DNA of 55,124 nucleotides, taken from the IMG/VR virus record IMGVR_UViG_3300021138_000034, positions 1-55,124 of that record; one strand, written 5' to 3'. Below are positions 1-55,124 of this stretch, one piece after another. Position 1 is the stretch's first letter; each line of letters starts with the position of its first letter. The notes beneath the pieces were generated by a model. That model saw only the letters and a list, made by a program, of their open reading frames with translations. It was not told the DNA's origin and did not search any database. A program made the position numbers and the translations under genes. The stretch comes from a virus. Its lineage: Duplodnaviria; Caudoviricetes.

Positions 1-1438
1 CTCCACCTCCACCGCCAGTGTCTCCACCTCCACCGCTAGTGTTAGGTGTGCACGTAAATGTAGGCGTACTTGAGCCAGAAGGATAACTTCCGCAACTTGA
101 GTATGTTCCAAGACCACCATTACAAGAAGATGTAGAGGGAGATGCTTGTGTACAAACGTTATTTACATAAGTTCCCGCGCACCCGGTTCCAGGCATTGTG
201 CAAGGTCCGGTAAGTGTTGTGGTTGTGGTTTGAGTAACTGTTGTTGTAGTGACCACCGGTGCGGTAGATGTACATGGTGGGAAAGCCGTATTGAACGCAT
301 CACTGCCGCCATATTTTCCAAAAGTACAAACTGTTTTGTACCCGGCACCTGACGCAGTTTGGTCAGTAGTAGCTACTAGAGTTGTGCAGTTTCCTACCCC
401 AACTCCGTTTTGAGAAGTAGTGCAGTAGTACTTAGGTGTAGTGTCTGCGCAGTTACAGTTAGAGTCATACGCGTAAGGGTAGCCTGATCCGCAAGGATTT
501 CCAGGAACGCAAATTCTGTAGGCAGCTGTGCCTGGAGATGGAGCTGTTGAATAGCATGCTGGGCAGTGCGCCTGGTCACCATCGTATTCGACAACGGAAC
601 AGGCGGTATTTAGGATAGAAGTTCCGACTCCAGTTGAGCCACAAGGAGCAATAGTTGAAATGCAAGGGTCGTCTGGCTGTGAAAAATACTGATAACTACA
701 CTGACCAACTCCGGCGCCTTGATAGCTTGTAGTGCACCCCCAAAAAGTCTGTGCGTTAATGCAAGTCCAACCAACGTTAGGTGCTGCTGGGTACGGAGAG
801 CATCCGTTGTAGTAGACCACGTTTCTGATAGCTACTAGGCAGTCTGGTTGCTGTGTGTAGAGGGCGGCCTCAGCAGCGGACGAGGTTACCTCTGGAACGG
901 TTGCGATCTCCATGCAAGGTACGCATCCATTTTTACAAATCCACGAAAAGCCTGATGGACATTTAGAGTTAGCAACTTGTGCTTCGTTGCAATTTGATGC
1001 AGCGTTACCTGGAGTTAGCGAAACGTCGTACTCGTCACCCTCAATGTTGTTGTGAGAGTCGTATCCAACTAACCTAAACTCATAGGTTGTGTTTGAAATT
1101 AAATTAGCAAATGTATAGTTATTACTGTCTGAGTAAACTGTTGTCTGAAGCGCGCCGTTTAAGTACATTCTTACGCTGTCGCTGTTGATTCCAAGCTGCC
1201 ACAAGAATGTTGCAGAGGTATTTCCCGTGCTGTAATTAAGAACATACGGAGAAGACGGGCGAGTTGGTGGAGCAGCAAAATCTACAGGAGCAGGGGAAGA
1301 GCCGCCAGAAGACCAGGTTTTCCATGAGCCATTGACTTTTGAATAGCCCGAAGACACGGACTTCCAACTGCCGTTGACTTTTACATAGATGGCGTTAGCT
1401 GTTTTCCAGCTGCCATTAACCTTGACCTGCTCTGACAC
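1..1438 (-). CDS. Cys-rich putative tail fibre/virion protein (partial, runs off the left edge): KVNGSWK repeats, FN3-like domain, Cys/Gly/Thr-rich region
   Basis: GTG at 1438 after AGGAG; frame open to the window edge by manual translation; three KVNGSWK repeats typical of phage tail proteins; about 29 Cys in the last 330 aa; absent from the ORF track because there is no stop in the window. Confidence 0.75.
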   Translation of the reverse strand, partial: MSEQVKVNGSWKTANAIYVKVNGSWKSVSSGYSKVNGSWKTWSSGGSSPAPVDFAAPPTRPSSPYVLNYSTGNTSATFLWQLGINSDSVRMYLNGALQTTVYSDSNNYTFANLISNTTYEFRLVGYDSHNNIEGDEYDVSLTPGNAASNCNEAQVANSKCPSGFSWICKNGCVPCMEIATVPEVTSSAAEAALYTQQPDCLVAIRNVVYYNGCSPYPAAPNVGWTCINAQTFWGCTTSYQGAGVGQCSYQYFSQPDDPCISTIAPCGSTGVGTSILNTACSVVEYDGDQAHCPACYSTAPSPGTAAYRICVPGNPCGSGYPYAYDSNCNCADTTPKYYCTTSQNGVGVGNCTTLVATTDQTASGAGYKTVCTFGKYGGSDAFNTAFPPCTSTAPVVTTTTVTQTTTTTLTGPCTMPGTGCAGTYVNNVCTQASPSTSSCNGGLGTYSSCGSYPSGSSTPTFTCTPNTSGGGGDTGGGGG

Positions 1439-1450
1439 TTAAAGCTCCTA

Positions 1451-1585
1451 TCAAGGGGTATAGACGAGCCAGATATCTCCTTCTTGACCCTGCGAGCTTG
1501 TTGGGGTCGAGGTAGAGACATAGATATTGCGCTGTCCGCTAGTGTTGATGGCCTGAATTGTTGGACCATAAACTTTCTGTGCCAT
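1451..1585 (-). CDS. Small tail-associated protein (44 aa)
   Basis: MAQKVYGPTIQAINTSGQRNIYVSTSTPTSSQGQEGDIWLVYTP; 'STSTP..G..GDIW' motif common in phage tail fibres; start overlaps upstream stop. Confidence 0.65.
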   Translation of the reverse strand: MAQKVYGPTIQAINTSGQRNIYVSTSTPTSSQGQEGDIWLVYTP

Positions 1586-1923
1586 TATGCTGCCTCGAAT
1601 CCACTTGCCATAATATTGATAGATGCGCCTGAGCTAGCTGAGGCGTAAATCTGGTCATTTGTATTAAGCACTTGGTTAAGATCGAATGTAAGAGTAGAGT
1701 TTGATGAAACCGCAATGTTAGGGAACATCAAGTTTGAGTTTGTAGCTGTTCCGCCAGAAGGAACTAGGTAGATGCTTACTCCAACGGTCTGACCGGAGGT
1801 GTTAGATATAACCAACTGCTTTAGGGCGGTTGTTGTGCTCGAAGGCACACTGTAATAAAGAGTAGACGTAGTTGTAAGCGTCTGTGGCGCGATTAGGCGC
1901 TTTAGATTGTAGGAAACTGACAT
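1585..1923 (-). CDS. Putative structural/tail protein (112 aa, beta-rich)
   Basis: ORF track; Ser/Thr-rich beta-sandwich-like composition; GAGG RBS; tail context. Confidence 0.7.
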   Translation of the reverse strand: MSVSYNLKRLIAPQTLTTTSTLYYSVPSSTTTALKQLVISNTSGQTVGVSIYLVPSGGTATNSNLMFPNIAVSSNSTLTFDLNQVLNTNDQIYASASSGASINIMASGFEAA

Positions 1924-1934
1924 GTGGTGCCTCT

Positions 1935-2066
1935 CTAGTTAAGGTGTTCTCCGCGGACACCTTTGCCTGGTTTATCATAAACAAAAATGCTTGGCTTTTC
2001 TTTAGAAGCGGCTTTTCTGACCGGCTTCTTTGCCACTTTCTTTACTTTCTTCTTCACACGTTCCAT
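1935..2066 (-). CDS. Small Lys-rich protein (43 aa)
   Basis: AAGGAG RBS then ATG; MERVKKKVKKVAKKPVRKAASKEK... Confidence 0.55.
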   Translation of the reverse strand: MERVKKKVKKVAKKPVRKAASKEKPSIFVYDKPGKGVRGEHLN

Positions 2067-2141
2067 CGATTTGACTCCTTAGCGTGTGTATCTGCGCCTT
2101 TTATTACTCCGTTAGCTCTGGTGAGAGCGTCTCTAAAATCT

Positions 2142-2969
2142 CTATCCCTGGTTGAACTGGGGGTCTGTGATTCTGCTTGGCTGGACACTTTGCACCTCCG
2201 GACTATTCAAGAAAGCGGCTTTAGCTGCTGGGTTATTTGACATAACTGTGCTTGGACGATTTTTATTACTTGTAGCCGTTGTTGGATTCAAATCTTTTTC
2301 TGCGCCTAGCGCCTTCATACTTGAGCGAGTATTGGTAGTTCCAGCAAAACGTCCAGACTTCATATCTGACCAAGAAACCTTGTTTCCAGCAATACTAGCT
2401 GAGCTCTTTCCAGGCTTTGAAGGTCCTGAGAAAAATACTTGACGATTTGCCGTTTCAAGTGCTGGGTTTGGTCCTGAGTTAATTTGACCAAATTGCTTTG
2501 ACTTAGGGGCCTCAATAGCTTTAGGTGGAGCTGCAATAGCTCTACGACCTCCGCCAGAGATTGAATTAGGAATTACTTCAGCATCAATAATTTCTGGTTC
2601 TGGAGCTGGCAACCCTTTAGGGCTAGATTCAACAATCTCTCCCTCTTCAACGTTACTGCCAGTAACTTTGTCTTCAGAAGATCGGCCACGCTCTTTATAA
2701 GGAGGTTCCCACTTTGAGGATTTACCTTTGACTTCTTTCCAGACTCTTTCTTTCTGAAGGCCAATTTTGCCCCCAGTAGGGATTCCAGAAAACCCCATAA
2801 CACTTGAAGAGCTTCCTGGATTGTAAGTAAGTCCAGTAATCCTCTTCTTGCCTTCAAAGACTTTGCTAACTTCTACTTTCTTTTTTTGGTACGGGACATT
2901 AACCTTGCGGGTTTCTGTCTTGTACTTAGTCCCACTTGAGGGACTATTCGGAAAAGAGAAGGTTGCCAT
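2142..2969 (-). CDS. Hypothetical basic low-complexity protein (275 aa)
   Basis: ORF track; CATAAT-N6-ATG leaderless-like start. Confidence 0.7.
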   Translation of the reverse strand: MATFSFPNSPSSGTKYKTETRKVNVPYQKKKVEVSKVFEGKKRITGLTYNPGSSSSVMGFSGIPTGGKIGLQKERVWKEVKGKSSKWEPPYKERGRSSEDKVTGSNVEEGEIVESSPKGLPAPEPEIIDAEVIPNSISGGGRRAIAAPPKAIEAPKSKQFGQINSGPNPALETANRQVFFSGPSKPGKSSASIAGNKVSWSDMKSGRFAGTTNTRSSMKALGAEKDLNPTTATSNKNRPSTVMSNNPAAKAAFLNSPEVQSVQPSRITDPQFNQG

Positions 2970-3012
2970 ACTGTAATTATGAAGTAAGGCTCCCGGATAA
3001 AACTGCTAAAAG

Positions 3013-3083
3013 CTCCCAGACATGGATTCGAACCACAACTAACTGCTCCAGAGGCAGCTGTCCTACCGTTAGACGATCTGGGA
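3013..3083 (-). tRNA. tRNA-Gln(CTG)
   Basis: Cloverleaf TCCCAGA/TCTGGGA acceptor, anticodon loop CT-CTG-GA, GGTTCGAATCC T-arm; no encoded CCA. Confidence 0.9.
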
Positions 3084-3084
3084 A

Positions 3085-3160
3085 TGGAGCGGTTGGCGAG
3101 GCTCGAACTCGTGACCTGTACCTTGGCAAGGTACCGCTCTACCAACTGAGCTACAACCGC
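3085..3160 (-). tRNA. tRNA-Gly(GCC)
   Basis: GCGGTTGTAGCTCAGTTGGTAGAGC...TT-GCC-AA...GTTCGAGCC...CAACCGCTCCA. Confidence 0.95.
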
Positions 3161-3161
3161 T

Positions 3162-3237
3162 TGGCTGGCCCGCCTGGGCTCGAACCAGGGACATTTCGAT
3201 TAACAGTCGAATGCTCTGCCAACTGAGCTACGGGCCA
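3162..3237 (-). tRNA. tRNA-Asn(GTT)
   Basis: TGGCCCGTAGCTCAGTTGGCAGAGC...CT-GTT-AA...GGTTCGAGCC...CGGGCCAGCCA. Confidence 0.95.
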
Positions 3238-3242
3238 TTAGG

Positions 3243-3482
3243 TTACGCCTCTAAAGCGTCCCTTTCGTTAATGAGTCGGTTTAATGTTTGCTCATTAATC
3301 GCCATCTCATTTTCTAAAAACTTGACTTCACTCTCAGACAATGTCTCACGGTTTTCGTCAAGCGCTTTTGTCATTTCGGCAAGCATTCGGGTAGCAATCT
3401 CAACTTGAGTAATCCGACGCTTAAGCATAAAGTCTTTATGCTCTTGTAGACGAGCTGCCTTCTTTTCTTGTGTCTTTGACAT
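3243..3482 (-). CDS. Hypothetical coiled-coil protein (79 aa)
   Basis: ORF track; helical heptad composition. Confidence 0.7.
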   Translation of the reverse strand: MSKTQEKKAARLQEHKDFMLKRRITQVEIATRMLAEMTKALDENRETLSESEVKFLENEMAINEQTLNRLINERDALEA

Positions 3483-3486
3483 GTCG

Positions 3487-3732
3487 TTATGATCCCATCA
3501 AATAACCGATTAATTGTTGCTTAAAGTGCTCTCTACCACGACTAAATGCGGCTTCGGTATCTGCTTTTACTTCTGGAGTAAGTTGCAACAATTCATACTT
3601 TTTTCTATATTCTCGGGCTTGGGTTTCCCAATGCTCACGAGCTTGTCTAGATACTTCAAGCGCGCTTTCTAGATCAGCAATCATCTCTAGATTTTTGCGA
3701 TAACGTTTGCGGAGTACAAGGGGTAGATTCAT
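3487..3732 (-). CDS. Hypothetical coiled-coil protein (81 aa), leaderless
   Basis: ORF track; start moved to ATG 3732 because TATAGT lies 6 nt upstream. Confidence 0.7.
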   Translation of the reverse strand: MNLPLVLRKRYRKNLEMIADLESALEVSRQAREHWETQAREYRKKYELLQLTPEVKADTEAAFSRGREHFKQQLIGYLMGS

Positions 3733-3767
3733 ACGAGAACTATACACACCCCGGTATTTTAAACAAG

Positions 3768-3840
3768 TGCTCCTCGTAGGATTTGAACCTACACTGGCCA
3801 GTTCCTAAAACTGGTGCCTCTACCGTTGGGCTAGAGAAGC
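3768..3840 (-). tRNA. tRNA-Leu(TAG), short variable arm
   Basis: GCTTCTC/GAGGAGC acceptor, CCAGT-TTTAGGA-ACTGG anticodon arm, GTAGGTTCAAATCCTAC T-arm. Confidence 0.9.
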
Positions 3841-3917
3841 TGGTTGCGGGAGTGGGATTTGAACCCACGACCTAGAGCTTATGAGGCTCCCGAGCTTCCG
3901 AGCTGCTCTATCCCGCA
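3841..3917 (-). tRNA. tRNA-Met(CAT), initiator-like body
   Basis: TGCGGGATAGAGCAGCTCGGAAGCTCG...CT-CAT-AA...GGTTCAAATCC...TCCCGCAACCA. Confidence 0.9.
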
Positions 3918-3979
3918 ATAAGTGACCTCCCTGGTGCGCTTTGAGTAGAGGCGTGGGAGGTGCTGTAAGATAAGGATAG

Positions 3980-4050
3980 CACCGTCTCTAGGAGTCGAAC
4001 CCAGGCTAGTGAGGTTGGAGCTCACTGTGCTACCGTAACACTTAGACGAT
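3980..4050 (-). tRNA. tRNA-Trp(CCA)
   Basis: ATCGTCT/AGACGGT acceptor, GTGAG-CTCCAAC-CTCAC anticodon arm, GGGTTCGACTCC T-arm; A at position 8. Confidence 0.85.
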
Positions 4051-4051
4051 A

Positions 4052-4215
4052 AGTATCAACCGCGCCATCCGTTTTTACGGCGAATATGACCGTTGACTCT
4101 GTTCCCTAGATGATCGCTAGTAGGGCGTTTTCGACGACGCTTATCTACCACCACGCCACCCTTGTTGGATTCGGGACAGTTGTACTCAACGAGAGGTCGA
4201 AGTCTAGTTGAGCCC
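4052..4215 (-). ncRNA. Candidate structured ncRNA between tRNA-Thr and tRNA-Trp
   Basis: 165 nt ORF-free spacer with several stems (GCTCAAC/GTTGAGT, GCGT/ACGC, CCCTA/TAGGG, TCAAC/GTTGA enclosing CCGT-AAAA-ACGG). Confidence 0.45.
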
Positions 4216-4217
4216 TG

Positions 4218-4289
4218 AGCCCCCTATCTGATTTGAACAGATGACCGCCCGCTTACAAGGCGGGTGCTCTACCACTGAGCTAAGGAGGC
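4218..4289 (-). tRNA. tRNA-Thr(TGT)
   Basis: GCCTCCTTAGCTCAGTGGTAGAGC...CCCGC-CTTGTAA-GCGGG...GTTCAAATC...AGGGGGCT. Confidence 0.95.
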
Positions 4290-4291
4290 GT

Positions 4292-4372
4292 TGAGCCGTT
4301 TTACTTCATGCTCAGGAAGGCGTTGTTACGCACCAGACCTAGCTGGCTGGGCGTCGAAGCCCTTGGTAACCA
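4292..4372 (-). ncRNA. Candidate structured RNA: three-way junction followed by H-type pseudoknot
   Basis: GTTAC/GTAAC closing GGGC-TTCGAC-GCCC and CCAG/CTGG; then CTTC-C-TGAGC-AT-GAAG-TAAAACG-GCTCA. Confidence 0.4.
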
Positions 4373-4392
4373 GTAGGAACTTTTGTATTAGT

Positions 4393-4914
4393 TTACTTGA
4401 TTTTGATTACCTTTGGCTTAAGTTCCTCAGGAAGTTCGCGCTTAACCTTGATGGTCAAAAGACCGTCTTTAAGATCAGCTGATTTTACTTCCATGAACTC
4501 TCCGAGCACGAACTGCTGGGACCAGGAGCGTTCGGCAATTCCTTGATGGATTACCACGTCCTTAGTCTTTTCGGCTTCGGTAATTGACTTGACCGTAAGC
4601 ATGTCCTTCTCTACCGTGATTTCGATATCTTCACGTGTGTAACCGGCCACAGCCAACTCTACAGTGTAGTTATTTTCATCTACGCGGATTAGGTTGTAAG
4701 GTGGGAACGATGTTGGCTTACGATTGATAGTTGCCCACTGACTCCAGCGCTCTACTTGGTCGTTAAACCCAATAAAGAATTGGTCACTAAAAAGCGACGG
4801 AAGGGTAATAACCGTTGAAGTTGGTGTGGTTTTTGGGCGTTCTTTTGGCCAAGGGTCGCGAATGCCCCATTGGTCTTTGCCGTGTGGATTTGGAATTGGA
4901 TAGCCTGATGCCAT
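4393..4914 (-). CDS. hsp20: Small heat-shock protein (Hsp20/IbpA family)
   Basis: FPPYNLI, ELAVAGY, HQGIAERS, ADLKDGLLTI motifs; AAGGAG RBS. Confidence 0.95.
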   Translation of the reverse strand: MASGYPIPNPHGKDQWGIRDPWPKERPKTTPTSTVITLPSLFSDQFFIGFNDQVERWSQWATINRKPTSFPPYNLIRVDENNYTVELAVAGYTREDIEITVEKDMLTVKSITEAEKTKDVVIHQGIAERSWSQQFVLGEFMEVKSADLKDGLLTIKVKRELPEELKPKVIKIK

Positions 4915-5006
4915 TTTATATCTCCTTAGACGATATAAGTAAATTAGACGGCCCCCGATTGGCGAGCCGTCTAATTAGACTATCAAGTGCAATTACTCAA
5001 ATGTTC

Positions 5007-5807
5007 CTAAGCGTGATTAAAAATTTCCTGCCAAGTCTTAGGTCCGATGATGCCATTAGGGTCTAACTCGTGGTTAGCTGTTTGAACTGCAATAACAGCC
5101 TTCTTTGTAGCCGGGCCATATTGACCGTCTGCGTCTAAACCAAGAACCATCTGGATCAGCTTAACGTTGTCGTTTGTATCACCAGGATTGATTGTTCCAG
5201 GGAAACCTGGAGCTGGCTTTGGAGCAGGCGGGGTAGCAGGATGGGAGTTAGCTGCAGCGCCAGCATAGGCTGGACGACCAAAGCCAACTACTGTTGACCA
5301 AAGATGTCGTTTGTTATCTGGTCGAAATCCTCGAACGTTAGAGGCAACTTCTCCGCCGTTGTTAGGACTTCCTGCAGGGCGCTTGTCAGGGCTGGTGTTG
5401 CCCTCAACTGTGGTGATTGTTCCATCGCCATTGTCCTTAAGTACTACGCCTACGTGCTGGATTGGACTTGAAGGAAGCGCATTAGGGATAAATGAGAAGT
5501 AGATCAAGTCACCTGGTTGTGGATGCGCGGTAGCTGCATCCGCCCAAGTTCCAGCCTTCTTAAATGCAGCAGCGCCATTAGGTGTGTAAACAGTATCTGG
5601 AATTGTTACTCCAGCCTGCTTAGCGCACCACATCATGAAGCTTCCGCACCATGCTTGGAAGTTATGACCTGTAAAAGCGCCGTAATCTGTCTCGTTATCT
5701 TTTGGTCCTTCGATAACACCGACCTGTGACAAAGCTACTTCTAGGAAACGTGCTGCTGTTCCTTGAGCGTTAGCTCCTACTGGTGGTACTGGTTTTGCTG
5801 ATGCCAT
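5007..5807 (-). CDS. Endolysin: CHAP amidase plus C-terminal peptidoglycan-binding domain
   Basis: AWCGSF, PQPGDLIYF, HVGVV, TVEGNTS (CHAP); ADGQYGPATKKAV...PNGIIGPKTW (PG_binding_1). Confidence 0.92.
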   Translation of the reverse strand: MASAKPVPPVGANAQGTAARFLEVALSQVGVIEGPKDNETDYGAFTGHNFQAWCGSFMMWCAKQAGVTIPDTVYTPNGAAAFKKAGTWADAATAHPQPGDLIYFSFIPNALPSSPIQHVGVVLKDNGDGTITTVEGNTSPDKRPAGSPNNGGEVASNVRGFRPDNKRHLWSTVVGFGRPAYAGAAANSHPATPPAPKPAPGFPGTINPGDTNDNVKLIQMVLGLDADGQYGPATKKAVIAVQTANHELDPNGIIGPKTWQEIFNHA

Positions 5808-5815
5808 TGTTACTC

Positions 5816-6274
5816 CTAGTTATAGTTTGGGTCTACTGCTGCTGGAGCAGCTGGAGTAGCATCTACAGCAGGAGCTGCAGCTGCTGGAGTAGAGTCTACA
5901 GCAGGAGCTGCAGTTGTTTGTGTTGGGATAGCTGAAGCTACAGTTTTGCTTCCATCTGCGTTGATAACAATTGCTTCGCCATTTTGACGAGCTTCTACAG
6001 CAAGGTCAGCTGCTGTTGTAGCCTTAGTGTCAATTGAAGCAAACGCTGCATTAATTTCGTCCATGCTGAGCTTGCCGTCATCCATAAAGCCGCGAGCAAG
6101 TTTTTCAACCACAGCTGCTACAGCTGTGATGCCGGCAACGCTCATTGCCTTAACTGTTGAGATGCCTGCTACAGCACCGGCACCAATAACGCCAAGAGCG
6201 CTTGCGGTAAAAGCTGCGACAATGCGCATAAGCACATTGAAGAAAAGCTTGTACGTGTTAATTAGTTTTATCAT
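5816..6274 (-). CDS. Putative holin
   Basis: Two N-terminal hydrophobic helices; directly upstream of endolysin; Ala/Pro-rich tail. Confidence 0.65.
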   Translation of the reverse strand: MIKLINTYKLFFNVLMRIVAAFTASALGVIGAGAVAGISTVKAMSVAGITAVAAVVEKLARGFMDDGKLSMDEINAAFASIDTKATTAADLAVEARQNGEAIVINADGSKTVASAIPTQTTAAPAVDSTPAAAAPAVDATPAAPAAVDPNYN

Positions 6275-6446
6275 CCTGTGTTTCCTTTGGGTTTCTTAGT
6301 CGATATGTGGTTAACCACATAAAGATTGCGATTAATGTTGCGTCACCTACGACAGTTTTTGCGGAACCTGTTAGAACTAGCCATGCTGAGAAAAGACCAA
6401 CAAAGGTCCAAGTCTGGTTAGCTAAGTCTCTTAGAAGACCTTTCAT
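6258..6446 (-). CDS. Small two-TM membrane protein in lysis cassette
   Basis: Two hydrophobic segments, basic C-terminus; ATGA overlap with upstream gene. Confidence 0.75.
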   Translation of the reverse strand: MKGLLRDLANQTWTFVGLFSAWLVLTGSAKTVVGDATLIAIFMWLTTYRLRNPKETQDDKTN

Positions 6447-9400
6447 CCGTTCCTCCTCCTGAAACGTGCAATCTGGCCAGCCACAAATGTGATGACCAAA
6501 ATCTTTTTAGCTTTTTTACGAGTAATGGGAGACATATCGTTTCCGATGTTGGCCATCGCAACAAAAGCTTGATTCACAGCTTGTACGCCAGGCACAGACG
6601 CTAAAGCTCCAGTAACCGGTGTGAGTGCTACTGGTACAGCGATGTCGGGTGCGTTAAAGGTTGTTCCGCCGGGTTGTCCAATAAAAGTGGCTGAAGTGGT
6701 GATAGCGTCGGGCGGAATAGGTAGACCAGAACCAGGTGGCGGAGCTGGAGGCGTTAATTTGCCGTCTTCTCCTACAACCTGAGGTGCAGATTTAGTACCA
6801 AAGAATTGTATGCCACCATTCTCTACTCCCGCTTGGTCAACCTGTACGTGAGGTACAAGGACGCTAGCTGGCGCTTCTTTTGGTGTAGTATCCGATAAAG
6901 AATTTGGGCTATCTTGAATTAGCCCAGGAGCAGGAGCTTCTGATGGTATTGATGGTGATGGGGCTGGGTCTGGCTGTGGCTGGACTGGCGGCGTGGAAGG
7001 AGGCACGGGTGCAGGACTTGGAGTCACTTGCGTGGTTGATCCTTGGTCTGACGGTGCCGATGGCGTTGTTGGTGTTTGTTGTTGGTCTGATTGGGAAGGG
7101 GAAGTAGATGGATCAGGAGCGCCTTGAGCATTTGAAGAAGTTGAGGGATCAGGCGAAGGAACAGCTGGATCTGGCGTTGGCGCAGGGGCCGGCTGCGGAT
7201 CCGAAGGTTGAGGTTGAGGCTGAGGCTGCGCTTCGTCAGTTCCTGAAGGAGATGCTGCAGGAGCCTGAGGTTCGCTCGGACTTGCAGGAGAAGGTAAAGC
7301 AGATGTCTGAGAATCAGAAGGCGACGGAGTAGATGCGGAAGAAGATTGCGATTGCTGTGCTTGGGCTTGCTGCGCTGCTAGGGCTGCTGCAGCTTGTGCA
7401 GCGGCTGCAGCATCGGCAGCGGCTTTAGCAGCAGCATCTTGCTGAGCCTTTAAGTCAATAGCAGCTACAACAGCATCTGTACTGGTCTGTATTGTTTGAA
7501 CCGCCGTTGCAGCAGTGGCTGTAGCGGTGTCCACCAAAGCCGAAGCTACGCTGATTTGCGAAACTAGCGTTGTTTGAATTGAATTAACTGTAGATGTGGC
7601 TTGAGAAGCCGCATCTCTAGCAGATTGTAGGTCTGCTTTAGCAGAATCCAAATCAGATTGAGCTTGTGCTTGAGTTGCTTGTGCAGACTGAACAGCGGCA
7701 TTGGCTGCATCTGAAGCCGCCTGAAGTTGAGTCAAAGTAGCTTGGTCTGTTGTCAAGTTTGTTTGAGCATCCGCTAATGCTTGAGCCGCGTCCGCAGCAG
7801 CTTGTTGAGCGGTTGTTAGGTTTTGCGTATCTGTTGTTAGGTTTTGCTGCAGGACTGTTAGGTTTTGAGTCTGGGTTGTTAGGTTTTGGGTATCAGAACT
7901 TAATACTTGTGTGAGGTTTTGAACTTGAGCTGCGTTTGACCCAACAGTGTTAAATGCAGAAGTTGGGACAGGAACCCAACCATTACCCACGTTCCATTGA
8001 AGCTGTGAAACAGCCCCTCCGCCGTTTTCGTAATACCACGCCAAGATATCCTGAGTTTGCTGTTGAGTGAAGTTCACAGACCCAGCGCCAGAGTAAGTTG
8101 GCCCCTGGTCTCTCCATTGGTTGATGACAAGAATATTATTAATGTAAAGCTTAAAGCCATCATCAGAATATGAACGGAAGTATACGACCTGTGGAGTTGG
8201 CGCAGTGACTGTTCCTGTGTATTGAACAACAACGTGATCAGCGTTTGCCCCCATTACTGACCCGCTACCCCAGTTAGCGTTAATTTGAGAAACGGTTCCC
8301 TGAGTAGCAGGGGTCATAGATGAAGTAGGAAGTGCCGGAGACGACCCGTTACCGGTGTTATAGGCCTTATAAGTAAGCCCTTGTGTAGCGGAATTGTTTG
8401 CTTGAGCTGTTGCCAAAGCGGTTTGGTCAGCGGCTACTGTTGATTGAGCATCGGAGACTACTGGAGTCTGAGCGTCTACAGCCGCTTGGTCAGAAGTAAC
8501 AGTTGCTTGACTAGAGGACACTACAGCGTTTGCTGAATCTGAAGACGATTGAGCAGAAGCTACATTAGTAACGTCCTGCGTTACTACTACGGTTTGGTTA
8601 GTAACGGCCTGAGCTGCTGCATCTGCTGAGGTTTGAGCCGTGACTGTAGCTGCTTGAGCTACGTCTAGAGCTACGGTTTTATCTGCTGCCGCAACCGTGG
8701 CTGAGTCCACAGAGGATTGAGCAACAGACTGAGCGTCTAAAGCAGGCTGTAGGGAATTGGCGGTAGAGGAAGCCGCTGCTATGGCAGCGGTAGCGTCTTG
8801 ATTTGCTTGGTCAGAAGCTTGGACCGCTTGATTAACATAAGTAACAGCATCCTGAACACCGGGAAGGGCTACCACAGCAGCCACAGCCTCTGGATCGTTT
8901 GACCCTATCTTTCCAAAAAGAGTAGTATTTGCGCTATCTATGGCAGACGTTACGGTAGAACCGTCAACAGTAACTTGGCTTGAAAGGGCGTTTAATTGTG
9001 AAACAGCTGATTGGCTATCTATTGGTGGTTGCTGTGGGTCTTGTGTCTGCACGACAGGCGCGACAGGCGGTTGGTTTGATTCTAAAGAGGAAGTCGAAGT
9101 AGATGGAGAAGTGGTCGATTCTGTGGTTCCTGATACCTGTGATGGCGTTGGTTCTACCACTGACGGTACTGGTGTGGGTGTGAATGATGGTGAAAGTTGT
9201 GACCCACTTGTCCCGTCAGTTGTTGAAGATACTGAAGGGCTACTAACAGATGCTTCAAGCGGTTGAGCTACTTGCAGTGTTGACGGGTCTGTTGTCTGTT
9301 GCTGGGTATTTAGCGTATCTTGAGATACGGGCGCAGAAGATTCATCTGCGTGAGCAGGAGACATCGAGAGCAAAGCGCCAGCAGCGCCCGCCCCAAGAAT

Positions 9401-9457
9401 AAGTGTGATTCGTTTTGAGTATCCAGATAGTGCTGCGAATGTGCGCAGATTACTAAT
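6443..9457 (-). CDS. Large exported PA14-domain protein with coiled-coil and Pro-rich stalks and a C-terminal hydrophobic segment; probable non-canonical ATT start
   Basis: PA14 motifs (INANWGSGS, SDDGFKLYIN, WYYENGGGA); frame extends 28 codons upstream of the called TTG to give a signal peptide ending AHA; GGGGGAG lies 6 nt before ATT 9457. Confidence 0.8.
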   Translation of the reverse strand: MSNLRTFAALSGYSKRITLILGAGAAGALLSMSPAHADESSAPVSQDTLNTQQQTTDPSTLQVAQPLEASVSSPSVSSTTDGTSGSQLSPSFTPTPVPSVVEPTPSQVSGTTESTTSPSTSTSSLESNQPPVAPVVQTQDPQQPPIDSQSAVSQLNALSSQVTVDGSTVTSAIDSANTTLFGKIGSNDPEAVAAVVALPGVQDAVTYVNQAVQASDQANQDATAAIAAASSTANSLQPALDAQSVAQSSVDSATVAAADKTVALDVAQAATVTAQTSADAAAQAVTNQTVVVTQDVTNVASAQSSSDSANAVVSSSQATVTSDQAAVDAQTPVVSDAQSTVAADQTALATAQANNSATQGLTYKAYNTGNGSSPALPTSSMTPATQGTVSQINANWGSGSVMGANADHVVVQYTGTVTAPTPQVVYFRSYSDDGFKLYINNILVINQWRDQGPTYSGAGSVNFTQQQTQDILAWYYENGGGAVSQLQWNVGNGWVPVPTSAFNTVGSNAAQVQNLTQVLSSDTQNLTTQTQNLTVLQQNLTTDTQNLTTAQQAAADAAQALADAQTNLTTDQATLTQLQAASDAANAAVQSAQATQAQAQSDLDSAKADLQSARDAASQATSTVNSIQTTLVSQISVASALVDTATATAATAVQTIQTSTDAVVAAIDLKAQQDAAAKAAADAAAAAQAAAALAAQQAQAQQSQSSSASTPSPSDSQTSALPSPASPSEPQAPAASPSGTDEAQPQPQPQPSDPQPAPAPTPDPAVPSPDPSTSSNAQGAPDPSTSPSQSDQQQTPTTPSAPSDQGSTTQVTPSPAPVPPSTPPVQPQPDPAPSPSIPSEAPAPGLIQDSPNSLSDTTPKEAPASVLVPHVQVDQAGVENGGIQFFGTKSAPQVVGEDGKLTPPAPPPGSGLPIPPDAITTSATFIGQPGGTTFNAPDIAVPVALTPVTGALASVPGVQAVNQAFVAMANIGNDMSPITRKKAKKILVITFVAGQIARFRRRNG

Positions 9458-9508
9458 CTTTGTCTCCCCCTAAGAGCAATTACTCTTTATTTTACGGGAG
9501 TACTTCAA

Positions 9509-9706
9509 TTATGGCTGGATAAAGCCATTCGGATCATAGATGGTTACAGCTTTAACTTGAAACTGTGACGATTTCTCTTTTGCATGATGTCCGCAAAACA
9601 TAAGTTCACCTGTAAGAAAGGTAACAATAACCTGAGCAGCTGCGCTGCAAGAGTCGCAACGATCAGTTGCTAGTAGTTCCCTGCTTTCAAGCGTTGTTGC
9701 GGTCAT
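9509..9706 (-). CDS. Conserved actinobacterial small Zn-binding protein (DRCDxC...FCGHH family)
   Basis: DRCDSCSAAAQV...GELMFCGHHA motif. Confidence 0.8.
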   Translation of the reverse strand: MTATTLESRELLATDRCDSCSAAAQVIVTFLTGELMFCGHHAKEKSSQFQVKAVTIYDPNGFIQP

Positions 9707-9954
9707 TACATGCTCCCACCACTCGTCGCGCCGCTACCTGCGGCTGCGCCTCCATCAGATGACCCAGCAGTTGATGCACCTTCTGCAGCTTCTGCTGTTG
9801 CGGTTTCCTGAGATTCTTGCGAAGAATTTACCTCATTAGGACCATTATTACCTAATCCATACGCCGGAGTCGTAGTTAAACCAACTCCACCGACCATTAA
9901 ATAATTCCCGCCGTACATACCATAGCCAAGCTGTGGGTGCTTTTTTCTTTTCAT
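9706..9954 (-). CDS. Hypothetical Gly/Ala-rich protein
   Basis: ORF track; overlapping start/stop with neighbours. Confidence 0.65.
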   Translation of the reverse strand: MKRKKHPQLGYGMYGGNYLMVGGVGLTTTPAYGLGNNGPNEVNSSQESQETATAEAAEGASTAGSSDGGAAAGSGATSGGSM

Positions 9955-10394
9955 GCTTTTTCCGCCTTTACGCCTTCGTGTCTAAACATCTTACGATTTT
10001 TATTTTTATCGTCGTATGCTTTTTTTACGTTGTACTTAGGCGCAATTTCTTTTTCAAACTCGCGCTTTTTAACATTTTTATCTTTTTCTTTAACATCTCC
10101 GCGTGGACGCATGTGAACAGACGCAGCGTGGACATGATGTTTCTTTAGCCAATCATCTGTCTCTTTGCGGTATGAGGCTGACCGGGCAGTCATGATTACT
10201 ACATCTTCGCCCTTTTTCTCAGCTTTCTTAAGCTTCTTCATGTTCTTGTGAATTACTGGGGCTTCTTCTGCCTCTTTAGCAAATCCTTCATGGCGATGCT
10301 TGTGGTGCTTTTTGTACTTTTTGACATTAGCAAGGGTGCCATCAAGGTCAAAAACAACAGCTTTATGCTTCTTGCTCAAGATGCTTCTCCTCAC
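9951..10394 (-). CDS. HAD-family phosphatase (PNKP phosphatase-like), very basic
   Basis: FDLDGTL motif I, MTAR motif II, MRPRGD, AYDD motif IV. Confidence 0.85.
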   Translation of the reverse strand: MRRSILSKKHKAVVFDLDGTLANVKKYKKHHKHRHEGFAKEAEEAPVIHKNMKKLKKAEKKGEDVVIMTARSASYRKETDDWLKKHHVHAASVHMRPRGDVKEKDKNVKKREFEKEIAPKYNVKKAYDDKNKNRKMFRHEGVKAEKA

Positions 10395-10459
10395 ATGATC
10401 TAGCTAAACTGGTAACAACATACGACTTGCCGCACAGCTCACAAGTCCAAGGGTCTTTT

Positions 10460-10750
10460 CTACTTTTCGTTTTCTTTCTTCCCTGCTCGGCGCTTATTTT
10501 CCTTGGCAGTATTCTTGCCATGTTTTAAAGCTCGCAGGTTGCCTTTAGAGTCATTGCTGTGATTGTTGTCTTTATGGTCTACATCTGTGCCACGAGGAAG
10601 TTTGCCGTTTTTTGATTCATAATCAGCACGAGCTTTGTTCTTGGAAGTGGTTACCCACTTACCTCCAACCTTCTTCTTGTAAACATAAATAGGGCGTCCG
10701 CCATTAGCGTCAGAGCCCTTGTATGGGCCAAACTTCTTAGTCTCTGACAT
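10460..10750 (-). CDS. HNH-motif protein
   Basis: DVDHKDNNHSNDSKGNL HNH-like motif. Confidence 0.75.
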   Translation of the reverse strand: MSETKKFGPYKGSDANGGRPIYVYKKKVGGKWVTTSKNKARADYESKNGKLPRGTDVDHKDNNHSNDSKGNLRALKHGKNTAKENKRRAGKKENEK

Positions 10751-10851
10751 TATTTTTTAGCCTTCTTCTCTGGAACACAGTTGGGAACTTGCTTGCCATC
10801 TTTTTCTTTCATACCGAACTGTCGGTAGTTTGCCCAACATGGGGAAGCCAT
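10750..10851 (-). CDS. Small conserved phage peptide (CW..Y...G.K.K.GK.VPNCV)
   Basis: MASPCWANYRQFGMKEKDGKQVPNCVPEKKAKK; start/stop overlaps on both sides. Confidence 0.7.
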   Translation of the reverse strand: MASPCWANYRQFGMKEKDGKQVPNCVPEKKAKK

Positions 10852-11108
10852 TAGCAATCCCACTTTCTTAATGATAGAGCCTTACGGGTTGGTTTACCGT
10901 TCTTTTCCATAGGACCAGGCATGCCACCCATACGCGCACAGAACGACTTACGACGAGCTGCAGCTTTAGGGGACTTCTTTGCCTGCTTTGAAGATACCGG
11001 TGGCTTTAGGTTGTGACCTTCTGCTTTAGCAGACGCACGGCCCTTGGCGTTTAGTCCGCCTTCAGGGTTCTTACCTTCTTTACGTTGCCAGGCTGGTGAT
11101 TTAGCCAT
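10851..11108 (-). CDS. Conserved basic phage protein (AWQRKEGKNP.GGLN...RRKSFCARM...W.C family)
   Basis: Recognisable widespread phage family motif. Confidence 0.85.
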   Translation of the reverse strand: MAKSPAWQRKEGKNPEGGLNAKGRASAKAEGHNLKPPVSSKQAKKSPKAAARRKSFCARMGGMPGPMEKNGKPTRKALSLRKWDC

Positions 11109-11373
11109 TTCTTTCCAACTCTCTGATTACGCACACACAAGGACATGTGTCTTGATCGCAAACTCCGTGGTCTAGCTTATGGTTGCACTTTGGGCAAATC
11201 TTTTCCCATTCGCTCATATTGACCACCATTCACCGCTTTTGGCGTTAGGGTTGGCTAATTTCCACTCCCTATACAGCCTATTTTCTGTATCCCAGTCTAT
11301 CCAATGAGTGGGTTTACCACAGTCGGGACAGGTTCCAGGACCAACATTTTCTGTAACATGCCGGCAAAGACTA

Positions 11374-11550
11374 TTATCCATTTTCCTTATGCCAGTCTTT
11401 TACGGCGTCTTCTGCTGCTTTTAAGCTGTGTACATTTGGCAAAGTGTAAGTGCCATCACCATTTGGGTGGTGAACTTTAAACTTACCGTCGTGCTCGTCG
11501 ACAACGTGAGTTTCGCCATCTACTTTGAACTGAAGTTTGTTAGGTTTCAT
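11374..11550 (-). CDS. Small protein with MKPNKLQF N-terminus (58 aa)
   Basis: Manual translation; ATGA overlap with upstream gene. Confidence 0.7.
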   Translation of the reverse strand: MKPNKLQFKVDGETHVVDEHDGKFKVHHPNGDGTYTLPNVHSLKAAEDAVKDWHKENG

Positions 11551-11777
11551 CCGTTGTAATCCCTCTGCGCTCTCAAGAATTGATTTGACCCACGTGTGCG
11601 GATAATTCCTTCATCACTAATTTTAGCGCGCTTAGGTTCTTCTGAATAAGCGCAACCCATAGCATCTGGATGAAAAGTCATGGCTTTTCCTGTAGTAGTG
11701 CGAACTGTGTGAGCCGGGCCTTTAATTGGCTTTCCGCAGCTTCCGCACAGATTTAGTTGAGAACCTTTAGCCTTCAT
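11547..11777 (-). CDS. Small Zn-finger-like protein
   Basis: CGSCGKPI...FH...C. Confidence 0.65.
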   Translation of the reverse strand: MKAKGSQLNLCGSCGKPIKGPAHTVRTTTGKAMTFHPDAMGCAYSEEPKRAKISDEGIIRTRGSNQFLRAQRDYNG

Positions 11778-11859
11778 AGTGGAAGTTCCAAAGCGGCATC
11801 CACGGCATCATCAATATTGTAAGTGGGTTCATGATCACACCTACCGCACTGCAAGCACA

Positions 11860-12108
11860 TTACTTTTCCCTTCTTGGGGCTTTCTTAATTACGTCTGAAG
11901 CTGCTGGTGAGGCAGAGTAGCGTCCATATGCTCCTCTACGACCATTAAAGATTCCAGGAGTGTTCATGCGAAGAGATGAAGCAACTTGTGCAGTCTTCTT
12001 CTTTTTAACTGGTTTTCCTTTTGGCAAGTCTTGAGAGACTGCCTCTTTGCCTAAAGCGCGTTCAGCTTTAGTTCTGCCAGTAGCCGGGTTGTATGCTGGC
12101 TTCTTCAT
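11860..12108 (-). CDS. Small basic hypothetical protein
   Basis: ORF track; coupled to neighbours. Confidence 0.65.
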   Translation of the reverse strand: MKKPAYNPATGRTKAERALGKEAVSQDLPKGKPVKKKKTAQVASSLRMNTPGIFNGRRGAYGRYSASPAASDVIKKAPRREK

Positions 12109-12314
12109 TAGCGCTTTTTCTTTTTGCTGTAGTACTCGCGCAAAGACTTACCTGGAAGCCTAACAATCTTCTCTTTATTGTAATTAGGCATATTTGGAAC
12201 GTAATTCATAGCCTGATGTTTCATAGGCTCGTCGCCAGGTGTGCGATACTCAGAGTACTCTGGACGATCATCATCTGTGGATTCAGTAAAGAACTGGCCT
12301 GATGTGGGTTTCAT
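12108..12314 (-). CDS. Small hypothetical protein (MKPTSGQF N-terminus)
   Basis: ORF track; coupled to neighbours. Confidence 0.65.
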   Translation of the reverse strand: MKPTSGQFFTESTDDDRPEYSEYRTPGDEPMKHQAMNYVPNMPNYNKEKIVRLPGKSLREYYSKKKKR

Positions 12315-12508
12315 AGGTACTCCGGATTAGGAAATGGGTTGCCTGGTTCGTATTCTGTATTGCCTTTAGCAATACTATCAGTCTCTTTATCAAGAATGGT
12401 GTTTGGATTAGCCTGCATATAAGGCTTGAGTTTTTTATAAGCTCTGTGCTTATTGATGTCAGTTACAGACTGCTCACCAGGTTTTAATTGGTTTTTCTTA
12501 GGAAGCAT
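12311..12508 (-). CDS. Small hypothetical protein
   Basis: ORF track; ATGA overlap. Confidence 0.65.
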   Translation of the reverse strand: MLPKKNQLKPGEQSVTDINKHRAYKKLKPYMQANPNTILDKETDSIAKGNTEYEPGNPFPNPEYL

Positions 12509-12516
12509 AGCAAGGC

Positions 12517-13122
12517 CTACTCTTCCTTAGCTTTTCCTTTAAACTGCTGACCTTCAGATTGAGACTTATCTCCGTGAGCTGGTTTACCCTGACTACGGTT
12601 TAAGCTCTCTTGTTTAAATCCTGGTTTTCTAATTCCCCAGCTTACGTAGTCGGCGCGAGCACTTCCGCGCTTAGGGCGCTCTGACTGCCATTTACGAACA
12701 TCAGTAGCTGGTTGCCAATCAGTTTCACGTTCTAGCTTAGAAACTCCACGATAAGAGCGGGCAGCTTGGCGCTCGCGATTAACGTTGCTCTCAGACCACT
12801 GACCCATAGTTCTAGTGTTCTTCTCACCGCGTCCTGGCATACGAGACTTGTGAACATTGCTGGTCATCTGTTCTGCAATGTGCATTTGTGATTCTGGGGT
12901 GTTGGCGGTATTGCCCAAGCGATCAGGGGTTGAGACGCGCTTAGAGAAGCTCTCCGCGCTTACTCCACCTTTAGCAGCGTGAGAAGATGCGGACTCGTGC
13001 ACCTTGAAAGGTTTTGCCTTACCGGAAGCTTTCTTAGGCTTCTGGGCAGCTACAGCTTTCTTGGTGGCTCTTTTAGCAGCGGACTCCGCGCTAGTGACCT
13101 TGGGTTTAGATGACTTTGCCAT
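12517..13122 (-). CDS. Basic disordered protein (201 aa)
   Basis: ORF track; Lys/Arg/Ser-rich. Confidence 0.7.
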   Translation of the reverse strand: MAKSSKPKVTSAESAAKRATKKAVAAQKPKKASGKAKPFKVHESASSHAAKGGVSAESFSKRVSTPDRLGNTANTPESQMHIAEQMTSNVHKSRMPGRGEKNTRTMGQWSESNVNRERQAARSYRGVSKLERETDWQPATDVRKWQSERPKRGSARADYVSWGIRKPGFKQESLNRSQGKPAHGDKSQSEGQQFKGKAKEE

Positions 13123-13139
13123 AGTGTTAGTTTCTCAGA

Positions 13140-13367
13140 CTATTGGCTTTGGCGAATGTTAAATTCCAAATGAGCCTCATTTAAGAGGGGGGAAATCAGC
13201 TTACGGCTGGCGCTCAGATGCTTTTGGAGGAAGTGGTCGACGATTATCTGCTCGTCATGCAGAGCAGGAAGGCAGCCGTTGTTGTAGTCAAGCTTTATGA
13301 CACGGCAAAGTCGACCTATGTGGTCTTCGCGTTCGCCCTGTTCCAGGAGCCACACCATGAATAGCAT
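13140..13367 (-). CDS. Possible YozE/SAM-like domain protein
   Basis: F..WL..Q..R.D.IG.L.....D pattern. Confidence 0.5.
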   Translation of the reverse strand: MLFMVWLLEQGEREDHIGRLCRVIKLDYNNGCLPALHDEQIIVDHFLQKHLSASRKLISPLLNEAHLEFNIRQSQ

Positions 13368-13382
13368 GGCATAAAGTATGGA

Positions 13383-13787
13383 CTACTCGTCTTCCTCAGG
13401 TGGTACAAACTCGCTTAGAGGGGTGCGTTCTACATCAATACCTGTGATGCCCTCGATTGGAGTCGAGTGAACCACAAGGGTTAGCTGAACCCTGTCTTCT
13501 TGGGCATATTTCTCTAGGTGGTCTTCCATGTTAATGATCTCGGGGTCGTCTATGGACTCATATTTGTAGTAGCCCTCTTCGGCACGTTCCCAGCGATAAC
13601 CGCAGCAATCGCAGTCAACGTCCACCAATTCGCCGGTTTCTTCATCCAAGTCTTTGCCATCGAAGTAGATGTCCTGCAGAGCAAGCTCATTAGCCTGCTC
13701 TGCGGAATCTGCCTCTACGATGTAAATAATGGCGGGGCCAGTGAAGGTGCCTCCGGTGTTATTTTGACGGTAGAGATAAAAACTCAC
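13383..13787 (-). CDS. Conserved acidic phage protein (QNN.GG / DC.CCG.RW family)
   Basis: FYLYRQNNTGG and DCDCCGYRW motifs. Confidence 0.8.
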   Translation of the reverse strand: MSFYLYRQNNTGGTFTGPAIIYIVEADSAEQANELALQDIYFDGKDLDEETGELVDVDCDCCGYRWERAEEGYYKYESIDDPEIINMEDHLEKYAQEDRVQLTLVVHSTPIEGITGIDVERTPLSEFVPPEEDE

Positions 13788-14176
13788 TTCTTTTTAGCCT
13801 TCTTCTTATCAGTCTTCCATTTAGCTACAACAGGCTTCTTCTTTGCAGGAGCCTTCTTAGCAACCTTCTTGACGACCTTCTTAGCTGCTTTTTTAGCAGC
13901 AGACTTCTTAGCAGCCTTCTTGACCTTCTTTTTTTCCTTTGGAGCATGCTCACAGAAAGTCATGTGGTTAAGAACCTGAATCTTCCAGCTCATGCTGGTG
14001 AAAGAACCAGTATATGGAGAATGGATCTCTACACCGAAGTCGCAGCCATCATGTGGGCACTCCAACATCGCGTAGTCTTTGCGGTCCCAAAACTTCCAAG
14101 AAGGGGACTTTCGGTACCAACCCTTTTCTTCGCGCTTACTCGGATACTTCTTCTGTTCCATTGTCATGCCCTTCAT
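13784..14176 (-). CDS. Zn-finger-like protein with histone-like Lys/Ala-rich tail
   Basis: C-x4-C...H-x3-C then KKAAKK/PAKK repeats. Confidence 0.7.
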   Translation of the reverse strand: MKGMTMEQKKYPSKREEKGWYRKSPSWKFWDRKDYAMLECPHDGCDFGVEIHSPYTGSFTSMSWKIQVLNHMTFCEHAPKEKKKVKKAAKKSAAKKAAKKVVKKVAKKAPAKKKPVVAKWKTDKKKAKKK

Positions 14177-14384
14177 CTAAGTGTTCGGTGTCGTAAGTAA
14201 TCCTAAAGATATCTGAGTAAGAACTACGATAATGGGGAGGAGAAAAGTCTATATGACCAAATCCTCTATTAGGCTCTACTGGTGGAAGATTTGAAAGATA
14301 TTTTTGATACGCATTCCAAGCTCGCCAAGCAATAAAGAGAATTAAAAGCAGAAACAGCTGAAAACCTAATCCCATTAGCAGCAC
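14136..14384 (-). CDS. Small single-TM membrane protein
   Basis: N-terminal hydrophobic helix. Confidence 0.55.
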   Translation of the reverse strand: MLLMGLGFQLFLLLILFIAWRAWNAYQKYLSNLPPVEPNRGFGHIDFSPPHYRSSYSDIFRITYDTEHLDEGHDNGTEEVSE

Positions 14385-14728
14385 CTATCCACGTGTTTAG
14401 CCGACCAGTCATGTAACCACTCCCAAAACTTCTCATTAATTCGCTTCCGCCGGGGGGTTAGCTTTACACCATTGATCTCGCCACCAAAGATTGAGTACCC
14501 GCCCATTGCCGTTTCACGACCGAAATCGAGCGGTACACCCAGAGTAATAACATGAGGCTCTTCGGTAGGCAGCTGAGGGTCTGGCGCTCCGTGACTTAGG
14601 ATTCGGTTCATCCTGGAACCGCACTCTCCGCAGTAGCCGTGGACCATCCTTCGACCGGTATCGCTGGTCTTAGTCCAGGCGCTAAGCATATCCCTGCGGA
14701 CTTTGCATTTAATACAGTAGGCATCCAT
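14375..14728 (-). CDS. Zn-ribbon protein (DUF5679-like)
   Basis: AYCIKCK...GRRMVHGYCGECGSRMNRI; start taken at ATG 14728. Confidence 0.7.
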   Translation of the reverse strand: MDAYCIKCKVRRDMLSAWTKTSDTGRRMVHGYCGECGSRMNRILSHGAPDPQLPTEEPHVITLGVPLDFGRETAMGGYSIFGGEINGVKLTPRRKRINEKFWEWLHDWSAKHVDRCC

Positions 14729-14742
14729 CGCACCTTCGTGTG

Positions 14743-14961
14743 TCACTTTAGCCCCTTCTTTATAGCTTTGATAGTGGGGCAAGGATATTTGGTAGGGCAC
14801 TCTACGCAGCAGGTTCCAGTTTTTGTTTTGTAAGGCTTATGTAATTCCACTACTGCACGGAGGGCAGCGACTGTTACTCCTACAACGCTGCAACTTTGGT
14901 CAAGTTCATCTAAATTTGCCAGCAGCTCTTCGTGTTTCACTCGCACTCCTCCTTTAGCCAT
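14743..14961 (-). CDS. Conserved phage protein (ALRAVVELHKP...C..C...YPCPTI family)
   Basis: Motif typical of actinophage small proteins; true start probably the internal GTG. Confidence 0.7.
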   Translation of the reverse strand: MAKGGVRVKHEELLANLDELDQSCSVVGVTVAALRAVVELHKPYKTKTGTCCVECPTKYPCPTIKAIKKGLK

Positions 14962-15113
14962 TGGTGCAGGTATACACCGAATTCGCCAAGTTCCATTCTT
15001 GTCTCTATGGAGTTCTCTTCGAGAAATTCAAAGAAGTCATCATCCATGACGACGACCGGTAGGCCGAAGAAAGTTACATCCGAGATGTGCTCAAGTTGTT
15101 CCATGAAAGCACC

Positions 15114-15578
15114 TTATAACTTTGTCCGAAGGATTACAACGGCTGATGGGAACGGCGCTGCATTCTTCTGATCTCCAAATTTCAATCGACCGCGGATGAA
15201 GCGAATATCGTGATGGATGCAGGATTCATGCCACCACCTGGTATCAGTCCTAGCAGGTACCAAAGCGACTACTGTAGAGCCTCTAGAGGCCTCCAAATCA
15301 GCTTTGGCCATCCAATCCTTGATTGTCTTGCCATAGGGCGGATTTAGCCAGATAGTGCCTCCAGCGGCATCCTCGGTCCAATTTCGTGTAAATGCGTCTC
15401 GCATAGTGGGATCAGGATGGTCAGGTCCATACCAGTTCTGGCAGAGAGCTGATGAAGCTAGAGCAGCTGCATCGAGGACAAAATCGAACTCATCATCTAG
15501 CTTGGCGAAGAATGCCTTCGGCGTGGTCCAGGTGTCATCCTCGGAGGACTTGAAAGCTTCTTCTGAATAAAATCCCAT
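15114..15578 (-). CDS. Phage DNA N6-adenine methyltransferase (Dam family)
   Basis: W.TP, F.LDAAA, NPPY catalytic motif, LVPARTDTRWWH; leaderless TAGGCT-N6-ATG. Confidence 0.92.
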   Translation of the reverse strand: MGFYSEEAFKSSEDDTWTTPKAFFAKLDDEFDFVLDAAALASSALCQNWYGPDHPDPTMRDAFTRNWTEDAAGGTIWLNPPYGKTIKDWMAKADLEASRGSTVVALVPARTDTRWWHESCIHHDIRFIRGRLKFGDQKNAAPFPSAVVILRTKL

Positions 15579-15596
15579 GCCGGTAGCCTATCACCA

Positions 15597-15698
15597 TGAC
15601 ACTTCTATACTCATTTGCGTATAGAAGTGTCAATGTATAGAAAAGGTAACCTTTGGGTACCTTTGGGTACCTTTAGCTAATTCCAGCGCGACACGCCG
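15597..15698. promoter_or_regulatory. Divergent control region: perfect 14-bp inverted repeat, three 10-bp-phased direct repeats, CGACACGCCG box
   Basis: TGACACTTCTATAC-N8-GTATAGAAGTGTCA (15597-15632); ACCTTT at 15649/15659/15669; CGACACGCCG 15689-15698. Confidence 0.7.
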
Positions 15699-15757
15699 TC
15701 TGACCTGGGGTTATGCCTGCAAACAATGTGCGCTTACTTTGGTGTACTATTTCTGCC

Positions 15758-15925
15758 ATGCCTACATATGACTTCACCTGCATCGGTTGTGATCTGACTG
15801 TCGAACGCTACTTTACGTTCCATGAAGAGCGCCGAGTTGAGTGCGATCAATGTGGGAATCAAATGCTCAAGTCGCTTACCGCTACACCTGCACATTTCAA
15901 AGGTGGCGGATGGGGTGGCCAGTAG
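15758..15925 (+). CDS. FmdB-family zinc-ribbon protein
   Basis: MPTYDFTC..C...C..CG..M.K...FKGGGW; TACTAT-N7-ATG. Confidence 0.88.
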   Translation: MPTYDFTCIGCDLTVERYFTFHEERRVECDQCGNQMLKSLTATPAHFKGGGWGGQ

Positions 15926-16062
15926 GCTACTGCTTAGCGCCGTATACCTTCAAAAAATTTTGATGCCCCCCGGCTGGGCTACTGTATAAGCCGTTATAGT
16001 CAAATCTTGCGCCGATTACCTGGAGGCCTTTGTAGATTTGTCGACATTTAACCGTGGGGGCT

Positions 16063-16078
16063 TCGAACATCTGTTCGA
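16063..16078. promoter_or_regulatory. LexA (SOS) box upstream of ardC
   Basis: TCGAAC-ATCT-GTTCGA matches the actinobacterial consensus TCGAAC-N4-GTTCGA. Confidence 0.8.
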
Positions 16079-16202
16079 GAGTGAGGGCGCTGGATTGTTA
16101 TCTAATCGTTATAAATCTACGCTCGCGCCTATTCGACACGGTGGGGGCGCTCGTGTACCTTGGACTTATAAGCGCAAAGGTTGCGCAAAGTTAGGGGTAA
16201 CT

Positions 16203-17075
16203 ATGAACCGCAGTGAAATCGAATCTCTAGTGACCAGCATGGTCACGGCACAATTACGCGAGGGGCGCGTCCCATGGCGTAAGACTTGGGCAAGCAAGGT
16301 CGGTCGACCAACCAACCTAGCCACCCGCCACCAGTACACGGGCGTTAATTGGCTCGTACTCTCTATGCAGGATGTCCCATCCCAACTATGGGTCACCTAT
16401 AAGCAAGCCCAAGCCCTAGGCGGTCAAGTCCGCAAGGGTAGCAAGGGTATCCACTGCATCAAGTACGGCACGATTGACACGGGCAAGGTCGACGCAAAGG
16501 GCAAGCCTATCCTCCGCCCATTCTTGAAGGCGTTCACCGTATTTAATGTCTCGCAGTGCGACGGGTTGACCATTCCCGCCGACTTGGTACCAGTCAAGCG
16601 CGAGACTGAGATATTGCCAGCGGTTGAGACTATGCTCGCCAACTATGCCAACCGCCCAACCGTTTACCATGGCGACTACGCAACCCCTCACTATAAGCCA
16701 ACCGAGGACACTATCCATATGCCCGAGGCTGGTCTATTCGATAGCGTCGAGGAGTACGCGACCGCGCTCGCTCATGAGATGACCCACTCGACTGGTCACC
16801 AGTCACGCGAGAATCGCGACATCATGAACCGATTCGGTTGCGAGGGATACGCCAAGGAGGAGCTAGTAGCCGAGATGGGTGCAGCCATGATGATGGTCGA
16901 GTATGGAATCGACATCGACCTCCCTAACACTGCCAGCTATCTCGCCAGCTGGTTGAAGGCTTTGAATGATGACCCAAGCCTCCTAGTTACCGCAAGTGCC
17001 AAGGCTCAGAAGGCAGTCGACCGAATGACTGGTAAGAAGGCAGTCGTCGAGGTCGAGGAGGAGGTGAGCGCCTAA
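16203..17075 (+). CDS. ardC: ArdC-family antirestriction protein (ssDNA-binding domain plus zincin-like domain)
   Basis: QLREGRVPWRKTW, YTGVN, WVTYKQAQALGGQVRKG, VFNVSQCDGL, HEMTHSTGH, YAKEELVAEMGA; start at ATG 16203 after AGGGG RBS. Confidence 0.95.
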   Translation: MNRSEIESLVTSMVTAQLREGRVPWRKTWASKVGRPTNLATRHQYTGVNWLVLSMQDVPSQLWVTYKQAQALGGQVRKGSKGIHCIKYGTIDTGKVDAKGKPILRPFLKAFTVFNVSQCDGLTIPADLVPVKRETEILPAVETMLANYANRPTVYHGDYATPHYKPTEDTIHMPEAGLFDSVEEYATALAHEMTHSTGHQSRENRDIMNRFGCEGYAKEELVAEMGAAMMMVEYGIDIDLPNTASYLASWLKALNDDPSLLVTASAKAQKAVDRMTGKKAVVEVEEEVSA

Positions 17076-17090
17076 GAGGTAAGGCGTCGA

Positions 17091-17110
17091 GCGGGGGAGC
17101 GATCCCCCGC
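17091..17110 (+). terminator. GC hairpin after ardC (no U-tract)
   Basis: GCGGGGGA-GCGA-TCCCCCGC. Confidence 0.6.
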
Positions 17111-17114
17111 GAGA

Positions 17115-17233
17115 TGTTTGTGTTGGTGCCCACCCTCCCAGCATTAAAGGAATGGAATGGAGAGATTATAACGAAATCGTTATAAAACTCTCGGCGTGTC
17201 GCTATTGGTGCTGTCGTAGGTAGGCGGTATTGT
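17115..17233 (+). repeat. Intergenic cassette element copy 1 (with promoter)
   Basis: TGTTTGTGTT, stem GGTGC/GCATT with loop CCACCCTCCCA, GGAAT, GAGAGA, TTATAACGAAATCGTTATAA, CGGCGTGTCG, TGTCGTAG-N8-TATTGT. Confidence 0.9.
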
Positions 17234-17274
17234 TCTCGGTGTTGGCAGATAGCCAGCAGATTAGGGGTAATCAA

Positions 17275-17448
17275 ATGAGCGTTAAAAAAGCGCGTAGGTC
17301 GTTAGTAGCAGGTATCTTTATGGGCGCACTAGTTGCGCTAGGTATAAATGCGGGAGTTGGTTTCTTGACTACTCATCATCAGGTCGAGTACAACTGCCAC
17401 CAAGCAGATGTCGGTTGGGAGTGCGATACTAAGTGGGTGCATAACTAA
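17275..17448 (+). CDS. Small single-TM protein (57 aa)
   Basis: AGGGG RBS, ATG 17275; hydrophobic helix. Confidence 0.7.
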   Translation: MSVKKARRSLVAGIFMGALVALGINAGVGFLTTHHQVEYNCHQADVGWECDTKWVHN

Positions 17449-17558
17449 TGGAGTGTCGTTTCTGCCAGTCCGACGGTGGTTCAGATTACTATGACGGTTT
17501 CTGCCACCTGTGTTACAAAATCATCCATCCGAGGAAAGGTAAAACAAATGTCAGTTGA
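17448..17558 (+). CDS. Tiny CxxC/CxxC Zn-binding protein (36 aa)
   Basis: MECRFCQ...FCHLCY; start overlaps upstream stop. Confidence 0.55.
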   Translation: MECRFCQSDGGSDYYDGFCHLCYKIIHPRKGKTNVS

Positions 17559-17763
17559 TACAACAAGCCCAGTCTATCCAGATGTCCATGTCCAGCTCGT
17601 TGGTCAGGACGGTAATGCGTTTGCGATCATGGGACGCGTCCAGTCAGCCCTAGAAGATGCGGGCGCAACTAAAGAAGAAATCGAGCAATATCTAAACGAA
17701 TCCATGTCAGGCGATTACGATAATCTTCTTCGTACCGCTGTGAAATGGGTGAGCGTTTCCTAA
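17548..17763 (+). CDS. Conserved phage protein (LVGQDGNAFAIMG...SGDYDNLL family)
   Basis: Recognisable motif; GAAAGG RBS. Confidence 0.85.
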   Translation: MSVDTTSPVYPDVHVQLVGQDGNAFAIMGRVQSALEDAGATKEEIEQYLNESMSGDYDNLLRTAVKWVSVS

Positions 17764-17786
17764 AGCTTAGTTACCCCTAAGACGGC

Positions 17787-17818
17787 AGCCCGGCGGGGCT
17801 TCTCTCCTGCCGGGCTTT
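17787..17818 (+). terminator. Intrinsic terminator-like hairpin
   Basis: AGCCCGGCGGGG...CCTGCCGGGCT-TT. Confidence 0.65.
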
Positions 17819-17838
17819 GCTGTGTCCGCGCGAGAAAA

Positions 17839-17958
17839 TGTTTGTGTTGGAAGCCCGCCCACCCAGCTTCAGGAATATCTAGGAGAGAGATTGTTATCAG
17901 ATTGTTATAAATGTTCCTCGGCGTGTCGGTTTGCCTAGTCGGTGGCATGGCATACCAT
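17839..17958 (+). repeat. Intergenic cassette element copy 2
   Basis: Stem GAAGC/GCTTC, loop CCGCCCACCCA; TTGTTATCAGATTGTTATAA; CGGCGTGTCG; AGTCGGTG-N8-TACCAT. Confidence 0.9.
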
Positions 17959-18002
17959 TGAGGCAGATAGCAGACGGCTATCAGTTCGAGAAAGGAACGA
18001 TT

Positions 18003-18569
18003 ATGGGTCTAGATATGTATCTAGAGGCTCGTAAGTTCGTTTCGGGATACGATTTTGCTCCCGAAGCGGATAAGCATTTGTTTAATCAGTTGAGCGAGAT
18101 TAGCCCCGCTGCTCCAAGCGTGGACTCTCCCTCTTTCCAATTAACCGTAAATATCGGTTATTGGCGCAAGGCGAACGCTATTCACGGTTGGTTTGTCCGT
18201 GAAATTGGCGACGGCGTTGATGAGTGCCAAGAAATGTATGTTCGCCGTGAGAAGTTGGCTGAACTGAAGTCTGCTCTCTTATTGGCTCTTGGTGAAAAGC
18301 CAAGCGTTGTTGCTCCTGCCTCTCAGGGTTATTCCATTAACGGCAACCCTGCCGAGGTTATCGCTGAGACTATGGTTCTAGAGGCTCACCGTGCTGAACT
18401 CAATGATGAGAGTGATACCGACCCTCTCCGTCCCGTCGGTGGTTTCTTTTTCGGTGGTACTGAGAAAGATGAGTGGTACTACCGTCAATTAGCGAACACT
18501 CTCGACATTATCGAGAAGGCGCTCGCTCTCCCAAGTACTTGGGACATTTACTATCAGGCGAGTTGGTAA
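18003..18569 (+). CDS. Conserved phage protein (MGLDMYL...YWRKANAIHGWF family)
   Basis: Signature motifs plus GFFFG...Y and YYQASW; GAGAAAGG RBS. Confidence 0.88.
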   Translation: MGLDMYLEARKFVSGYDFAPEADKHLFNQLSEISPAAPSVDSPSFQLTVNIGYWRKANAIHGWFVREIGDGVDECQEMYVRREKLAELKSALLLALGEKPSVVAPASQGYSINGNPAEVIAETMVLEAHRAELNDESDTDPLRPVGGFFFGGTEKDEWYYRQLANTLDIIEKALALPSTWDIYYQASW

Positions 18570-18853
18570 TGGCTAACTCTCAGGCTCGTGCGCTCGTCGA
18601 AAGGCGAGCGCAGGAGTGGCACAAGCGCTATTACTCTCAGTTGAACGGTGCGACCCTTGCCTTTGTTTGTATGACCGAGGATGAGTGGGGCAACCCTGAT
18701 TTCCCTACCTTCTTAGCGAAGTTCCCTGACGGTAGGACTATCCAGCTCGAAGTCTCTCGTGACCCTGAAGGAAATGGTGGCGGATTTATTTTCGGCATGG
18801 ATTTCCCTGACATGGCTGACTTTGATAAGGAAAGCGGGTTCGATAAGTTGTAA
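18569..18853 (+). CDS. Hypothetical protein (DPEGNGGGF motif)
   Basis: ATG overlaps upstream TAA. Confidence 0.75.
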   Translation: MANSQARALVERRAQEWHKRYYSQLNGATLAFVCMTEDEWGNPDFPTFLAKFPDGRTIQLEVSRDPEGNGGGFIFGMDFPDMADFDKESGFDKL

Positions 18854-18921
18854 GCGATTGGGGTTGGGAGTGATAACCAGTAACGGCGCGAGTAGCCTCG
18901 CGCGACCCCTCGCTCGCAAAA

Positions 18922-19038
18922 TGTTTGTGTTGAGCCCACCCACCCAGCTCAAATAGGAATGGATCGAGAGAGATAACGAAATTGTTATAGAAGTCGCTCG
19001 GCGTGTCGGCTGGAGATGTCGGTGCTGTCGAGTATTGT
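18922..19038 (+). repeat. Intergenic cassette element copy 3
   Basis: Stem TTGAGC/GCTCAA, loop CCACCCACCCA; ATAACGAAATTGTTAT; CGGCGTGTCG; TGTCGGTG-N8-TATTGT. Confidence 0.9.
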
Positions 19039-19094
19039 GTGGCTGTTGGTCAAACGACCAGCCCTGCTGACGGCAGGTTCAGAAAGGAAGTCCT

Positions 19095-19508
19095 ATGGGC
19101 ATAGCCCTTAAAGTTCCCAGAGCCAAAGTTTTGGTGGCTCTCAAAGACAGGCTCGTTCAGATTGAGTCTGACTACAAGCACCAAGCCAAGTATGAGGCTG
19201 ATTTCATCAAGGCTCATAAGAAGTGGCAACAAGATGTAATCAAGTTGGCTACAACCGAAGGCAAAATCCTTCCTACCGAGTGTTCGGTCTATGTCCGAGC
19301 ATACGGCACTAGCAACCAAATCAGCCTTCAGTATGAAGTGAAGAAGGAAGATTTGCCTGAAGAACCGACCCGTGATTGGGAGTCGATTAGCGACTACAAG
19401 TATCGCGAGATGCGTGATGAAATAAGCAACGCTATCCGCGTGATCGAGATGTGCGAAGATGAGGTAATCCCAGCCTCCACTCTCAAACCTTATAGCCACT
19501 ATCTATAA
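19095..19508 (+). CDS. Hypothetical protein (137 aa)
   Basis: ORF track; AGAAAGG RBS. Confidence 0.8.
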   Translation: MGIALKVPRAKVLVALKDRLVQIESDYKHQAKYEADFIKAHKKWQQDVIKLATTEGKILPTECSVYVRAYGTSNQISLQYEVKKEDLPEEPTRDWESISDYKYREMRDEISNAIRVIEMCEDEVIPASTLKPYSHYL

Positions 19509-19517
19509 GAGATAGGA

Positions 19518-19552
19518 GAAGCCCTCGCCCTTAGGAAAGGCGGGGGCTTTTT
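19518..19552 (+). terminator. Intrinsic terminator
   Basis: AAGCCCTCGCC...GGCGGGGGCTT-TTT. Confidence 0.8.
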
Positions 19553-19577
19553 CGCGCCCGCGCGGAACGCGCGGAAT

Positions 19578-19706
19578 TGTTTGTGTTGGAAAGCCCACCC
19601 ACCCTGCTTTCTGGAATACATAGGAGAGAGATAGGGATTTATAACAAAATCGTTATAAAAGACTTACGGCGTGTCGCTATTGCCTGTCGGTCTGGACGTG
19701 TAATGT
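19578..19706 (+). repeat. Intergenic cassette element copy 4
   Basis: Stem GAAAGC/GCTTTC, loop CCACCCACCCT; TTTATAACAAAATCGTTATAAA; CGGCGTGTCG; TGTCGGTC-N8-TAATGT. Confidence 0.9.
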
Positions 19707-19754
19707 CTGCTCTGTCGGGGAAACTCTTCGACTGTTCGAGAAAGGAACAAGCGG

Positions 19755-20249
19755 ATGTCTAAAAAAGACACGCTGAAAATAAAAGAGGCTTGCCTTCTTT
19801 TATTGAGCCTTGCCGATAAGTGGCAAGACGGAAAACCACTAGACCACGAGGAGATTGACCTTCTCGCGTGGGCTATCGCTGAAAATCTACAAGTGCGCGA
19901 TTACGCTATGAGCGCGCTACTTATGGACAAATTCGAGTCCGTAACTCTGACGATTGACTTCTATGACGAACTCGTTTCGCTCGTATCTGACGAATACAAG
20001 CACTCAATTCTCTCTATCCTTGCCATTCTTTGGTATGGCGCTGAGGATGACGAACTATCTGCCCGTAACCTGTCTATGGCTCTAGCCCTAAAGCCTGATT
20101 ATAAACTCGCGTTACTGGTTCAGAGAATCCACTCTGCTAACTGGCCTCACGAGGTTGTGCAAAATATGTTTAACGAACTCCACCCTACGGTGCGCGCCAG
20201 CGTGACCGAGGGCGGAGAGTATGCGGAAATGCTGGTTTCACAGGGCTAA
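19755..20249 (+). CDS. DUF4192-like helical protein
   Basis: LQVRD...W..G....AL...PDYKLA.L pattern of the actinobacterial DUF4192 C-terminus; GAGAAAGG RBS. Confidence 0.7.
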   Translation: MSKKDTLKIKEACLLLLSLADKWQDGKPLDHEEIDLLAWAIAENLQVRDYAMSALLMDKFESVTLTIDFYDELVSLVSDEYKHSILSILAILWYGAEDDELSARNLSMALALKPDYKLALLVQRIHSANWPHEVVQNMFNELHPTVRASVTEGGEYAEMLVSQG

Positions 20250-20264
20250 GTAGCCAGCGTTAGA

Positions 20265-20297
20265 GAAGCCCCCCAGCTCGTCACTGGGGGGTTTTTC
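20265..20297 (+). terminator. Intrinsic terminator
   Basis: AGCCCCCCAG-N7-CTGGGGGGTT-TTT. Confidence 0.8.
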
Positions 20298-20335
20298 ATT
20301 TGCCCTTGATCGCGCGAACGTGGGTCGCGCGAGAT

Positions 20336-20453
20336 TGTTTGTGTTGGTTGCCCGCCCACCCAGCAACTAGGAATTGAATGGAGAGACATAACGAAATTGT
20401 TATAAATGGGTACCGGCGTGTCGTGACCGGTCGCGGGCCGGATGTGGCAAGAT
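20336..20453 (+). repeat. Intergenic cassette element copy 5
   Basis: Stem TGGTTGC/GCAACTA, loop CCGCCCACCCA; ATAACGAAATTGTTAT; CGGCGTGTCG; weak -10 CAAGAT at the same spacing. Confidence 0.9.
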
Positions 20454-20478
20454 GTGTTTACTCGAGAAAGGAGTTACC

Positions 20479-20784
20479 GTGACTGGTACAGAAGGCATTC
20501 AGATAGTCGATGCGCAGCATCACTATGCAGTTCTTGAAGTTAAGAAGGAACTGAAGTTTAAATTCGATGGTCATGACTATGAGTGGACGGCATTCATTGG
20601 AGAACGTGGCTATGTCGAATATTGGAAGAGAGATGGCATATCAATTGAAGGTGGCGACACTGACGTTGAGTACCAGGTCCTGGACATGGACATGGGAGCG
20701 CTTTGGGAGGAAATCACTAATCGCAATTGCCAGCATAACCGGGCATGCGAATGTATGACATGTGGTGAGGTTCTCTATCACTGA
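20479..20784 (+). CDS. Hypothetical acidic protein with C-terminal Cys/His cluster
   Basis: GTG after GAGAAAGGAG. Confidence 0.75.
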   Translation: MTGTEGIQIVDAQHHYAVLEVKKELKFKFDGHDYEWTAFIGERGYVEYWKRDGISIEGGDTDVEYQVLDMDMGALWEEITNRNCQHNRACECMTCGEVLYH

Positions 20785-20807
20785 TGGGTCCGTCAGCCCT
20801 ATCATCG

Positions 20808-20833
20808 AGGCCCCCGGGAAACCGGGGGTCTTT
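20808..20833 (+). terminator. Intrinsic terminator
   Basis: AGGCCCCCGG-GAAA-CCGGGGGTCT-TT. Confidence 0.8.
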
Positions 20834-20846
20834 CGATTTTCGGAAT

Positions 20847-20974
20847 TGTTTGTGTTGGCCCTCCCACCCAGCATTTAAGGAATAGGAATAGAGAGAGATA
20901 CCGGCTTTATAACGAAATTGTTATAAACCATGGCCGGCGTGTCGCGATTGATTGTCCGTGGCCTCGTGTAAGTT
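20847..20974 (+). repeat. Intergenic cassette element copy 6
   Basis: Loop CCTCCCACCCA; TTTATAACGAAATTGTTATAAA; CGGCGTGTCG; TGTCCGTG-N8-TAAGTT. Confidence 0.9.
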
Positions 20975-21012
20975 GTGCCTTGCCGGAAAGGTTCCGCGCA
21001 AGAAAGGTAAAC

Positions 21013-21228
21013 ATGTCTAAAGACGAAGACATAAAGACGGAAGAGGTGACGTACCGGTTCATTACCGGCACGTGGTATTCCATCACCATTCCTAAAGAGA
21101 GAGAGGGGCAACCCGGCTACTCTCCTGAAGAGATATACAGCGCTTACTTTAATGAGGGCGCGCCTGATGACGTTAAGGTCTCAGAGGATGAAGTGGACCA
21201 TGTCTGGGAGGATGATTTAAATGCCTAG
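21013..21228 (+). CDS. Small acidic protein
   Basis: AGAAAGG RBS, ATG 21013. Confidence 0.75.
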   Translation: MSKDEDIKTEEVTYRFITGTWYSITIPKEREGQPGYSPEEIYSAYFNEGAPDDVKVSEDEVDHVWEDDLNA

Positions 21229-21430
21229 ATTCGACGTTAAGATGGTCATCGAATTCTCCGGTGAGCTCGAAGCTGATACAGCTGCCGAAGCTGAAGAAAA
21301 GGCCTGGACCTCCTGGGGTGACACGGCTGCTGCTGATATTACTTACGACGGTGTCTATTCAATTGAGGTAGACGAGATTGAAGAAGACGAAGAGGAAGAA
21401 GAGGACGATGAAGATTCAGACAAAAGCTAG
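21221..21430 (+). CDS. Small very acidic protein
   Basis: EADTAAEAEEKA motif, poly-E/D tail. Confidence 0.8.
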   Translation: MPRFDVKMVIEFSGELEADTAAEAEEKAWTSWGDTAAADITYDGVYSIEVDEIEEDEEEEEDDEDSDKS

Positions 21431-21453
21431 ATGCGTCGAATGCTCCCGCGTTT

Positions 21454-21678
21454 TTGACCTCCTTGATGAGACAGATGCTGCAGAATGGGCATACGGTCAT
21501 GACTGTGAAAGCTAAGACAGTGAGTGAGGCTCCCGGCAAGGGGGCCTCACGCCATGAGCACTATTGGATCTGTCAAGACATTCCCGGTTACTACAGCTGC
21601 AAATGCGGATTACAGAGATACTGGGATCGAAACAGGAGGCAGTACGTACTGTTCCTTGAAGACAATAGCGCCTCGTAA
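21454..21678 (+). CDS. Small His/Cys protein (HEH.W.C...C.CG)
   Basis: ORF track; start uncertain. Confidence 0.55.
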   Translation: MTSLMRQMLQNGHTVMTVKAKTVSEAPGKGASRHEHYWICQDIPGYYSCKCGLQRYWDRNRRQYVLFLEDNSAS

Positions 21679-21694
21679 GGGGCGCTATTTTTTT
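21664..21694 (+). terminator. Intrinsic terminator
   Basis: AATAGCGCCTC-GTAA-GGGGCGCTATT-TTTTT. Confidence 0.85.
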
Positions 21695-21721
21695 ATTGGA
21701 GTTTGCCTACACCCACCAAAA

Positions 21722-21862
21722 GTTTGTGTTGAAGCCCTCCCACCCAGCTTCTTATGGAATATATATAAGAGAGACGATATCGAACACGTGTTCGCCGAAC
21801 GTTTGTTCGAGAGACACGCCGGTGGCCCGGGTAGTTGACTCTGCAGCTGCCGGTGGTAAGTT
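21722..21862 (+). repeat. Intergenic cassette element copy 7 (variant with tandem SOS boxes and sigma-A promoter)
   Basis: Stem GAAGC/GCTTC, loop CCTCCCACCCA; palindrome replaced by CGAAC-N4-GTTCG x2; inverted GACACGCCG; TTGACT-N16-TAAGTT. Confidence 0.85.
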
Positions 21863-21903
21863 ACTTCTTGGCGGGACGGCCGCCACGTCGAACGTTTGTT
21901 CGA
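21780..21903. promoter_or_regulatory. Three LexA (SOS) boxes
   Basis: TCGAACACGTGTTCGC 21780-21795, CCGAACGTTTGTTCGA 21795-21810, TCGAACGTTTGTTCGA 21888-21903. Confidence 0.85.
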
Positions 21904-21922
21904 TGAGAGAGAAAGAGAAACA

Positions 21923-22456
21923 ATGACTACACAATTGAGAGAGATGAGAGAGATAGAGGTAGGCAATAGCTGCAGCTGCACCTACTGCCCTAACTGTTCT
22001 CTAGGTTCATCCGGCAATGAAGTATGCGATGAATGCCAACAACCGGTTCAGTACTCCAATGAATGCTTCGACTGCCAACCGTTTGACTGGGCCGAGGAAG
22101 AATTCGATGCTTGGGTCGATCGAGTCGGAGCTAAGCGCCTGCGTATTGATGGCCGTGCCATGGGTTGGCAGCGCCGATCCGGATACGCATACTGCGATCC
22201 AACCTGGAAGAGTTTCCTGGACCGGGTTACCTTCAATGGTGACTGGACCCTTAAGCTCAAGTTCGATGGCGATAGCTTCACCTTCAACCGGTATGGCCAC
22301 GATGAGCCCACTGGAGCTCACTTCGAAGTCTCTGTACACTTCTTCCTCCGGGACACTATGACCTTGGATCAAGCTGTCGAACACGAGATAGTCGACGAGT
22401 ATGGATGCCATATCAGCTGTGGCGAGTACTTCTATGATTGCGAGTGCAGCTCATGA
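21923..22456 (+). CDS. Cys-rich acidic protein (MGWQRRSG / HDEPTG motifs)
   Basis: ORF track; ATG 21923; several CxxC pairs. Confidence 0.8.
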   Translation: MTTQLREMREIEVGNSCSCTYCPNCSLGSSGNEVCDECQQPVQYSNECFDCQPFDWAEEEFDAWVDRVGAKRLRIDGRAMGWQRRSGYAYCDPTWKSFLDRVTFNGDWTLKLKFDGDSFTFNRYGHDEPTGAHFEVSVHFFLRDTMTLDQAVEHEIVDEYGCHISCGEYFYDCECSS

Positions 22457-22575
22457 GCGCTGGAGAGGCCTTACTCAGAGATCCCATCAATACCCGGCTT
22501 GAATGTAAGCTTTGCGGGCGCCTAGTAACCGGCGCTCGGGAAGCTATCGAGCATGAAGAGACTCATACTGCTTGA
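22453..22575 (+). CDS. 40-aa protein with classical C2H2 zinc-finger spacing
   Basis: CKLC-x12-HEETH; ATGA overlap with upstream gene. Confidence 0.65.
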   Translation: MSAGEALLRDPINTRLECKLCGRLVTGAREAIEHEETHTA

Positions 22576-22600
22576 CAAGCATCCTGATTAGTATTAATGT
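22572..22600 (+). promoter_or_regulatory. Consensus sigma-A promoter driving a non-coding region
   Basis: TTGACA-N17-TAATGT. Confidence 0.75.
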
Positions 22601-22604
22601 CTGT

Positions 22605-22701
22605 ACCGCTGGAGCGTCTTAACCTTTCTCAGCTCCAGCGGTCAGAGGCAGTAACCGTCATTACCGCCTCCGGTCTGGCAGCGAGACACCTTGCTCGCTG
22701 C
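22605..22701 (+). ncRNA. Candidate three-hairpin small RNA with anti-Shine-Dalgarno loop
   Basis: ACCGCTGGAGC/GCTCCAGCGGT around GTCTTAACCTTTCTCA; GAGGCAGTAA/TTACCGCCTC; GCAGCGAG/CTCGCTGC; immediately downstream of a consensus promoter. Confidence 0.6.
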
Positions 22702-22706
22702 AAGAT

Positions 22707-22783
22707 TGTTTGTGTTGACCCTCCCACCCCTTATCCCTTCGGGATAGGGTGATGGAGAGAGAGAAAGTCAAGGCGACACGCCG
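22707..22783 (+). repeat. Intergenic cassette element copy 8 (upstream module, degenerate)
   Basis: TGTTTGTGTTG, CCTCCCACCCC, GGAGAGAGAGA, inverted CGACACGCCG. Confidence 0.8.
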
Positions 22784-23009
22784 GAAGAGGAGGCAGCAGG
22801 TTCACGATCACTAAGTGATAGCAGTCACAGAGTGACTGGCAGGCTCTAAGAGCCAGTCAGTTAGGCTACTGCTCAGATAGTGAGACGGTGAGTCGGCTGT
22901 ACCCCCAGATTTACAGGACCTCCGGTCCAACTCCTATCTGATAACTCCGTGGAGAGAGATAGGAGAGAGAGAGACACTCTCAGCTATCCTCCTGGAATTG
23001 TCGACATTT

Positions 23010-23025
23010 TGTTCCACGTGAAACA
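23010..23025. promoter_or_regulatory. parS centromere site
   Basis: TGTTCCACGTGAAACA matches the parS consensus TGTTNCACGTGAAACA. Confidence 0.8.
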
Positions 23026-23094
23026 TTTATAACGAAATTGTTATCAAACCCCACCGGCGTGTCGTGAATAAATGTCGGTGCCTACTGGTTAAAT
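23026..23094 (+). repeat. Downstream (promoter) module of the cassette element
   Basis: TTTATAACGAAATTGTTAT; CGGCGTGTCG; TGTCGGTG-N8-TTAAAT. Confidence 0.85.
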
Positions 23095-23140
23095 GCTCTC
23101 ATGGCAACTAGGCCATAACACAGACGAGAAAGGTCTGGCG

Positions 23141-23467
23141 ATGAGCACAATTAACTATCACAAGGAAAAGTCCGAAGCTGCTGAAGCTAAGGTGAATGCT
23201 GCATGGATCAAGCTCCAAGAGTACTTCCGGGACAAGGGTGGCCTCACTGAGGAGCTAATCAAGATTTGGGTGGAAGGCACCATGGAGTCCCAGTGGCAGG
23301 GATGGCATGACTATGGCCTGATTCAGGCTAAGGAGTCTGCTGGCTGGTCCCGTCGTGACTGCCTAATCTGTGACGAGACTACTGAGCATGACTCTAATAA
23401 CCTATGCACTGTATGTCATTCATGCTCAAATTGTAAGGCGCCGGTTGGTAAGGGGGCATCGGCATGA
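23141..23467 (+). CDS. Hypothetical protein with C-terminal Zn-binding Cys cluster
   Basis: GAGAAAGG RBS, ATG 23141; three CxxC. Confidence 0.75.
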   Translation: MSTINYHKEKSEAAEAKVNAAWIKLQEYFRDKGGLTEELIKIWVEGTMESQWQGWHDYGLIQAKESAGWSRRDCLICDETTEHDSNNLCTVCHSCSNCKAPVGKGASA

Positions 23468-23658
23468 GCGTCTCACTCTATATACGGTCATGGAACCAAC
23501 AGAGCCATCTACACGCCACCGGTTGTGGGTGCAAGATTACTGACCGCTATGAGCATGTACAGGATTTCCCTACCTATGACGATTCCGTCAAGGTTTGGGA
23601 GGTAAATAACGAGCTAGGAACTATCCATCACGTATGCCTAGAGGAGGCAAAGCGATGA
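23464..23658 (+). CDS. Small His/Cys protein (HLHA.GC)
   Basis: ATGA overlaps. Confidence 0.7.
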   Translation: MSVSLYIRSWNQQSHLHATGCGCKITDRYEHVQDFPTYDDSVKVWEVNNELGTIHHVCLEEAKR

Positions 23659-23840
23659 ACGAAGAGGAGATTATCTTGGATTGGGAATATGACTATGAAG
23701 GCACCGGGATTCCGGCACCTGAAGACCGTGTTGGATTCGACTGGCATGTGAAGGTCCCTGAAGAGAATGTAGGTAATGATTGGGGACCGATCATGGCAGG
23801 AGTAGTAAAGCGCCGTTCGGCTGAGGGAGGCTCCAAGTGA
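23655..23840 (+). CDS. Small hypothetical protein
   Basis: GGAGG RBS, ATGA overlap. Confidence 0.7.
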   Translation: MNEEEIILDWEYDYEGTGIPAPEDRVGFDWHVKVPEENVGNDWGPIMAGVVKRRSAEGGSK

Positions 23841-23968
23841 AAGACCCTGAGTGGATGAGTGGCGACACGCCGTACTTCTGTGATGATTGCGGAATGCGCC
23901 ATGATGAAGAAGAATGTGCACCGGAAGAGGACCCTGACCGTCTACATGACGAGATGATGGAGGAATGA
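23837..23968 (+). CDS. Tiny acidic protein (C..CG..H...C, DPDRLHDE)
   Basis: GTGA overlap after GGAGG; manual translation. Confidence 0.6.
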   Translation: MKDPEWMSGDTPYFCDDCGMRHDEEECAPEEDPDRLHDEMMEE

Positions 23969-24195
23969 TGAAACTGAGTACCAAAGCAGGAGATATATAT
24001 GCTGAGTACGGCACCGATGATGAGGGACAGCCGTATGTCACTCTTTCGCTGGTGCCTGCCGGTCAAGAGAAGTATCGAGTCGACATGGACCTATTCGAGA
24101 AACAAGAGCTCGACGAGTTGATCCTGATTCTTCAAGATATCTCTGACCGAGTGCGTAAACAGCAGAATGCGTTGAAGGCGATTCCAAATGAGTGA
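23965..24195 (+). CDS. Small hypothetical protein
   Basis: ORF track; overlaps neighbours. Confidence 0.7.
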   Translation: MMKLSTKAGDIYAEYGTDDEGQPYVTLSLVPAGQEKYRVDMDLFEKQELDELILILQDISDRVRKQQNALKAIPNE

Positions 24196-24394
24196 CTCAC
24201 GTCGACTATCCCCTAATCGCGACCTTCGCAACCTTATAGAGTTGGCGCAAGCTCAAGGCTGGGTTGTTGAGCGCCGTAACAACAACCATCTCAAATGGAC
24301 TTCGCCTACCGGTTATGTAGTTTGGTCTGCATCCACGCCTAGCGACCGCAGAGCTCTACGCAACATTGCAAGGTATCTCAAGATAAAGGTGTAA
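24188..24394 (+). CDS. HicA-like toxin (dsRBD-like mRNA interferase family of actinophages)
   Basis: LI..A..QGW.V.R....HLKW..P.G.V...STPSD.RA..N pattern. Confidence 0.7.
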   Translation: MSDSRRLSPNRDLRNLIELAQAQGWVVERRNNNHLKWTSPTGYVVWSASTPSDRRALRNIARYLKIKV

Positions 24395-24447
24395 TACCCA
24401 TATGGGCGCGTAATGCTAAGATTGCATCCCCTACCAAAGGAGAAGAA

Positions 24448-24723
24448 ATGGAAGTCGCATTTAATCCTGAAATCCAGGACGATAACAAAGTTCGCAAGTG
24501 GCAAGTTGTGATCCACAAAGAAGATGGCAAAGGCACCGCATATGAAGCTGTCTACATGGTTCACTCCGAGTCCGGCGTTCTAACCGCTCTAGGCTGTCGT
24601 GCATTTACTTCTGTGATTCCAGCAAAGCGCTGGTTGTCATCCGTGATTGGTCACGATGTCAAGTACACAGCAAGTGCTGACCGCAAGAAGCTAATGGGGA
24701 TGACTGAGACCAAGGAAGCATAA
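24448..24723 (+). CDS. Hypothetical protein (91 aa)
   Basis: AAGGAG RBS. Confidence 0.75.
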   Translation: MEVAFNPEIQDDNKVRKWQVVIHKEDGKGTAYEAVYMVHSESGVLTALGCRAFTSVIPAKRWLSSVIGHDVKYTASADRKKLMGMTETKEA

Positions 24724-24848
24724 TGGGATTCACAGACCCTATCGTTCCCTCACCTAATTGGGAGCCAACAGATAATCGTCCGGGGCGCTCGCCTTATGAG
24801 GATGAAGAAGATGAAGAGTTCATCGAAACGGAAGAAGAGGAGGAATAA
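24723..24848 (+). CDS. Tiny acidic protein (41 aa)
   Basis: MGFTDPIVPSPNW...EDEEDEEFIETEEEEE. Confidence 0.6.
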   Translation: MGFTDPIVPSPNWEPTDNRPGRSPYEDEEDEEFIETEEEEE

Positions 24849-24850
24849 TA

Positions 24851-25033
24851 ATGGGCCAAGACATTGACCAGCCCGACCAACATATCTACGAACAAGATGG
24901 TGTTTACTATCTAGTTGATATTTGGCCTAACGGTGCAGTGCAGCTCAAGATCAAAGAAGGCGGACTGCAAGGCATATGGACAGCTGCATTGCAGGAGCTA
25001 ACTACAGAGCAGTATTACGCAGGTCTCAAGTGA
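24851..25033 (+). CDS. Small hypothetical protein
   Basis: GAGGAGG RBS. Confidence 0.7.
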   Translation: MGQDIDQPDQHIYEQDGVYYLVDIWPNGAVQLKIKEGGLQGIWTAALQELTTEQYYAGLK

Positions 25034-25245
25034 GCGAAGCAGATTACGACGCATACGCTAACAACGATGACTTTACTATTGTGCAGTCTCCTATGGACTA
25101 TAAGAAAATGCACATTGAAACCTTGGACCGACTGGTTGACCTTGCCGTTGCTCAGTACTCGAAGGACATTGAACTACTAAACCTAATCCGTACAGCTCGT
25201 GACTACGCCCTTTATCTTGAAGATAACCGGCGCATGATCGTATAA
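25030..25245 (+). CDS. Small hypothetical protein
   Basis: GTGA overlap start. Confidence 0.65.
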   Translation: MSEADYDAYANNDDFTIVQSPMDYKKMHIETLDRLVDLAVAQYSKDIELLNLIRTARDYALYLEDNRRMIV

Positions 25246-25256
25246 GAAAGGAAATC

Positions 25257-25496
25257 ATGTCAGATCAAAACATTGAGGATGCAAACGTAGTCTCAGCACC
25301 TGAAGTCAAGCACACCACCATGGTGTACATGATTGATGGCAAGAGCTTCGAAACTAGCATTCCTGCTCAAAGCTTGGTACAACACATTGCGTATAACAAC
25401 CCACGTGTTGTATCGCTCAACCGCCCAACCGGTGGCGATGTTCATCTTGTAGCTGAAAACATTAACTACATTGAGGATGTCATCGAAGAGCAGTAA
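25257..25496 (+). CDS. Small hypothetical protein
   Basis: AGAAAGG RBS. Confidence 0.75.
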   Translation: MSDQNIEDANVVSAPEVKHTTMVYMIDGKSFETSIPAQSLVQHIAYNNPRVVSLNRPTGGDVHLVAENINYIEDVIEEQ

Positions 25497-25515
25497 CTGT
25501 CCTTGGTAGGGCAAG

Positions 25516-25561
25516 AAAAATCCCCCCAGCTGTTTTGGTTGTTCAGCTGGGGGGATTCTTT
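25516..25561. terminator. Bidirectional terminator closing the plus-strand island
   Basis: AATCCCCCCAGCTG-N11-CAGCTGGGGGGATT with A/T flanks between convergent genes. Confidence 0.85.
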
Positions 25562-25689
25562 CTATCCTAGAGTCGTGTTATCACTTACTGTAGGTAAGTC
25601 ATCGTGACCTAGATCCCTGCAGGTGTAGCAGGTATAGAGCGTAGATTCTGATTCCAACATTTCAAAATCATTAAAGCAAGTCAAACATT

Positions 25690-27732
25690 TCATTTAACGT
25701 CCCTAATCATTTTTACTTCGCAAGCATCTGTGGTGCAGTAAGCCTCACCGATGGCGTCCATCGCTAGACCTTCGTACACTCCACTTAGATCAATTGGAAA
25801 TAGCTTCATTGTGTAATCTTCATACTGTTTTGCTGTGATCTCTGAGTATGGCATTTGCGGGTAGGTCCCGTTATCCATCGGCAAGAAGGACACGGTCTTG
25901 AGCTGCCCGTCGAACATATGCAAAACTTTACCAATATCTGTTTTCTCTGTTTCTGGATTAAATGATACGGTCACAGATACCGAGTTGTCAGACCAATAGC
26001 GTTGAGCTGTGGCAGCTAGCGCTACCTTTTCGTAGATGGATACTTCCTTCTCCGAACGACGGCCACCTCCCTTGATTGGGAAGAACACGACTGAGGTTGT
26101 CTCAGGCGATTCAGCTGCCGGCTCGACTGTATATCCTGCCATCTTGAATAAAGGCAATACTGGGTCGCTGTTACCAAATCGAACAGCGCGTAGGAAGTAC
26201 TGTCCACCTGGCATCCAGTGAACTCCTGGCGATTCGCCAGCGAGGATACTTACAGTTCCGGATGGTTTGATGGTTGTTGTCTTGATTGATTCGCGGATGC
26301 CAAGCCATTCAGAATACGATTTATCATACGACTGAATGATGGAGTATCCCTTATCCATCCACTCACGTAAGGTTGGTAGTCCATGAATGTCAGCAAAGTT
26401 GGCAACGCCCGACATAGAGGTTCCGATGCGTCGATTACGCTGCATGATGGCGTTAGTCTCTTCCCAGTGAGTGGGGAGGAGTGTGACAGTCTTCGCATAT
26501 AGGTAGGCGAACTTAAGAGTACGGAGGTAATCCTCAAGATTGTCGTGGCGATTCAAATAGGTTTCTACTAACGTACAGCACTCGTACGATTCGAGTGATT
26601 GCTCTGCACATGGGTTATATCCTACAGCTCGCCAGTCTTTGTTATTGATTGGATCAGCAAGGCGACCATACTGCCGAGTGACGTCCATCCAGATAACGCC
26701 CGGCTCACCGTTGTCAGCGATTCGTTCGATGATTGGAGTTAGGTTAGAGCCTACGTTTACCTCTACTGAGTTGTTAGACATCCAACCCCAGCCAGAGTCT
26801 TTACCGGTTGGGTCATACTTGTTACGCTTTGGATTCTTCTTGAAGTCCTTGAGGTTGAGGAATTCCTCATCGTCTAACCGGCCCATGAGTAGCTCAGCTG
26901 AGCGACGCACGTTTCCGCTCACAACACAAACTCCGATGAGGTTGCCGATGTCAGCGATATCTGTACGGGTTAGCTGTCCGCTTTCTCGTCCTTTGAAGAT
27001 TCGGGTGATGTGCTTGTGTAATTTGATAAGTGGTTCAGGGCCTGCAGCAGTTCCTCCGAAAGTCCGAATAGGTTCTCCTGCTTTTCGAATTTCAGAGTAG
27101 TCGAACGTTGGTAGCGCTTGGTCAGGCTTGAGGTAAGCGTTAAGAAGCTGTGCAGTGGATTCGACCCAGCCCTCTCGGGTGTCGGGAATGATTGTGGCAT
27201 CGGTACTCTCTTTCGGCTTATAAATTGTAAAGCCTTTATCAGCACCTTTATCATCGAACCCAACGCCTACTCCCAGCATGGAAGCTTCCATGAGGAATGC
27301 AAAAGGCTTTGCTGGGTCGTTCTTGTTCATACTTCCGGTGGATACGAAAGCGCAATTCTGCAAGGCAGCGGAGTTGCGCTGCTCATTAACTAGTGGGGTA
27401 CCCATAACCCATAGCCCACGTCCCGGTGGAGTCCACTTTAGATTGAACAGGCGATCGTAAGCTTCCTTGGCAGAAGCTTGAGCTTTGGCGTCTGACCATG
27501 GGAGGCGGTTAGACTTGGCGTGGTCCTTCTGTAGGGAGTACATGCCGTTGATTACTCGCTCGCAGACTTCGGCCCAAGTTTCCTTGGTGCCGTCTGGCTT
27601 CAGCCGACTGTACGTTCGGAGGAAAATAATCTCTCCCATACTGTTGCCAGCTGCATCACGGTTTCCGAAAGGCGCCTTCTTGGTCTTGTAGCCAGATACG
27701 AACTCATCGGCCAAACGGAATGTGATTGCCAT
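25690..27732 (-). CDS. nrdJ: Class II (B12-dependent, RTPR-type) ribonucleotide reductase
   Basis: RTYSR, PPGRGLW, NCAF, GNVRRSA, NPCAEQ, TTIKPSGTVS, C-terminal CTTDAC. Confidence 0.95.
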   Translation of the reverse strand: MAITFRLADEFVSGYKTKKAPFGNRDAAGNSMGEIIFLRTYSRLKPDGTKETWAEVCERVINGMYSLQKDHAKSNRLPWSDAKAQASAKEAYDRLFNLKWTPPGRGLWVMGTPLVNEQRNSAALQNCAFVSTGSMNKNDPAKPFAFLMEASMLGVGVGFDDKGADKGFTIYKPKESTDATIIPDTREGWVESTAQLLNAYLKPDQALPTFDYSEIRKAGEPIRTFGGTAAGPEPLIKLHKHITRIFKGRESGQLTRTDIADIGNLIGVCVVSGNVRRSAELLMGRLDDEEFLNLKDFKKNPKRNKYDPTGKDSGWGWMSNNSVEVNVGSNLTPIIERIADNGEPGVIWMDVTRQYGRLADPINNKDWRAVGYNPCAEQSLESYECCTLVETYLNRHDNLEDYLRTLKFAYLYAKTVTLLPTHWEETNAIMQRNRRIGTSMSGVANFADIHGLPTLREWMDKGYSIIQSYDKSYSEWLGIRESIKTTTIKPSGTVSILAGESPGVHWMPGGQYFLRAVRFGNSDPVLPLFKMAGYTVEPAAESPETTSVVFFPIKGGGRRSEKEVSIYEKVALAATAQRYWSDNSVSVTVSFNPETEKTDIGKVLHMFDGQLKTVSFLPMDNGTYPQMPYSEITAKQYEDYTMKLFPIDLSGVYEGLAMDAIGEAYCTTDACEVKMIRDVK

Positions 27733-27859
27733 TTATCTCTCCTTTAAATTGAAAATCCCGCAACGGGGGCGGGGGTATTTAGTGTAGTGGGGTAATACAG
27801 TCACGTACAACAGGAACATGTACCGTTTCACATAGTGAACACGTGAACTTATATGATAA

Positions 27860-29308
27860 CTAGTCTTCGGTCAAATCTTTCAAAATGCGAGTAGTCTCAA
27901 CCTCATCTATAGGTTTTGGAAGCTCATTTAATACCTGAGCACGGTCTCCAAACATCCTCGTCATCCATCCAGCTCCGGCATTTTTAGCCTCAACAGTCAT
28001 CTTAATGCTGCTGCTTCCGGACAACATATCGTTGATTTTTTGCGTCAGATCAATAAGGCGATCGAGCTCTTTTGATACGTTTGGATCAGGGTATCCACCA
28101 TTGACTTGTTCGGTAAAAGCAGCGAAAGCAACTCGGTTTGACTGCAATTCTAATATCGCAGTCATGTATGCCTGAAGCTGTTCACGGGTCTTTAATTCAA
28201 TTGGAAAACTGTAAGCACAGGAGTTGTTTGCCTTAAAAGCTGGGCAATTGGCGGCGATAAAACAGGTGTTGCATTGACGGACGCTGGCGCCAGAGCTCTC
28301 GACGACAGGCACGTCTTTGATGGTGCCATCTGGGTCAAAAACCTTCTGAGTGGACATGTTAAAAACCGGCAAAACCGTCATTTCTGACGGGTCTCGGTCC
28401 ATTAATTTTCCTACCTCTAATGGCTTGTTATCAGGTACGACGAGGTCTTTTTCCGCGTAATCATCACTCGCTGGGTCTTCGAAGTTATCATATAAGTTCG
28501 CCATTTTGCTCAATTTCTCCTCAAGTCGTTGGAATGACCAGATGGCCAACTTGCAATTTTCTTTTTCGTCGTCTCCTACAATCTTATCGAAATCTAAGCC
28601 GATAGATTCGTAGATGGCCTTGTAGCGAGGACGAGCTTGAGCCTTCATAGACTTTGGATAACGAGCCAGCTTTACCCCATCCCATACGATGGTCTCACCG
28701 TGGGTCATAGGGGATATCCAAGCAAGGCTGTGTGCGGTCTCTACAGGCACCTGTCGCAGGTTATCTGGACGAGCGCAGGCGATGGCATGAAACCTTGTGC
28801 CTGACTGCGTTGTCAGGCTTCTGGTTACCCCAGCCAGCCAGGTGAATTCTTCGATACTTTCACCGGTCAACCCGATGTCTAGATAAGTATCGGCTAGGCG
28901 CCTAAGCTCGCCTTGACCTAAGTTTGGATTCCAGATCGGAAGGAACTTACCGGGTGGGCATTGAGCCCAACAGGTCTTCCTCTGTTCTTCGATGAAATCC
29001 GGGCTAAGTAGTGGGTGAGTCATTTCCGAAAACATAGCGATTCGGTCTATGTTGTCAGCTATAAACTCTTCATACTCAGCAGCTAGGCTTTCAAACTCCA
29101 GCCTATCTAGCGCTATGTTACGGGGAACGCCGGCATGGACATACAACAAAGTGTCTTCTGGAAAGTAATTTTTAAGTAAATACTTTTTGGTTTTGGGCAG
29201 CCCACGCTGCTTCAATCGCCAGTAGCTGATGCTCATATGCTTGGCATTCATAGATTCCAAAATTAGGCGATTTGATGGAACTTCTGAGCCCATAAATACT
29301 ATGTTCAA
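27860..29308 (-). CDS. Divergent tRNA-guanine-transglycosylase/DpdA-like barrel protein with C-terminal Cys cluster
   Basis: Order of motifs SYW, YEEFI, FLPIW, RFHAI, TAHSLAW...HG resembles phage TGT-like proteins; CNTC...CP...C. Confidence 0.5.
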   Translation of the reverse strand: MNIVFMGSEVPSNRLILESMNAKHMSISYWRLKQRGLPKTKKYLLKNYFPEDTLLYVHAGVPRNIALDRLEFESLAAEYEEFIADNIDRIAMFSEMTHPLLSPDFIEEQRKTCWAQCPPGKFLPIWNPNLGQGELRRLADTYLDIGLTGESIEEFTWLAGVTRSLTTQSGTRFHAIACARPDNLRQVPVETAHSLAWISPMTHGETIVWDGVKLARYPKSMKAQARPRYKAIYESIGLDFDKIVGDDEKENCKLAIWSFQRLEEKLSKMANLYDNFEDPASDDYAEKDLVVPDNKPLEVGKLMDRDPSEMTVLPVFNMSTQKVFDPDGTIKDVPVVESSGASVRQCNTCFIAANCPAFKANNSCAYSFPIELKTREQLQAYMTAILELQSNRVAFAAFTEQVNGGYPDPNVSKELDRLIDLTQKINDMLSGSSSIKMTVEAKNAGAGWMTRMFGDRAQVLNELPKPIDEVETTRILKDLTED

Positions 29309-29760
29309 ATACGTGGGTCTTCCAGTAGTAGCTCTTGTTGGCGATCAATCTCAGCCTCAAGCTCTGCCCAGACTTTAATACCTTGTCGACTATCTGGTCG
29401 GGCTACATGGTCTAAGTAAATTGGGTCTAAAAACAAAAGCGTACGAAAGCCGTGCTCAATTAGTTTTTTGGCTAAATCTGGCTTGGGTGTCACAACGTAA
29501 TCAATCTGGCCTTTAGCTCGTTGGGCCATTGCGATTCTAAACTCGATATCGTCTCCGGGCGTAACAGTTGTGTAATCAACAATTTCGTCGACAACCCCAA
29601 ACTTGTTCTGTCTACAGAAATGGTCTACCAACGAAAACTTTTCACCGATCAATACGGTGCGAGTAAATTGCTTAAAGGATTTGTAAAGGAGCATGCCATC
29701 TTTATTCAAGGCATTCTTTCGTCCTTGAAGTACTCCATCTACATACACGAGTATTGACAC
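29305..29760 (-). CDS. HAD-like domain protein
   Basis: ILVYVDGVL motif I-like N-terminus. Confidence 0.6.
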   Translation of the reverse strand: MSILVYVDGVLQGRKNALNKDGMLLYKSFKQFTRTVLIGEKFSLVDHFCRQNKFGVVDEIVDYTTVTPGDDIEFRIAMAQRAKGQIDYVVTPKPDLAKKLIEHGFRTLLFLDPIYLDHVARPDSRQGIKVWAELEAEIDRQQELLLEDPRI

Positions 29761-29767
29761 GATGTTC

Positions 29768-30700
29768 CTAAATCTGTGTAGAAGCGGCCCTTCGGATAAG
29801 GGTTGATGTATCCGGTAACTTTACCCCATAAGTAGCCTGCTCGAATGACTGAGCTGCATTTTCTGATATATCTTTTAGCTTCTGAAGTGCTTGAATTACT
29901 CCGTTAGATTTGTTAGCCTGCCAACGGTAGTTGGTCCAGTCTAAGTAGCCTTCACCAGATTCGCTAAACGCCACCTTACGTCCCTGATGAATAAGGTCAA
30001 ATAAAGCAACGCCTTGTCCAATAGCTAATCGTAATGTAGCTTCAGCATTGACTCGAGCTGCTGGGTTAGTAGCTGAATGGATCTCAGTTAATGCTTTTGA
30101 ATACCTATCCAAAATCTCACTGGTTCTTGCTAGGTCAGCTTCTACACGGCGGTCCCAATCGGGGCGGTGTTCAGCAACGTTGACCTGAGGCTCTACTAGC
30201 CAATCGTTTTTGATTAAGTCGTAAGCTGCATAGGGTTTAATTTTTGAAATGTTGCCTTCGACGTTGGCATAAAAGGTTAGCTCATACTGTCCCATAAAGT
30301 CGGCAGTCTCTGGCCATAGTTCTGTGCGCATTTGGTCGTTGAGCATCTGGGAAATGTCGCGATCGCTAAAAGTTTTATAGGTTGGATTTGCTCTGCGGAA
30401 CCCGGTGTAATCGATTCCAATTAAGCAGTCTAAGTCTCCTGGAGTTCTATCGGCTGCCCACTGGTGGGATACTCCAGAACCAGCTAACCAAGCGTTGGTC
30501 CAATCGCGAGCGCTGACGTACCTCTGGTCTAAGAAATCAAACAGGTGGGTCAAAACTGCTGAACGAACAGCTGGCATAAGTCGGGAGCTTTTAAATAGCC
30601 TAGGGTCAAGTCCAACTTGAGACTCGGAAAAATAAGATGTGGAGCTAGGCGTCATCTCTATGGGAGCTGCCATAGATGCAAGAATATTCGCGTAATCCAT
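29768..30700 (-). CDS. Pol-beta-superfamily nucleotidyltransferase
   Basis: WLAGS...GDLDCLI motif; leaderless TACCAT-N6-ATG. Confidence 0.8.
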   Translation of the reverse strand: MDYANILASMAAPIEMTPSSTSYFSESQVGLDPRLFKSSRLMPAVRSAVLTHLFDFLDQRYVSARDWTNAWLAGSGVSHQWAADRTPGDLDCLIGIDYTGFRRANPTYKTFSDRDISQMLNDQMRTELWPETADFMGQYELTFYANVEGNISKIKPYAAYDLIKNDWLVEPQVNVAEHRPDWDRRVEADLARTSEILDRYSKALTEIHSATNPAARVNAEATLRLAIGQGVALFDLIHQGRKVAFSESGEGYLDWTNYRWQANKSNGVIQALQKLKDISENAAQSFEQATYGVKLPDTSTLIRRAASTQI

Positions 30701-30718
30701 TAGATAATGGTAACGGGT

Positions 30719-30940
30719 TTATTCCTTTTCCTTACGGTGATGTGTGTGCTCAATTGAATAAAGCTTTACAGTTTCGGGTTTATCTATCTTCAAGGGGGCT
30801 ACAAAACCACAACCAATATGAGCTTCGTTAAAACGAGCGCCCTCTAGTTGAATGTAAGTGAATACTTCTGGGGTATCAATCATCCCAGTATCCATTTCGA
30901 TCGAAGCGCCACAGCCTCCGCAAGTTTTCTGAACGTACAT
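30719..30940 (-). CDS. Small Cys/His protein
   Basis: CGGCG...H..CG; AAGGGGG RBS. Confidence 0.65.
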   Translation of the reverse strand: MYVQKTCGGCGASIEMDTGMIDTPEVFTYIQLEGARFNEAHIGCGFVAPLKIDKPETVKLYSIEHTHHRKEKE

Positions 30941-30976
30941 ACAGACCCCCTTAGTATGTCTCTATTCTCCTATAGC

Positions 30977-31222
30977 CTAGCTCATAAGGTTGGTTAAGTC
31001 TAACGGCTGCTGGGGTGTAATACGGGCAACTATGGCCTGAACAAGGAGCTCTCGGTCGATAAATTCGGACAATTCGCGCACTCCGGTCCCTATATCCTGG
31101 ATTGAGGCTTTGCGGACAATAAGGTTAATCTCGGACATCTCGGGCGTGGCATGCCAATTGCCCTCCATGTCCTTATAGACCACGAATGCGGTCTCGGCGT
31201 TGGGAGTTCTAATCTCGTCCAT
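30977..31222 (-). CDS. Small hypothetical protein (ETAFVV motif)
   Basis: ORF track; start at ATG 31222 overlapping upstream stop. Confidence 0.7.
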   Translation of the reverse strand: MDEIRTPNAETAFVVYKDMEGNWHATPEMSEINLIVRKASIQDIGTGVRELSEFIDRELLVQAIVARITPQQPLDLTNLMS

Positions 31223-31779
31223 TATTTGTACAACCCGCGTTCTTGGTTCAAACGAGTTTGGTTGTAAACCGCAACTGGGCAATAATGGCAAAGATAAGTC
31301 TTACTGTTGAACTTACCTAGTCCGGCAGCTTTGCGATCACCTGAAGTCTTTGGCATAAGTTTACGGCTGTCTGTCATCCAGTCATCGCATTGACCTTTAG
31401 GGCGATTATGAAGTGTAAAACAAGTCTGCGCATCATCTTGAAATGTCGACTTAATGTTGTAAATATCGTCTTGAATAGCAGCAAGGCCTTCGGCTCCGCC
31501 ACCATCTAGAAGCTGCTTTTTGATTCCATCTACTGATGACTGGCGACCTTTTGGGGACATCCAAAAAAACTTATCAACGTCAGCCAACATTCCGAGGCAA
31601 CCCTTTTGGTCATGTGGGTAAGTGGCTTCTTGTAACCATGGATTATTTCGTTGGTCAAACTTAGTAACCCCATCTTGAATGTATGGGGCAGAAGTATCAA
31701 AAGGGAGTTCTTCGATAGTCTTGCAGGATTTACAGACCAAAAGCAGAATGCGCTCTTCGCCCTGTTTAGGGGTTGACAT
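31222..31779 (-). CDS. Conserved phage Zn-binding protein (185 aa)
   Basis: C..CKTIEELP...CF..HNRP...C...YLC.YCP; AGGAG RBS. Confidence 0.8.
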   Translation of the reverse strand: MSTPKQGEERILLLVCKSCKTIEELPFDTSAPYIQDGVTKFDQRNNPWLQEATYPHDQKGCLGMLADVDKFFWMSPKGRQSSVDGIKKQLLDGGGAEGLAAIQDDIYNIKSTFQDDAQTCFTLHNRPKGQCDDWMTDSRKLMPKTSGDRKAAGLGKFNSKTYLCHYCPVAVYNQTRLNQERGLYK

Positions 31780-31992
31780 ATTAGTGCTCCTATTAGTTAA
31801 GCGGCTTGTTTTAGTTTACGATGTCCTTGGTCATGTCCCGCACGATCTGTGCGCTTGACTGAATAACCACAGCAAGAATTACCAGACTTTTTATTAGTCT
31901 TTGGGTGCTGCTTAGTTGATTTACCGTTTGGTCGGTTATCTCCAGTACGAGCTTTAACCGGTGCTACGACTTTTGCGCCCTTTTTTGCCATG

Positions 31993-32199
31993 TTATTTAG
32001 CACTTCTCCTGTGTTCGATTAATGCTTCTGGCCCACCCATTTCAGCAATGAATTCTTCATTCGTGTGCTCTGCAGGTTCGGCTGTCAGCTCCGCACGTAG
32101 TGTATCAACATGTCCACGTCCTGCGCTAGCATTTGGAGCATAACCGAGGGCTTTGCCCATCTTGCCAAGGTCCCCAAATTGAAGCTTATTTGGCTTCAT
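31993..32199 (-). CDS. Small protein with MKPNKLQF N-terminus
   Basis: ORF track. Confidence 0.7.
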   Translation of the reverse strand: MKPNKLQFGDLGKMGKALGYAPNASAGRGHVDTLRAELTAEPAEHTNEEFIAEMGGPEALIEHRRSAK

Positions 32200-32408
32200 T
32201 AGTTACCTGCAGGATTAACCTTGGAACCGTCTTCGCTATTGATGAAGCCGTAGTTCCAGTATGGGTGCAAACCATCGCGGTTCTCTTTAACAATCTGATC
32301 GCCCATACCTGGGGCTGTATTGGTATTGGGGCGGCGCTTGCGGTATTTACCGTCTGTGGCACCCTCTAGTAGCTCTGCGTTGTTAGAACGCGCTTTACGA
32401 ACGGTCAT
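32199..32408 (-). CDS. Small hypothetical protein
   Basis: ORF track; coupled starts/stops. Confidence 0.7.
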   Translation of the reverse strand: MTVRKARSNNAELLEGATDGKYRKRRPNTNTAPGMGDQIVKENRDGLHPYWNYGFINSEDGSKVNPAGN

Positions 32409-32635
32409 GCCATTCCGCCTTTCACTCTCTTTTGTTGAGCTCTACGTGTGCAAGTAGTGCACTTGCCATCGCTGTGCATTGCTTCGACTGGTGTCATTAA
32501 GTAGCCACAGGCTTTGCAGCCTTTGGAACCGTTATACACAGTATGCTTTAAATATTGCTGTGTTTCAAGGCTAACGTCTTCTGCGCCAGCCATGCCATCA
32601 CCCGTTGAGTCAGTAAGCAAACCTGGGTCTTTCAT
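32405..32635 (-). CDS. Small CxxC/CxxC Zn-binding protein
   Basis: CKACG...CTTC. Confidence 0.7.
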   Translation of the reverse strand: MKDPGLLTDSTGDGMAGAEDVSLETQQYLKHTVYNGSKGCKACGYLMTPVEAMHSDGKCTTCTRRAQQKRVKGGMA

Positions 32636-32988
32636 ACTGAGTCTCCTAACGCGTTTCGACTGCTGGATTCCTGGGTATTTGGGGTCTGGCTATAGTCAGA
32701 CTCATTACGCTGAGGCTTTGGTGAGCCCGGATTCCTTAGCTCAATGATATCTCGTATGCCGTACTCCTCCGTGCTGTACCCGTATCTATCCGGAAATAAC
32801 TGGATTTGAGGAAGGTTAGGGCGTACATATTCTTGCAATTCTGGGCCAGTCATCAGGATGCTAGCGGTCGCTTGACCGATCAACTTTTGCTGATTGGTTG
32901 AATAAGGGCCAACATACTCCTGAGGAGGAATTGGCTGAGTAGTCCAAGGACGATGGTTGTAAACGCCATCTGCAAATTGACCGGCCAC
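32632..32988 (-). CDS. Hypothetical protein (118 aa)
   Basis: ORF track. Confidence 0.7.
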   Translation of the reverse strand: MAGQFADGVYNHRPWTTQPIPPQEYVGPYSTNQQKLIGQATASILMTGPELQEYVRPNLPQIQLFPDRYGYSTEEYGIRDIIELRNPGSPKPQRNESDYSQTPNTQESSSRNALGDSV

Positions 32989-32989
32989 T

Positions 32990-33523
32990 TTATCTCCAAC
33001 TTGGTTTCATGTTGTCGAATTGCTTTGAACGAATTTTGTTAAATTCAGCAACTCCGTTGGCGGTTATGTTTGCTTTACCATCATTTACTAGGTGAGGAGC
33101 TGGAACCAGCTCAGTCATTGGTCGGTTGCGCTTAACGGTCATAACGTTTCCGTTGCGAACTGCTCGAGCTTGACGCTCTAAGCCACGTTCTGGGCTCAAG
33201 CCGGATGGGTAATAATAACTAGAAGCGTCAATGCGCTCGCCTTTGTGGACACCGCGCTGATAAGGGCGTTGAGCTGTACGCTGCTTTAAGGAATCCAGTA
33301 CGCGATCAGATGTGCTTGACCGACGACCTTTATCGTCACGACGTGACCGGATAGTGCCCAGGTAACCATCAGGGTACTCAGCTTGAGGCTGACGACCTAC
33401 GCCAATGCGTAGTGAATCGAGCTCCGAGCGCGCGACTGGCGTACCACCTCCACCGTAATTGGTGTTGGTGCCATACATACCACCTGCGCCCAGGTTCTGT
33501 ATATTTTGGTGTGGTCCTGGCAT
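32990..33523 (-). CDS. Conserved phage protein (YPDGYLGT / YQRGVHKGERID motifs)
   Basis: ORF track; leaderless TACCAT-N6-ATG. Confidence 0.8.
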   Translation of the reverse strand: MPGPHQNIQNLGAGGMYGTNTNYGGGGTPVARSELDSLRIGVGRQPQAEYPDGYLGTIRSRRDDKGRRSSTSDRVLDSLKQRTAQRPYQRGVHKGERIDASSYYYPSGLSPERGLERQARAVRNGNVMTVKRNRPMTELVPAPHLVNDGKANITANGVAEFNKIRSKQFDNMKPSWR

Positions 33524-33527
33524 ACCT

Positions 33528-34727
33528 CTATGGTAGGCGGTTTTCTCCCGCTAGAACGCACAAATCACGACGAGGATCATAATCTTTACCGATAACTAAC
33601 GAAACTACGCCAGTTGGTGACTCTAAACCTTGTCGGTCGCGGAACCAAGCGCTTCCGCCATCCATAGTTGGAACTTGAATCCATAGGCGTGGACCGACCT
33701 GCTTTGCATGGAAATGGTGGTAATGCCCAGTAAGCAGAATGTCAGCTGAACCAACTGGTGTTTGACCTAATGCTTGTCCTTGCCACCACTTAGCTGCGTC
33801 CCTTGATTGGTGTCCGTGTGCGAGTCCAAGTACCACTCCGTCAATATCAATAGCAAGAGTGCTGTGGTCGCTAGAAGGATATCGAAATACAACATGCTTT
33901 AATTCCTCGCTTTCAGCACAGGCGTCCTGTACAGCCGACACTACCTCAATTTGCCAAGAATCGATAGGGTCAGTCATAACAATGCGATGCGGTTCATCGT
34001 GGTTGCCCGGCACTACCGGAACAATTAGCTCATCGCACAAAGGCGAAAAAGCTTTAATCCAAGCCATCAGTACTCGACGCCCAACGCGTACTTGTTGGGT
34101 AACTCCAAGATCACTGCGACCAATTACTCGTCCGCCTTGACTAGATGTTCCTTCAATACAATCGCCTAACTGAGGTAGTACAACAGTACCGATCTTGCGA
34201 CCCATCTTTAATAATTCTTTATGACGAGCTACTGACTCATCTAATCCTCGTAGCACCCGACGAATAATTTCCTCAGTGCCACCGCCTGCATCTTTACCGT
34301 ATTGAGTATCAGCTACCGCATAAATAGCGGTCAAAGGTCCTGTAGTAGTTTGGGCTTTAGAAGGCTTCCATTTATTAATCTCTTTAATTAATTCATAGTA
34401 ATCGGCATCGTTATGGCCGTTAATTAAATCAGCTGGTTTTATTGATACGCGAGCTGCTTCTAGCCATTCACCATCATAACGTTGCCAACGGCTTTTGCGA
34501 ACACTTACAACTTGCCATTGACTGGGGTCTAAACCAAAATCTTTAAATAGTTCTGAAGCGTCTTCTATATCACCGGCATTACGGGGCGTGGATACAAAAA
34601 ATCCACCTTGCTCATCAACCTCTAGTCGAGCGCGCCACTCTTGGGGCGTATTGGCTTTTTTAATATCTGATCCAGAATTAGATAGCTCTGCATCAATAAT
34701 TTTGCCTACTGTGGTCGACATGTGCAC
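33528..34727 (-). CDS. Calcineurin-like metallophosphoesterase (Mre11/SbcD-like)
   Basis: ADTQ, LGDCIEG, PGNHDE, AHGH, GHYHH motifs. Confidence 0.9.
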   Translation of the reverse strand: MHMSTTVGKIIDAELSNSGSDIKKANTPQEWRARLEVDEQGGFFVSTPRNAGDIEDASELFKDFGLDPSQWQVVSVRKSRWQRYDGEWLEAARVSIKPADLINGHNDADYYELIKEINKWKPSKAQTTTGPLTAIYAVADTQYGKDAGGGTEEIIRRVLRGLDESVARHKELLKMGRKIGTVVLPQLGDCIEGTSSQGGRVIGRSDLGVTQQVRVGRRVLMAWIKAFSPLCDELIVPVVPGNHDEPHRIVMTDPIDSWQIEVVSAVQDACAESEELKHVVFRYPSSDHSTLAIDIDGVVLGLAHGHQSRDAAKWWQGQALGQTPVGSADILLTGHYHHFHAKQVGPRLWIQVPTMDGGSAWFRDRQGLESPTGVVSLVIGKDYDPRRDLCVLAGENRLP

Positions 34728-34957
34728 CTGTCTCTAAAGTGTTGCCTAAAGGAAGTTAATTTGAAAGTAATCTCAACCTCGTCCCGGAGTCGGGTAAATA
34801 ACTTCGCAAGGTCAACTGATTGTGGAACATCGCGTTCCATTTGATGGATTTTTGCTACTTTGCTTTGTTCCTCGGAATTAAGTGTTTTTAGCCATTTTTG
34901 AACAACACACTCGAAGCCTTTGTTCGTCAAAACTTCGTCAAAGATATCATCGAGCAT
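34706..34957 (-). CDS. Small hypothetical protein (C...H...C.C)
   Basis: Leaderless TACGAT-N6-ATG. Confidence 0.7.
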   Translation of the reverse strand: MLDDIFDEVLTNKGFECVVQKWLKTLNSEEQSKVAKIHQMERDVPQSVDLAKLFTRLRDEVEITFKLTSFRQHFRDRCTCRPQ

Positions 34958-35006
34958 AAGTCAATCGTAGCACGGTACCTGTGGAAAAAGTAAGCATCAA
35001 CACGAC

Positions 35007-35050
35007 AAAAGAACAGCCCCCCGATTGCTAGGCAACCGAGGGGCTCTGAG
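35007..35050 (-). terminator. Intrinsic terminator
   Basis: AGCCCCTCGGTTGC...GCAATCGGGGGGCT-GTTCTTTT on the minus strand. Confidence 0.75.
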
Positions 35051-35060
35051 CGCGGGTTTG

Positions 35061-35384
35061 TTAGCGCGCTGTTTCGCTGTGGCCTGCACCGAAAGATGCG
35101 GCTTCAGCGTTCTTAGCACCGTGGATAATGCGGCCGTTAGCTTGTGTGTGGCCTGCTTCAGGTGCTGTCTGCTTCTGGAAGGTTGTCTTAATTCCGTAGC
35201 TAGGGCGATTAGACGCCTTAACTCCACCACGATGTTCTGTGCCACCTGTGGCTCCGCCTGAGGCAGTGTTCTTGCGCTTGACTGCTGTACCAGCTTCTGG
35301 CTTAGCTACACGCGCTTTTGGAGCACTACCAGCAGCTGTTGAAGTAGGAGCTAGTGGTGATGGGTTCTTAAATTCGTTCTTCAT
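35061..35384 (-). CDS. Basic Ala/Gly-rich protein
   Basis: AAAGGA RBS; followed by terminator. Confidence 0.7.
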   Translation of the reverse strand: MKNEFKNPSPLAPTSTAAGSAPKARVAKPEAGTAVKRKNTASGGATGGTEHRGGVKASNRPSYGIKTTFQKQTAPEAGHTQANGRIIHGAKNAEAASFGAGHSETAR

Positions 35385-35436
35385 ATGGATCCTTTGGCCT
35401 AAGGGTATTTATAAGGTTATAGTCTATTTACTATAT

Positions 35437-35709
35437 TTACAGGACAAACACGTGAAGGACAATGGCGGAAATGTCCCCGTCATGGCTCTCTACGCTGGCA
35501 AATCCGGGGATAACAGCAATTCTAAGACCTCGTGGGGCCACATAGCCTGAGGCAATAGCCACGGCCTTGATTGCCTGGTTAACCGCTCCGGCTCCAATGG
35601 CTCTTAGGTCTACCTCACGGGACTCATAAATAGCATGAGCAATAGCGGAGGCTACAGACTGAGGGTTTGAGCTAGCAGATACGCGTAACGGTTCATTCTT
35701 TTCTGACAT
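35437..35709 (-). CDS. spoVS: Stage V sporulation protein S (SpoVS) family protein
   Basis: LRVSASSNPQSVASAIA...AIGAGAVNQAIKAVAIA.GYVAP.G signature; ATG 35709 after AAGGA. Confidence 0.92.
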   Translation of the reverse strand: MSEKNEPLRVSASSNPQSVASAIAHAIYESREVDLRAIGAGAVNQAIKAVAIASGYVAPRGLRIAVIPGFASVESHDGDISAIVLHVFVL

Positions 35710-35782
35710 TTGGTGTTCCTTTGGTTTACGAGTAGTGGTTCTCCCTCGTAAAAGTATGCAGGCAAACGCCAAATAAAGGGGG

Positions 35783-35998
35783 CTAAACGGGCTTATCTAG
35801 GGGAGTTGGGGCGGTTGCGTACGACCCGCAAATTGCGCACTCCATTTGAAGCATATATTGGGATATTTCGTAGTCATCAAAACTTACTTTTAATAGCCAA
35901 AGGTTGCTTTCACACTTAGGGCACTCATGGCATATTTGATCGGCATAGTCCATAGTGCCCGTGTAGTCCGGCTTTAATTCCCGGATGCTTTTAGCCAT
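35783..35998 (-). CDS. Zn-ribbon protein
   Basis: CPKC...CAICGS.ATAPTP.D; TACACT-N6-ATG. Confidence 0.75.
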   Translation of the reverse strand: MAKSIRELKPDYTGTMDYADQICHECPKCESNLWLLKVSFDDYEISQYMLQMECAICGSYATAPTPLDKPV

Positions 35999-35999
35999 G

Positions 36000-36251
36000 C
36001 TAAAAGTGTACTTGAATCCTAGCGGCGATTTCCGCAAAATTCCAAGTTTGAATAAACAAATCTTCTGGGTGGTGAAGCGCGTCTTCTTGAGGAAAAGCGC
36101 TGCGCAGGTGGTCCAAAAGCGTTAACGAAAACCTATCAACAAACTCTTCAGTGGTCATGTACCCACGGCTAAGCAGCTCTTCTTCAGAAACGCTCCACGT
36201 TGTCTGTTCGATTTGCTTTTGGTTCTTCTTGAAACCTTTTTTCTTGCTCAT
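36000..36251 (-). CDS. Hypothetical protein
   Basis: ORF track. Confidence 0.65.
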   Translation of the reverse strand: MSKKKGFKKNQKQIEQTTWSVSEEELLSRGYMTTEEFVDRFSLTLLDHLRSAFPQEDALHHPEDLFIQTWNFAEIAARIQVHF

Positions 36252-36388
36252 TCTTTCGCTCCAATACTTTGACGGGATCGGCAGGGACTAGGGTTGTGGT
36301 GCATTTAAAACAATCAAACTCGCTGTTCTCAGGAATATTGTTTAGTAAAATAGTTACTACGTTTCCGCAATTAGGGCATTCAAATAAA

Positions 36389-36742
36389 TTACTCATTTTT
36401 AGGTTCTCCGTATCCAGCTTCTCTAAGCAGGTTAACAAAGTCCTCTAAACGAAGCAGGGTAACCCACTCTGTAATTGACTGTTCCCCTTGCCCGTTTAAT
36501 CTAAGTACAGCTACAGGCAAGTCTTTACCGTTATGGCGCTCTTTTAACTGTTTAATAACAGCACCGGGACTAAAATCTTTACGCGCTTTTACTTCCCAAT
36601 CAATACCGACAGTGCCGGTAACATCTGTCCCGGAACGCCCAGCACCGGTGCTTTCAGCATAAGGAAAACCATTTTTAGCTAAGTACTCAGCGACCACTTT
36701 TTGCGATCGGTACCCTCTATGTTTGCGGGATTGACTAGGCAT
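36389..36742 (-). CDS. Holliday-junction-resolvase-like PD-(D/E)XK nuclease
   Basis: RG...Q..VAEYL...G...D...WEVKAR. Confidence 0.8.
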   Translation of the reverse strand: MPSQSRKHRGYRSQKVVAEYLAKNGFPYAESTGAGRSGTDVTGTVGIDWEVKARKDFSPGAVIKQLKERHNGKDLPVAVLRLNGQGEQSITEWVTLLRLEDFVNLLREAGYGEPKNE

Positions 36743-37242
36743 TAAGGCATGAACCTTCTACTTCTAGAGTCCAGAGTATGTGTGCTCTGACGACGGCTCA
36801 GCTCTCGGCTAGTAAAGCTAGCCAGGCTGGAAGCGTTGTCCCGCATCTGCTTAATCAAAGTTAAGTAACTCTCTTTAACAAGTACTTCATCCTCTGCATG
36901 AGCAAGGTCCTCATCTTGAGCCATGTATGCCTTTACAAGGGTCGAAGTTGCCTTTGGAAGGGTCTCTGAATAGTGAACATATAAAGCTGACTCTTTTCGC
37001 TTAAAAGCGGTCTCAAGGTGCTTTAAATCAATTTCAGCACAGGCTACCTGTGAAGCTAAAAAGGTACCGTAAGCGGTCAACTTTCCAAAAATTTCCATAA
37101 GCTCAGTGTCATCTACCAAAGTAATATCTGATGGGATTGACGGAGCTTCGTACTCGATGTTGGTCACTACAGGGAACCCTTGACCGCGAAGGGTGTCTAG
37201 TTGCGTCTTGCTGACGCCCGCATTAATTGATAAAGATGCCAT
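36742..37242 (-). CDS. Helical protein, possibly a UvsY-like recombination mediator
   Basis: Coiled-coil with T...KAY...D.D pattern; sits in the recombination block. Confidence 0.45.
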   Translation of the reverse strand: MASLSINAGVSKTQLDTLRGQGFPVVTNIEYEAPSIPSDITLVDDTELMEIFGKLTAYGTFLASQVACAEIDLKHLETAFKRKESALYVHYSETLPKATSTLVKAYMAQDEDLAHAEDEVLVKESYLTLIKQMRDNASSLASFTSRELSRRQSTHTLDSRSRRFMP

Positions 37243-38104
37243 CAGTTGACTCCTCGTATTGAATGCACTTATTGCACTTTAACTCACCGGCAATGTTACA
37301 CAAAGGCGGCTCGTTGTCGTCCAATGCTTTGACAATCATAGCAGCAGCTTCAAACACTGGGTTGACCTTGAAGTCGCTTTTACGAACTACAAATTCCTTA
37401 ACCTCATGCAAAGCTTTGGCTTCATACAGGAATAAGATTTCTTTTGGAAAATCTTTTAATCCCATAAGTTCGCCAAGCTTTAAGTAAATCTGAGCCTGAG
37501 TAACATGCTCTTCGAACGGTTGTTCTAGGGCTTTCCAAGCTTTAGCAAAATCTTGATCGTTTTCTCGCAGTAGCTGAGGGGCGTACCATCGGAAGCTGCC
37601 TTCACCAATCGACTTAATTTCTAAAAGTAAAGGTTCCTCAAACTCAACTAACCAACCGTCGGCATTTCCACTGATCATCAATGGGTCCCACTTTAAAGGA
37701 ACCTCGTTGTATTCAAGATTGCAGTAGCTAGCAATGATGTGGTCTTCTGGTAAACCAAACCACTCTTCTTGACAAGCGTGGCAAAACCACACGCCCTTCA
37801 AAACATTCATCTCTTTAAACCAAGTTTGCCAGGTGCTATGAATAGCGTGGCCCATAGAAAAAGTAAGTTGGGTCTTTAAGGTGTAGCCTTCATCTTTAGG
37901 TTTTTTACCTTTCATTAACCAATACTGTTCGCGGTGGCACCAATCTTTGGATGACATGGCCGACGGGTGCATAACCTGCATGTTGCGATGATTAGGCTTA
38001 TTAAGCAAATACTTTTCTACATGCTTAATTACTCGAGTATTGGATTTATTTGCGGCCAGCAGCTTTTTCAGCGCTCCGCTCGGCTTTACTGTTTGCTTCT
38101 TCAA
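37223..38104 (-). CDS. Cas4-like/RecB-family PD-(D/E)XK exonuclease
   Basis: HPS...C.R, GHAIH, GNADG, LEIKS, QAQIY, terminal C...CxxC. Confidence 0.85.
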   Translation of the reverse strand: MKKQTVKPSGALKKLLAANKSNTRVIKHVEKYLLNKPNHRNMQVMHPSAMSSKDWCHREQYWLMKGKKPKDEGYTLKTQLTFSMGHAIHSTWQTWFKEMNVLKGVWFCHACQEEWFGLPEDHIIASYCNLEYNEVPLKWDPLMISGNADGWLVEFEEPLLLEIKSIGEGSFRWYAPQLLRENDQDFAKAWKALEQPFEEHVTQAQIYLKLGELMGLKDFPKEILFLYEAKALHEVKEFVVRKSDFKVNPVFEAAAMIVKALDDNEPPLCNIAGELKCNKCIQYEESTDGIFIN

Positions 38105-38408
38105 TTACCCAATCCTCCAGAGTCTTGCCATTCTTAGCCGCTTTGCGTTTCAAGGCATTTCTTTCTCGGTGGCTCAATCCACCCCAGATACCATGCTCTT
38201 CGCTGCGCTCTTCCGCGTATAGGAGGCACTGTACACGAACTGAACACTCAGGTAAACCATCTCGGCCAAAACATACGGCTTTAGCCTGAGCTGCTATTAG
38301 TCTGTACTTGGACTTGTCTCTTGGGGGAAACCAAAGCTCGGTATCTTGCCCACGGCATTTGGACTGGTAACGCCACTTTTCTGGTCCTTCGTCTTCGAAC
38401 ACGTACAC
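38046..38408 (-). CDS. whiB: WhiB-family transcription factor
   Basis: W...KC...FP...AKAVC...C.VR.QCL.YA...HGIWGGLS.RER. Confidence 0.95.
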   Translation of the reverse strand: MYVFEDEGPEKWRYQSKCRGQDTELWFPPRDKSKYRLIAAQAKAVCFGRDGLPECSVRVQCLLYAEERSEEHGIWGGLSHRERNALKRKAAKNGKTLEDWVIEEANSKAERSAEKAAGRK

Positions 38409-38722
38409 TCCTGGAGGTAGTGGCGCATTTCCAAAAAGTCGTCTTCTTGCAACATCACATAGTCCGCACCGTTGAGGTGGAACCCTAGGACGGGCATGCG
38501 GGAAACCGTTATGGCTTCTTTAACGATCTTCTCTAGAACTGCTGCCTTGATGGTCACGGTAGCTTTGCCGGTCCACTTATGCTCGATTAGCAAATCGTCT
38601 GACCTAACATCGCCTTTTGCGCTCCAGAAAGCCCCACTTGCGACCTGACGTCGCCCTCCAACTTTCTTTGCGAGCCGATCTTCATGTTTCCTCGACTCTA
38701 TTTGTCCTTTACTCCTCGTCAT
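38297..38722 (-). CDS. Second resolvase-like PD-(D/E)XK nuclease
   Basis: HE.RLAK..GG....ASGA....KGDV.....IEHK.T. Confidence 0.8.
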   Translation of the reverse strand: MTRSKGQIESRKHEDRLAKKVGGRRQVASGAFWSAKGDVRSDDLLIEHKWTGKATVTIKAAVLEKIVKEAITVSRMPVLGFHLNGADYVMLQEDDFLEMRHYLQECTCSKTKDQKSGVTSPNAVGKIPSFGFPQETSPSTD

Positions 38723-39773
38723 CTGTTACCGAAACTCCGATACCAGCCCTAACGACGTCTAGAACATCCCTCTCCAAAGTTTCACGCAAGTCAATTTCCT
38801 CTTTAATGGAAACGACCATGGCATCCGCACCCAACCACTTACGCTCTCGGTAGTTGTAGTATGCCCCTCCACGACGAATAATGCCGTTAAGGATACCTAG
38901 GGCAACAATCTCTTTAGCGAAATCAAATTCGCCTTTAGCAATGGAACCGCCATCACGAAAGTAAAAGTCAACATATGCCACCATTGAAGGTGGGGCTGAC
39001 TTGTTCTTTAAAACTCGAGCTTTAATTGTTTGGCCTACACGAGTTGGATCGCTCTTTGTGCCAACCTCAATCCAACCATCGCGCTTAATCTCTAAGCGAG
39101 TGAAATACCCATAATCTTTACCTTGGCCACCGGGTGTTGTGCGTGGGTCTCCATACATAACACCAATCTTTGAACGCCATTGATTAATAATAATTCCGAC
39201 AAAAGGGCGCTCTGTTTCAGTCAACGAACGTTTTGACGCTAATCCGACCTTACGGAAAAACGTATTAGTAAGTAGCGCGCCACGTCCAACAGTGAACTCG
39301 CCCATTTCCTTTTCGTCTTCTGCCCCTGGAACTAAAGCAGGAAGCGAATCAAGAACAATGCAGTCCACTTCTTTAGTTGCAGTAAGTCGAATAACAGCTT
39401 CGTAAGCTTCTTCCATAATGTTGGTGTCAATTACATAAACGCGGGAAGCGTCTACGCCACACATCTCTGCATATTCAGGTACCCATTGCTCGGCAGCTAC
39501 CCAGACAGTTGTAAAATCAGGATCAAGCTTTTGATTAGCTGCAATAGTTTTTAGTGCAACAGCGGTCTTACCGTTGCTGGCTTCACCAATAATTTCATTC
39601 CATTGGTTAGTTGGCCATCCGCCACCTAAAACAACATCTAAAGCCAGTGAACCAGTAGTAATACGGCCCATCAAATCTTTTCGAATGTCACTACCAAGAA
39701 CGATGCTGCCTTCGCCCATCTTCTTGTTAAGGTCGCTAATAGTCTTGTCAAACCCAAATGATTTTTTCGCCAT
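38709..39773 (-). CDS. recA: RecA recombinase
   Basis: TGSLALD..LGGG.P, GEASNGKT, LDSL.ALVP, INQ.R.KIGVMYGDP.TTPGG; leaderless TAGTAT-N6-ATG. Confidence 0.97.
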   Translation of the reverse strand: MAKKSFGFDKTISDLNKKMGEGSIVLGSDIRKDLMGRITTGSLALDVVLGGGWPTNQWNEIIGEASNGKTAVALKTIAANQKLDPDFTTVWVAAEQWVPEYAEMCGVDASRVYVIDTNIMEEAYEAVIRLTATKEVDCIVLDSLPALVPGAEDEKEMGEFTVGRGALLTNTFFRKVGLASKRSLTETERPFVGIIINQWRSKIGVMYGDPRTTPGGQGKDYGYFTRLEIKRDGWIEVGTKSDPTRVGQTIKARVLKNKSAPPSMVAYVDFYFRDGGSIAKGEFDFAKEIVALGILNGIIRRGGAYYNYRERKWLGADAMVVSIKEEIDLRETLERDVLDVVRAGIGVSVTDDEE

Positions 39774-39789
39774 AGCAGGATACTAGCAC

Positions 39790-40221
39790 CTAAATATGGC
39801 CGATGATAACTCCCGGATTCCATCCGCCTGTAGGCACCTGAACAGCTGCTTTTGTAGGCCCTTGGGAAGAACCAGCGCCTCTAATTCCCGACATTCCGCT
39901 GCCGGCTTGAACTAGGGGGTATCCGCAATCGTAACAACGCTTTGCTTCTACTGATCCGTTTTGAGTCGCAATGCTTCCAACAGTGGCGTAATTATTTCCT
40001 CTACACCCTGGGCAACTTGTGTCAGTTCTTGAACTCTGAGGAATAAGTCTTCCGTCTAACTGATTTGGCACAGCCTGCGTCATAGGTTGCATAGCTGCAG
40101 GGTTGTTAAGCGGAGGATAAGGCGATTGATATTGCTGGGGTGGGGTTGGTTGTTGGAACTGTGGGGTCGCTGGAGCAGCTTGACCACCAAGTTTCTGAGC
40201 CCACCAATTATTGCTGCTCAA
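39790..40221 (-). CDS. Pro/Gln-rich Zn-ribbon protein
   Basis: CPGC..NY...RCYDCGYP. Confidence 0.75.
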   Translation of the reverse strand: MSSNNWWAQKLGGQAAPATPQFQQPTPPQQYQSPYPPLNNPAAMQPMTQAVPNQLDGRLIPQSSRTDTSCPGCRGNNYATVGSIATQNGSVEAKRCYDCGYPLVQAGSGMSGIRGAGSSQGPTKAAVQVPTGGWNPGVIIGHI

Positions 40222-40660
40222 CTAGGTATCCTTCCAGTGCGTCTGTGGTTAACAGGCCTAACTCTACACCTGATGACAAGGCGGAAAGGATGGCAGAAAA
40301 CCCGATGTTTGAATACATCTCTTCGACCCGTTCGGTCTCAGACTCGATCTGCTCGTCAGGGATAATCCCAAGCCCTCTAATCTCTTCCATCTGAAGGCTG
40401 GCTACGGCTTTGGCGTTTATATTCGCAACCACAGTGGCAAAAGCAAACAATGGAGCAACTTTAGTTACGCGACGAGCGCTGTCCAAAGACTCTTGGGCCT
40501 TTCCCTCTTCACTTACTGGAAGTAGGTTTAAAACCTTAGCAACCGCATTTGGGTCGTTTAGGGCAGCATCATAGGAATACCAACGAGCCAAGGTGTTTAG
40601 ATGAACCTCAGTCTTAATGGTTTCAATAGTTTGCGGTTTCCGTTTACGGAACCAACTCAT
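40208..40660 (-). CDS. Hypothetical protein (150 aa)
   Basis: ORF track; coupled to polA. Confidence 0.75.
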   Translation of the reverse strand: MSWFRKRKPQTIETIKTEVHLNTLARWYSYDAALNDPNAVAKVLNLLPVSEEGKAQESLDSARRVTKVAPLFAFATVVANINAKAVASLQMEEIRGLGIIPDEQIESETERVEEMYSNIGFSAILSALSSGVELGLLTTDALEGYLVEQQ

Positions 40661-42621
40661 TTTGCATCCCCCCAGCGTTGGGCAGTAGTGATCTCTGCAA
40701 TCAGCGGAACCGTAATCTGTGGAAGGTCAATCTCCTCCATAGCCTTTCGGATAGCCGCTGCGGTCTCTTCGGCCAGATGGTCCGGTGTTAAGGTCACCAG
40801 CTCATCGTGAACCGTTAGGATCAATTTTGCTCCTTCTGGAATCAATTTGTGGGCTCTAATCATCGCAATCTTCATAATATCTGCAGCAGAGCCCTGAATC
40901 TTGGTGTTAAACACCTGGCGTTCCGCAGCTGCTTTAAACCCCCGGTCAGATGAAGTTAAATCCGGAAAATACCGACGTCGACCAAGCACAGTTGTGACAA
41001 AAGGTGTTTCGGTTTCAGGCTCGTTTTCCTTTAAGTTTTTAGCGATCGCAATCAAGCGCTTCTTATATGCGTAAACCGTTGGAAACTTGTCGGCAAAGGA
41101 ATCAAGAACCTCTTTTGCTTTGTCTATATCTACGCCCAAGCTTCGTGAAATCTTATCCGGCCCAACCCCGTAAGACATAGCCAAAACTAATACCTTTCCA
41201 GCCGATCGGTCTAATCCGACCGTGGAACCTAGCGTTGTGTAAATGTCTTCCTTATTCTCATAAGCTGAAATCATGGTTGGGTCTTTGGTCAATGAAGCAA
41301 TAATGCGAGGCTCAATCTGCGAGTAGTCCGCCACCACTAGTTTGTAACCTTCAGGTGCGCAGAACAAATTACGAATCTTCATCCCCCAGTCACTCTTAGA
41401 ATTAGGAACATTTTGAAGATTAGGGTTTCGACTTGAAAAACGCCCAGTCTCCGCACCGTGTTGTACAAAGTCTCCGTGAATGCGTCCATTGATAAGCAAA
41501 CTGTCTCGTTCCTCTACCTTGGTCTTTCCGTTAGTGGTGCGCTCAACGTTTCCGCCCAAGTACGGGGTTACATAAGTAGTCATAAGCTTGTTAAATTCTG
41601 CGTACTCCAGTAAAGCGTCTACCAACTCGTCGCCCTTGTACTCTTCCAAAGACTCTGAACTAACGGAGGCATTACCTGAAGCAGTCTTGGTCTTGGCTTT
41701 AAGTCCTCGACCGCCTTTAGAAACAGGACCAAACAGAAGCGCCTGTTTTTCTGCATTTGAGTTAATGTTGAACGGACGGCCAGTAATGGAAAAAATCTTA
41801 GCCTTGCACTGTTCAATCTTTGTCTCTAGTTCGATGCTTAATTCTGTCAAAGCTTCGATATCAATTGGCGCACCGGTAAGCTTCATGTCACACAAAACCT
41901 CTAGAACAGCCATTTCAAGATCCATAATGTTCCGTACCTTGTGGAACATAGGGTTGTTAATCAGCTTTTGATAAAGAAGCCAGGTGTACTTGGCGTCCAG
42001 ATAGCTGTACTTGTACACGTCATTAAACGAGTATTTCTCAACTTCTGCCCCAACGCCTTTAGCCATCTCGTAGCCAAATTCTCGCTTAAGGCAATCCTTT
42101 AAACCGCACTTGTTTTTATTTCGATTATCGTAAATAAAGGAAGCAATCATTGTGTCAAAATACGGTGCTGGTGGAACCTTGCCTCCGTAATACTTTGCTA
42201 AAGAAGTTAAATCAAAAATTAAATTATGGCCAACCGTTAAAATGTTGGTGTTAAAAAACAAAGGCTCAAGCTTCTTAAATACAAGACCGGGCAAAAGCTG
42301 TGCAGGTGGTCGTTCCCAAACAGGGGTGGCTTTGGAATCGTCTCTAGAATAATCAAGTGGACGGGCAGGAAGTCCTGCAGCTACGCGCTTCTCTCCCTGA
42401 CCTGTTAAGGGCCGGTCTAAGCGGATCAAGTCACCGTTTGGATGACCTAGTGGAATAACGTCAGTTCGGCCCTCAGTAGCCAAAGAAACCCAAAGAACCT
42501 CATTTACAGGAGTATCGCCTCGGCGGTCACCAACAGTCTCTAAGTCGTAGCAAAAAGCATCTTGCTTAAGGTAATAAGCCACCAACTCATCAAGCTGTTC
42601 TTCAGTCAATATCGCTGTCAT
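40657..42621 (-). CDS. polA: DNA polymerase, family A, with 3'-5' exonuclease
   Basis: DLET, HNLIFD, YSYLDA; TGRFSSRNPNLQN, ADYSQIE, K...L...YG, NTKIQGSAADIMK, VHDEL. Confidence 0.97.
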   Translation of the reverse strand: MTAILTEEQLDELVAYYLKQDAFCYDLETVGDRRGDTPVNEVLWVSLATEGRTDVIPLGHPNGDLIRLDRPLTGQGEKRVAAGLPARPLDYSRDDSKATPVWERPPAQLLPGLVFKKLEPLFFNTNILTVGHNLIFDLTSLAKYYGGKVPPAPYFDTMIASFIYDNRNKNKCGLKDCLKREFGYEMAKGVGAEVEKYSFNDVYKYSYLDAKYTWLLYQKLINNPMFHKVRNIMDLEMAVLEVLCDMKLTGAPIDIEALTELSIELETKIEQCKAKIFSITGRPFNINSNAEKQALLFGPVSKGGRGLKAKTKTASGNASVSSESLEEYKGDELVDALLEYAEFNKLMTTYVTPYLGGNVERTTNGKTKVEERDSLLINGRIHGDFVQHGAETGRFSSRNPNLQNVPNSKSDWGMKIRNLFCAPEGYKLVVADYSQIEPRIIASLTKDPTMISAYENKEDIYTTLGSTVGLDRSAGKVLVLAMSYGVGPDKISRSLGVDIDKAKEVLDSFADKFPTVYAYKKRLIAIAKNLKENEPETETPFVTTVLGRRRYFPDLTSSDRGFKAAAERQVFNTKIQGSAADIMKIAMIRAHKLIPEGAKLILTVHDELVTLTPDHLAEETAAAIRKAMEEIDLPQITVPLIAEITTAQRWGDAK

Positions 42622-42689
42622 GTTTCTCCAAATGCCAAAGGCGCCAGTATGGAATACATACTAACGCCTTTGACTGACAATGCAAAGTA

Positions 42690-43430
42690 TTATGAAATCT
42701 CTTTCACAATCTGCTGCAATGTTTCGAAGCTTGCAATACGGATAGCGGTCGTGTCATAAGGAGCAAACGCTTTAAGTTCGTTCTCTACTACCGCTGGATC
42801 AAGCTGCCATTCCTCTTGAAGGTCTGCTGGCTTTACGGACTGCATGAAGTAATTAGTGCTCTGCTTAGACCCTGTACGGGTAATAGACCAGTAATTCTTC
42901 TTAAGTGGACCTTGCTTGCCAGATTCAGCAGCAGCAATAATGTCAAAGAATCGGTTGCTAGCAACAATAATCTGTCGCTGGAATGGCACAGCACTCAAGT
43001 TAACAACTGTGAATGCGCGCTTCAATTCGGCCTTATCTGCCAATTCACGGCATAGTGGGCAGCGAGCGCCTAGACAAGTAAAGGAACGTTGACCTTCCTT
43101 GTTAAGCCAATGCTGACGATAAGTAGCGAATGGAATGGATTCATCGTTATCGATGAACTTAACGAGCTGAGCTTCTTCTGAAGCCTTAAACTCGACTGGG
43201 TAATCGCCCTTTACGGCGCTACCGGCTTTGGCTGCAGCCCAACCAGAGGAAATAATTCCTTCTGGGACTGCCATAGTTGTTACTGGACGAGCATCTACAT
43301 CAAAAGCTTCCGATCCGGCTGCTTCTGGTGTTGCTGATGCGAACTGACTTGCTGACGGTGCTGAATTTAGAGGAGTTACTTGAACTGCCTCATCGCGCTG
43401 AACGGCCATGTTTTCATTCTCCATTGTCAT
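42690..43430 (-). CDS. Probable single-stranded DNA-binding protein (gp32-like Zn module)
   Basis: QHW...FTC...CPLC pattern; upstream of polA. Confidence 0.65.
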   Translation of the reverse strand: MTMENENMAVQRDEAVQVTPLNSAPSASQFASATPEAAGSEAFDVDARPVTTMAVPEGIISSGWAAAKAGSAVKGDYPVEFKASEEAQLVKFIDNDESIPFATYRQHWLNKEGQRSFTCLGARCPLCRELADKAELKRAFTVVNLSAVPFQRQIIVASNRFFDIIAAAESGKQGPLKKNYWSITRTGSKQSTNYFMQSVKPADLQEEWQLDPAVVENELKAFAPYDTTAIRIASFETLQQIVKEIS

Positions 43431-43888
43431 TTCATTTCTTCTTGTTTAATACGCACCCACTCTTTAGTGATTGCGTCTGTTACATACTCGTTGACTGACC
43501 AATCTACCCGCTTAACGTGTAGAAGCTTAGCCTCCGAGAATATCCGCACAGCAGCCTCAATCATGGGGCGCGTGTACAGGCGTCTACCTTCTCGCTTTTT
43601 CCCATGCTTGTCAACTGTTGCGGGCATTCGGTATGGCGAAAGGGGCATGTTGCCCTCTTTCATCCAGTGTCGAATAGTAATTATTGGGCGATGCAAAGCT
43701 TTTGCTAACGCTCCGATTGTAAAAAACTCAAATTCTTTATTGCCGATTGGCTTTTTGTATGAAATAGAATCCCAACGCACTTCATCATCTTGGGCAGGGG
43801 TAACTTCCGCCTTTACTTCCCGGCGTTTCTTTTTGCTACCGGGATAGTAAAGATCGGCAAAAGTTTTGTCGATGAAGTCGTCGCTCAT
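43427..43888 (-). CDS. MerR-like HTH DNA-binding protein
   Basis: FTIGALAKAL.R...TIR.W...G..P...RRLYT. Confidence 0.8.
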   Translation of the reverse strand: MSDDFIDKTFADLYYPGSKKKRREVKAEVTPAQDDEVRWDSISYKKPIGNKEFEFFTIGALAKALHRPIITIRHWMKEGNMPLSPYRMPATVDKHGKKREGRRLYTRPMIEAAVRIFSEAKLLHVKRVDWSVNEYVTDAITKEWVRIKQEEMK

Positions 43889-44274
43889 ACGATTAGTGCG
43901 TATGTGACTTTCTTAGGGAACATAGAATCAAGATCAGCTTCGCTTAAGTCTCCACGATAATATGAAGCGCGAACGGCGTCTTGATCCAAGGTGGGCACCA
44001 TAACGATGCACTTGTCTTTTATACCGCGAGCTTCAAGAAGTGGCAAAGCAACTTCTTCGTCAAAGGCTTCGCTTTCGCGGCGTTGGTGTTTAATTTCAAT
44101 GTCCCCAAGATCGAGGATTAGGTGACCTGAAGCGTCAGGCTCTCCGTTGTCTTTAAGAGCCTGTACAAGAACCTTCTTAAGCTGTTCTTGACGCTCTTTA
44201 AGCATCTTTTCTTGCTCTTTAAGAGCTTTAAATTGTTTGGCTGTGTCTGCTAATTGGCTGAGGTCTGCTGTCAT
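43885..44274 (-). CDS. Hypothetical coiled-coil protein, leaderless
   Basis: ORF track; TAGTCT-N6-ATG. Confidence 0.75.
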   Translation of the reverse strand: MTADLSQLADTAKQFKALKEQEKMLKERQEQLKKVLVQALKDNGEPDASGHLILDLGDIEIKHQRRESEAFDEEVALPLLEARGIKDKCIVMVPTLDQDAVRASYYRGDLSEADLDSMFPKKVTYALIV

Positions 44275-44294
44275 AAGAACAGACTACTACATGA

Positions 44295-44444
44295 CTACTC
44301 GGCTTTGTCAAGATAGGCTTCAAGAGCCTGAATTATGACGCTAGTAACTGTCACTTTTTGCTTTGCAGCCTTTTTTTGAACAGCCAGCCACAGGTCATCA
44401 GCTACGCGGATAGTACGCGTAGGGGTCTTAGGTGCGTTAGGCAT
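44295..44444 (-). CDS. Ribbon-helix-helix DNA-binding protein (49 aa)
   Basis: MPNAPKTPTRTIRVADDLW..V..KA......T.VI..ALEAYL; TAGACT-N6-ATG. Confidence 0.8.
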   Translation of the reverse strand: MPNAPKTPTRTIRVADDLWLAVQKKAAKQKVTVTSVIIQALEAYLDKAE

Positions 44445-44486
44445 CCCTCAAGTCTAGGTTAGATATGCGCTTTTGGGTCCGTAAAA

Positions 44487-46076
44487 TCACACATATTTGG
44501 CCTCTAAGAACTTTTTTAGGCTTTCCAAGGTCAAAAGTAGCTCGCCCTCTTTATCAATGCCTTGCCCATCAATAACGGCAGCAGCGACTGAGTTTTTCTG
44601 CTGAAGCATGTCATTTTGGCGCATTTCAATGGAGTTGTAGACCAGGATGTCTTGAATGACAATAGAAGGCCATTTGGACGAAGCTCGCTTGATCCGGCCA
44701 TTGCGTTGAACAGCGCCTCCGGAAGTCCAAGGCAAATCGTAATTAACCAGCATGTTGGCTGCGGGTAGGTCTACCCCATACCCACCAGCATCAGAGCTCA
44801 CAAGTACTCGAATAGCTGGGTCAGTGTTAAGCGCTACTTTGTTCTCTTCTTTAGTTTTGGCGTCCAATTGCCCAGTATAAATTTTAGCCCCGTATTCATC
44901 TAAGGCTTCTCGCAGCTTGTCAACCATGCCAACGTAAGTAGAAAAAATAACAACTTTGTTTTCTTCAGCTTGGTCTAGAAAATCTTTAACGTAACGAATA
45001 GTTGCGTGGAACTTAGGAGCGTCTGTGACGTTGTCTAAGTACCCGTTGTCTACTAAGTGAGCAACGTACTCAGACCCCTCATCTTTAGTTTCATGGTGCT
45101 TTTTAGCGCTTAACTTAAGCAAGTCAGGGTGGGAACAAAGCATCTTTAAAGCGGTTACTTTAGACATGATTTTGCCACGATACTCGTCGGCTTCATCTCT
45201 AGACTTACCCTCGTGACCGTAGTGATTAAAAATGTTGAAGTTCGAGCCAAACTTAGTCATAGCGACCTCAAGCTCATCAAGAAGGTCTTTAACGATTTTC
45301 ATATACAAGTTGGCAGACTTACGATCGAGGACAATCTCCAGCGGTTCACGGTGAATGGTCGCAGGAAGATGCGGAGCTACATCGGGGTCTGTTTGAGCTT
45401 TTCGGACGAAATGGTCCTTCATAGTCTCGTGAAATGTGGGCAGGTTCTTGTAGCGCAACACGGAACCCCAGTTGTTTCTCACAATAAAGGTTTTATCAAA
45501 GATATCAAACCTACCAAGCACTCGTTCATTAACAAACTGCATAATCGAATACAGCTCTTCAGGCTTGCCATTTTCAATAGGTGTTCCAGTAAGGGCAAAT
45601 TTAAATGGGGAATCCGAAAGGCGTTTGACAGCACGAGCTCGTTTAGACCTAAAGGATTTGATCGCTGTGGCTTCGTCAAGGACAACAAATCCCCTAGGTA
45701 ACTTACTGACAAAGTTCCAGTCGTTGACGACCTGTTCGTAATTCATGATTACGTAATCCACACCAGAAGTCCACCAGTTCATAGCTTCTTCATACTGTTT
45801 AGCTCGTTTGGTGGGGGTTCCATCAATGACTAAAGCTTTTGAAGTACCGCTAGTAAATTTCTCAATGGCGCTCGCCCACTGGTATTTAAGGCTAGATAGG
45901 CAAATGATTAAGCCCGGCTCCATAATTTGACGCTGGTCCATTAACCGCTCAATGGCAGCAATAGTCAAAACCGTCTTGCCTAACCCAAGGTCGTAGGCAA
46001 CCAAAATGCGTCGGTCATCGCACATTTTGTCTACAGCCTCAGGCTGATAAGGAAGGAGGGTGCCGGTAAAAGTCAT
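44487..46076 (-). CDS. SNF2-family helicase
   Basis: DLGLGKT, DEAT, LTGTPIEN, GVDLPAA, QRNGRI. Confidence 0.93.
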   Translation of the reverse strand: MTFTGTLLPYQPEAVDKMCDDRRILVAYDLGLGKTVLTIAAIERLMDQRQIMEPGLIICLSSLKYQWASAIEKFTSGTSKALVIDGTPTKRAKQYEEAMNWWTSGVDYVIMNYEQVVNDWNFVSKLPRGFVVLDEATAIKSFRSKRARAVKRLSDSPFKFALTGTPIENGKPEELYSIMQFVNERVLGRFDIFDKTFIVRNNWGSVLRYKNLPTFHETMKDHFVRKAQTDPDVAPHLPATIHREPLEIVLDRKSANLYMKIVKDLLDELEVAMTKFGSNFNIFNHYGHEGKSRDEADEYRGKIMSKVTALKMLCSHPDLLKLSAKKHHETKDEGSEYVAHLVDNGYLDNVTDAPKFHATIRYVKDFLDQAEENKVVIFSTYVGMVDKLREALDEYGAKIYTGQLDAKTKEENKVALNTDPAIRVLVSSDAGGYGVDLPAANMLVNYDLPWTSGGAVQRNGRIKRASSKWPSIVIQDILVYNSIEMRQNDMLQQKNSVAAAVIDGQGIDKEGELLLTLESLKKFLEAKYV

Positions 46077-46079
46077 AGA

Positions 46080-46622
46080 TTAAACGTACATCATCATCCG
46101 GGCTTGTACCAAAGCCTGAAGGTCTTTTACGGACCCACTGTTGTAGAACACTTGGTCAAAATCCCAATTATCCATAGCGCTCTCTGATCCGTGAGCATTG
46201 ACTGGCACAAAGTCAGGTCGACGGACTCGCCAAACTACCCCGTTGTTTGCCTTAATCATCTGAGCTTCATTTGGGTAGCGAACATCAGCAATAACAATTC
46301 GGTCTGCGGAAGAGTGCTTAATACGATGTTCCATCTGGCGAATCCAAAATGTTGGGCCAAACATTTCTCGACCAACCTCTGCTCCCAAACGCTGAAGCAA
46401 ATGACGCGCTTCTGGGAATTCGTCTTTTGTCTCTTCCCATCCGTATTCGGCCACTAATTCCTTTAAACGAATTCCGCCTTGAATAATTGGATTAAGCTTT
46501 AATAAAGCTTCTTTTATGGGGTCAGCAAATGACATTTTCTTAAAATCGTGTTTAGCTACAAGCTGGTTAGCAATTGTGTCTTTACCTGAACGTGCGTAAC
46601 CTGATAGCCCAACGATTAGCAT
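46080..46622 (-). CDS. Deoxynucleoside monophosphate kinase
   Basis: GYARSGKDT, FADPIK, R.LLQ.LG.E.GR, DVRYPNE, H.SE. Confidence 0.92.
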   Translation of the reverse strand: MLIVGLSGYARSGKDTIANQLVAKHDFKKMSFADPIKEALLKLNPIIQGGIRLKELVAEYGWEETKDEFPEARHLLQRLGAEVGREMFGPTFWIRQMEHRIKHSSADRIVIADVRYPNEAQMIKANNGVVWRVRRPDFVPVNAHGSESAMDNWDFDQVFYNSGSVKDLQALVQARMMMYV

Positions 46623-47548
46623 TTAGCTGCCTCCATGTATTTTAGTTTGTTTATAGAGTTGTTAATACCGTATTCAATTTCAGCTTTACTCATACCGCCA
46701 ACATCCTTTTGATCGGTTTGGCTGTAATCAAAAAACCAACAGTTGAACCCTAGACGGTTTGATGCAAAATACAAAGATTTTGAGGAAGACTTTCCAGCGC
46801 TGTCGTTATCCATAGCAATAACAAGCTTGTCAGCGCCCCTGAGGATTTCAATCTGAGATTCGGATACGGAAGCACCAAAGGTAGCAACACCGCCCTCGAT
46901 GCCCACAGAAGCCAACCTGACCGCATCTAAAGGGGATTCAACAGCAATCATTTGACCGCCTTTGTACTGCTGGTATCCGAACAGGTGTACGGATTTCTTC
47001 ATGCCGGTTGGGTAGTTGTTAAAGAATCGATCGTAATATCCTTTTTCCTGCCACCCTTTTAGCTCATTAGTAATCGGGTCCCTGATAGGAATAATCCAAC
47101 GATTGTTAATTCGGTCCCAAAGAATTTGATACTTAACAACAGCGTCCAGAGTCAACCCTCGGGACTTTAAAGCTTCAAATGGAGGAATAACATAGGCAGC
47201 CAAACTTGCCTCTGTAATATTTAAAACATCTTTAAAAACTTGCTCTGGTCGTTTTTCAACATAACGACGCAATTGTTCTGCAAGTTCTTCGTTGGTGTCT
47301 CCTACCCATTCTTTTGACTTGTCATAGTCAAATCCGGTCACTTCCGAAATGAGCTTGTAGATACCTCCCTTAAAACCGCATGAGAAACAAATGTGTTGTC
47401 CAGTTTCCGTGTTGATCCACCACGACGGACTGTTATCTGGATGACCGGTACGGGCCTCGTGCCCAGGACACAGCGCCAGAACTTCGTCCTCTCGATCGCG
47501 GATAACTGTAATATTAAGTCGGTCGAGAACTCGTCGAACATCAATCAC
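46616..47548 (-). CDS. dnaG: DNA primase (CHC2 Zn finger plus TOPRIM)
   Basis: CP.H...D..PS...CFSCG; VESPLD, DNDSAG, KD.G. Confidence 0.92.
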   Translation of the reverse strand: MIDVRRVLDRLNITVIRDREDEVLALCPGHEARTGHPDNSPSWWINTETGQHICFSCGFKGGIYKLISEVTGFDYDKSKEWVGDTNEELAEQLRRYVEKRPEQVFKDVLNITEASLAAYVIPPFEALKSRGLTLDAVVKYQILWDRINNRWIIPIRDPITNELKGWQEKGYYDRFFNNYPTGMKKSVHLFGYQQYKGGQMIAVESPLDAVRLASVGIEGGVATFGASVSESQIEILRGADKLVIAMDNDSAGKSSSKSLYFASNRLGFNCWFFDYSQTDQKDVGGMSKAEIEYGINNSINKLKYMEAAKC

Positions 47549-48777
47549 AAATCCTCGCCTTCAGTGGTTTCTTTAAACAAGCCTTCATTCCAAAGCCAGG
47601 TCAGGCTAGCCTCTGTAGCACCGCTGTTACGAGCGCCAAGAACGCGAAGGGTACGAGTCGTATCATCCTCTTCATCATCCTTTTCAAGACCAAACACAAT
47701 GTCAGCATCTTGGAAGAACGATGAGGAGTAACCAATTGAATTAGCGGTCAGCTTTCCATTCTTCTTTTTCCAATCAAGCGCCTGAGTCGTAATAATTACT
47801 GGAATATCAAATTTCTGAGCCATACGCTTTAACCCACGAGTCAATCCAGTCAAAGCTTGAGGAGTGTTTGCTTCTCCCGTCTGCTCATCTACCATTAAGT
47901 ACATACCGTCAATAAATAGGATTTCAGGCTTATGCACTTGAACCTTGGCGATTACCTGAGAAAGGGTTACTCCAGAAGCGGAATCTGTAAACCAAAACTT
48001 AGGCTCGTTGTCCTTCATTCGATTTAAAATACCTCGGTACCGTCCCTCTTCTTCTTGAGTCAAAGTACCTGTCATCAAACGCTGATGGGAAACATGAGCG
48101 CGCATAGCATCGTAACGAAGCTGCTGCTCTTTATTACTCATCTCAAAAGAATAAAACATTGGGGTTACGCCCTCTGAACGGTGGATGTTCAGAGCCATCT
48201 GTAATGCTAGAGTCGATTTACCAGTTTTTGGCGTTGCGACAATAACAACCAGCTGTCCGTTTTGTAGTCCCATTGTTGAACGGTCGATTGTGTAAAAGCC
48301 AGTTGGGTATCCCAAGATTCCTGTCCCCTTTTCTTTACGCGATAAATAGTCGTTGTAACGTTGGTCCGGGTTATCGGTGATTTCAACATCGTTTGATTCA
48401 TTTAAGTGGTCCTCTTCAATTCGAACTAAGCTCTTTTGAATTACTTCCAAGGCAAGTTCGTGATCGTCCAACCCAATCGCTGATACCGAACCTTGTAACA
48501 TGACTTGTACATGCTCTTTGCGGCGTAAATCCCTAACAGCATCAATTAAATAATCGATAACATCTTCAGAAGGTGTTTCCTTGTATGTAGGAAAACTTTC
48601 TAACAAGATTTCGATGCTAGGAGATTCTGCGTATTTTGAATAGTGAGTTTGTAGGAAACTAAAAATTCGCTTGTCGTCTTCGGCTTTAAACCACTCGCCA
48701 TTAACTCCGCGCTCAAGAAGCAGACCAATATTTCGCTCAGCGATTGCTTTGCTGAGGAGCTGCTTCTCTTTGTTCAT
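47545..48777 (-). CDS. dnaB: DnaB-like replicative helicase
   Basis: ATPKTGKS, SFEMS, FIDG.YL, QDAD. Confidence 0.93.
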   Translation of the reverse strand: MNKEKQLLSKAIAERNIGLLLERGVNGEWFKAEDDKRIFSFLQTHYSKYAESPSIEILLESFPTYKETPSEDVIDYLIDAVRDLRRKEHVQVMLQGSVSAIGLDDHELALEVIQKSLVRIEEDHLNESNDVEITDNPDQRYNDYLSRKEKGTGILGYPTGFYTIDRSTMGLQNGQLVVIVATPKTGKSTLALQMALNIHRSEGVTPMFYSFEMSNKEQQLRYDAMRAHVSHQRLMTGTLTQEEEGRYRGILNRMKDNEPKFWFTDSASGVTLSQVIAKVQVHKPEILFIDGMYLMVDEQTGEANTPQALTGLTRGLKRMAQKFDIPVIITTQALDWKKKNGKLTANSIGYSSSFFQDADIVFGLEKDDEEDDTTRTLRVLGARNSGATEASLTWLWNEGLFKETTEGEDL

Positions 48778-49178
48778 AATTCGTTGAGGTTCCTTCCCCA
48801 GTGTCCGTATCGCAGTAGTCTAGTTGGATCATCAATAACCGCAAGTACTTCAGGTCTATACGGTAAGTCATGAACCAAGTGGTCGATTGAATCATAAGAT
48901 GTAAAGAAGTTAAAGGGGTTAGTTCCGGCTTTGTCTAAAGTCTCACCTAACTTTAGTAACTCTTCATCGTCCAAATTGAACGCCACTAATTCAAGGTTAT
49001 ACGGAACCTTCTGCGCAAGCAAATAGACACGCGACAACAATCCGCGATTAATCTCCATGTGCTTGTTCTCTTTAGTACGGAGTCGCTTCCTGTAGCTTGT
49101 TGTTGTAACTTTAATAAATAAATCTGTTGTAACTAAGATTCTTGGAGGAACCTCGTTACTGAGGTCTCCGTTTTTCAT
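48774..49178 (-). CDS. Hypothetical protein (134 aa)
   Basis: ORF track; coupled to neighbours. Confidence 0.75.
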   Translation of the reverse strand: MKNGDLSNEVPPRILVTTDLFIKVTTTSYRKRLRTKENKHMEINRGLLSRVYLLAQKVPYNLELVAFNLDDEELLKLGETLDKAGTNPFNFFTSYDSIDHLVHDLPYRPEVLAVIDDPTRLLRYGHWGRNLNEL

Positions 49179-49486
49179 TAGTACTCGATAATCTCGCCGA
49201 AGCGACTTACAAAAGTACGAAATGCTTCCGGAGAACTTTCAGCATGTTCTTTATCCGCTTCAGTAGCGTCAGACAAAACTCGCATTGGATAAGTTCCGCC
49301 GTTTTCTTCCATGCGGTTTTTTACCAATTTCACATGTTTACAAATACCACGCCCGCCAAAACCTGGGCAAGTGCAAAAGAGATTTCCGGTGTCCATGTCA
49401 GAGCTCACCTCATAAACCCCAGGGTTGCCACTATTGGACCCAAGGAAGAACTGTAGAACCCTTAAGTTCACTGCTGCTCCGCTCAT
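49178..49486 (-). CDS. SWIM zinc-finger protein
   Basis: YEV...CTCPGF..RG.CKH. Confidence 0.85.
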   Translation of the reverse strand: MSGAAVNLRVLQFFLGSNSGNPGVYEVSSDMDTGNLFCTCPGFGGRGICKHVKLVKNRMEENGGTYPMRVLSDATEADKEHAESSPEAFRTFVSRFGEIIEY

Positions 49487-50181
49487 CGACGTAAATCTCC
49501 CTTCTCCGATTTTAGCGTGATGTTGAGGAATGCTTCTTGGGCAAAGCTAGCAGAAGCCTCACCATATAAAGAACTCCAGTTAGAAGTAGCCACATTAGTG
49601 GTAATAATGGTTGGAAGACCCTTGTTGAAGCGATTTCGGATTAAATGATGAAATTCAGCTGCGTTAAACCCTGATCCGGAGTTATGCTCTTTGCCCATGT
49701 CATCGAGGACCAAAAGCCGAACATTCTGGGAATCAGAATCGGGCGGCAAATCGCCCATGATGCCGTGATAAAGGGTGTCCTGTATAGAACTGCTTTCGTT
49801 GCCAATCATCTCTCCACGGAGGCGTAGAAGCCCGCTGTAGCTGATGAAATAACAAGGGCGCACAATAGTCGAGTTCTCTTTAACGTCCCATTCAGCTAAC
49901 GAAAAAGTTTTCATGGCCTCTTGGAGAATGGCAACAGCAAATGTGGTCTTACCTTGTCCAGGAGCTCCGTCTAACGCCAAACCTAATCCGCAGTTAATGC
50001 TGCCCTCTTTGCGAATAACCTCTCCGCTCTTAACGAGGTCCAGCCAATCCTTAACCTGCTTTAAAGTCTTTTGAGGAACAGCAGTGCAATCGTCTAACTC
50101 CCAACCAAGTCGATTAGTTGGAATATTGGCTTTGCGAATCCACGCCTGACGACCTGTCTTCAAATCATCAAGCTTGAACAT
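49483..50181 (-). CDS. DnaC/IstB-like ATPase (helicase loader)
   Basis: GAPGQGKT, LLVLDDMGKE, R...GLPTIITTN. Confidence 0.9.
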   Translation of the reverse strand: MFKLDDLKTGRQAWIRKANIPTNRLGWELDDCTAVPQKTLKQVKDWLDLVKSGEVIRKEGSINCGLGLALDGAPGQGKTTFAVAILQEAMKTFSLAEWDVKENSTIVRPCYFISYSGLLRLRGEMIGNESSSIQDTLYHGIMGDLPPDSDSQNVRLLVLDDMGKEHNSGSGFNAAEFHHLIRNRFNKGLPTIITTNVATSNWSSLYGEASASFAQEAFLNITLKSEKGDLRR

Positions 50182-51052
50182 TTTTTAAAGCCTCCCTGAC
50201 CCTAGCCATCTTCTTATCCAAAAGCTCTTCGGCTTCTTCCTCTTGCACGGGCGATGCTACAGACAATCGCACAGTCTCCACAAGTACCGGAAAATTCTTG
50301 ACAAAAGTCAAACAAACGTGATCTGCCGTAGTAAATTCTTTAAGATTTACGCGACTTAAAAACAGCTCCATGGCTTTCACGGCAATCTCTCCGTCACTTT
50401 TGCCAATGTCATTAGCTCGAAAAGCGTTAGTCAACGCGCTAACAAAAACTTTTCGATTAACGGAATACCGCGGGAAACGCATACTGCTAACTAGGCGCTC
50501 TTCAAATTCGTAAGCCAAATCTGATCCACGCCATTCACGCTGCTCTTTGCTCCAACGACCGCCAAGTCGCTTTTTGTTGTTAGCTTCGCGCTCTTGCTTC
50601 CATTCGTTATCGCGAACCTCGGCAGCGCGTAACCGCGAGTCATCGGGCGTACCTTCCGAAAAGAATTCGTAACCCACGTAACTCTCCTTTTCCTCGGGAA
50701 AATTTTTTCCCGATTCTTTTTCTGCTATATAAGTTGTTAGTAAGTTGTTACTTACGTTCTTGCTATATAGCTCATACTGTGGAATAGAAGCCCCTAATGT
50801 CGGGGCCACGATATCCGGGGCCATGAAAAACCGCATGCCTTCAGGTGTGACGGCTTGACTCCTAAAAATCTTACCGTTTCCTTGAGACATGGTTTCTAGG
50901 CGAATGAATCCCTCAGTCCGCAGTTCCTTTAAAGCTGACTCGCACTTATTGCGTCCAGCACCCAGCCCAGCCTTAGACATGGCTTCGCCGCTTAACGAAA
51001 CCCCTTGAGTAAGGTGGGCATGGAGAATCCCACGGGCCAAGAAAGAAATCAC
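50168..51052 (-). CDS. Putative replication initiator (N-terminal wHTH)
   Basis: ARGIL...GR....ALKEL...GFI; directly upstream of the DnaC-like gene. Confidence 0.65.
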   Translation of the reverse strand: MISFLARGILHAHLTQGVSLSGEAMSKAGLGAGRNKCESALKELRTEGFIRLETMSQGNGKIFRSQAVTPEGMRFFMAPDIVAPTLGASIPQYELYSKNVSNNLLTTYIAEKESGKNFPEEKESYVGYEFFSEGTPDDSRLRAAEVRDNEWKQEREANNKKRLGGRWSKEQREWRGSDLAYEFEERLVSSMRFPRYSVNRKVFVSALTNAFRANDIGKSDGEIAVKAMELFLSRVNLKEFTTADHVCLTFVKNFPVLVETVRLSVASPVQEEEAEELLDKKMARVREALKNVQA

Positions 51053-51747
51053 TTCTTCTTGGAATCCTTGATCTCTAGGACTACCTCTTCGGCAATCAGG
51101 ACTACCTCTTCGGCAATCTTTCGAGCAATCTTGTAGATGACTGAGAATAGCTCTTCCATGAGCTCCTCGTCCTCGTCGTCCATGAAGTCGCCCTCGTCGT
51201 CATCCTCGTCTTCGTACTCCTCATCGTCCTCTTCAGACCCCTCTAAAACGGGCTGTGAGGCTTCTGGAGCCATTTTCTCGGCTTCAGGGATGGCGGGACT
51301 AGGGACTGGGGTAATGACAGCCACAGGGTCAATTGGGAACAGACCTTGGCATAGGTCAAAGGCAGCCACCCCGTTAGCTTGGGCAATCTGGAGCCAAATG
51401 TTGCACAGGGGGTCTTCATCGTCGTAGAGCATGAAAACCTTTGAAGGCGTCTTGGTCATCATCTCGCCAGCCAACTGGGTAGCGGGTCCATCGATGTAAC
51501 TAACGCTTGCTGAGGCAAACTGGCCTACGTCGCTCTCTCGGTCTGTTACCACGATCGAGTCCACTTGGTTCTTGTTCCCATACTGGTGGGCAATTACCTG
51601 TCCCGGGGACGGCTTGGTGTTAAAAGGGAGTACAAGGCTAAGCGTTTTCTTGTGACGCTTCGAGCTTGCAAAGTAGTCTTCTAGAACAGCTTGAATGTTT
51701 AGGGATGTAGAAACGCCGTTACCGACGATAAAGATTAATTCATCCAT
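51049..51747 (-). CDS. Hypothetical protein with acidic linker
   Basis: ORF track; GGAGG RBS; 21-nt tandem duplication at 51077-51118. Confidence 0.75.
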   Translation of the reverse strand: MDELIFIVGNGVSTSLNIQAVLEDYFASSKRHKKTLSLVLPFNTKPSPGQVIAHQYGNKNQVDSIVVTDRESDVGQFASASVSYIDGPATQLAGEMMTKTPSKVFMLYDDEDPLCNIWLQIAQANGVAAFDLCQGLFPIDPVAVITPVPSPAIPEAEKMAPEASQPVLEGSEEDDEEYEDEDDDEGDFMDDEDEELMEELFSVIYKIARKIAEEVVLIAEEVVLEIKDSKKK

Positions 51748-51781
51748 GATGCCTCCGATTCTGGTGGCATCCTACTGCAGA

Positions 51782-52039
51782 TTAGGAATCTCGCCTAATG
51801 GTTTGAACTATAGCGGCGCGGTAATTAGAAAACTTGTCCGCAAACTCAGTCATGAGCAGCCCTACAAACGCAGCAGCGGGAACTATGACAAGCAGGTCAA
51901 TCCAGTCAAAGTATCGCATTAGCGATAAACCGGACAATAACAGGGATATAGGCGCCTTCATTAGACGCAGATTGACGAACTGCAGGACTATAGCCATGAA
52001 GAACGCAATAAAACAACAGGCTACAAAAAAGTGAAACAT
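51782..52039 (-). CDS. Small multi-TM membrane protein, leaderless
   Basis: Hydrophobic segments; TAGTAT-N6-ATG. Confidence 0.7.
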   Translation of the reverse strand: MFHFFVACCFIAFFMAIVLQFVNLRLMKAPISLLLSGLSLMRYFDWIDLLVIVPAAAFVGLLMTEFADKFSNYRAAIVQTIRRDS

Positions 52040-52048
52040 GCGGAAATA

Positions 52049-54583
52049 CTACAACGTTCCTGGCTGAGCCACCAAGATCTGGAAAGAAGAACCGTTAGGC
52101 AAGTAATAAGGAAGCTCTTTGATTAGTCGTTGTTCAACAGCTTTTAAGTTTCTGTAGTAATGGCTTCGACTGTTACTTGCAGTTCCTTCCCAAAGTAAGT
52201 CTGTTGCCACACTAAAGCCTTCTCCACCGTCAAAGTAATTGTTGACCGCAGATGAGCGCTCAAACATAAAGTTATCTACCCATACTTTTTGCCCGGCTTC
52301 TGCATTTACCCAAGCAAAACGGCTTTTTGCATAAGCAGCTGTTGAAGGTGAGATGTATGAATTGTACCATTGTTCAAAGTTAGATACGAGCTCTTGGACA
52401 ATTACAGCGTTTACCGTAGGAAGTTGAGTGACCGGTGTTGTAGGAGCCGACACCAAGATTTCAATTACATAATCATCTGCATAAGTTACAGCGTAGGTCC
52501 CTGATACGTCAGAACCAGCCACCGATAATCCAGAAAGAACGATGTTATCCCCGACATCGATATCAAAAGTGTCAGTTCTTGCAAACAAAGACATACGACC
52601 GGCTGTAACCGAAAACGAACCGATGTCGTAATAGTCAGTTAAGTGCCGCGGATAGTTAAGGTCTGTATAGATAATGTTATGGTTTGAGTCGTACCAATCG
52701 ACTTCAAAACGACCAAACCAGTCACCTAAAACAGATCCTGTGTAACCCGTTCTTACATATCCGCTCATGGTGTACCAGTACCCAGGAAGCACTGGCATAA
52801 ACCCAGCTGTTGTTACAGTTACTGGGTATGAAGTAAAGGTTAAAGAAGCATTTATATTTGATGTAAGTGCTTTATCTAAAGTAACGACTCCAGTGTCGTA
52901 ATCAATTGAAAGCACTTCGGTTTCAGATTGAAGCCCTGTGCCAGATACGTCCATACCAATACAAAGAACTTGAAGAGCAACTACGTCAGTAACAGTTATT
53001 GTGTACCCATCTTTTGTTCCCACAGAAGCTGCGGTGTATGTTGAAAGAGTAGTTTCTGTGGCAGTAATAGCCAAAGATTCAGTTCCTCCAGTGGACGCAA
53101 TGTGGGTGTTATCTTGAGTAAATGTTCCATTAGTCACAACATAAGTTGCAGCAGTATTTACAAATGAAGGGTCTAGAATTTCGTTAATACGTTGAGCTAC
53201 CATAGTAATGTTAATCATTCTAGAATCTTCAAAAGTTGTAACTTGGCTGCCTTGTTCAAACTGTAAGGCGTCAAAATAATGATAATCCTGAGTGCTTCCG
53301 CCTGTAATTTCAATATAAGGGACCGCAAATACCGCGTTAGCTGGGGCAGTTACTGTGTTGTACACACGTGTTGGCCAAGGGTTTTGAGAACTCCAAACAG
53401 CGTTTGTTTGGCTAGATGATGAGGATCGGCTTATATATTTTCCGTACAAGGTGTACCAAATTACATACAGCTTGATTGTTCTGGATGTTGTTGCTGCAGC
53501 AGTCCAAGCAGAGAACGTATAAGCATCTCCGCCAATTACAGGAATTCCCTTTAATGTTGGAGTATCTGCTCCGCAAGCAAAAGCGGTTGTTCCAGTACCC
53601 GTAGTCTGAACTTCTAAAAATCCAGCAATTCGGTTTGGGTAGAGGGTAGGGGCGTTAGAAATTACATACGCGTTTTTAGTTGGCACTCTGGTGTTTAAGT
53701 ATGCGTCTAGGTATCCTGTAGTTGGGGACCATACGCCGGTGGTGGCGTTAAAGGTTCCCGCAGACCAATTTCCAATAGACTCTTCAAAAGAAGAATCGTT
53801 GTAGTCAAGGAATAGATTTTTACCCATTTTTATACTTTGGTCGTATTGAGAGTAAGACTTTAAAAAGTCAATAAGTCCGGCTACTGAGCCTTTGTCGCGC
53901 CCAATACGAGCAGCGTTTTTAATGTAAACGCGACCGGATTGAACCCCAAGTTCAGGTTCATACTTTGATCCGTATTGTTCCAAAATAGACGGAATCATTG
54001 GTGTAAATGCTTCAGAGCTACTTGTGGAGTTAGTTATAATTTGAGTGTAAGTTTTTACTCGGTCTAATTCAAAAGAAAGAACATCAAAAAAAGATTCAAG
54101 GTCTGAGTTTTGGTCTTGACGAGAAAGCGTGTTTAATGTGCTGCTCTTGTACACGCTTGGCACAAGGTTGTACATAAATTCAGAAGTTTTATAATCTTGT
54201 ACACAAAGCGAATATGCAGTGCCTGCTCGTTGCCAAGTTCCGTTTCCTAATTGAAGAAACACCGCATAATGGTAAAACAAAGAATTAGATAAACCAGAAT
54301 TATTTTGAGAGTCTTGTCCATAATCAATAAATGAATAAGACGATGCAGCGTATGGGGCTTGGTAAACAGCTACTCCGTCGTCGTAATTGACCGGAAAACC
54401 AAATGGGTTTCTAACTAGGGCTAATTGAGTCCACGAACCGGTAGGTTGGTTCCAAGTAATTTGAATTGTTCGGTATCCAAAGGGCACGGCAACAACAGGG
54501 CTGGCATCAAGATCGATGAATGTAATATTGGACGAGCCGTATAACGACCCGTCCCCATAAACGTTAGTACCGTATTTGGCCAT
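52049..54583 (-). CDS. Baseplate/tail protein with carbohydrate-binding-like modules (844 aa)
   Basis: LVP.VY...DL..F...F..D and KGS..G..D..K motifs of baseplate wedge proteins; repeated SFE/YT.S.W/TAP.NA/D...FE CBM-like units. Confidence 0.75.
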   Translation of the reverse strand: MAKYGTNVYGDGSLYGSSNITFIDLDASPVVAVPFGYRTIQITWNQPTGSWTQLALVRNPFGFPVNYDDGVAVYQAPYAASSYSFIDYGQDSQNNSGLSNSLFYHYAVFLQLGNGTWQRAGTAYSLCVQDYKTSEFMYNLVPSVYKSSTLNTLSRQDQNSDLESFFDVLSFELDRVKTYTQIITNSTSSSEAFTPMIPSILEQYGSKYEPELGVQSGRVYIKNAARIGRDKGSVAGLIDFLKSYSQYDQSIKMGKNLFLDYNDSSFEESIGNWSAGTFNATTGVWSPTTGYLDAYLNTRVPTKNAYVISNAPTLYPNRIAGFLEVQTTGTGTTAFACGADTPTLKGIPVIGGDAYTFSAWTAAATTSRTIKLYVIWYTLYGKYISRSSSSSQTNAVWSSQNPWPTRVYNTVTAPANAVFAVPYIEITGGSTQDYHYFDALQFEQGSQVTTFEDSRMINITMVAQRINEILDPSFVNTAATYVVTNGTFTQDNTHIASTGGTESLAITATETTLSTYTAASVGTKDGYTITVTDVVALQVLCIGMDVSGTGLQSETEVLSIDYDTGVVTLDKALTSNINASLTFTSYPVTVTTAGFMPVLPGYWYTMSGYVRTGYTGSVLGDWFGRFEVDWYDSNHNIIYTDLNYPRHLTDYYDIGSFSVTAGRMSLFARTDTFDIDVGDNIVLSGLSVAGSDVSGTYAVTYADDYVIEILVSAPTTPVTQLPTVNAVIVQELVSNFEQWYNSYISPSTAAYAKSRFAWVNAEAGQKVWVDNFMFERSSAVNNYFDGGEGFSVATDLLWEGTASNSRSHYYRNLKAVEQRLIKELPYYLPNGSSFQILVAQPGTL

Positions 54584-54586
54584 TTA

Positions 54587-55063
54587 TTAGCTCGCAAAAA
54601 TTCCAAGAACTTGGGCGTTGTTAATTTCTGGTGAAGAAAAGGCGCTGATGGTTAAGGCACCTGCTGGAGATATTGCTCCTACGGTATTGCCCAAAGCATC
54701 TTGAAAAGCCAAAAGCGACGCTGTTTGACCGGTTTGAGCTTTGATAGTAAAAGTCACCTTGGTCGGATCCGTATTAATAATAGTTTCGTTACCGTAACGC
54801 TTTAAATACTGAATATGGGTATCAGCCACAATTCCTTGCTCAATATTTGCAAGTCGCAAAGCTACGGTGTTAAAGGTGGATGCCGATGCTTGGAACACGC
54901 CCGATGGAGAGTTGTAGGTCGAAACATTTGGGGTTAGCCCAAGAATGCTCTCAATTGCTATCACTTCTTCTTGAAGTGAGTTGGGGTCAGCAGCGACTAC
55001 TGGGGTGACAAAGTCAACCTTTGTACTGAAAGACCTAACCGATGTTGGATAACTGGCTGCCAT
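54587..55063 (-). CDS. Structural/tail protein (158 aa)
   Basis: MAASYPTS...N.LQEEV.AIE..LG motif typical of tail proteins; AGGAG RBS. Confidence 0.75.
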   Translation of the reverse strand: MAASYPTSVRSFSTKVDFVTPVVAADPNSLQEEVIAIESILGLTPNVSTYNSPSGVFQASASTFNTVALRLANIEQGIVADTHIQYLKRYGNETIINTDPTKVTFTIKAQTGQTASLLAFQDALGNTVGAISPAGALTISAFSSPEINNAQVLGIFAS

Positions 55064-55072
55064 TTATTTCTC

Positions 55073-55124
55073 CTATCCTGCAATTCCAGTAGTGGTATCT
55101 ACTGTGACATTTATGGTGCCCGCT
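55073..55124 (-). CDS. 3' end of upstream structural gene (possibly baseplate J-like), partial
   Basis: ...AGTINVTVDTTTGIAG-stop. Confidence 0.4.
   Translation of the reverse strand, partial: AGTINVTVDTTTGIAG

Follow-up and report, generated by a model that had tools for sequence, protein, structure and literature searches.

The window analysed here is the 55,124-nt stretch of the IMG/VR record IMGVR_UViG_3300021138_000034 (Duplodnaviria; Caudoviricetes), read on one strand, 5' to 3'. Between small early genes of a freshwater actinobacterial phage, it contains an array of eight co-oriented copies of a composite element with terminator-like, hairpin, operator-like and promoter-like parts, the element spanning ~200-245 nt from stop codon to start codon. 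The element consists of two separable modules. Module A comprises the 11-mer TGTTTGTGTTG (often after a terminator-like hairpin), then a weak hairpin whose stem covaries around a loop rich in C, and finally a GAGAGA tract; module B comprises a putative operator and promoter and differs between sublineages. The separability is visible in copy 8, where both modules lie ~260 nt apart, as well as in the promoter/operator region of the first unit (16030-16202), where a palindrome TCGAACATCTGTTCGA (16063-16078) and GATTGTTATCTAATCGTTATAAAT are present and module A is missing. Since this region lacks the 11-mer, module A is probably part of the close of the preceding unit and not of the promoter.

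All units and elements of the array are encoded on the plus strand. Unit 0 (16203-17075) is an ArdC-like anti-restriction gene of 290 aa (Pfam ArdcN, 6.5e-26, and MPTase-PolyVal, 5.7e-34; PHROG 7245 'anti-restriction protein', 2.5e-72). Element copy 1 (17076-17274) consists of a terminator-like hairpin (~17092-17111), the 11-mer (17115-17125), the C-rich loop (17129-17139) in a stem GGTGC/GCATT, GGAGAGA (17159-17165), the palindrome (17166-17185), and CGGCGTGTCG (17192-17201) with TATTGT 26 nt downstream. Unit 1 (17275-17763) has three small ORFs (17275-17448, 17448-17558 and 17548-17763), the third of which matches PHROG 1933 (unknown function). Copy 2 (17764-18002) has the 11-mer at 17839-17849, a stem GAAGC/GCTTC flanking CCCGCCCACCC, GGAGAGAGA at 17882-17890, a direct-repeat operator variant, and CGGCGTGTCG at 17919-17928 with TACCAT 24 nt downstream. 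Unit 2 (18003-18853) encodes proteins of 188 and 94 aa; the former has more than 5000 environmental homologues, with no functional name among the 120 matches listed. Copy 3 (18854-19094; 11-mer 18922-18932, stem GAGC/GCTC, palindrome 18973-18989, CGGCGTGTCG 18999-19008, TATTGT) precedes Unit 3 (19095-19508), a 137-aa ORF without a family match in searches that included Pfam and PHROG. Copy 4 (19509-19754) has a canonical putative terminator and after it a hairpin (19558-19574), followed by the 11-mer (19578-19588), a stem GAAAGC/GCTTTC, the palindrome (19639-19658), CGGCGTGTCG (19667-19676) and TAATGT; Unit 4 (19755-20249) is a DUF4192-like ORF of 164 aa (Pfam DUF4192, 2.2e-7).

Copy 5 (20250-20478) groups a putative terminator, a hairpin (20310-20332), the 11-mer (20336-20346), a stem GTTGC/GCAAC, the palindrome (20388-20405) and CGGCGTGTCG (20414-20423), and heads Unit 5 (20479-20784), a 101-aa ORF. 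Copy 6 (20785-21012; putative terminator 20807-20832, 11-mer 20847-20857, palindrome 20907-20926, CGGCGTGTCG 20935-20944, TAAGTT) is followed by Unit 6 (21013-21678) with four small ORFs (21013-21228, 21221-21430, 21408-21515 and 21499-21678), assigned partly from reading the sequence. Copy 7 (21679-21922) has a putative terminator at 21664-21689, the 11-mer variant AGTTTGTGTTG at 21721-21731, a stem GAAGC/GCTTC and a set of operators that differs from the other copies (TCGAACAnnTGTTCGA-like, at 21780, 21795 and 21888); Unit 7 (21923-22575) combines a 177-aa Cys-rich ORF with a 40-aa ORF. The split copy 8 (22576-23140) consists of a candidate sRNA, module A, an insert and module B. The sRNA candidate has a promoter-like TTGACA-17-TAATGT (22572-22600) and a structured part (22604-22718) that is strongly folded (z -6.28), ending in a hairpin and UUGUUUGUGUUG. 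Its final hairpin is followed by the 11-mer (22707-22717), in keeping with the sequence-only reading, which had copy 8 after the candidate sRNA; module A has an alternative hairpin up to 22767. The insert of ~260 nt contains several GTGA/TCAC palindromes and a parS-like TGTTCCACGTGAAACA (23008-23023), and module B follows at 23026-23094. Downstream lies a long operon of small ORFs (23141-25496) with no internal elements. Units thus contain one to four genes, and not one to three as proposed earlier. As to the proposed anti-defence cargo, a scan of 26 plus-strand ORFs from the early island, of which 15 lie in units delimited by the repeats, recognised one anti-restriction gene, the first, and one DUF4192 protein; the others have no functional annotation.

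The repeats are not a product of chance: the 11-mer, the C-rich motif, the palindrome and the CGGCGTGTCG box all occur far above shuffle expectation. With at most one mismatch, TGTTTGTGTTG has 10 matches in the whole window (1.41 expected; none of 100 shuffles reaches 10), eight of them on the plus strand at 17115, 17839, 18922, 19578, 20336, 20847, 21721 and 22707. The remaining two, at 5915 within a coding region and at 26922 on the minus strand, look like chance matches. All eight window matches of CCNCCCWCCC (0.47 expected) lie 1-7 nt 3' of array 11-mers. ATAAC-N6-GTTAT has seven window matches (1.33 expected), six of which are inside the array (17168, 18973, 19641, 20388, 20909 and 23029), and CGGCGTGTCG is found there seven times on the plus strand (17192, 17919, 18999, 19667, 20414, 20935 and 23055). 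A MAFFT alignment of seven intergenic regions has 41 invariant columns. Six window copies were among the 53 on which a covariance model was trained; the model finds these six and also the two untrained ones (E 8e-6 and 6e-5), and beyond the eight nothing better than E 0.018. The eight-copy modular element in an actinophage early region is therefore real, with each copy at the place first read. The 11-mer (with at most one mismatch) and the C-rich motif are present in all eight copies, the palindrome in six and CGGCGTGTCG in seven. Copy 2 has the direct-repeat variant TTGTTAT..TTGTTAT in place of the palindrome; copy 7 has the other palindrome, TCGAACAnnTGTTCGA (also at 16063), and no plus-strand CGGCGTGTCG; in copy 8 the C-rich-loop stem is replaced by a hairpin CCCCTTATCCC-TTCG-GGGATAGGG.

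Homologues of the element, sought in IMG/VR, are present in many related phage contigs. Module A occurs in 49 other contigs of a ~96-kb actinophage lineage, and the 51 stretches that were analysed contain 159 copies of it; the search pattern matched in 50 of 50 records and a reversed control pattern in none. One of the 50, a 294-kb record with a single match, was discounted as probably due to chance. Complete genomes have their copies in one region only, such as six copies at 2.6-8.3 kb of 96 kb in genome G004. Module B is more variable. The TTATAAC-N6-GTTATAA palindrome follows six of the eight 11-mer/C-rich copies in the window, and across relatives at least four operator types are paired with module A: among the 159 copies, the TTATAAC palindrome accounts for 8, GTTAY direct repeats for 24, a CRP-like TGTGA-N6-TCACA for 54 and a DnaA-box-like motif for 13. 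In the window, a -10-like hexamer lies 24 nt past CGGCGTGTCG in six of seven modules (26 nt in copy 1) and reads TAnnnT in five of seven; copy 5 has CAAGAT instead, and the module at 23055 has TTAAAT. Start codons are preceded by a conserved Shine-Dalgarno sequence of the GAGAAAGGA type. A generic sigma-70 scan did not call the putative promoters of the array, and the -35 regions are weak. Elements are more similar within a genome than across genomes sharing the flanking gene (module A score 0.199 versus 0.153/0.159), a pattern to be expected from homogenisation, or from an exchange of genes that leaves the resident regulatory framework in place.

The earlier reading had also proposed cassette shuffling through the repeats, to be checked by breakpoints inside them. 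Relatives have no fixed cassette order: gene clusters 9, 12, 14, 26, 36, 37 and others vary in order and grouping. Since the relatives lack a fixed gene order and the element has homologues, the notion of a shuffled array stands. In a comparison of genomes L162 and L144, homology blocks switch partner at elements, with ends at +56, -52 and -10 from the 11-mers; yet the ends of BLAST blocks fall in elements no more often than random positions do (left 13.9%, right 7.1%, versus 14.9%), and the only close genome pairs are identical in order. The closest pair, L162/L163 (94% identical), shares its cassette order and has small indels outside the elements. The informative genomes are only ~70% identical, which limits how exactly breakpoints can be placed. 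The block ends and the indels of the L162/L163 pair argue for an alternative, which we regard as possible but improbable, namely that the elements are purely regulatory (terminators, operators and promoters of early genes whose likeness is maintained by a common regulator and the host polymerase) and that shuffling is illegitimate-recombination mosaicism unrelated to the repeats. Neighbours also change without an intervening element (depending on the genome, cluster 9 adjoins 26, 14 or 12), and module B is genome-specific, as expected from co-evolution with a regulator. Against it, an element lies between the genes in 140 of 217 broken adjacencies versus 69 of 186 conserved ones; put differently, adjacency is kept in 69 of 209 comparisons with an intervening element versus 117 of 194 without, these comparisons not being phylogenetically independent. 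Moreover, module A is conserved across sublineages with differing promoters and operators, so that a shared operator does not explain its conservation, and any phage that encodes RecA can use direct repeats of 60-200 nt for recombination. A RecA gene is present, although nothing ties RecA, the agent originally named, to the elements.

The anatomy of module A bears on a second alternative, in which it is a cis-acting RNA with a single-stranded 11-mer and a conserved-loop hairpin, similar to boxA-boxB nut sites; as variants, it might direct RNA processing, affect RNA stability, or act through its C-rich loop as a 'seed' that pairs with G-rich or Shine-Dalgarno sequences. Transcripts reading through from the preceding unit, or starting at a promoter far upstream, would include it, with control across unit boundaries. 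In favour of this reading, stems covary around an invariant loop. Of 55 copies whose arm has at least 4 nt, 45 form a stem of at least 4 bp (28% in permutations, maximum 44% in 500), and in alignment A2 73% of cells are paired versus 54.8% in shuffles (0/500), with a covariation score of 0.473 versus 0.160. The loop contains an anti-SD-like CCUCC, and in some relatives GGAGG or GGTGG before GAGAG is complementary to it. The spacing from 11-mer to GAGAGA varies (47-73 nt in all but one of 108 copies), which favours a folded nucleic acid over a fixed-geometry double-stranded DNA site. A strand test on the stem pairs gave 14 G.T versus 9 A.C, favouring neither strand clearly. We nevertheless consider this reading unlikely. 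No Rfam family matched module A, and its folding in the window is not significant for seven copies (z -0.17 to +2.19), copy 8 alone reaching -2.42. A complementary G-run occurs in only 21 of 129 copies, and the sense strand of the early region has no G-rich target. Module A may also be little transcribed, because it lies after terminator-like hairpins and before a promoter-like module. The sequence-only reading had a hairpin before copies 1-7; this is borne out and extends to all eight. In five of the eight window copies the hairpin abuts the 11-mer, ending at most 8 nt before it; in the remaining three it ends ~20-25 nt before. A perfect GC-rich hairpin ends at most 8 nt upstream in 59 of 136 unique copies, compared with 216 of 2000 random positions; as the other 77 copies have none at that distance, the 'terminator tail' is not universal. 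In relatives, 49 long hairpins have the 11-mer as inverted termini around a variable, internally paired sequence, so that in sister genomes it is paired, unlike a single-stranded recognition site.

These 49 hairpins are formally attC-like (conserved ends, variable palindromic core) and the cassette order is variable, but a mobile or site-specific recombination element, either integron-type attC-like sites or MITE-like with TGTTTGTGTTGGG inverted ends, is very improbable, as no integrase or tyrosine recombinase was found in any of 12 near-complete relatives, every unit has a promoter-like module in contrast to promoterless integron cassettes, the GTT/AAC arrangement is inverted relative to attC core sites, internal sequences differ between copies and hence are not copies of one transposon, and the pattern is almost absent (five stretches) from 185,579 bacterial and archaeal genomes. 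The likeness to integron cassettes, small-gene arrays with folded sites, is clearest in the long-hairpin form of relatives. Phage morons are autonomous promoter-gene-terminator units. The units described here resemble them in that promoter-like and terminator-like signals bracket each one and that they carry accessory genes, the ArdC-like gene among them; morons, however, are single insertions with unrelated signals, whereas these units share one element in a tandem array.

Mycobacteriophages offer a further comparison, with Cluster A stoperators, Cluster K start-associated sequences and the Cluster O 17-bp dyad (PMC4351075). As described there, these are dozens of short conserved intergenic actinophage sites, some with dyad symmetry, presumed to bind phage regulators, a type that the module B palindromes fit. 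They are single sites of 13-17 bp distributed genome-wide, whereas the element is 130-200 nt long, multi-part, confined to one array, and has a structured part with stem covariation. In architecture, the proposed analogy to PeSLs holds; these are the promoter-early stem-loop cassettes with which T4-type phages regulate early genes (Arbiol et al. 2010, PMC2839356; Comeau et al. 2014, PMC4122927). PeSLs are likewise short intergenic composites of stem-loop terminator, early promoter and Shine-Dalgarno sequence, repeated many times among small, mostly unknown, non-core early genes; they flank single genes or small groups whose content and order differ among relatives, and homologous recombination between repeats is the proposed mechanism. 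PeSLs and the present element are unrelated in sequence and come from different phage lineages with hosts of different phyla. The present element is longer, has two separable modules, a promoter that is not of sigma-70 consensus, and, unlike PeSLs, a lineage-wide 11-mer, covarying C-rich-loop hairpin and GA tract as well as an operator palindrome. For PeSLs, mini-circles and breakpoints between near-identical phages were shown; the array is known from sequence comparison.

We favour, with moderate confidence, the reading of the element as a PeSL-like composite regulatory punctuation that heads autonomous early units, with shuffling through the shared homology as a probable second effect. This reading draws on the anatomy of the copies, the hairpins next to the 11-mer, the covariation of the stems, a module A conserved throughout the lineage beside a module B that differs between sublineages, and the variable gene order. 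Weighing against it, the folding of module A in the window is unremarkable except in copy 8, 73 of the 128 unique copies lack a C-loop stem, an abutting hairpin is not universal, block ends are not concentrated in elements, and genes also change neighbours with no element between them. Each gap between early units of this virulent ~96-kb actinophage would hold both modules. Module A would close the upstream unit, usually by a GC-rich hairpin with the U/G-rich 11-mer as tail, acting as an intrinsic terminator, while the short hairpin with its 11-nt C-rich loop and the GAGAGA tract may serve as a back-up insulator. Module B would start the downstream unit, with an operator TTATAAC-N6-GTTATAA, the CGGCGTGTCG and TGTCGGTG boxes, a TAnnnT -10 that the host RNA polymerase would recognise, and a conserved 5'UTR that includes the Shine-Dalgarno sequence. 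Only one of the 12 near-complete relatives has a sigma-factor region and none yielded a tyrosine recombinase, which favours use of the host polymerase and no site-specific recombinase. With its own modules A and B in each gap, every unit of one to four genes would be an autonomous, co-regulated transcription unit. A sequence of ~60-200 nt, repeated five to nine times in direct orientation over ~6-10 kb, would at the same time provide homology for recombination. We infer that recombination between elements may delete, duplicate or re-join units, as proposed for T4-type PeSLs, and this would account for the same genes occurring in different orders among relatives.

Reading of positions 16900-23400 together with pattern searches bears out the sequence-only reading in its central point, namely that eight copies of an intergenic element recur in the same orientation. 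The 11-mer TGTTTGTGTTG within each copy starts at 17115, 17839, 18922, 19578, 20336, 20847, 21721 (first base A) and 22707. With at most one mismatch it has 10 matches in the window against 1.41 expected (10 matches were reached in 0 of 100 shuffles), and all eight window matches to the motif CCNCCCWCCC (0.47 expected) are found 1-7 nt past an 11-mer copy. By pattern search, the array holds six ATAAC-N6-GTTAT palindromes and seven + strand CGGCGTGTCG boxes, the last palindrome/box pair being a detached module at 23026-23094. The spacing between the box and a -10-like hexamer is 24 nt (26 nt in copy 1); the hexamer conforms to TAnnnT in five of seven modules, the exceptions being copy 5 (CAAGAT) and the 23055 module (TTAAAT). 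A Shine-Dalgarno sequence is conserved in the elements, and the alignment of seven complete intergenic regions has 41 invariant columns. A covariance model built from 53 copies, two of the eight window copies not among these, recovers all eight (the two outside the model with E-values of 8e-6 and 6e-5) and gives no further match in the window better than E 0.018; the eight copies lie within 6 kb, with none outside the array. The copies are less uniform than initially described: copy 2 carries a direct-repeat variant of the operator, the palindrome of copy 7 is TCGAACAnnTGTTCGA, which is present also at 16063, the hairpin of copy 8 differs, and the units between copies comprise one to four genes instead of one to three. 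A scan for sigma-70 promoters does not call the promoter sites of the array.

Each copy consists of a module A (the 11-mer, a hairpin with C-rich loop, and a GAGAGA tract) and a module B (operator, box, and -10-like hexamer). Because operators without a module A are found in the promoter region that heads the first unit (16030-16202), and because modules A and B are separated by ~260 nt in copy 8, module A is read here as the putative end of one unit and module B as the putative start of the next.

Homologues of the element do exist. The pattern of 11-mer plus C-rich motif matches 113 IMG/VR stretches on 50 records; the reversed control pattern has 0 matches. Thirteen of the 50 records are at least 90% complete, 12 of these 13 measure 88-98 kb, and six have terminal repeats. 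Among the 50 is a 294-kb phage whose only match is probably due to chance. In complete relatives, copies of the element are clustered in one region per genome. Sequence of up to 20 kb was taken around each array, yielding 159 copies in 51 stretches. Module A is conserved throughout: it comprises the 11-mer and the C-rich motif, small hairpins (one or two) and, in 108 of 135 unique copies, a GAGAG tract, which follows the 11-mer at a distance of 47-73 nt with a single exception. The sequence past module A varies by sublineage and includes a TTATAAC palindrome (8 of 159 copies), CGGCGTGTCG (27 of 159), direct GTTAY repeats (24 of 159), a DnaA-box-like TGTGGATAA (13 of 159), and a CRP-like TGTGA-N6-TCACA (54 of 159), which matches the CRP/GlxR-type consensus. 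Since the operators of L146, L143, L162, L144, L169, L124 and other stretches are CRP/GlxR-like or DnaA-box-like, the phages may borrow global regulators of the host or encode look-alikes.

The proposal that the units are shuffled agrees with the absence of a fixed gene order in relatives. ORFs of all arrays were clustered into families and their order was compared across 41 stretches; 10 were dropped, namely near-duplicates with an identity of at least 90% (L154, L161, L158, L150, L151, L168, L170, L163, L141) and the jumbo-phage match L160. Families recur in differing orders and groupings, among them 9, 12 (DUF4192), 14, 26, 36, 37 (ArdC-like), 42, 31/51, and 11/21. For example, with semicolons between units, the window reads 37; 131; 9 26; (empty); 12 and so on, record G004 reads 36 151; 12; 14 9 154; 26 155; 42 and so on, G018 reads 36; 9 26 32; 12; 14; 42 31 51 and so on, and G037 reads 32 89; 37; 14; 9; 12 and so on.

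One rival explanation is a purely regulatory repeat, which would serve expression and have no part in exchange, and it is to be weighed on this evidence. In comparisons that are phylogenetically non-independent, adjacency is conserved in 69 of 209 cases (33%) with an element between the genes versus 117 of 194 (60%) without, and an element lies between the genes in 140 of 217 broken versus 69 of 186 conserved adjacencies. In the comparison of L162 with L144, the pairing of homology blocks switches at elements; the blocks end at +56, -52, and -10 from 11-mers. On the side of the rival, ends of BLAST blocks are not enriched in elements (left ends 13.9%, right ends 7.1%, random positions 14.9%), neighbours also change where no element separates the genes, and the only close genome pairs are collinear. 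We note that at ~70% identity the relatives resemble each other in coding sequence alone. Elements are more alike within one genome than across genomes that share a flanking gene, which fits homogenisation, genes swapped into a resident framework, or co-evolution with a regulator.

The best-supported reading, at the level of sequence, is that the element acts as PeSL-like (promoter-early stem-loop) composite terminator/promoter punctuation. Each unit would form an autonomous, co-regulated transcription unit, and the direct repeats would provide the homology for exchange of units. The module B promoters would presumably be read by the host polymerase, because a sigma-factor region is found in only 1 of 12 near-complete relatives; a phage sigma factor was rejected as the reader on the same ground. 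The PeSL of T4-type phages is a single intergenic motif that combines a stem-loop terminator/attenuator, an early promoter, and a Shine-Dalgarno sequence (PMC2839356, PMC4122927). Further traits of the PeSL class are insertions, deletions, and replacements between related phages whose junctions fall in the elements, and circular products with a single cassette that arise by exchange between adjacent elements. The element has counterparts that may correspond to these parts, namely hairpins before the 11-mer, a -10-like hexamer at fixed spacing, and a Shine-Dalgarno sequence, and it likewise occurs in many copies, in a plastic region, directly upstream of small non-core genes. PeSL promoters have a sigma-70 consensus -35/-10 with an AT-rich upstream region and belong to T4-type myoviruses; the sites here are not called by the sigma-70 scan and belong to an actinophage-like lineage. 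The PeSL comparison drawn by the sequence-only reading hence holds for the functional architecture predicted from sequence and does not extend to homology with the T4-type family: by this comparison, the element is a putative PeSL analogue, not a homologue.

In 59 of 136 unique copies, and in 5 of the 8 window copies, a perfect GC-rich hairpin ends no more than 8 nt ahead of the 11-mer, compared to 216 of 2000 random positions; by this strict test, 77 of the 136 unique copies are without an abutting hairpin. A terminator scan calls four hairpins whose tails extend into the 11-mer, and a candidate sRNA ahead of copy 8 ends in a hairpin plus UUGUUUGUGUUG. Because of these abutting hairpins, terminator calls, and the end of the sRNA candidate, the 11-mer appears to behave as a conserved U/G-rich terminator tail, although not in every copy. 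The candidate sRNA itself (22572-22718) has a near-consensus promoter, TTGACA-17-TAATGT (22572-22600), which overlaps the stop codon of the ORF ahead of it. The next 115 nt (MFE -54.1 kcal/mol, z -6.28) have three predicted hairpins, and the third continues into the copy 8 11-mer.

The stem of the hairpin with the C-rich loop covaries. Arms reach 4 nt or more in 55 unique copies, and 45 of these have a stem of at least 4 bp, versus 28% in a permutation control (maximum 44% in 500); the stem is built from 39 distinct arm pairs. Across three inner pairs in 53 sequences, 73% of cells are paired versus 54.8% in shuffles (0 of 500), with a covariation score of 0.473 versus 0.160; slid registers reach 21-43%. 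RNAalifold predicts zero pairs on a MAFFT alignment of the 53 copies, and was replaced by this three-pair helix count and the permutation test because the variable arms misregister gaps. The stem is absent in 73 of 128 unique copies, in which the 3' C's pair with a downstream GGG. The fold of module A is not more stable than that of shuffles in 7 of the 8 window copies (z -0.17 to +2.19), and with respect to the strand of the structure there are 14 G.T versus 9 A.C. As a pseudoknot partner of the C-rich loop, a G-run further downstream was rejected: it occurs in only 21 of 129 copies, and its association with the loop variant is weak. No Rfam 15 family matches module A; the best matches reach 17.8-23.7 bits, versus gathering thresholds of 39-111, and none is located on module A.

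A second rival assigns to module A the role of a cis-acting RNA, either nut-like or with the C-rich loop as a seed. With a conserved box taken as single-stranded and, after it, a hairpin whose loop is conserved, module A resembles the boxA-boxB arrangement of nut sites, a likeness of architecture only. A nut site would be part of the transcript, past the promoter it serves and ahead of the terminators it overrides, and would have a cognate N-like protein. Module A is positioned past the terminator hairpins and ahead of the promoter-like module, and no N-like protein was identified.

Sister genomes employ a different architecture. In 15 of the fetched stretches (L127, L129, L165, L123, L139, L152 and others), the 11-mer occurs in inverted pairs, consisting of TGTTTGTGTTGGG, a variable and internally paired stretch of 30-130 nt, and CCCAACACAAACA. 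The 49 resulting long hairpins (43 unique) are near-perfect, ~60-140 nt in length, and unrelated in their internal sequences, with a mean folding energy of about -42 kcal/mol and 1383 Watson-Crick versus 44 G.U pairs; the asymmetry of folding energy between strands is confounded by G-rich complements. They occupy the same place between units, past a T-run terminator hairpin and ahead of the operator/promoter module. Because in both architectures the first terminator is backed by another structured block, we infer that module A may serve as an insulating, back-up terminator.

The weakest rival is a mobile or attC-like element: an integron-like system is ruled against because tyrosine recombinases (PF00589) have 0 matches in the 12 near-complete relatives, with controls positive in 14 of 14, none matched within the window, and integron cassettes would be promoterless, whereas every unit here has its own operator and -10-like module; a MITE or transposon is ruled against too, since the inverted 11-mer ends in relatives enclose sequences unrelated between copies. 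The nearest actinophage precedents are short repeated sites such as the 17-bp dyad repeat of Cluster O and the stoperators (PMC4351075). The literature matches listed contain no account of the element, which does not in itself prove that there is none.

The window is a 55-kb fragment of a virus record (CheckV 57% complete). The array is part of a + strand island (~15.7-25.5 kb) flanked on either side by - strand blocks, which encode RecA, DnaB, primase, PolA, a SNF2 helicase, a class II RNR, Dam, a CHAP lysin, and 7 tRNAs. The nearest PolA proteins are those of Streptomyces phages (BRock, Alone3), with 38% identity. Proteins of the window match DUF4192, DUF5679, and DUF7296, presumably domains typical of actinobacteria, and these matches fit with an actinophage. 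The - strand also encodes a SpoVS-family protein (35440-35772, Pfam 3.3e-27) and an Hsp20/alpha-crystallin protein (4396-4914, Pfam 1.8e-17), seemingly unusual cargo for a phage. Even for the RNR gene, identity to the best relatives in IMG/VR is only ~70%, and no close relative was found. A blastn search of INPHARED phages with the array and a tblastn search of cultured relatives with the DUF4192 protein gave no match; a metagenome scan with the same protein gave a single weak locus (46% identity over 28 residues).

With respect to the cargo, the suggested anti-defence function agrees with the annotation of the first gene of the island, which encodes an ArdC-like anti-restriction protein; one cassette encodes a DUF4192 protein, and the other cargo, mostly small ORFs, is without annotation. 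An NCBIfam search with 20 proteins gave nothing useful on cargo function. One 188-aa cassette protein has more than 5000 environmental homologues, and none of 120 among those listed bears a functional name; one homologue carries the label Nanopelagicaceae. The 68-aa ORF at 24188-24391 matches PHROG phrog_2089 (unknown function, 1.6e-11) and, weakly, phrog_353, a family labelled 'toxin' (1.2e-4). A contig of 7.3 kb that carries two motif copies (L171, L172) was assigned by binning to a Candidatus Nanopelagicaceae MAG, but may instead be a mis-binned phage contig. There is a weak hint that the host belongs to acI-type freshwater Actinobacteria (Nanopelagicaceae) or is another actinobacterium.

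Two further sites are found in and near the array. A parS-like palindrome occurs at 23008-23023 (TGTTCCACGTGAAACA) and in relatives as GTTTCACGTGAAAC (L124, L129, L132, L138, L145, L150, L158, L159, L161); in 8 of 10 stretches it is located 123-303 nt past the final element, and a long downstream operon begins shortly after it. The region 15590-15700 is the divergent control region of the leftward operon. Repeats of the GGTACCTTTG type occur there three times in tandem (about 15645-15676), along with an inverted CGGCGTGTCG on the - strand (15689-15698). A TTGACA-type promoter on the - strand is overlapped by a perfect inverted repeat of 13 bp (GACACTTCTATAC / GTATAGAAGTGTC).

A more far-reaching interpretation, which we consider rather improbable, is that module A is a dedicated boundary signal, lineage-wide among freshwater actinophages whatever the promoter or operator, and acts as a folded nucleic acid that insulates units and marks preferred points of exchange. 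The signal would be composed of TGTTTGTGTTG, a covarying hairpin whose C-rich loop is anti-SD-like, and finally a GA tract, and its equivalent in sister phages would be the same 11-mer closing a hairpin of ~85 nt. If true, it would constitute a recombinase-free 'cassette grammar' for early genes and a previously undescribed class of structured element, beyond a promoter/terminator repeat.

Anti-defence and host-takeover genes gather in the early regions of phages. To our knowledge, only in T4-type phages, with their PeSLs, has the free exchange of early genes been worked out in detail. The concept is hence already known from T4-type phages; what is new is a structured module that runs through the lineage, occurs in two architectures, and is coupled to interchangeable operator sets. 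The element suggests that PeSL logic arose independently in an uncultured lineage abundant in freshwater, and in a richer form than in the T4 case, combining a structured lineage-wide module with interchangeable operator/promoter modules, some of which resemble sites of host global regulators (the CRP-like and DnaA-box-like motifs). The 11-mer plus C-rich motif makes it simple to locate, in metagenomes, the arrays of early accessory genes that these phages carry, and provides a defined set of elements on which the link between transcription insulation and gene shuffling can be examined.

Follow-up and report, generated by a model that had tools for sequence, protein, structure and literature searches.

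We searched the whole 55,124-nt stretch of phage DNA analysed here (the window) and identified eight occurrences of GTTTGTGTTG followed by CCNCCCNCCC, all on the plus strand, starting at 17116, 17840, 18923, 19579, 20337, 20848, 21722 and 22708. CCNCCCNCCC gave eight matches in the window versus 0.84 expected, and eight were reached in 0 of 100 shuffles. The copies (17116-22760) have in common GTTTGTGTTG (within block A), the CCCNCCCNCCC tract, GGAAT and GAGAGAG, and the C-tract was not found apart from this cassette on either strand of the window. In six of the eight copies, a C-rich 11-nt loop is closed by a 5-9 bp stem whose sequence differs by copy.

17094..17113 (+), GC hairpin, 3′ of an ArdC-like gene and directly upstream of copy 1
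17116..17165 (+), copy 1: GTTTGTGTTG 17116-17125, GGAAT 17149-17153, GAGAG 17160-17165
17123-17147 (+), copy 1 hairpin: TTGGTGC / loop CCACCCTCCCA / GCATTAA
17166..17200 (+), operator/promoter block of copy 1: palindrome TTATAAC-N-GTTATA carrying TGnTATAAA (extended -10-like)
17192-17200 (+), CGGCGTGTC of copy 1, 3′ of the palindrome in the operator/promoter block
17840..17888 (+), copy 2: block A 17840-17849, GGAAT 17872-17876, GAGAG 17883-17888
17850-17870 (+), copy 2 hairpin: GAAGC / CCGCCCACCCA / GCTTC
18923..18971 (+), copy 3: block A 18923-18932, GGAAT 18956-18960, GAGAG 18966-18971
18930-18952 (+), copy 3 hairpin: TTGAGC / CCACCCACCCA / GCTCAA
19558-19574, 20310-20332, 20807-20832, 21664-21689 and 22678-22701 (+), terminator-like hairpins ahead of other copies
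19579..19629 (+), copy 4: block A 19579-19588, GGAAT 19613-19617, GAGAG 19624-19629
19586-19614 (+), copy 4 hairpin: core GAAAGC / CCACCCACCCT / GCTTTC, stem extendable
20337..20386 (+), copy 5: block A 20337-20346, GGAAT 20370-20374, GAGAG 20381-20386
20344-20370 (+), copy 5 hairpin: TTGGTTGC / CCGCCCACCCA / GCAACTAG, G.T included, stem TGGTTGC/GCAACTA
20848..20895 (+), copy 6: block A 20848-20857, C-tract 20860-20869, canonical stem down to GC/GC
21722..21773 (+), copy 7: block A 21722-21731, GGAAT 21756-21760, GAGAG 21768-21773
21731-21751 (+), copy 7 hairpin: GAAGC / CCTCCCACCCA / GCTTC
22708..22760 (+), copy 8, hairpin-less class: unpaired C-tract 22720-22729, GAGAG 22755-22760
22729-22749 (+), second hairpin of copy 8, strong: CCTTATCCC TTC GGGATAGGG, into which the C-tract runs

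The original prediction of repeat copies with a C-rich-loop hairpin, placed at 17121..21755, was confirmed; the eighth copy lies outside that range, and the six stems that it listed read as given above for copies 1-5 and 7. The loop of these copies, CC(A/G/T)CCC(A/T)CCC(A/T), is 11 nt long as proposed, but this length is not fixed, being 10-12 nt in relatives. Copies 6 and 8 had been described as weakly paired. Indeed, an alternative 7-bp helix (GTGTTGG/CCAGCAT, 9-nt loop) is all that copy 6 has in place of the canonical hairpin, and copy 8 has no such hairpin. The distance from TGTTTGTGTT to GGAAT, taken from the coordinates, is 24, 23, 24, 25, 24, 22 and 25 nt in copies 1-7, in agreement with the predicted 22-25 nt. 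The hint of a G-quadruplex in the G-runs of the opposite strand did not prove general; no more than three runs are present in copies 1-7 of the window.

The cassette is confined to the gaps between tandem early units, where a terminator precedes it and the operator and host-type promoter of the next unit follow. Each window copy has a GC hairpin upstream and a palindrome, a TGnTATAAA motif and CGGCGTGTC downstream. The layout seen downstream of copy 1 recurs at copies 2-6 (CGGCGTGTC at 17919, 18999, 19667, 20414 and 20935), and copy 7 is followed by an operator of another type (CGAACAnnTGTTCG, GACACGCCG). No cassette was found at the first plus-strand units (15.7-16.2 kb) or at the last plus-strand terminator (25.52-25.56 kb). 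We detected no T7-type RNA polymerase, sigma factor or giant virion polymerase in the window or the complete relatives, and the lineage is best read as using the host RNA polymerase.

A scan of viral contigs returned 112 matching stretches, corresponding to 115 distinct family copies, and the carriers are related freshwater (lake) myoviruses of ~96 kb. The consensus is ~50 nt long and consists of four blocks in the order (A/T)-rich sequence plus GTTTGTGTTG, CCCNCCCNCCC, GGGA(A/G)T and GAGAGAG. The hairpin is optional, as it is absent from 59 of the 115 distinct copies (71 of 136 raw pattern hits before reduction to distinct copies), and in these hairpin-less copies the same C-tract stays unpaired, with a second hairpin immediately 3′ of it. 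Spacing ranges from ~16 to more than 35 nt between TTG and GGGA and from 16 to 49 nt between block B and GAGAG; it is taken up by optional hairpins while the unpaired blocks are conserved, which points to a folded single-strand pattern. The cassette had no match in Rfam. Coding potential around 105 copies lies on the same versus the other strand in 73 versus 27 cases downstream and 67 versus 37 upstream.

The stems were then compared with controls. A helix of at least 5 bp is present in seven of the eight copies in the window; when the 3′ flanks were exchanged in all 14833 possible derangements, 0.2 % reached six such copies and none reached seven. This helix length is also reached by 36 of the 49 distinct hairpin-type copies, through 19 different stems, as opposed to a mean of 4.6 and a maximum of 12 copies in 1000 flank shuffles. 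The larger alignment called for by the original prediction (28 sequences) has 89.2 % of cells paired versus 69.5 % in shuffles (0/500 as high), the value drops to 29-49 % once the partner is slid, and two stem pairs changed on both sides in 14 and 15 sequences. Stems differ even in front of homologous genes (GAAAGC/GCTTTC before window gene 19755, GGTCAG/CTGACT before its G003 homologue, GGTAC/GTACC in L106). The hairpin with its C-rich loop is thus a genuine, selection-maintained part of a repeated intergenic signal. As far as the alignments tell, there is strong support for selection acting on pairing and not on one fixed operator sequence in double-stranded DNA. The proposal that compensatory change reflects selection on a single-stranded fold stands in its core because covariation in the relatives supports it, but the fold is optional, as noted above, and thermodynamically weak.

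This weakness is seen in the folding energies, as cassette elements fold no better than shuffles (z -1.0 to +1.9), with the exception of copy 8. Helix gain is equal when G.T or A.C is allowed (293 vs 295; 643 vs 610), and internal mismatches number 18 G.T to 10 A.C in the element hairpins versus 62 to 5 in the true upstream terminators. G.T pairs therefore carry no signal on which strand folds, and the earlier claim that they single out the plus strand fails. Stem positions 1-5 are nearly all Watson-Crick. The C-loop has no copy-specific complementarity to the downstream purine tract (4.30 vs 4.26, a value reached or exceeded in 74 of 300 shuffles).

We tentatively favour, while holding it well short of established, the reading of the cassette as a single-stranded polar insulator, probably acting on read-through RNA, that presents its C-tract to a partner. 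It is suggested by the covarying stems, which differ even before homologous genes, and by the position only between tandem units, mostly co-oriented with the flanking coding sequence. It is weakened by the weak fold without the G.T enrichment of the upstream terminators, by the almost purely Watson-Crick stem positions and by the lack of complementarity to the purine tract. Moreover, a conserved copy type (L014-like) faces an opposite-strand gene, which counts against insulation, and little RNA may reach the cassettes, as T-run terminators precede five of the eight window copies. Lambdoid nut sites (boxA plus boxB) and the HK022 put RNAs occur once per operon, after the promoter and before the terminators. 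Like them, the cassette has a conserved linear box followed by a hairpin with variable stem and conserved loop, and would be read on nascent RNA with an effect on termination. Unlike them, it is repeated at every unit and placed after the terminator, and it has no sequence similarity to them.

Somewhat less probably, GTTTGTGTTG(G) may be a polar, strand-specific word of the DNA itself, similar to Chi, stoperator-type roadblock, nick or priming sites. Found alone, the word is strand-biased genome-wide (G003 12+/1-, G004 10+/1-, G001 1+/9-), which hints at a DNA-level role better than at an RNA signal. Outside the early cluster of G003 it occurs six times on the plus and once on the minus strand, versus an average of 0.28 for the 210 words of equal composition, and it ranks top of all G/T-only 10-mers. 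Four of these six solitary copies are antisense within minus-strand (structural-module) genes; the bias of the word opposes the direction of late-gene transcription. Solitary sites occupy non-homologous positions (protein similarity in only one pair of 23 flanks), which suggests that the word's presence and polarity are selected and not inherited. The window has a single word on the opposite strand (26922), within the ribonucleotide reductase gene; its G003 counterpart falls in an ORF of 677 aa that matches in size and position. Inverted pairs occur in other lineages and close multi-hairpin structures in G002 and G005. However, coding-composition bias may add to the strand bias, since the minus strand carries most genes outside the early cluster. 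Chi sites, mycobacteriophage L5 stoperators and T5-type nick sites share the over-representation, asymmetry, strand bias and unconserved positions of the 10-11-mer, but the present word has no known reader protein, is biased against late-gene transcription and is joined to a structured C-rich module in the early region only.

Under the same DNA-level reading, the hairpin and C-loop might, with similarly limited likelihood, form and be read on transient ssDNA during replication or recombination. The Watson-Crick stems are in favour, as are the phage-encoded RecA, Cas4-like exonuclease, SNF2 helicase, primase and DnaB-type helicase. However, a DNA hairpin with a 5-bp stem and an 11-nt loop has just -3 to -4.8 kcal/mol and would not be extruded from a duplex, the C-tract is never seen outside the cassette, and 8-10 mostly co-oriented copies exactly between transcription units fit transcription better than replication. 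The hairpin promoters of the phage N4 virion RNA polymerase combine 5-7 bp stems with loops of 3 nt and depend on a virion polymerase of ~3500 aa. The shared features are a DNA hairpin with conserved flanks before early genes near one genome end, but the present loops have 10-12 nt and the largest ORF in a complete relative is 1200 aa.

It is rather unlikely that the blocks form an upstream module of early promoters, bound by an activator, an alternative sigma factor or RNA polymerase, with the hairpins as tolerated insertions. A gene follows each copy, operators lie directly downstream, and block A ends in TTGACC/TTGGCC behind an A/T-rich stretch (in 115 copies: AAAT 32, AATT 12, AAAA 9). A -35-like TTG(A/G)CC, a TAnnnn after GGGA(A/G) and a start in GAGAGAG are possible elements; a few short copies (L032, L038) have a 19-nt gap to TATATA and then AGAGAG, and TAGGGT lies within GGGATAGGGT, 6-7 nt ahead of GAGAG. 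The promoter-early stem-loops (PeSLs) of T4-type phages are described as a sigma-70 consensus promoter with a G/C stem-loop, itself a terminator (PMC2839356, PMC4122927), and the former source places some stem-loops between or over the -35/-10 boxes (PMC2839356). On the other hand, the variable spacing given above is incompatible with a fixed spacer, ~12 copies have GTTGTTG and lack an A at the would-be -10, and a sigma-70 scan of the cassettes found no promoter. Distinct host-type promoters lie downstream; in relatives these are canonical TTGACA-N17/18-TAnnnn promoters ~30-60 nt 3′ of the cassette, which is therefore not itself that promoter. The first promoter of the gene block has no cassette, compensatory stem changes have no reason in a dsDNA site, and the L014-type copy faces a gene on the opposite strand.

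It seems improbable that the C-rich loop is a regulatory RNA seed for G-rich ribosome-binding sites, whether on the early gene that follows (in cis) or on mRNAs of host or phage (in trans). In its favour, all copy classes expose the C-tract, either in a loop or unpaired, downstream genes of many relatives have G-rich sites (AAAGGGGGC and similar), and the host is probably actinobacterial. The 6C sRNA of Actinobacteria is a free-standing gene with two loops of uninterrupted C-runs that bind G-rich ribosome-binding sites without chaperones in high-GC Gram-positives (PMC6486639). The cassette shares the C-rich loops as potential seeds, but no promoter or terminator of its own delimits an sRNA, Rfam returned no hit to 6C up to E = 1, and its C-runs are broken every three bases and pair poorly with GGGGG. 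Moreover, the ribosome-binding sites of the window read GAAAGGA and lack G-runs, no complementary G-rich site exists on either window strand, and the nearby purine tract does not covary with the C-loop.

Very improbable is a PeSL-like scaffold whose blocks persist as mediators of early-gene shuffling, with no reader for the hairpin: gene order does differ between the window (17931, 18473, 19095, 19755) and G003 (19755h, 19095h, 17931h, 18473h) while homologous early genes share 31-45 % amino-acid identity and cassette blocks are letter-identical, and PeSLs reportedly drive shuffling of this kind (PMC2839356, PMC4122927), but homology neither needs nor maintains compensatory changes around an invariant loop, and any conserved repeat can give shuffling as a side effect.

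Still, the PeSL cassette is the closest known concept. Both systems place small composite repeats in a plastic early region, ahead of small genes whose function is unknown, unite stem-loops with terminator function and a nearby promoter, and keep the repeats while gene order is shuffled among relatives. Unlike in PeSLs, the conserved blocks contain no recognisable promoter, the covarying hairpin lacks a T-run and has an invariant C-rich loop of 10-12 nt, terminators and promoters are separate flanking elements, and the 10-mer also occurs alone with strand bias.

For the ~96 kb freshwater myoviruses, the polar insulator would separate consecutive, independently regulated early transcription units. 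We infer that it acts on RNA and not on DNA, that a partner exists and that it insulates. The cassette would be read as a single strand, most probably in transcripts escaping the upstream terminator. The covarying stem would hold the C-rich tract unpaired in its loop, and hairpin-less copies would reach the same end by keeping it unpaired just 5′ of the second hairpin. A putative sequence-specific partner, a protein or a G-rich RNA, would bind the displayed tract, and escaped transcripts may then be stopped, cut or marked before entering the next unit.

The window contains eight instances of GTTTGTGTTG (block A) with CCNCCCNCCC no more than 8 nt downstream, all of them on the plus strand, and each instance belongs to one copy of the cassette. 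The order of parts in every copy, from 5′ to 3′, is an A/T-rich run, block A, the C-tract (block B), GGAAT (block C) and GAGAGAG (block D). Where 0.84 matches to the C-tract pattern were expected in the window, there are 8, and none falls outside the eight copies. The window is an incomplete virus record (~57 %), in which all copies lie within a 15.7–25.5 kb block of small plus-strand genes, mostly without Pfam or PHROG match.

17116, 17840, 18923, 19579, 20337, 20848, 21722 and 22708 (+): cassette copies 1 to 8
16038–17075 (+): gene of an ArdC-like anti-restriction protein (ArdC N-terminal domain and zincin-like metallopeptidase domain), the first large gene of the early block

The stems closing an 11-nt loop around block B in copies 1–5 and 7 are exactly those of the original prediction, and the spacing of 22–25 nt to GGAAT described there is correct in copies 1–7. 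Copy 6 forms only a shifted alternative helix. In copy 8 the C-loop hairpin is absent, and the last C-run instead takes part in a strong second hairpin. Helices of 5 bp or more are found in 7 of the 8 copies; when the 3′ flanks were deranged in all 14833 possible ways, six copies were reached in 0.2 % of cases and seven in none.

We scanned IMG/VR with a two-block pattern and obtained 112 stretches; 34 contigs, many of them ~96 kb long, account for the 80 loci listed. After removal of duplicates 136 pattern matches were left, and the 115 with block D within 45 nt were taken as the family (56 have an insert separating block A from block B and 59 do not). In an alignment of 49 distinct hairpin-type sequences, 36 form at least 5 bp with two registers allowed, against a chance expectation of 4.6 and a maximum of 12 in 1000 shuffles of the 3′ flank. 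The loop measures 11 nt in 22 of the 36 and 10 nt in the other 14, and 19 different stems occur; helix positions 2–4 show three or four types of Watson-Crick pair. The 13 sequences without a 5-bp helix include two loci that are one mismatch short (L063 and L078) and three without any 3′ arm (L037, L053 and L118). In a second alignment, restricted to 28 sequences in the 11-nt register, 89.2 % of cells are paired versus 69.5 % after shuffling (0 of 500), and the covariation score of the pair-counting tool is 0.647 versus 0.255 in shuffles (0 of 500). Pairing drops to 29–49 % when the partners are slid, and two pairs are changed on both sides in 14 and 15 sequences. Moreover, homologous genes of different phages are preceded by differing stems, which together with the covariation argues that the pairing is selected and not inherited by chance.

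About half of the family is without the C-loop hairpin, and the C-tract directly follows GTTTGTGTTG(G/A). In this class a variable second hairpin is enclosed by pairing between the last C-run and the GGG of block C. Where the C-loop hairpin is present, this GGG has a separate CCC as its partner, so that the C-tract is largely unpaired in every class. The spacings A–B, B–C and C–D are all variable, and the interval from GGGA to GAGAG shows short echoes (GTTGTTG, TATGTATG, GGGAAT-GGGAAG) and almost no C. In hairpin-less loci (e.g. L036, L046, L059 and L073) CCCC-ATT is invariably accompanied by GGGAAT, and CCCC-GTT by GGGAGT; these changes co-occur with no compensation in any simple helix, and they may reflect two sub-families or a shared partner. 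A third class belongs to more distant ~96 kb phages, in which GTTTGTGTTG and its inverted copy close a three-hairpin structure of 90–115 nt. Overall, the inverted pairs of GTTTGTGTTG bracket 70–130 nt, folded as one long hairpin or as the three-hairpin structure, and the latter leaves the C-tract unpaired on its 5′ side.

14670–14751, 15981–16070 and 18878–19018 of the related genome G002: inverted-pair structures
38603–38683 and 39758–39862 of the related genome G005: inverted-pair structures
L023, L024, L029, L030, L044, L049, L088, L095 and L108: further inverted-pair loci from viral contigs

Regarding the surroundings, a GC hairpin stands upstream of each window copy, and 5 of the 8 copies also lie behind a hairpin with a T-run. 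The terminator scan picks hairpins upstream of GTTTGTGTTG and never the C-loop hairpin, which does not look like an intrinsic terminator (loop of 10–12 nt, stem of 5–6 bp, no T-run); such terminators have a G+C-rich stem with a short loop and a T-run immediately behind it. The idea that block A is closely coupled to the hairpin before it was considered and rejected, as a hairpin of at least 6 bp ends within 8 nt in 43 of 115 copies versus 31 of 115 at a control position. A sigma-70 scan recovered no promoter-like hexamer pair inside any cassette. The first plus-strand units and the last plus-strand terminator are without a cassette. In 105 copies, coding potential on the strand of the cassette versus the other strand is 73 vs 27 downstream and 67 vs 37 upstream, and one conserved copy type is an exception to this co-orientation with genes. 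Because the cassette is neither promoter nor terminator and stands only between tandem units, we tentatively favour the view that it is a polar punctuation or insulator signal read on a single strand, most probably on read-through RNA, with the C-tract exposed for a partner. The strand read would most probably be RNA that has run through the upstream terminator, and the stem, or alternatively the second hairpin, would hold the C-tract open to a sequence-specific partner.

The original prediction had deduced from compensatory changes that a single-stranded fold is under selection, and had assigned it to the plus strand on account of G-T pairs. The observation itself and the selected pairing are borne out, but the strand argument is not. 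The wobble test works on the upstream terminator hairpins (62 G.T vs 5 A.C) and gives no such signal in the element, where the counts are 18 vs 10 and helices lengthen equally with G.T or A.C allowed. The folding energy of the cassette is no better than that of shuffles, and the fold is weak both as RNA and as DNA (for DNA, about −3 to −5 kcal/mol). Extrusion from duplex DNA is thereby ruled out, and the low stability suggests a protein-assisted fold. No copy-specific complementarity was found between the C-loop and the downstream purine tract, either as pseudoknot or as anti-SD. A G-quadruplex or i-motif takes four neighbouring runs of at least three G or C, and window copies 1–7 have three C-runs; a fourth is present in copy 8 and many relatives and is not a general feature.

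A strand-specific DNA signal, read on transient ssDNA, is possible though less likely. It is kept alive by solitary copies of the strand-biased 10-mer. GTTTGTGTTG(G) is strongly over-represented away from cassettes in the window and in the related genomes G001, G003 and G004, almost always on the same strand as the early cassettes.

5916–5925 (+): solitary GTTTGTGTTG in the window
26922–26931 (−): solitary GTTTGTGTTG in the window

Outside the early cluster of the complete relative G003, GTTTGTGTTG has six plus-strand copies and one minus-strand copy, compared to a mean of 0.28 for words of the same composition, and ranks first among the G/T-only 10-mers. Of the six plus-strand copies, four lie in antisense orientation inside minus-strand genes that belong to the structural region. 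The bias recurs in G004 (10 plus, 1 minus) and G001 (1 plus, 9 minus). The lone opposite-strand copy lies inside the ribonucleotide reductase gene in the window and, in G003, inside a 677-aa ORF that matches this gene in size and position. Orthology of the solitary 10-mers is not supported, as the sites are not at homologous positions between genomes.

Downstream of the window cassettes we found the palindrome TTATAAC-N6-GTTATAA, containing TGnTATAAA (extended −10-like), followed by the 9-mer CGGCGTGTC, which has 11 window copies against 0.25 expected, in both orientations.

17166–17184, 19639–19657, 20907–20925, 16093–16116 and 23030–23050: TTATAAC-N6-GTTATAA palindrome
15690, 17192, 17919, 18999, 19667, 20414, 20935, 21813, 22775, 23055 and 23864: CGGCGTGTC

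At copies 1–6 CGGCGTGTC holds a fixed place 7–9 nt past TATAAA, and it probably serves as an operator, unless early transcripts start there; a leader of 60–130 nt and a ribosome-binding site come after it. In relatives the region past GAGAGAG contains other palindromes (TGTGA-N6-TCACA, TTATCCACA, GACACGCCG, CGAACAnnTGTTCG), and many have a canonical TTGACA-N17/18-TAnnnn promoter 30–60 nt further downstream. The palindrome TTATAAC-N6-GTTATAA also precedes the ArdC-like gene, which has no cassette. That the cassette is an upstream module of the early promoters seems unlikely to us. Models with a fixed spacer (sigma-70, sigma-B/F-like, ECF and sigma-54) were rejected by eye because the block spacing varies; the consensus sequences used were GTTT...GGGWAW for sigma-B/F-like and GGAAT...GTT for ECF. 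Three further words were noted in the window. GGCTACTGC and TTGTCGACA lie in its two long non-coding regulatory regions and also past the hairpin-less cassettes of relatives.

15641–15675: three tandem repeats of GGTACCTTTGG, between a divergent Dam-like methylase gene and the first plus-strand gene
15925–15933, 22864–22872 (+) and 14630–14638 (−): GGCTACTGC
16036–16049 and 22997–23010: palindrome TTGTCGACA

Among known systems, the promoter-early stem-loop (PeSL) cassettes of T4-type phages are the closest described concept (PMC2839356, PMC4122927) and share with our cassette the layout and a shuffled gene order. Like them, our cassette is a composite repeat upstream of small function-unassigned genes in a plastic region. 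Recombination between PeSL repeats is reported to shuffle genes; here, homologous early genes are ordered differently in the window and G003, with letter-identical cassette blocks, a likeness at the level of gene order. However, the PeSL repeat contains a sigma-70 consensus early promoter and its stem-loop is a terminator, whereas here promoters lie downstream and separate terminators upstream. In these two defining features the cassette departs from PeSLs. Hairpin promoters of the N4 type have a 5–7 bp stem, a 3-nt loop and a giant virion RNA polymerase encoded by the phage. By contrast, loops here are 10–12 nt, and the large ORFs, of which the longest has 1200 aa, are structural. Neither an RNA polymerase nor a sigma factor was found among the window ORFs with Pfam and PHROG or in complete relatives. 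PF00940 had no match in five complete relatives, a weak search given that the control matched nowhere either. Neither Pfam nor PHROG matches the 845-aa ORF at 52049–54583, whose S/T-rich sequence does not resemble a polymerase. The boxA/boxB logic of lambdoid nut sites resembles the cassette, which lacks their defining features.

It is rather improbable that the C-loop is a seed of the 6C type. Actinobacterial 6C sRNA has C-rich loops (PMC6486639), and the likeness to our C-loop is a functional analogy only. The 6C family of Rfam gave no match at E up to 1 in window 15.5–25.6 kb or 14 related loci. In the same sequences no class of cassette matched any Rfam family, and the matches found, three plus one and all of them weak, were far under gathering scores and none on a cassette. 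A recombination scaffold and nothing else is very improbable. Single-stranded recombination sites of the integron attC type have an integrase nearby and RYYYAAC...GTTRRRY core sites bracketing the fold, whereas the cassette flanks are of another form, each unit has its own promoter, and Pfam revealed no recombinase domain in the 78 window ORFs. Rfam offered no match and the literature searched offered analogues only, with no described counterpart to be found there. We regard the element as an undescribed variant of the punctuation between phage genes.

The carriers are myoviruses; the complete relative G003 has genes for sheath, baseplate, portal and terminase. The replication and nucleotide-metabolism genes recognised encode PolA, a DnaB-type helicase, primase, RecA, a class II ribonucleotide reductase and a DpdA-like protein. 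A blastn search of 16.0–23.2 kb against an isolated-phage collection gave no match. The best matches of the DNA polymerase are Streptomyces phages (~38 % identity). A scan of bacterial and archaeal species genomes returned 75 stretches, of which only two belong to the family; a single 7.3 kb contig, binned to a Nanopelagicaceae MAG, carries both, and the others appear to be chance matches. The sequencing runs listed as containing this DNA are lake or freshwater metagenomes. On these three indirect grounds, the host is probably a freshwater actinobacterium. We also noticed that the 482-aa protein encoded at 27860–29308 (−) matches a PHROG family of queuine tRNA-ribosyltransferases, which may point to 7-deazaguanine modification of phage DNA. 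Its gene adjoins that of the class II ribonucleotide reductase (25690–27732, −).

Beyond the punctuation reading favoured here, a more speculative and distinctly doubtful version is a hitherto undescribed two-part system of an actinobacterial phage lineage. Its first part would be a polar 11-mer, GTTTGTGTTGG, which is read on one strand throughout the genome and is coupled only in the early region to the second, the structure-displayed CCCNCCCNCCC. The latter would be a docking site for a dedicated phage or host single-strand-binding factor, or a 6C-like seed, and the two parts would make up a new kind of insulator or terminator of transcription between early genes, dependent on a factor and specific for orientation.

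Repeated terminator/promoter punctuation is known from T4-type phages. What appears to be new is a cassette in which no conserved part is a promoter or a terminator and a covarying stem holds an invariant C-rich loop. The element is abundant, with at least 115 distinct copies and 80 listed loci from 34 viral contigs, and its carriers are uncultured lake phages that probably infect abundant freshwater Actinobacteria. Should there be a reader factor, the cassette would offer an insulator that is compact, portable and orientation-specific, as well as a handle on early-gene timing in these phages. The strand-biased GTTTGTGTTGG may be the sign of a polar signal present across their genomes.

Follow-up and report, generated by a model that had tools for sequence, protein, structure and literature searches.

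The small accessory genes of an uncultured lake actinobacteriophage are headed by putative composite promoters. The stretch of DNA analysed, hereafter the window, is 55,124 nt long. At six sites of its rightward block, a box resembling that of PafBC (RecA-NDp) promoters precedes a putative -10 hexamer, and a box of the WhiA/WhiB2 type lies further upstream. We regard it as an even call that these six sites are real PafBC-type promoters and make up the inner half of composite promoters, dependent on host factors, at the head of each accessory-gene cassette.

A preliminary description had placed the six sites between 17212 and 23073, with one common spacing from box to hexamer, and all six are present in the sequence in this form. 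Every site reads NGTCSKNN-N8-hexamer. The hexamer fits TAnnnT in five of the six; the exception, TTAAAT, had been rightly described as an imperfect -10. The cassettes, about 120-180 nt each, are paralogous repeats. The features of the block and the phage WhiB-like gene are as follows.

15689-15698, - strand: WhiA/WhiB2-type box (reads CGGCGTGTCG on this strand); lies at the rightward block's left edge, in a divergent intergenic region.
16064-16077, + strand: LexA (SOS) box CGAACATCTGTTCG, ahead of the ArdC-like gene; the same box type occurs at recA of the candidate host family.
16203-17075, + strand: ArdC-like gene for anti-restriction, the first large one in the rightward block (Pfam ArdcN 9.1e-26, MPTase-PolyVal 7.8e-34; PHROG anti-restriction protein 2.5e-72).
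17116-17233, + strand: cassette 1; terminator U-tract GTTTGTGTTG at 17116, hairpin whose loop is C-rich, palindrome at 17168-17183; WhiA-type box 17192-17201, TGTCGTAG-N8-TATTGT (PafBC-type box 17212-17219, -10 17228-17233).
17275-17763, + strand: genes behind cassette 1; 57-aa ORF (17275-17448) and 71-aa ORF (17548-17763; PHROG 1933, function unknown).
17840-17958, + strand: cassette 2; U-tract at 17840, C-loop hairpin, TTGTTAT as a direct repeat (17891 and 17902); WhiA-type box 17919-17928, AGTCGGTG-N8-TACCAT (PafBC-type box 17937-17944, -10 17953-17958).
18003-18853, + strand: genes behind cassette 2; 188-aa and 94-aa ORFs, function unknown; on contig G001:C195 a homologue of the former follows a promoter of the same type.
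18923-19038, + strand: cassette 3; U-tract at 18923, C-loop hairpin, palindrome 18973-18988; WhiA-type box 18999-19008, TGTCGGTG-N8-TATTGT (PafBC-type box 19017-19024, -10 19033-19038).
19095-19508, + strand: gene behind cassette 3; 137 aa, no family match.
19579-19706, + strand: cassette 4; U-tract at 19579, C-loop hairpin, palindrome 19641-19656; WhiA-type box 19667-19676, TGTCGGTC-N8-TAATGT (PafBC-type box 19685-19692, -10 19701-19706).
19755-20249, + strand: gene behind cassette 4; 164 aa, DUF4192 (2.2e-07).
20337-20450, + strand: cassette 5, degenerate inner part; intact palindrome 20388-20403 and WhiA-type box 20414-20423; GGTCGCGG (20429-20436) retains GTC only and is followed, after N8, by TGGCAA (20445-20450), which is no -10.
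20848-20974, + strand: cassette 6; U-tract at 20848, palindrome 20909-20924; WhiA-type box 20935-20944, TGTCCGTG-N8-TAAGTT (PafBC-type box 20953-20960, -10 20969-20974).
21013-21678, + strand: genes behind cassette 6; ORFs 21013-21228, 21221-21430 and 21454-21678, no family match.
21722-21902, + strand: cassette 7, different inner part; LexA boxes 21781-21794, 21796-21809 and 21889-21902, inverted WhiA-type box 21812-21821 (1 mismatch); TTGACT 21835-21840, 16 nt, TAAGTT 21857-21862.
22708-23094, + strand: cassette 8, in two parts about 280 nt apart; U-tract at 22708, inverted WhiA-type box 22774-22783, palindrome 23029-23044; WhiA-type box 23055-23064, TGTCGGTG-N8-TTAAAT (PafBC-type box 23073-23080, imperfect -10 23089-23094).
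23141-23467, + strand: first gene behind cassette 8; 108 aa, no family match, with more small ORFs up to 25496.
38046-38408, - strand: phage WhiB-like gene; 120 aa, Cys cluster, GIWGG (Pfam Whib 7.1e-18, 61.1 bits, above cut-off).

Site sequence and geometry are those of the published motif, in agreement with the preliminary description. In PMC8635444, the PafBC consensus is given as tGTCgg(N10)tA(N3)T, a 22-nt motif that lacks a -35, has a nearly invariant GTC and positions its box at -28 to -23. Among the seven repeat cassettes, NGTCSK with N10 to the hexamer is found in six, and GTC is retained in all seven, the degenerate one included. One site with an imperfect -10 and one cassette without the inner part count against the PafBC reading. 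When the whole window was searched with the loose pattern GTCSK-N10-TWNNNT, no enrichment was observed (16 matches against 10.98 expected; 6 of 100 shuffles reach 16); eight of the 16 matches lie on the + strand within 17212-23094 (binomial P = 5.7e-7). These enrichment figures, like those for the upstream box below, count non-independent trials, because the cassettes are paralogous repeats. Footprinting is better evidence for the boxes than such chance statistics: the boxes are retained and both N8 spacers vary, within the window as well as across other phage contigs.

The most conserved promoter element is the upstream box. The decamer CGGCGTGTCG lies 24 nt (21-26) upstream of the -10 at all six PafBC-type sites, and the distance from box end to -10 is 21-26 nt in seven cassettes. 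Read in reverse complement, it agrees at 10 of 10 positions with CGACACGCCG, the WhiA/WhiB2 motif of M. tuberculosis. The window holds 10 exact copies and one with a single mismatch, against 2.03 expected, and none of 100 shuffles reached 11. According to PMC13473873, CGACACGCCG is the Minch motif, which includes the 8-bp WhiA and WhiB2 motif GACACGCC (CGACACGCCGn), and the recA promoter is bound by WhiA and WhiB2. Further upstream, a lineage-specific palindrome, ATAAC-N6-GTTAT, is centred near -64.5 in six of the seven cassettes. Both the upstream box and the palindrome had been missed by the preliminary description, whose PafBC reading fits the inner promoter part. As an explanation of the -26 box this reading is the best one, yet incomplete, and we hold it with about balanced confidence.

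The composite promoter recurs in at least 125 IMG/VR stretches, with 258 unique GGCGTGTCN anchors, and no element is more widespread among these related promoters than the WhiA-type box. Inverted copies of it occur further upstream in cassette 7 and in the relatives L304 and L305; according to PMC10243135, WhiA sites act in either orientation and at several distances. The phage WhiB-like protein is a candidate partner for these boxes, and 14 related promoters carry the WhiA-type box and a -10 without the -26 box. All of these observations would suit another explanation, which we consider unlikely although it is the strongest of the rivals: sigma A promoters activated through the CGACACGCCG box by host WhiA with phage or host WhiB, where TGTCGGTG is not read by PafBC but might act as a second, weak WhiA site, with CGACA in its complement, or might bind some other factor. 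It is opposed by stand-alone TGTCGGTG-N8-TAyAAT promoters on related phage contigs, which lack any WhiA-type box; on contig G001:C195, three of five assessable promoters of this kind have no other shared upstream element. Moreover, the distance from the -26 box to the -10 is invariant whereas the WhiA box moves, and the -26 box, with T ahead of GTC and GTG behind, resembles RecA-NDp rather than GACACGCC in its flanks. In 90 related promoters the box variants are TGTCGG (64), TGTCAG (11), TGTCCG (10), CGTCGG (3) and AGTCGG (2). At positions that the IMG/VR scan did not force, T precedes GTC in at least 80% and TG follows it in 50-80% (55 sequences), in agreement with the older RecA-NDp motif, tTGTCRgtg.

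The observation that a well-spaced consensus -35 is missing holds for the cassette promoters of the window. A sigma-70 scan of the window recovered no cassette promoter (8 hits against 9.8 expected), and the best -35 candidates by eye are TTGGTG with a 17 nt spacer (17206) and TTGCCT with a 16 nt spacer (17931). Among the 90 related phage promoters, TTGA at a 17-18 nt spacer is found in 24 and an extended -10 in 32; therefore, sigma A alone might suffice there. These good core elements in relatives would also be expected if the boxes were operators through which a phage or host repressor silenced otherwise constitutive promoters, an explanation that seems improbable to us. The similar boxes GTGTCG and TGTCGG on both sides of the -35 position, and the separate palindromic operator that would place the cassettes under added control, point the same way. 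However, both boxes match known activator sites at activator positions, repression alone would leave the poor -35 promoters of the window weak, and no candidate repressor was identified. That the paralogous repeats keep the boxes only through recent duplication, or as recombination handles for shuffling without any role in transcription, is very improbable, since inside the repeats neither N8 spacer nor the stretch from one box to the other is conserved, and the same boxes occur in unrelated contexts, with different flanks, on other contigs.

The accessory genes had also been proposed to be wired to a LexA-independent activator. The block contains LexA boxes as well. The rightward block holds all four exact CGAAC-N4-GTTCG boxes of the window (16064, 21781, 21796, 21889); when one mismatch is allowed, six are found against 1.22 expected, a number reached in 0 of 100 shuffles. 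They sit on two other promoters of the block and not at the six PafBC-type sites. Therefore, the block is not wired solely to the LexA-independent arm.

As candidate hosts we used a family of small-genome Actinomycetota around G001 (41 genomes, 1.0-2.2 Mb), an indirect, inferred assignment. Mycobacterium or Corynebacterium is unlikely as host, because the GC content of the window is 47% and because a recA element specific to the clade and shared by the phage indicates the small-genome family. A search of predicted host genomes for pafBC, as suggested in the preliminary description, gave adjacent PafB-PafC-like WYL pairs in 38 of the 41, as read from coordinates. One such pair carries HTH_PafC+WYL+WCX and WYL+WCX domains. 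The PafB of the family matches M. smegmatis PafB chains with E about 8e-35, with conservation of the RMFERDK stretch where the two DNA-reading arginines are located (R46/R50 in our own numbering). HTH_WhiA / WhiA was found in 40 of the 41 genomes. Upstream of recA, GTC(G/A)GTG-N8-TAnnnT was matched at 25 of 30 loci, 23 of them at a recA-proximal GTC(G/A)GTG-N8-TA(C/A)C(T/C/G)T site, and the motif also precedes DUF6504 and LysM genes. The host-family promoters at recA, DUF6504 and LysM also have -35-like TTGCC or TTGGGC, so that 'no -35' is not a strict rule in the clade. At 24 of 30 recA loci, the -10 of the LexA-box promoter is preceded, at 23-26 or 34-39 nt, by a WhiA-type box (at most one mismatch). 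All three elements of the phage block (WhiA-type box, LexA box and GTC(G/A)GTG-N8-TACCTT) are found in the family's recA control region. Across the host-family genomes, bulk enrichment was observed neither for GTCRGTG-N8-TAnnnT (164 hits against 177 for the reversed control) nor for GGCGTGTCG (187 against 184 for the control).

Under the PafBC reading, host RNA polymerase carrying the housekeeping sigma would recognise the TAnnnT -10. The contact that the poor -35 fails to give is proposed to come from host PafBC: loaded with single-stranded DNA, it would bind the TGTCGGTG box (about -28 to -21) and bridge to sigma domain 4 ('sigma adaptation'). The CGGCGTGTCG box (about -46 to -37) would be a WhiA site (GACACGCC on the template strand) recruiting WhiA with host or phage WhiB, the palindrome would be the operator of a lineage-specific regulator, and an intrinsic terminator would close each cassette unit. 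The analysis establishes the sequences with their spacing and conservation, together with the occurrence of the factors in the likely host family and of whiB in the phage. From these, we infer factor binding, activation and timing at the composite promoters, with PafBC and WhiA/WhiB acting together or as alternatives. According to PMC8635444 and PMC10243135, sigma domain 4 is engaged by both WhiB and PafBC; the two may be mutually exclusive at a promoter. Firing of the cassettes when phage DNA is sensed or attacked, as first imagined, would be pure conjecture. Overall, the arrangement suggests that the phage may time its accessory genes with host alarm and cell-cycle regulators through recA-type control boxes. 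It is possible, though doubtful, that its promoters were built from host recA parts (WhiA/WhiB2, PafBC and LexA boxes) and that phage WhiB pairs with host WhiA on CGACACGCCG. If true, these would be the first defined target sites for actinophage WhiB proteins, and a virus would read the host DNA-damage alarm and a cell-cycle activator at single promoters.

As in the PafBC promoters of Mycobacterium and other Actinobacteria, the tGTCgg box lies 10 nt upstream of TAnnnT, GTC is retained, the -35 is poor in the window and the motif is also found at recA of the candidate host family. The phage promoters differ in being virus-borne, in their very high density (six within 5.9 kb, where a host genome has about four pattern matches overall, no more than the reversed-pattern control), in being joined to an upstream WhiA-type box and palindrome, and in the usable -35 and extended -10 of many related copies. 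With the WhiA/WhiB(2) promoters (S. venezuelae sepX; M. tuberculosis recA, rpsJ, dnaB, dnaE1) they share the full match to CGACACGCCG and a recA-associated site upstream of the -35 position, on either strand and at varying distance; in contrast, the phage combines the predicted site with a PafBC-type box, and its WhiB partner may be its own. The host-family recA region has a LexA box, a PafBC-type motif and a WhiA-type box whose distance to a -10 equals that in the phage (24). There, however, the WhiA-type box belongs to the LexA-box promoter, with the PafBC-type promoter about 80 nt further downstream, whereas the phage joins WhiA-type box and PafBC-type promoter directly. The PeSL ('promoter-early stem-loop') cassettes of T4-type phages likewise place a repeated promoter and hairpin module before each small accessory gene in a plastic region, but their sequences, host factors and phage lineage are unrelated to those described here. 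Finally, sigma appropriation by T4 MotA/AsiA is an analogy drawn for PafBC in PMC8635444. In both cases a factor would substitute for the -35 contact of sigma domain 4 at phage promoters; T4 supplies its own factors and remodels sigma, whereas the boxes of this phage correspond to host factors, to which its own WhiB may be added.

Six promoters of the PafBC (RecA-NDp) type had been proposed in the preliminary description, and all six sites are found in the window, at 17212, 17937, 19017, 19685, 20953 and 23073. As claimed, the spacing is identical: at 6/6 sites, the hexamer follows the 8-mer after eight bases exactly. Their layout is that of the published PafBC consensus, tGTCgg(N10)tA(N3)T, which places the box at -28 to -23 and has no -35, and the claimed match stands (PMC8635444, excerpts). 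According to the same excerpts, the GTC of the box is almost invariant across actinobacteria, the box is read by PafB, and sigma domain 4 is contacted by PafC. Over the whole window, a loose pattern for this inner box gave 16 matches versus 10.98 expected, which is no enrichment. Eight of the 16 lie on the + strand within the 5.9-kb interval of the sites (binomial P = 5.7e-7). Because the cassettes carrying these promoters are repeats of one another, footprinting was weighted above counts. In the alignment of seven cassettes, the GTC core and the ends of the hexamer were prominent and both N8 stretches were low in information.

From 5′ to 3′, a cassette consists of a terminator, a hairpin with a C-rich loop, a GGAAT..GGAGAGAGAT element, a palindrome, about 11 nt, the outer box CGGCGTGTCG, 8 nt (range 5-10), the TGTCGGTG-type inner box, 8 nt, TAnnnT, a leader of about 25-45 nt, a Shine-Dalgarno sequence and the start codon.

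Features of the cassettes
17116-17160, 17840-17890, 18923-18972, 19579-19640, 20337-20387, 20848-20908, 21722-21775, 22708-22760: conserved 5′ cassette halves
17168-17183, 18973-18988, 19641-19656, 20388-20403, 20909-20924, 23029-23044: palindrome ATAAC-N6-GTTAT, centre near -64.5
16190-16202, 17264-17274, 17987-18001, 19737-19751, 20463-20477, 23123-23138: Shine-Dalgarno hairpins

Each cassette is opened by a GC hairpin with the U-tract ATTGTTTGTGTTG; the terminator scan called those at 19558, 20310, 20822 and 22678. After the U-tract, 7 of the 8 cassette copies form a hairpin; its 11-nt loop is C-rich (CCCnCCCACCC) and its stems covary (GAAGC/GCTTC, GAGC/GCTC, GAAAGC/GCTTTC, GTTGC/GCAAC). 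This hairpin, followed by the GGAAT..GGAGAGAGAT element, is present also in the two nearest relatives, L304 and L305. The palindrome has six exact copies; with at most one mismatch, 7 were counted versus 1.33 expected, a number reached in 0/100 shuffles. At its position, many related IMG/VR contigs (L002-L125) carry TGTGA-N6-TCACA, a CRP/GlxR-like site. Since the palindrome position differs in this way between relatives, the far-upstream putative operator seems to be swapped between phage lineages. Further downstream, the Shine-Dalgarno sequence (GGGG or GAGAAAGG) often lies inside the loop of a small hairpin (6/10 leaders, RNAfold), and the stems again covary between cassettes (GTTC/GAAC, ACTC/GAGT, CAGAC/GTCTG, GATTA/TAATC). 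The inner part of cassette 7 differs, being a TTGACT-16-TAAGTT promoter flanked by three exact LexA boxes. Two other readings were set aside by eye: an ECF-sigma reading of GGAAT-N16-GTT fits only one cassette, and the box spacing of 13-14 nt is unsuitable for an OmpR-type direct repeat.

The window is an entire IMG/VR-type virus record of 55,124 bases. It is linear, with a GC content of 47% and a CheckV completeness estimate of 57%. Its genes run leftward, except for a single rightward block (15713-25496). Pfam and PHROGs searches identified RecA, PolA, DnaB and primase, the actinobacterial domains DUF4192, DUF7455 and DUF5679, and a class II ribonucleotide reductase whose best phage match is Actinomycetia phage DSL-LC01 (73.9% amino-acid identity).

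Other genes of the window
15114-15578, - strand, Dam methylase (Pfam/PHROGs)
16203-17075, + strand, ArdC-like anti-restriction gene (Pfam, PHROGs)
27860-29308, - strand, DpdA-like queuine tRNA-ribosyltransferase homologue (PHROG 887, 1.9e-42)
38046-38408, WhiB-like protein gene (Pfam 7.1e-18), located by six-frame search

Together, the DpdA-like gene and the Dam methylase hint at DNA modification by the phage. The genes headed by cassettes are small and most have no family in Pfam or PHROGs. For a small ORF at 24188-24394 (+), one of the PHROG matches, a weak one (1.2e-4), is to a family labelled 'toxin'; families of unknown function match better. Elsewhere, a 976-aa PA14-domain ORF contains four tandem 21-nt repeats (TGTTAGGTTTTG...) at 7814-7909. 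A fourth LexA box of the window, at 16064, lies upstream of the ArdC-like gene. The window has two copies of the word TTGTCGACATTT, which includes the palindrome GTCGAC. The first (16037-16049) lies upstream of both the LexA box and the promoter of the ArdC-like gene, where the rightward block starts, and the second (22997-23010) lies upstream of the promoter of cassette 8. No match among phage records was obtained by megablast of 17000-24000. Relatives of the ArdC-like protein were found at 66 loci, with a best identity of 48%. At these loci, 15 PafBC-type motifs were counted (8 in the reversed control), clustering at the three nearest; ArdC and the promoter type therefore do not travel together.

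A scan of IMG/VR for the composite of both boxes returned at least 125 stretches, corresponding to at least 90 unique promoters. The inter-box distance in these was 10 nt in 42, 11 nt in 19, 9 nt in 13 and 5-8 nt in 16, a sharp peak that chance would not produce. The older wording of the RecA-NDp motif is tTGTCRgtg, and the positions left unforced by the scan (T before GTC, TG after) agree with it among the IMG/VR promoters listed. Its R position is occupied by G or A, with TGTCGG in 64 and TGTCAG in 11 of the at least 90 promoters. Counting against the PafBC reading, a usable -35 was present in 24/90 and an extended -10 in 32/90 of the related promoters, among the IMG/VR matches listed. The strongest sequence argument in its favor comes from C195, a 2.9-kb phage-like contig of G001 (a 1.3-Mb Actinomycetota MAG) on which a homologue of window gene 18003 is encoded. 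Three of its five assessable TGTCGGTG-N8-TAyAAT promoters have no other common upstream element and no -35; the inner box and the -10 thus form a module of their own.

The outer box CGGCGTGTCG has 10 exact copies and one with a single mismatch in the window, versus 2.03 expected with at most one mismatch (0/100 shuffles), and all are confined to 15.7-23.9 kb. Its reverse complement, CGACACGCCG, is the WhiA motif. Excerpts of PMC13473873 give GACACGCC as a motif of both WhiA and WhiB2, from ChIP-seq and in vitro work, quote Minch's motif CGACACGCCGn, and report the two proteins at the recA promoter, at ribosomal protein operons and at replication genes. In our literature search, this was the only paper whose accessible text joined WhiA with GACACGCC. 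In L304, L305 and window cassettes 7 and 8, the outer box is inverted and further upstream, with a fixed distance from inner box to -10. This matches the behaviour of the WhiA motif, which is described as found in both orientations, its distance from the -35 varying (PMC10243135, excerpts). In the IMG/VR relatives, WhiA-type boxes often adjoin TTATCCACA or TGTGGATAA words, which are DnaA-box-like (e.g. L008, L038, L041, L052, L068). Many of the IMG/VR boxes are followed by TTGACA in a small hairpin instead of a -10; among the matches listed, 154/258 unique WhiA-type boxes have no TAnnnT at 23-27 nt.

The GTDB family of G001, sampled with 41 genomes of 1.0-2.2 Mb, is the likely host of the phage. 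The evidence is indirect: a common clade-specific recA element, the phage-like contig binned in G001, and GC (0.43-0.56 at host-family recA loci versus 0.47 in the window). The preliminary description relied on a PafBC of the host, and, by our reading of gene coordinates, 38/41 genomes of this family indeed have a pair of neighbouring WYL genes, spaced by about 950 nt. No WYL gene was detected among the 99 window ORFs at E up to 1e-3. One host-family pair has the domains WYL+WCX and HTH_PafC+WYL+WCX. The family's PafB aligns to the PafB chains in the M. smegmatis RNAP complex (E ~8e-35) and keeps the stretch RMFERDK, which by our own residue count holds R46 and R50, the two arginines described as reading the GTC guanines (PMC8635444, excerpts).

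At the recA loci of the family, a LexA box was present in 30/30 and an upstream GTC(G/A)(G/A)TG-N8-TAnnnT in 25/30, 23 of these 25 matches being a recA-proximal GTC(G/A)GTG-N8-TA(C/A)C(T/C/G)T site. At L194 and L195, the proximal box stands 9 nt from TACCTT and the match is a distal site upstream of the LexA box. PafBC-type promoters also precede a DUF6504 gene of a mutasome-type cassette and LysM genes (L266, L267, L269), with a LexA box directly after; these genes look doubly controlled. Over the 41 genomes, the PafBC-type pattern was not enriched (164 versus 177 in the reversed control, summed tables). The PafB/PafC pairs and the motif at recA thus indicate that the family has the factor and uses the motif, sparingly.

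WhiA is present in 40/41 genomes of the family. The 9-mer GGCGTGTCG lies upstream of the LexA-box promoter in 24/30 recA loci (at most one mismatch; 12 exact), its end being 23-26 nt from the -10 at 11 loci and 34-39 nt from it at 13. These two clusters, with modes at 24-25 and 34-35, are about 10 nt apart; in the phage, five cassettes have a distance of 24, and the remaining two have 26 and 21. Other exact copies precede nrdR, rpsL and a DUF6504 gene, and over the 41 genomes GGCGTGTCG was not enriched (187 versus 184 in the control, summed tables). Outside the family, GCGTGTC was found upstream of recA in 0/27 readable loci, with 360 nt shown for each (27 of 29 non-G001 loci returned from a phylum sample of 61 genomes). 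No conclusion drawn here depends on three genomes flagged as unpublished.

The outer box was also considered as a general part of host PafBC promoters. This was rejected, the excess over controls being only 1.6- to 2.6-fold: the composite gave 34 stretches in genome_contigs, versus 21 with the box 10 nt further away and 13 with the box reversed. Many of the 34 come from high-GC actinobacteria, upstream of uvrA, exonuclease or HNH-type genes. In view of the shifted-box and reversed-box controls, the likeliest explanation is that a GC-rich 9-mer overlaps true PafBC promoters by chance.

The host recA control region unites a WhiA-type box, a LexA box and a PafBC-type promoter, and the phage block looks like a rearranged copy of it. 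PafBC is activated by single-stranded DNA (PMC11804915, excerpts). Host PafBC, once so activated, would replace the missing -35 contact at the phage promoters, WhiA with a WhiB would act from the upstream box, and ATAAC-N6-GTTAT would serve as an operator. On sigma domain 4, PafBC and WhiB may represent alternative modes. Firing of the cassette genes upon attack on phage DNA, as suggested in the preliminary description, may be possible.

Our literature search found no paper on phage promoters built on PafBC or WhiA/WhiB sites, and none joining PafBC with actinophage or early promoters. A 2025 study by Rafique reportedly deals, from its title, with pafBC and mycobacteriophage resistance. WhiB genes are common in actinophages; in the accessible text of the survey of their distribution, the phrases 'promoter', 'binding motif', 'binding site' and 'target genes' do not occur (PMC8612146). 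If the reading proposed here is true, phage WhiB gains a testable job, and a clade-specific recA promoter element common to phage and host provides a sequence-based host link. PafBC and WhiA/WhiB are described in the literature as regulators of host genes; abundant lake phages would then time anti-defence and accessory genes by the host's single-stranded DNA sensing and its cell-cycle activator pair.

Follow-up and report, generated by a model that had tools for sequence, protein, structure and literature searches.

A hairpin loop complementary to cassette ribosome-binding sites in a freshwater phage: a candidate 3'-UTR antisense element

Base-pairing small RNAs such as RsaE/RoxS, RNAIII and the actinobacterial 6C RNA use pyrimidine-rich loops to occlude Shine-Dalgarno (SD) sequences, and the 6C RNA consists of two hairpins with loops of at least six C. 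In phages P1 and P7, the c4 antisense RNA of the immI operon belongs to the same transcription unit as its targets, where its loops pair with ribosome-binding site (RBS) sequences and block translation. Small RNAs can also derive from the 3' untranslated regions (3' UTRs) of mRNAs, as does s-SodF of Streptomyces. One report (PMC13250501) describes CisR as a 3'-UTR-derived small RNA that acts on the cep mRNA of CTX-phi, and work on T4-like phages (PMC4122927; PMC2839356) describes PeSLs as composite terminator/promoter motifs. Our own literature search by keyword found nothing that resembles the hairpin element described below, although such a search does not establish its absence.

The element lies in a 55,124-nt stretch of Caudoviricetes DNA (IMG/VR record IMGVR_UViG_3300021138_000034), referred to here as the window, within an island of gene cassettes whose genes are all on the + strand. 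The best protein matches are to Streptomyces phages, one island protein carries a DUF4192 domain, and the DNA of the window occurs in freshwater metagenomes, from which we infer an actinobacterial host. The sequencing runs that carry this DNA include no RNA run, the contigs compared are all DNA, and a DNA search of the GenBank phage collection with 22300-23200 gave no match. Upstream of the hairpins, the gene 21923-22456 has one relative (L296, 41% amino acid identity), which was rejected as a hairpin carrier as it is followed by coding genes and by no hairpin, while a search for relatives of the downstream gene 23141-23464 found none. The small ORF between the upstream gene and the hairpins matches Pfam zf-C2H2 weakly (E 8.7e-4, below the curated cut-off). 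The coordinates of the features are collected in Table 1.

Table 1. Features of the hairpin locus and of the island ribosome-binding sites (window coordinates)
Feature	Position	Strand	Remarks
Small ORF, 40 aa	22453..22575	+	C2H2 zinc-finger-like; ATGA-coupled to the upstream gene 21923-22456
Promoter-like site TTGACA-N17-TAATGT	22572..22600	+	TTGACA 22572-22577, TAATGT 22595-22600; function doubtful
H1	22605..22642	+	Perfect 11-bp stem, 16-nt loop 22616-22631 = GUCUUAACCUUUCUCA; candidate anti-RBS loop
H2	22645..22670	+	Interrupted hairpin; counterpart missing in relatives
H3	22671..22708	+	Inner stem 22678-22685 with 22694-22701, loop 22686-22693; terminator-like
U-rich tail AAGATTGTTTGTGTTG	22702..22717	+	Doubles as start of the repeated element
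Variant copy of the repeated element	22707..22786	+	Hairpin CCTTATCCC-TTC-GGGATAGGG, inverted CGGCGTGTCG; conserved in other phage contigs
RBS GAGAAAGG	17988..17995	+	Cassette gene start 18003
RBS AGAAAGG	19081..19087	+	Gene start 19095
RBS GAGAAAGG	19738..19745	+	Cassette gene start 19755
RBS GAGAAAGG	20464..20471	+	Cassette gene start GTG 20479
RBS AGAAAGGT	21001..21008	+	Cassette gene start 21013
RBS GAGAAAG	21909..21915	+	7 nt before ATG 21923, first gene of the operon of H1
RBS GAGAAAGGT	23126..23134	+	Next gene, ATG 23141; 9-nt loop complement, duplex -16.4 kcal/mol
RBS AGAAAGG	25245..25251	+	Gene start 25257

We propose, at somewhat less than an even chance, that H1 works as an antisense hairpin in a 3' UTR and blocks access to the ribosome-binding sites of the cassettes. 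H1 would lie in the untranslated 3' tail of an operon on the + strand (21923-22456, 22453-22575), which H3 and its U-rich tail, the putative terminator part of a repeated terminator/promoter boundary, most probably close. The 3' half of its loop, ACCUUUCUC, is antisense to the extended SD context GAGAAAGG(U/A) found at the first gene of most island cassettes and of the operon of H1 itself. Whether it happened in trans or inside a read-through transcript, pairing between loop and site would set up competition with the tail of the 16S rRNA and so lower initiation on the cassette mRNAs. The - strand genes would escape this effect, since outside the island the - strand has no AGAAAGG. The TTGACA-N17-TAATGT sequence could supply an internal start at this locus and is dispensable for the model.

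The structure itself is well defined. On the + strand, 22600-22760 folds at -76.5 kcal/mol (z = -6.8), with none of 200 shuffles as good; the - strand of the region does no worse (-83.0 kcal/mol, z = -7.6). The initial annotation had described three hairpins after the promoter-like site, the first with a perfect 11-bp stem, and folding bears this out, the hairpins spanning 22605-22708. Its statement that no ORF covers them is not literally true, as a 51-aa ORF (22597-22752) overlaps the hairpins, but this ORF has no SD and probably is not coding, since a 1-nt deletion at 22686 shifts its frame in a second strain, X7. The H1 loop is at least 95% unpaired in the predicted folds, a consequence of the strong stem in nested folding that is blind to pseudoknots. 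H1 is the only hairpin of the island that combines a perfect stem of at least 11 bp with a loop of more than 14 nt. Rfam listed only 7 tRNAs in the whole window and, for 22400-23200 at E up to 10, just two noise matches (mir-320, E 0.64; a retroviral encapsidation signal, E 5.8). X7 differs from the window by 52 substitutions over 1501 nt, none of them in 22537-22685; in its H3 the changes are confined to the loop (22686 deleted, 22688 A>G, 22691 T>C), leaving the stem as it is in the window. The coding stretch 22000-22369 also shows only 3 changes in X7, and the low divergence of 22537-22685 may reflect mosaic ancestry.

What places the hairpins at the end of an mRNA is H3, the terminator hairpin of a cassette-boundary element that recurs in the window. 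Most copies of this element have a variable GC hairpin before ATTGTTTGTGTTG (the copy at 21722 is an exception and has none). The hairpins would thus belong to the 3' UTR of the operon ending at 22575. A terminator scan lists 22678-22701 followed by AAGATTGTTT, termination itself being a prediction. H1 was not listed in that scan, and it is not itself a canonical terminator because its 3' neighbour GGTCAGAGGC has no U-run; its loop measures 16 nt. H2 pairs better on the - strand, where it gains G-U pairs, and in two related contigs, L174 and L163, an H1-like hairpin is followed directly by a GC hairpin with no H2 between them. The boundary element is about 110 nt long and comprises a hairpin whose loop is rich in C, a GAGAGAGA box, a palindromic operator and CGGCGTGTCG. 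The window contains eight complete copies of it and a partial one, and IMG/VR has 24 stretches that carry it. The copy next to H3 is 87-93% identical in L004, L017, L020, L021 and L003, and its part 22707-22751 is present in many other contigs, while the island is otherwise nearly devoid of DNA conservation across related phages. The element presumably has promoter activity and may play some role in recombination. It is more widespread than H1 and could prove a better guide to the way these phages organize and exchange early genes.

The complementarity of the H1 loop to island RBSs, first pointed out in the initial annotation, is confirmed, including the 9-nt match GAGAAAGGT at 23126. Complements of 8-9 nt are found at five island RBSs and of 7 nt at 19081, 21909 and 25245; the site at 21909-21915 is a possible target of H1 in cis. 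For seven of the RBS sites (21909 left out), the predicted loop-RBS duplexes have energies of -8.8 to -16.4 kcal/mol and equal in stability those of the 16S-tail motif at the same sites (-8.1 to -13.1 kcal/mol). Over the entire window, AGAAAGG shows no enrichment (10 copies against 10.4 expected). On the + strand, however, seven of its nine copies fall in the island (17989, 19081, 19739, 20465, 21001, 23127 and 25245), as do five of the six copies of GAAAGGA, and neither word has a copy on the - strand of the window outside the island; the sole - strand AGAAAGG is the complement of the H1 loop. The longer word GAGAAAGG occurs five times on the + strand, four times at RBS distance from the start of an ORF (ORFs of at least 50 aa), and AGAAAGGT is at an RBS in two of its three copies. 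Among 2281 hairpins of the window and 104 related loci, H1 ranks first, with 6-7 loop-complementary 8-mers just 5' of starts against 4 for the next. That generic screen uses a loose RBS definition and has a high background, with 354 hairpins scoring at least one match when the complement is used, 293 with the reversed loop and 343 with the same-sense loop. Two further candidates that it produced, in L167 and L160, were discarded, as both fall within coding regions of AT-rich contigs that are unrelated. Separately, + strand 32806-32821 can pair with the loop at all 16 positions, 3 of them G-U, at -24.1 kcal/mol. This stretch, which runs antisense to a - strand gene and is part of no hairpin, we treat as unexplained or due to chance.

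Homologous hairpins were found at the corresponding position in three related contigs. On the island-sense strand, L174 and L189 carry ggctggtc-UUUUUCCCCUUUCUGU-gaccagcc and L163 carries agcaggac-UUCUUGUCCUUUCUGU-gtcctgct. In L174 and L189 the hairpin comes after the stop of a 45-aa zinc-ribbon gene, and the L163 contig ends before any gene upstream of the hairpin; downstream of all three lie a GC hairpin and a ATTGTTGAGTTGG element (ATTGTT..GTTGG). The homologous loops are all 16 nt long, with CCUUUCU at loop positions 8-14, and are identical to that of the window at 10 or 11 of the 16 positions, whereas the stems differ at most positions and retain their pairing. This is the opposite of conserved stems with an unconserved loop, the pattern that the initial annotation had named as counting against it.

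Towards its 3' end, the loop varies together with the flank of the RBS word of each phage. In the window the 3' flank is CUC and the site is GAGAAAGG (4 sites). In L174 the flank is CUGU, the loop ends in CUUUCUGU, and the site ACAGAAAG is the commonest RBS-located 8-mer of that contig (6 copies, 4 by a strict test); in L163, ACAGAAAGG stands at an RBS. Tested against their own phages, the window loop and the L174 loop have four RBS-located matches each, while the cross tests give no match for the window loop in L174 and one for the L174 loop in the window. The co-variation comes from three distinct hairpin sequences, which amount to two lineages as L174 and L163 are related, and, given that the hairpin was chosen for CCUUUCU, it is worth only about 1/4 x 1/16. 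The RBS words sit in paralogous 5' UTRs (family D8), so common descent may explain why they are uniform within a phage. With this, H1 shows what would be expected of an RBS-occluding RNA: a seed that is unpaired in predicted folds, complementary to RBSs, and conserved and co-varying within the sample just given. The idea that the loop mimics the tail of the 16S rRNA holds for the 7 nt CCUUUCU only; the co-varying flanks presumably extend past the 16S tail motif quoted in the initial annotation.

The H1-type element is sporadic among relatives. A model of H1 only (R1) recovered just its four training sequences from the window and 98 loci (1.19 Mb; L217-L221 left out) and had no match in five whole related records. 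A blastn search with 22401-22720 against 104 loci (1.22 Mb) found no similarity to 22401-22691, the part that holds the ORF, the promoter-like site, H1 and H2; its two matches were weak and started from query positions 292-293. The loop 14-mer occurs in at least 118 stretches of IMG/VR, which we attribute to chance, as the flanking stems never exceed 7 bp among the matches listed. Among 74 stretches with CCTTTCT-N8-16-GCCCCCAAG in IMG/VR, true hairpins are confined to copies identical to that of L174 (L223 on the L189 contig, L290 on the L174 contig, and L243 and L275 on further contigs), and there are no new hairpin variants.

This patchy distribution is what would be expected if H1-H3 were ordinary tandem terminators or mRNA-stabilizing 3' hairpins, with a complementarity to RBSs that arose by chance among pyrimidine-rich loops. 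Such loops are indeed common (CUUCUC in 17787-17816, CCCUCUCU in L174, CCUCUCUCU in L163), and two hairpins precede ATTGTTTGTGTTG elsewhere in the island as well (19515-19553 with 19558-19574, and 20263-20297 with 20310-20332). However, H1 has no U-run and its loop is unusually long for a terminator, and chance does not readily account for a loop whose length, register and most bases are kept as the stems change, whose flank tracks the RBS word of each phage, and whose RBS complementarity is the highest among the hairpins screened. On balance, we regard an ordinary 3' end as rather unlikely.

The initial annotation had taken the region for a promoter-driven RNA, that is, an independent trans-acting small RNA mimicking the 16S tail, and had raised the possibility of a translational switch from early to late genes. 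Running from TTGACA-N17-TAATGT to H3, such an RNA would measure about 105 nt. The loop-RBS evidence serves this view as well as it serves a 3'-UTR origin, H3 offers a terminator-like end, and X7 keeps the promoter-like site (22572-22600), H1 and H2 unchanged. The promoter sequence is there as described, with a -35 matching at 6/6 positions, a 17-nt spacer and a -10 that fits TANNNT, but its match is at chance level: TTGACA-N16-18-TANNNT is found once in the window against 1.64 expected, and at least once in 80 of 100 shuffles. TAATGT agrees with TATAAT at only 3/6 positions (TAnnnT kept), and a promoter scan of the window did not list the site. The -35 overlaps the TGA stop codon of the small ORF, the -10 ends 4 nt before the stem, so that a start at the usual distance would cost part of the 5' arm, and L174, L189 and L163 have no TANNNT hexamer in position before their hairpins. 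With no counterpart in these relatives, and with H3 belonging to the boundary element as its terminator, a promoter of its own is doubtful, and we consider an independent small RNA distinctly unlikely.

Recognition by a protein would be another way to explain a conserved loop. A phage protein, for example the small zinc protein encoded upstream, might bind the loop or the GAGAAAGG duplex in either orientation, as hairpin or as DNA site. A 40-aa C2H2-like ORF does precede H1 in the window, a 45-aa C4 zinc-ribbon ORF precedes the hairpin in L174, and the island is dense in palindromic operator-like sites. Nevertheless, the two small proteins have no evident similarity on inspection without alignment, the GAGAAAGG words stand at SD distance from start codons, and the relation between loop and RBS is one of complementarity rather than identity, which fits RNA pairing better; we think protein binding very improbable. 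As to the strand, two natural changes retain pairing only in a + sense RNA: 22855 A>G in X7, which turns U-A into U-G in the hairpin 22833-22859, and a C-to-U change in the GC hairpin of L163, which yields a U-G pair. Along with these changes, the + orientation of all island genes, the lack of any promoter-like site upstream of the inverted CGGCGTGTCG (by eye and in a both-strand scan) and the lack of a start codon after the SD-like loop make it hardly credible that the active RNA is a - strand transcript whose H1 loop displays UGAGAAAGGUUAAGAC as a decoy for the 16S tail, despite the slightly better - strand fold, the G-U pairs that H2 gains there, the inverted CGGCGTGTCG at 22783-22774 and a sense-strand hairpin of L179 with the loop AACAGAGAAAGGA.

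If H1 does act as a 3'-UTR antisense hairpin, a wider scheme can be imagined, which we offer as a speculation and regard as rather unlikely. The early cassettes would use a 'private' extended SD word (GAGAAAGG here, ACAGAAAG in the L174 group) that co-evolves with a hairpin loop in an mRNA 3' end, giving a phage-specific translational off-switch for shuffled early genes that might also silence the leaders of related incoming phages, so that phages would exclude one another through their RBSs. If the antisense reading of H1 holds, one short loop would control a family of mobile early-gene cassettes through their common ribosome-binding word. This would show how a phage coordinates genes that are constantly swapped in and out. 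Moreover, the co-evolution of regulator and target would be readable directly from the metagenomes of uncultured freshwater phages, and the co-variation of loop and RBS is a concrete prediction that can be tested without culturing the host.

Compared with RsaE/RoxS, RNAIII and 6C, H1 has the same general design, a stable hairpin with an unpaired C/U-rich loop complementary to several purine-rich RBSs. In contrast to them, it shows no sequence or Rfam relation that we could find, its loop mixes U and C (CCUUUCUC), and it is phage-borne, with the leaders of the phage's own cassettes as its proposed targets. Membership of the 6C family is not indicated: there is no Rfam match and no C-run in the H1 loop, and the C-rich loops nearby (CCCNCCCACCC) belong to the neighbouring repeated element. 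The boundary element recalls the PeSLs reported for T4-like phages (PMC4122927): short conserved stem-loop-plus-promoter units, with a putative promoter in the present case, recur among the small, variable genes of a plastic region, and the unit is common to phages with unrelated flanking genes; it is longer than the T4 PeSLs and unrelated to them in sequence. As with s-SodF and with what is reported of CisR, the candidate regulatory seed would sit in an mRNA 3' end just before the terminator, where a promoter of its own is not needed, although in our case host and phage are uncultured. H1 also has a parallel in c4: in both cases loops of a phage RNA from the transcription unit of its targets pair, or are proposed to pair, with RBS-containing sequences of phage genes. 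However, c4 is cut out of a transcript in which its targets follow it, whereas H1 lies at the 3' end of its operon and its proposed targets are many dispersed cassettes; homology between the two is not expected.

The complete 55,124-bp record of this uncultured phage has a G+C content of about 47% and encodes ribonucleotide reductase, DNA polymerase, helicases and a cluster of tRNA genes. Its top protein matches are Streptomyces phages (one helicase at about 37-39% identity), one island protein carries a DUF4192 domain, and its DNA is present in freshwater and lake metagenomes, all of which makes an actinobacterial host plausible. The minus strand carries most of the genes. The plus-strand island, with its gene cassettes, adjoins the convergent reductase gene.

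The predicted fold of 22600-22760 consists of three hairpins, H1, H2 and H3 (-76.5 kcal/mol, z = -6.8), as the initial annotation, largely right in its observation as a whole, had proposed. H1 has the claimed 11-bp stem without mismatch and a 16-nt loop, GUCUUAACCUUUCUCA. The opposite strand folds equally well (z = -7.6), and H2, which pairs better on the minus strand, has no counterpart in the relatives' loci. The region had been described as free of ORFs; a 51-aa ORF (22597-22752) does overlap the hairpins, but in a close strain the loss of 1 nt at 22686 shifts its frame. Upstream, a 40-aa C2H2-like ORF is coupled by ATGA to the gene at 21923-22456. As the hairpins lie just 3' of the stop of this ORF and H3 belongs to a repeated boundary element, H1-H3 are part of the 3' end of an operon that is most likely closed by the cassette-boundary terminator.

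Positions of features in the window, and in related loci (L-numbers) where named
Feature	Position	Strand
Seven tRNA genes, clustered	3012-4289	-
Island	~16.0 to 25.6 kb	+
ArdA-like anti-restriction gene, island start	16038-17075	+
Gene like queuine tRNA-ribosyltransferase	27860-29308	-
GAGAAAG in first RBS of H1's own operon	21909-21915	+
40-aa ORF (stop 30 nt before H1-H3)	22453-22575	+
TTGACA / TAATGT (17-nt spacer)	22572-22577 / 22595-22600	+
H1; H2; H3	22605-22642; 22645-22670; 22671-22708	+
H1-like hairpin ggctggtc-UUUUUCCCCUUUCUGU-gaccagcc, L174 and L189		island-sense
H1-like hairpin agcaggac-UUCUUGUCCUUUCUGU-gtcctgct, L163		island-sense
Element, full copies	17106-17210, 17829-17930, 18913-19010, 19568-19680, 20326-20425, 20836-20945, 21712-21830, 22702-22786 with 23026-23080	
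Element, partial copy	near 16093-16116	
TCGAAC-N4-GTTCGA	16061-16078, 21793-21810, 21886-21903	
TTATAAC-N6-GTTATAA	17166-17185, 19638-19659, 20906-20927, 23026-23045	
TCACT-A-AGTGA with GTCAC-AGA-GTGAC	22806-22816, 22825-22838	
Inverted CGGCGTGTCG	15689-15698, 22774-22783, 23863-23872	-
CU-rich-loop hairpin, L174	~18250-18290	-
CU-rich-loop hairpin, L163	~8550-8586	-
CU-rich-loop hairpin, window	17787-17816	

The hairpins had been attributed to an independent small RNA driven by its own promoter, TTGACA-N17-TAATGT. That sequence is present, but the pattern occurs at chance frequency (1 found against 1.64 expected, with at least one match in 80 of 100 shuffles), and the site is missing from the promoter scan list. 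Three of the six -10 positions agree with the consensus, and the hexamer ends 4 nt from the H1 stem. In the related loci L174, L189 and L163, no TANNNT hexamer stands at the right position 5' of the hairpin; judged by these sequences, the promoter is not a conserved component of the hairpin element, and we therefore favour a 3'-UTR origin of the hairpin RNA. The promoter-driven RNA as claimed is thus unsupported, although an extra internal transcription start from 22572-22600 is conceivable in the window phage.

Sequence searches with 22401-22691 found no homologue; a structural search for CCTTTCT within hairpin loops found H1 homologues in related phages, and two further contigs carry copies identical to that of L174. 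A 45-aa zinc-ribbon gene ends ahead of the hairpin in L174 and L189; the L163 contig has only 60 nt upstream, so that no gene is visible there. In all three loci, a GC hairpin and ATTGTTGAGTTGG come next, the same architecture as in the window. The loop is 16 nt long in every homologue, with CCUUUCU at positions 8-14 and 10-11 of 16 positions identical to the window, and the stems are mostly different yet still pair. This is the opposite of the pattern named in the initial annotation as telling against its claim. The comparison covers three distinct hairpin sequences, effectively two lineages, and the H1-type element is sporadic among the related phages searched.

The AGAAAGG sites listed earlier all exist, and 7 of the 9 plus-strand copies fall inside the island; over the whole window the motif is not enriched (10 found against 10.4 expected). 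On the minus strand the single copy is the H1 loop, and none lies outside the island. The commonest RBS-located 8-mers on the window plus strand are AGAAAGGA (5), GAGAAAGG (4), CGAGAAAG (4) and GAAAGGAA (4), and GAGAAAGG is contained in the complement of the H1 loop. In L174, whose loop ends in CUUUCUGU, the single commonest RBS-located 8-mer is ACAGAAAG, with 6 copies (4 under a strict test); ACAGAAAGG occurs at an RBS in L163. Loops tested against their own phage gave 4 and 4 RBS-located matches (window, L174), compared with 0 and 1 in cross tests, and by these counts the loop 3' flank therefore tracks the RBS flank of its own phage. The 16S tail motif that the loop was first thought to mimic presumably stops short of the co-varying positions. 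This extra co-variation is worth about 1/64 once a hairpin has been preselected for CCUUUCU. Predicted loop-RBS duplexes range from -8.8 to -16.4 kcal/mol, and those of the 16S-tail motif with the same leaders from -8.1 to -13.1. Among 2281 screened hairpins the H1 loop was the most RBS-complementary, under a loose RBS definition with high background.

Comparative support has thus been gained for the core idea of an exposed loop antisense to the island RBS. We tentatively read H1 as a 3'-UTR antisense hairpin whose loop would pair with the cassette RBSs and occlude them, a reading with somewhat less than even prospects. Because GAGAAAG also occurs in the first RBS of its own operon, H1 may possibly act in cis as well. 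The chief rival, which we consider rather improbable, is that these are ordinary 3' end hairpins with loop-RBS complementarity by chance; against it stand the loop, kept while the stems change, and the flank, which follows its own RBS.

Strain variation was compared in one contig of metagenome run X7 spanning 22000-23500 (52 substitutions and 3 gaps). It has no change in 22537-22685, only loop changes in H3, and a change at 22855 that turns U-A into U-G in a downstream hairpin, consistent with a plus-sense RNA. Divergence along the contig is mosaic, with 3 changes in 22000-22369 and 17 in 22370-22536, which leaves the lack of change in H1 and H2 as weak evidence.

Several other loops and pairings were noted. 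TGAGGAAGGTTAGGGC at 32806-32821 (+), antisense to a minus-strand gene and outside any hairpin, can pair with all 16 H1 loop bases (3 G-U; -24.1 kcal/mol), probably by chance. L179 has a 10-bp hairpin at 21004-21036 (+) whose loop reads UCCUUUCUCUGUU on the reductase strand; in the island sense the loop is AACAGAGAAAGGA, SD-like and within a 5' leader. CU-rich loops in island terminator-like hairpins (CCCUCUCU, CCUCUCUCU, CUUCUC) have their complements in the GA-rich boxes GGAGAGAGA and ACAGAAAGAGAGA of repeated elements and leaders.

Neither H3 nor the AAGATTGTTTGTGTTG after it is unique to this locus: an intergenic composite element of about 110 nt, which precedes each plus-strand cassette, has 8 full copies and 1 partial copy in the island. 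It comprises a variable GC hairpin (most copies), (A)ATTGTTTGTGTTG, a short stem around the loop CCCNCCCACCC, GGAAT followed by GAGAGAGAT, a palindrome TTATAAC-N6-GTTATAA containing a -10-like TGnTATAAA (most copies), and CGGCGTGTCG before a leader with the RBS (G)AGAAAGG. H3 was picked out by the terminator scan, as were the hairpins equivalent to it. At 22707 the element has a variant copy, whose first 80 nt (22707-22786) include the hairpin CCTTATCCC-TTC-GGGATAGGG. These 80 nt recur at 87-93% identity in five other viral contigs (L004, L017, L020, L021, L003) with unrelated flanks; many other contigs of metagenome runs have them too, with a summed X7 contig depth of about 180 against about 10 alongside; one contig of run X4 has two copies 1395 nt apart. 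GTCAC/GTGAC-type palindromes come next in the window and relatives. The island is otherwise nearly without DNA conservation across 104 related loci. The pattern GTTTGTGTTG-N3-9-CCCNCCCACCC occurs in 24 stretches of IMG/VR contigs, and the element 10-mer 223 times in 170 distinct contexts (window and 104 loci), of which 71 have a C-rich loop, 47 of these with stems of at least 4 bp and differing sequences.

Unlike in the window, the 10-mer lies on the strand opposite to the island genes in L204 (14868-21850), L208 (13914-21659) and L221 (locus coordinates), where the sense strand has a stop codon, CAACACAAAC, RBS and ATG ahead of successive genes. In the plus-strand cassettes, CGGCGTGTCG follows the -10-like TATAAA by 7-8 nt (7 plus-strand copies), and one inverted copy heads leftward genes near 15.7 kb. 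Palindromic operator-like sites of at least three kinds occur in the island, which suggests that several sequence-specific regulators act there.

The composite element may represent a so far undescribed structured module for regulation or recombination. Among known systems, the PeSL motif of T4-like phages, a composite terminator/promoter outlined in PMC4122927, comes closest to this cassette-boundary context. H1, if it acts as proposed, would be a new base-pairing RNA of the known RBS-occluding type.
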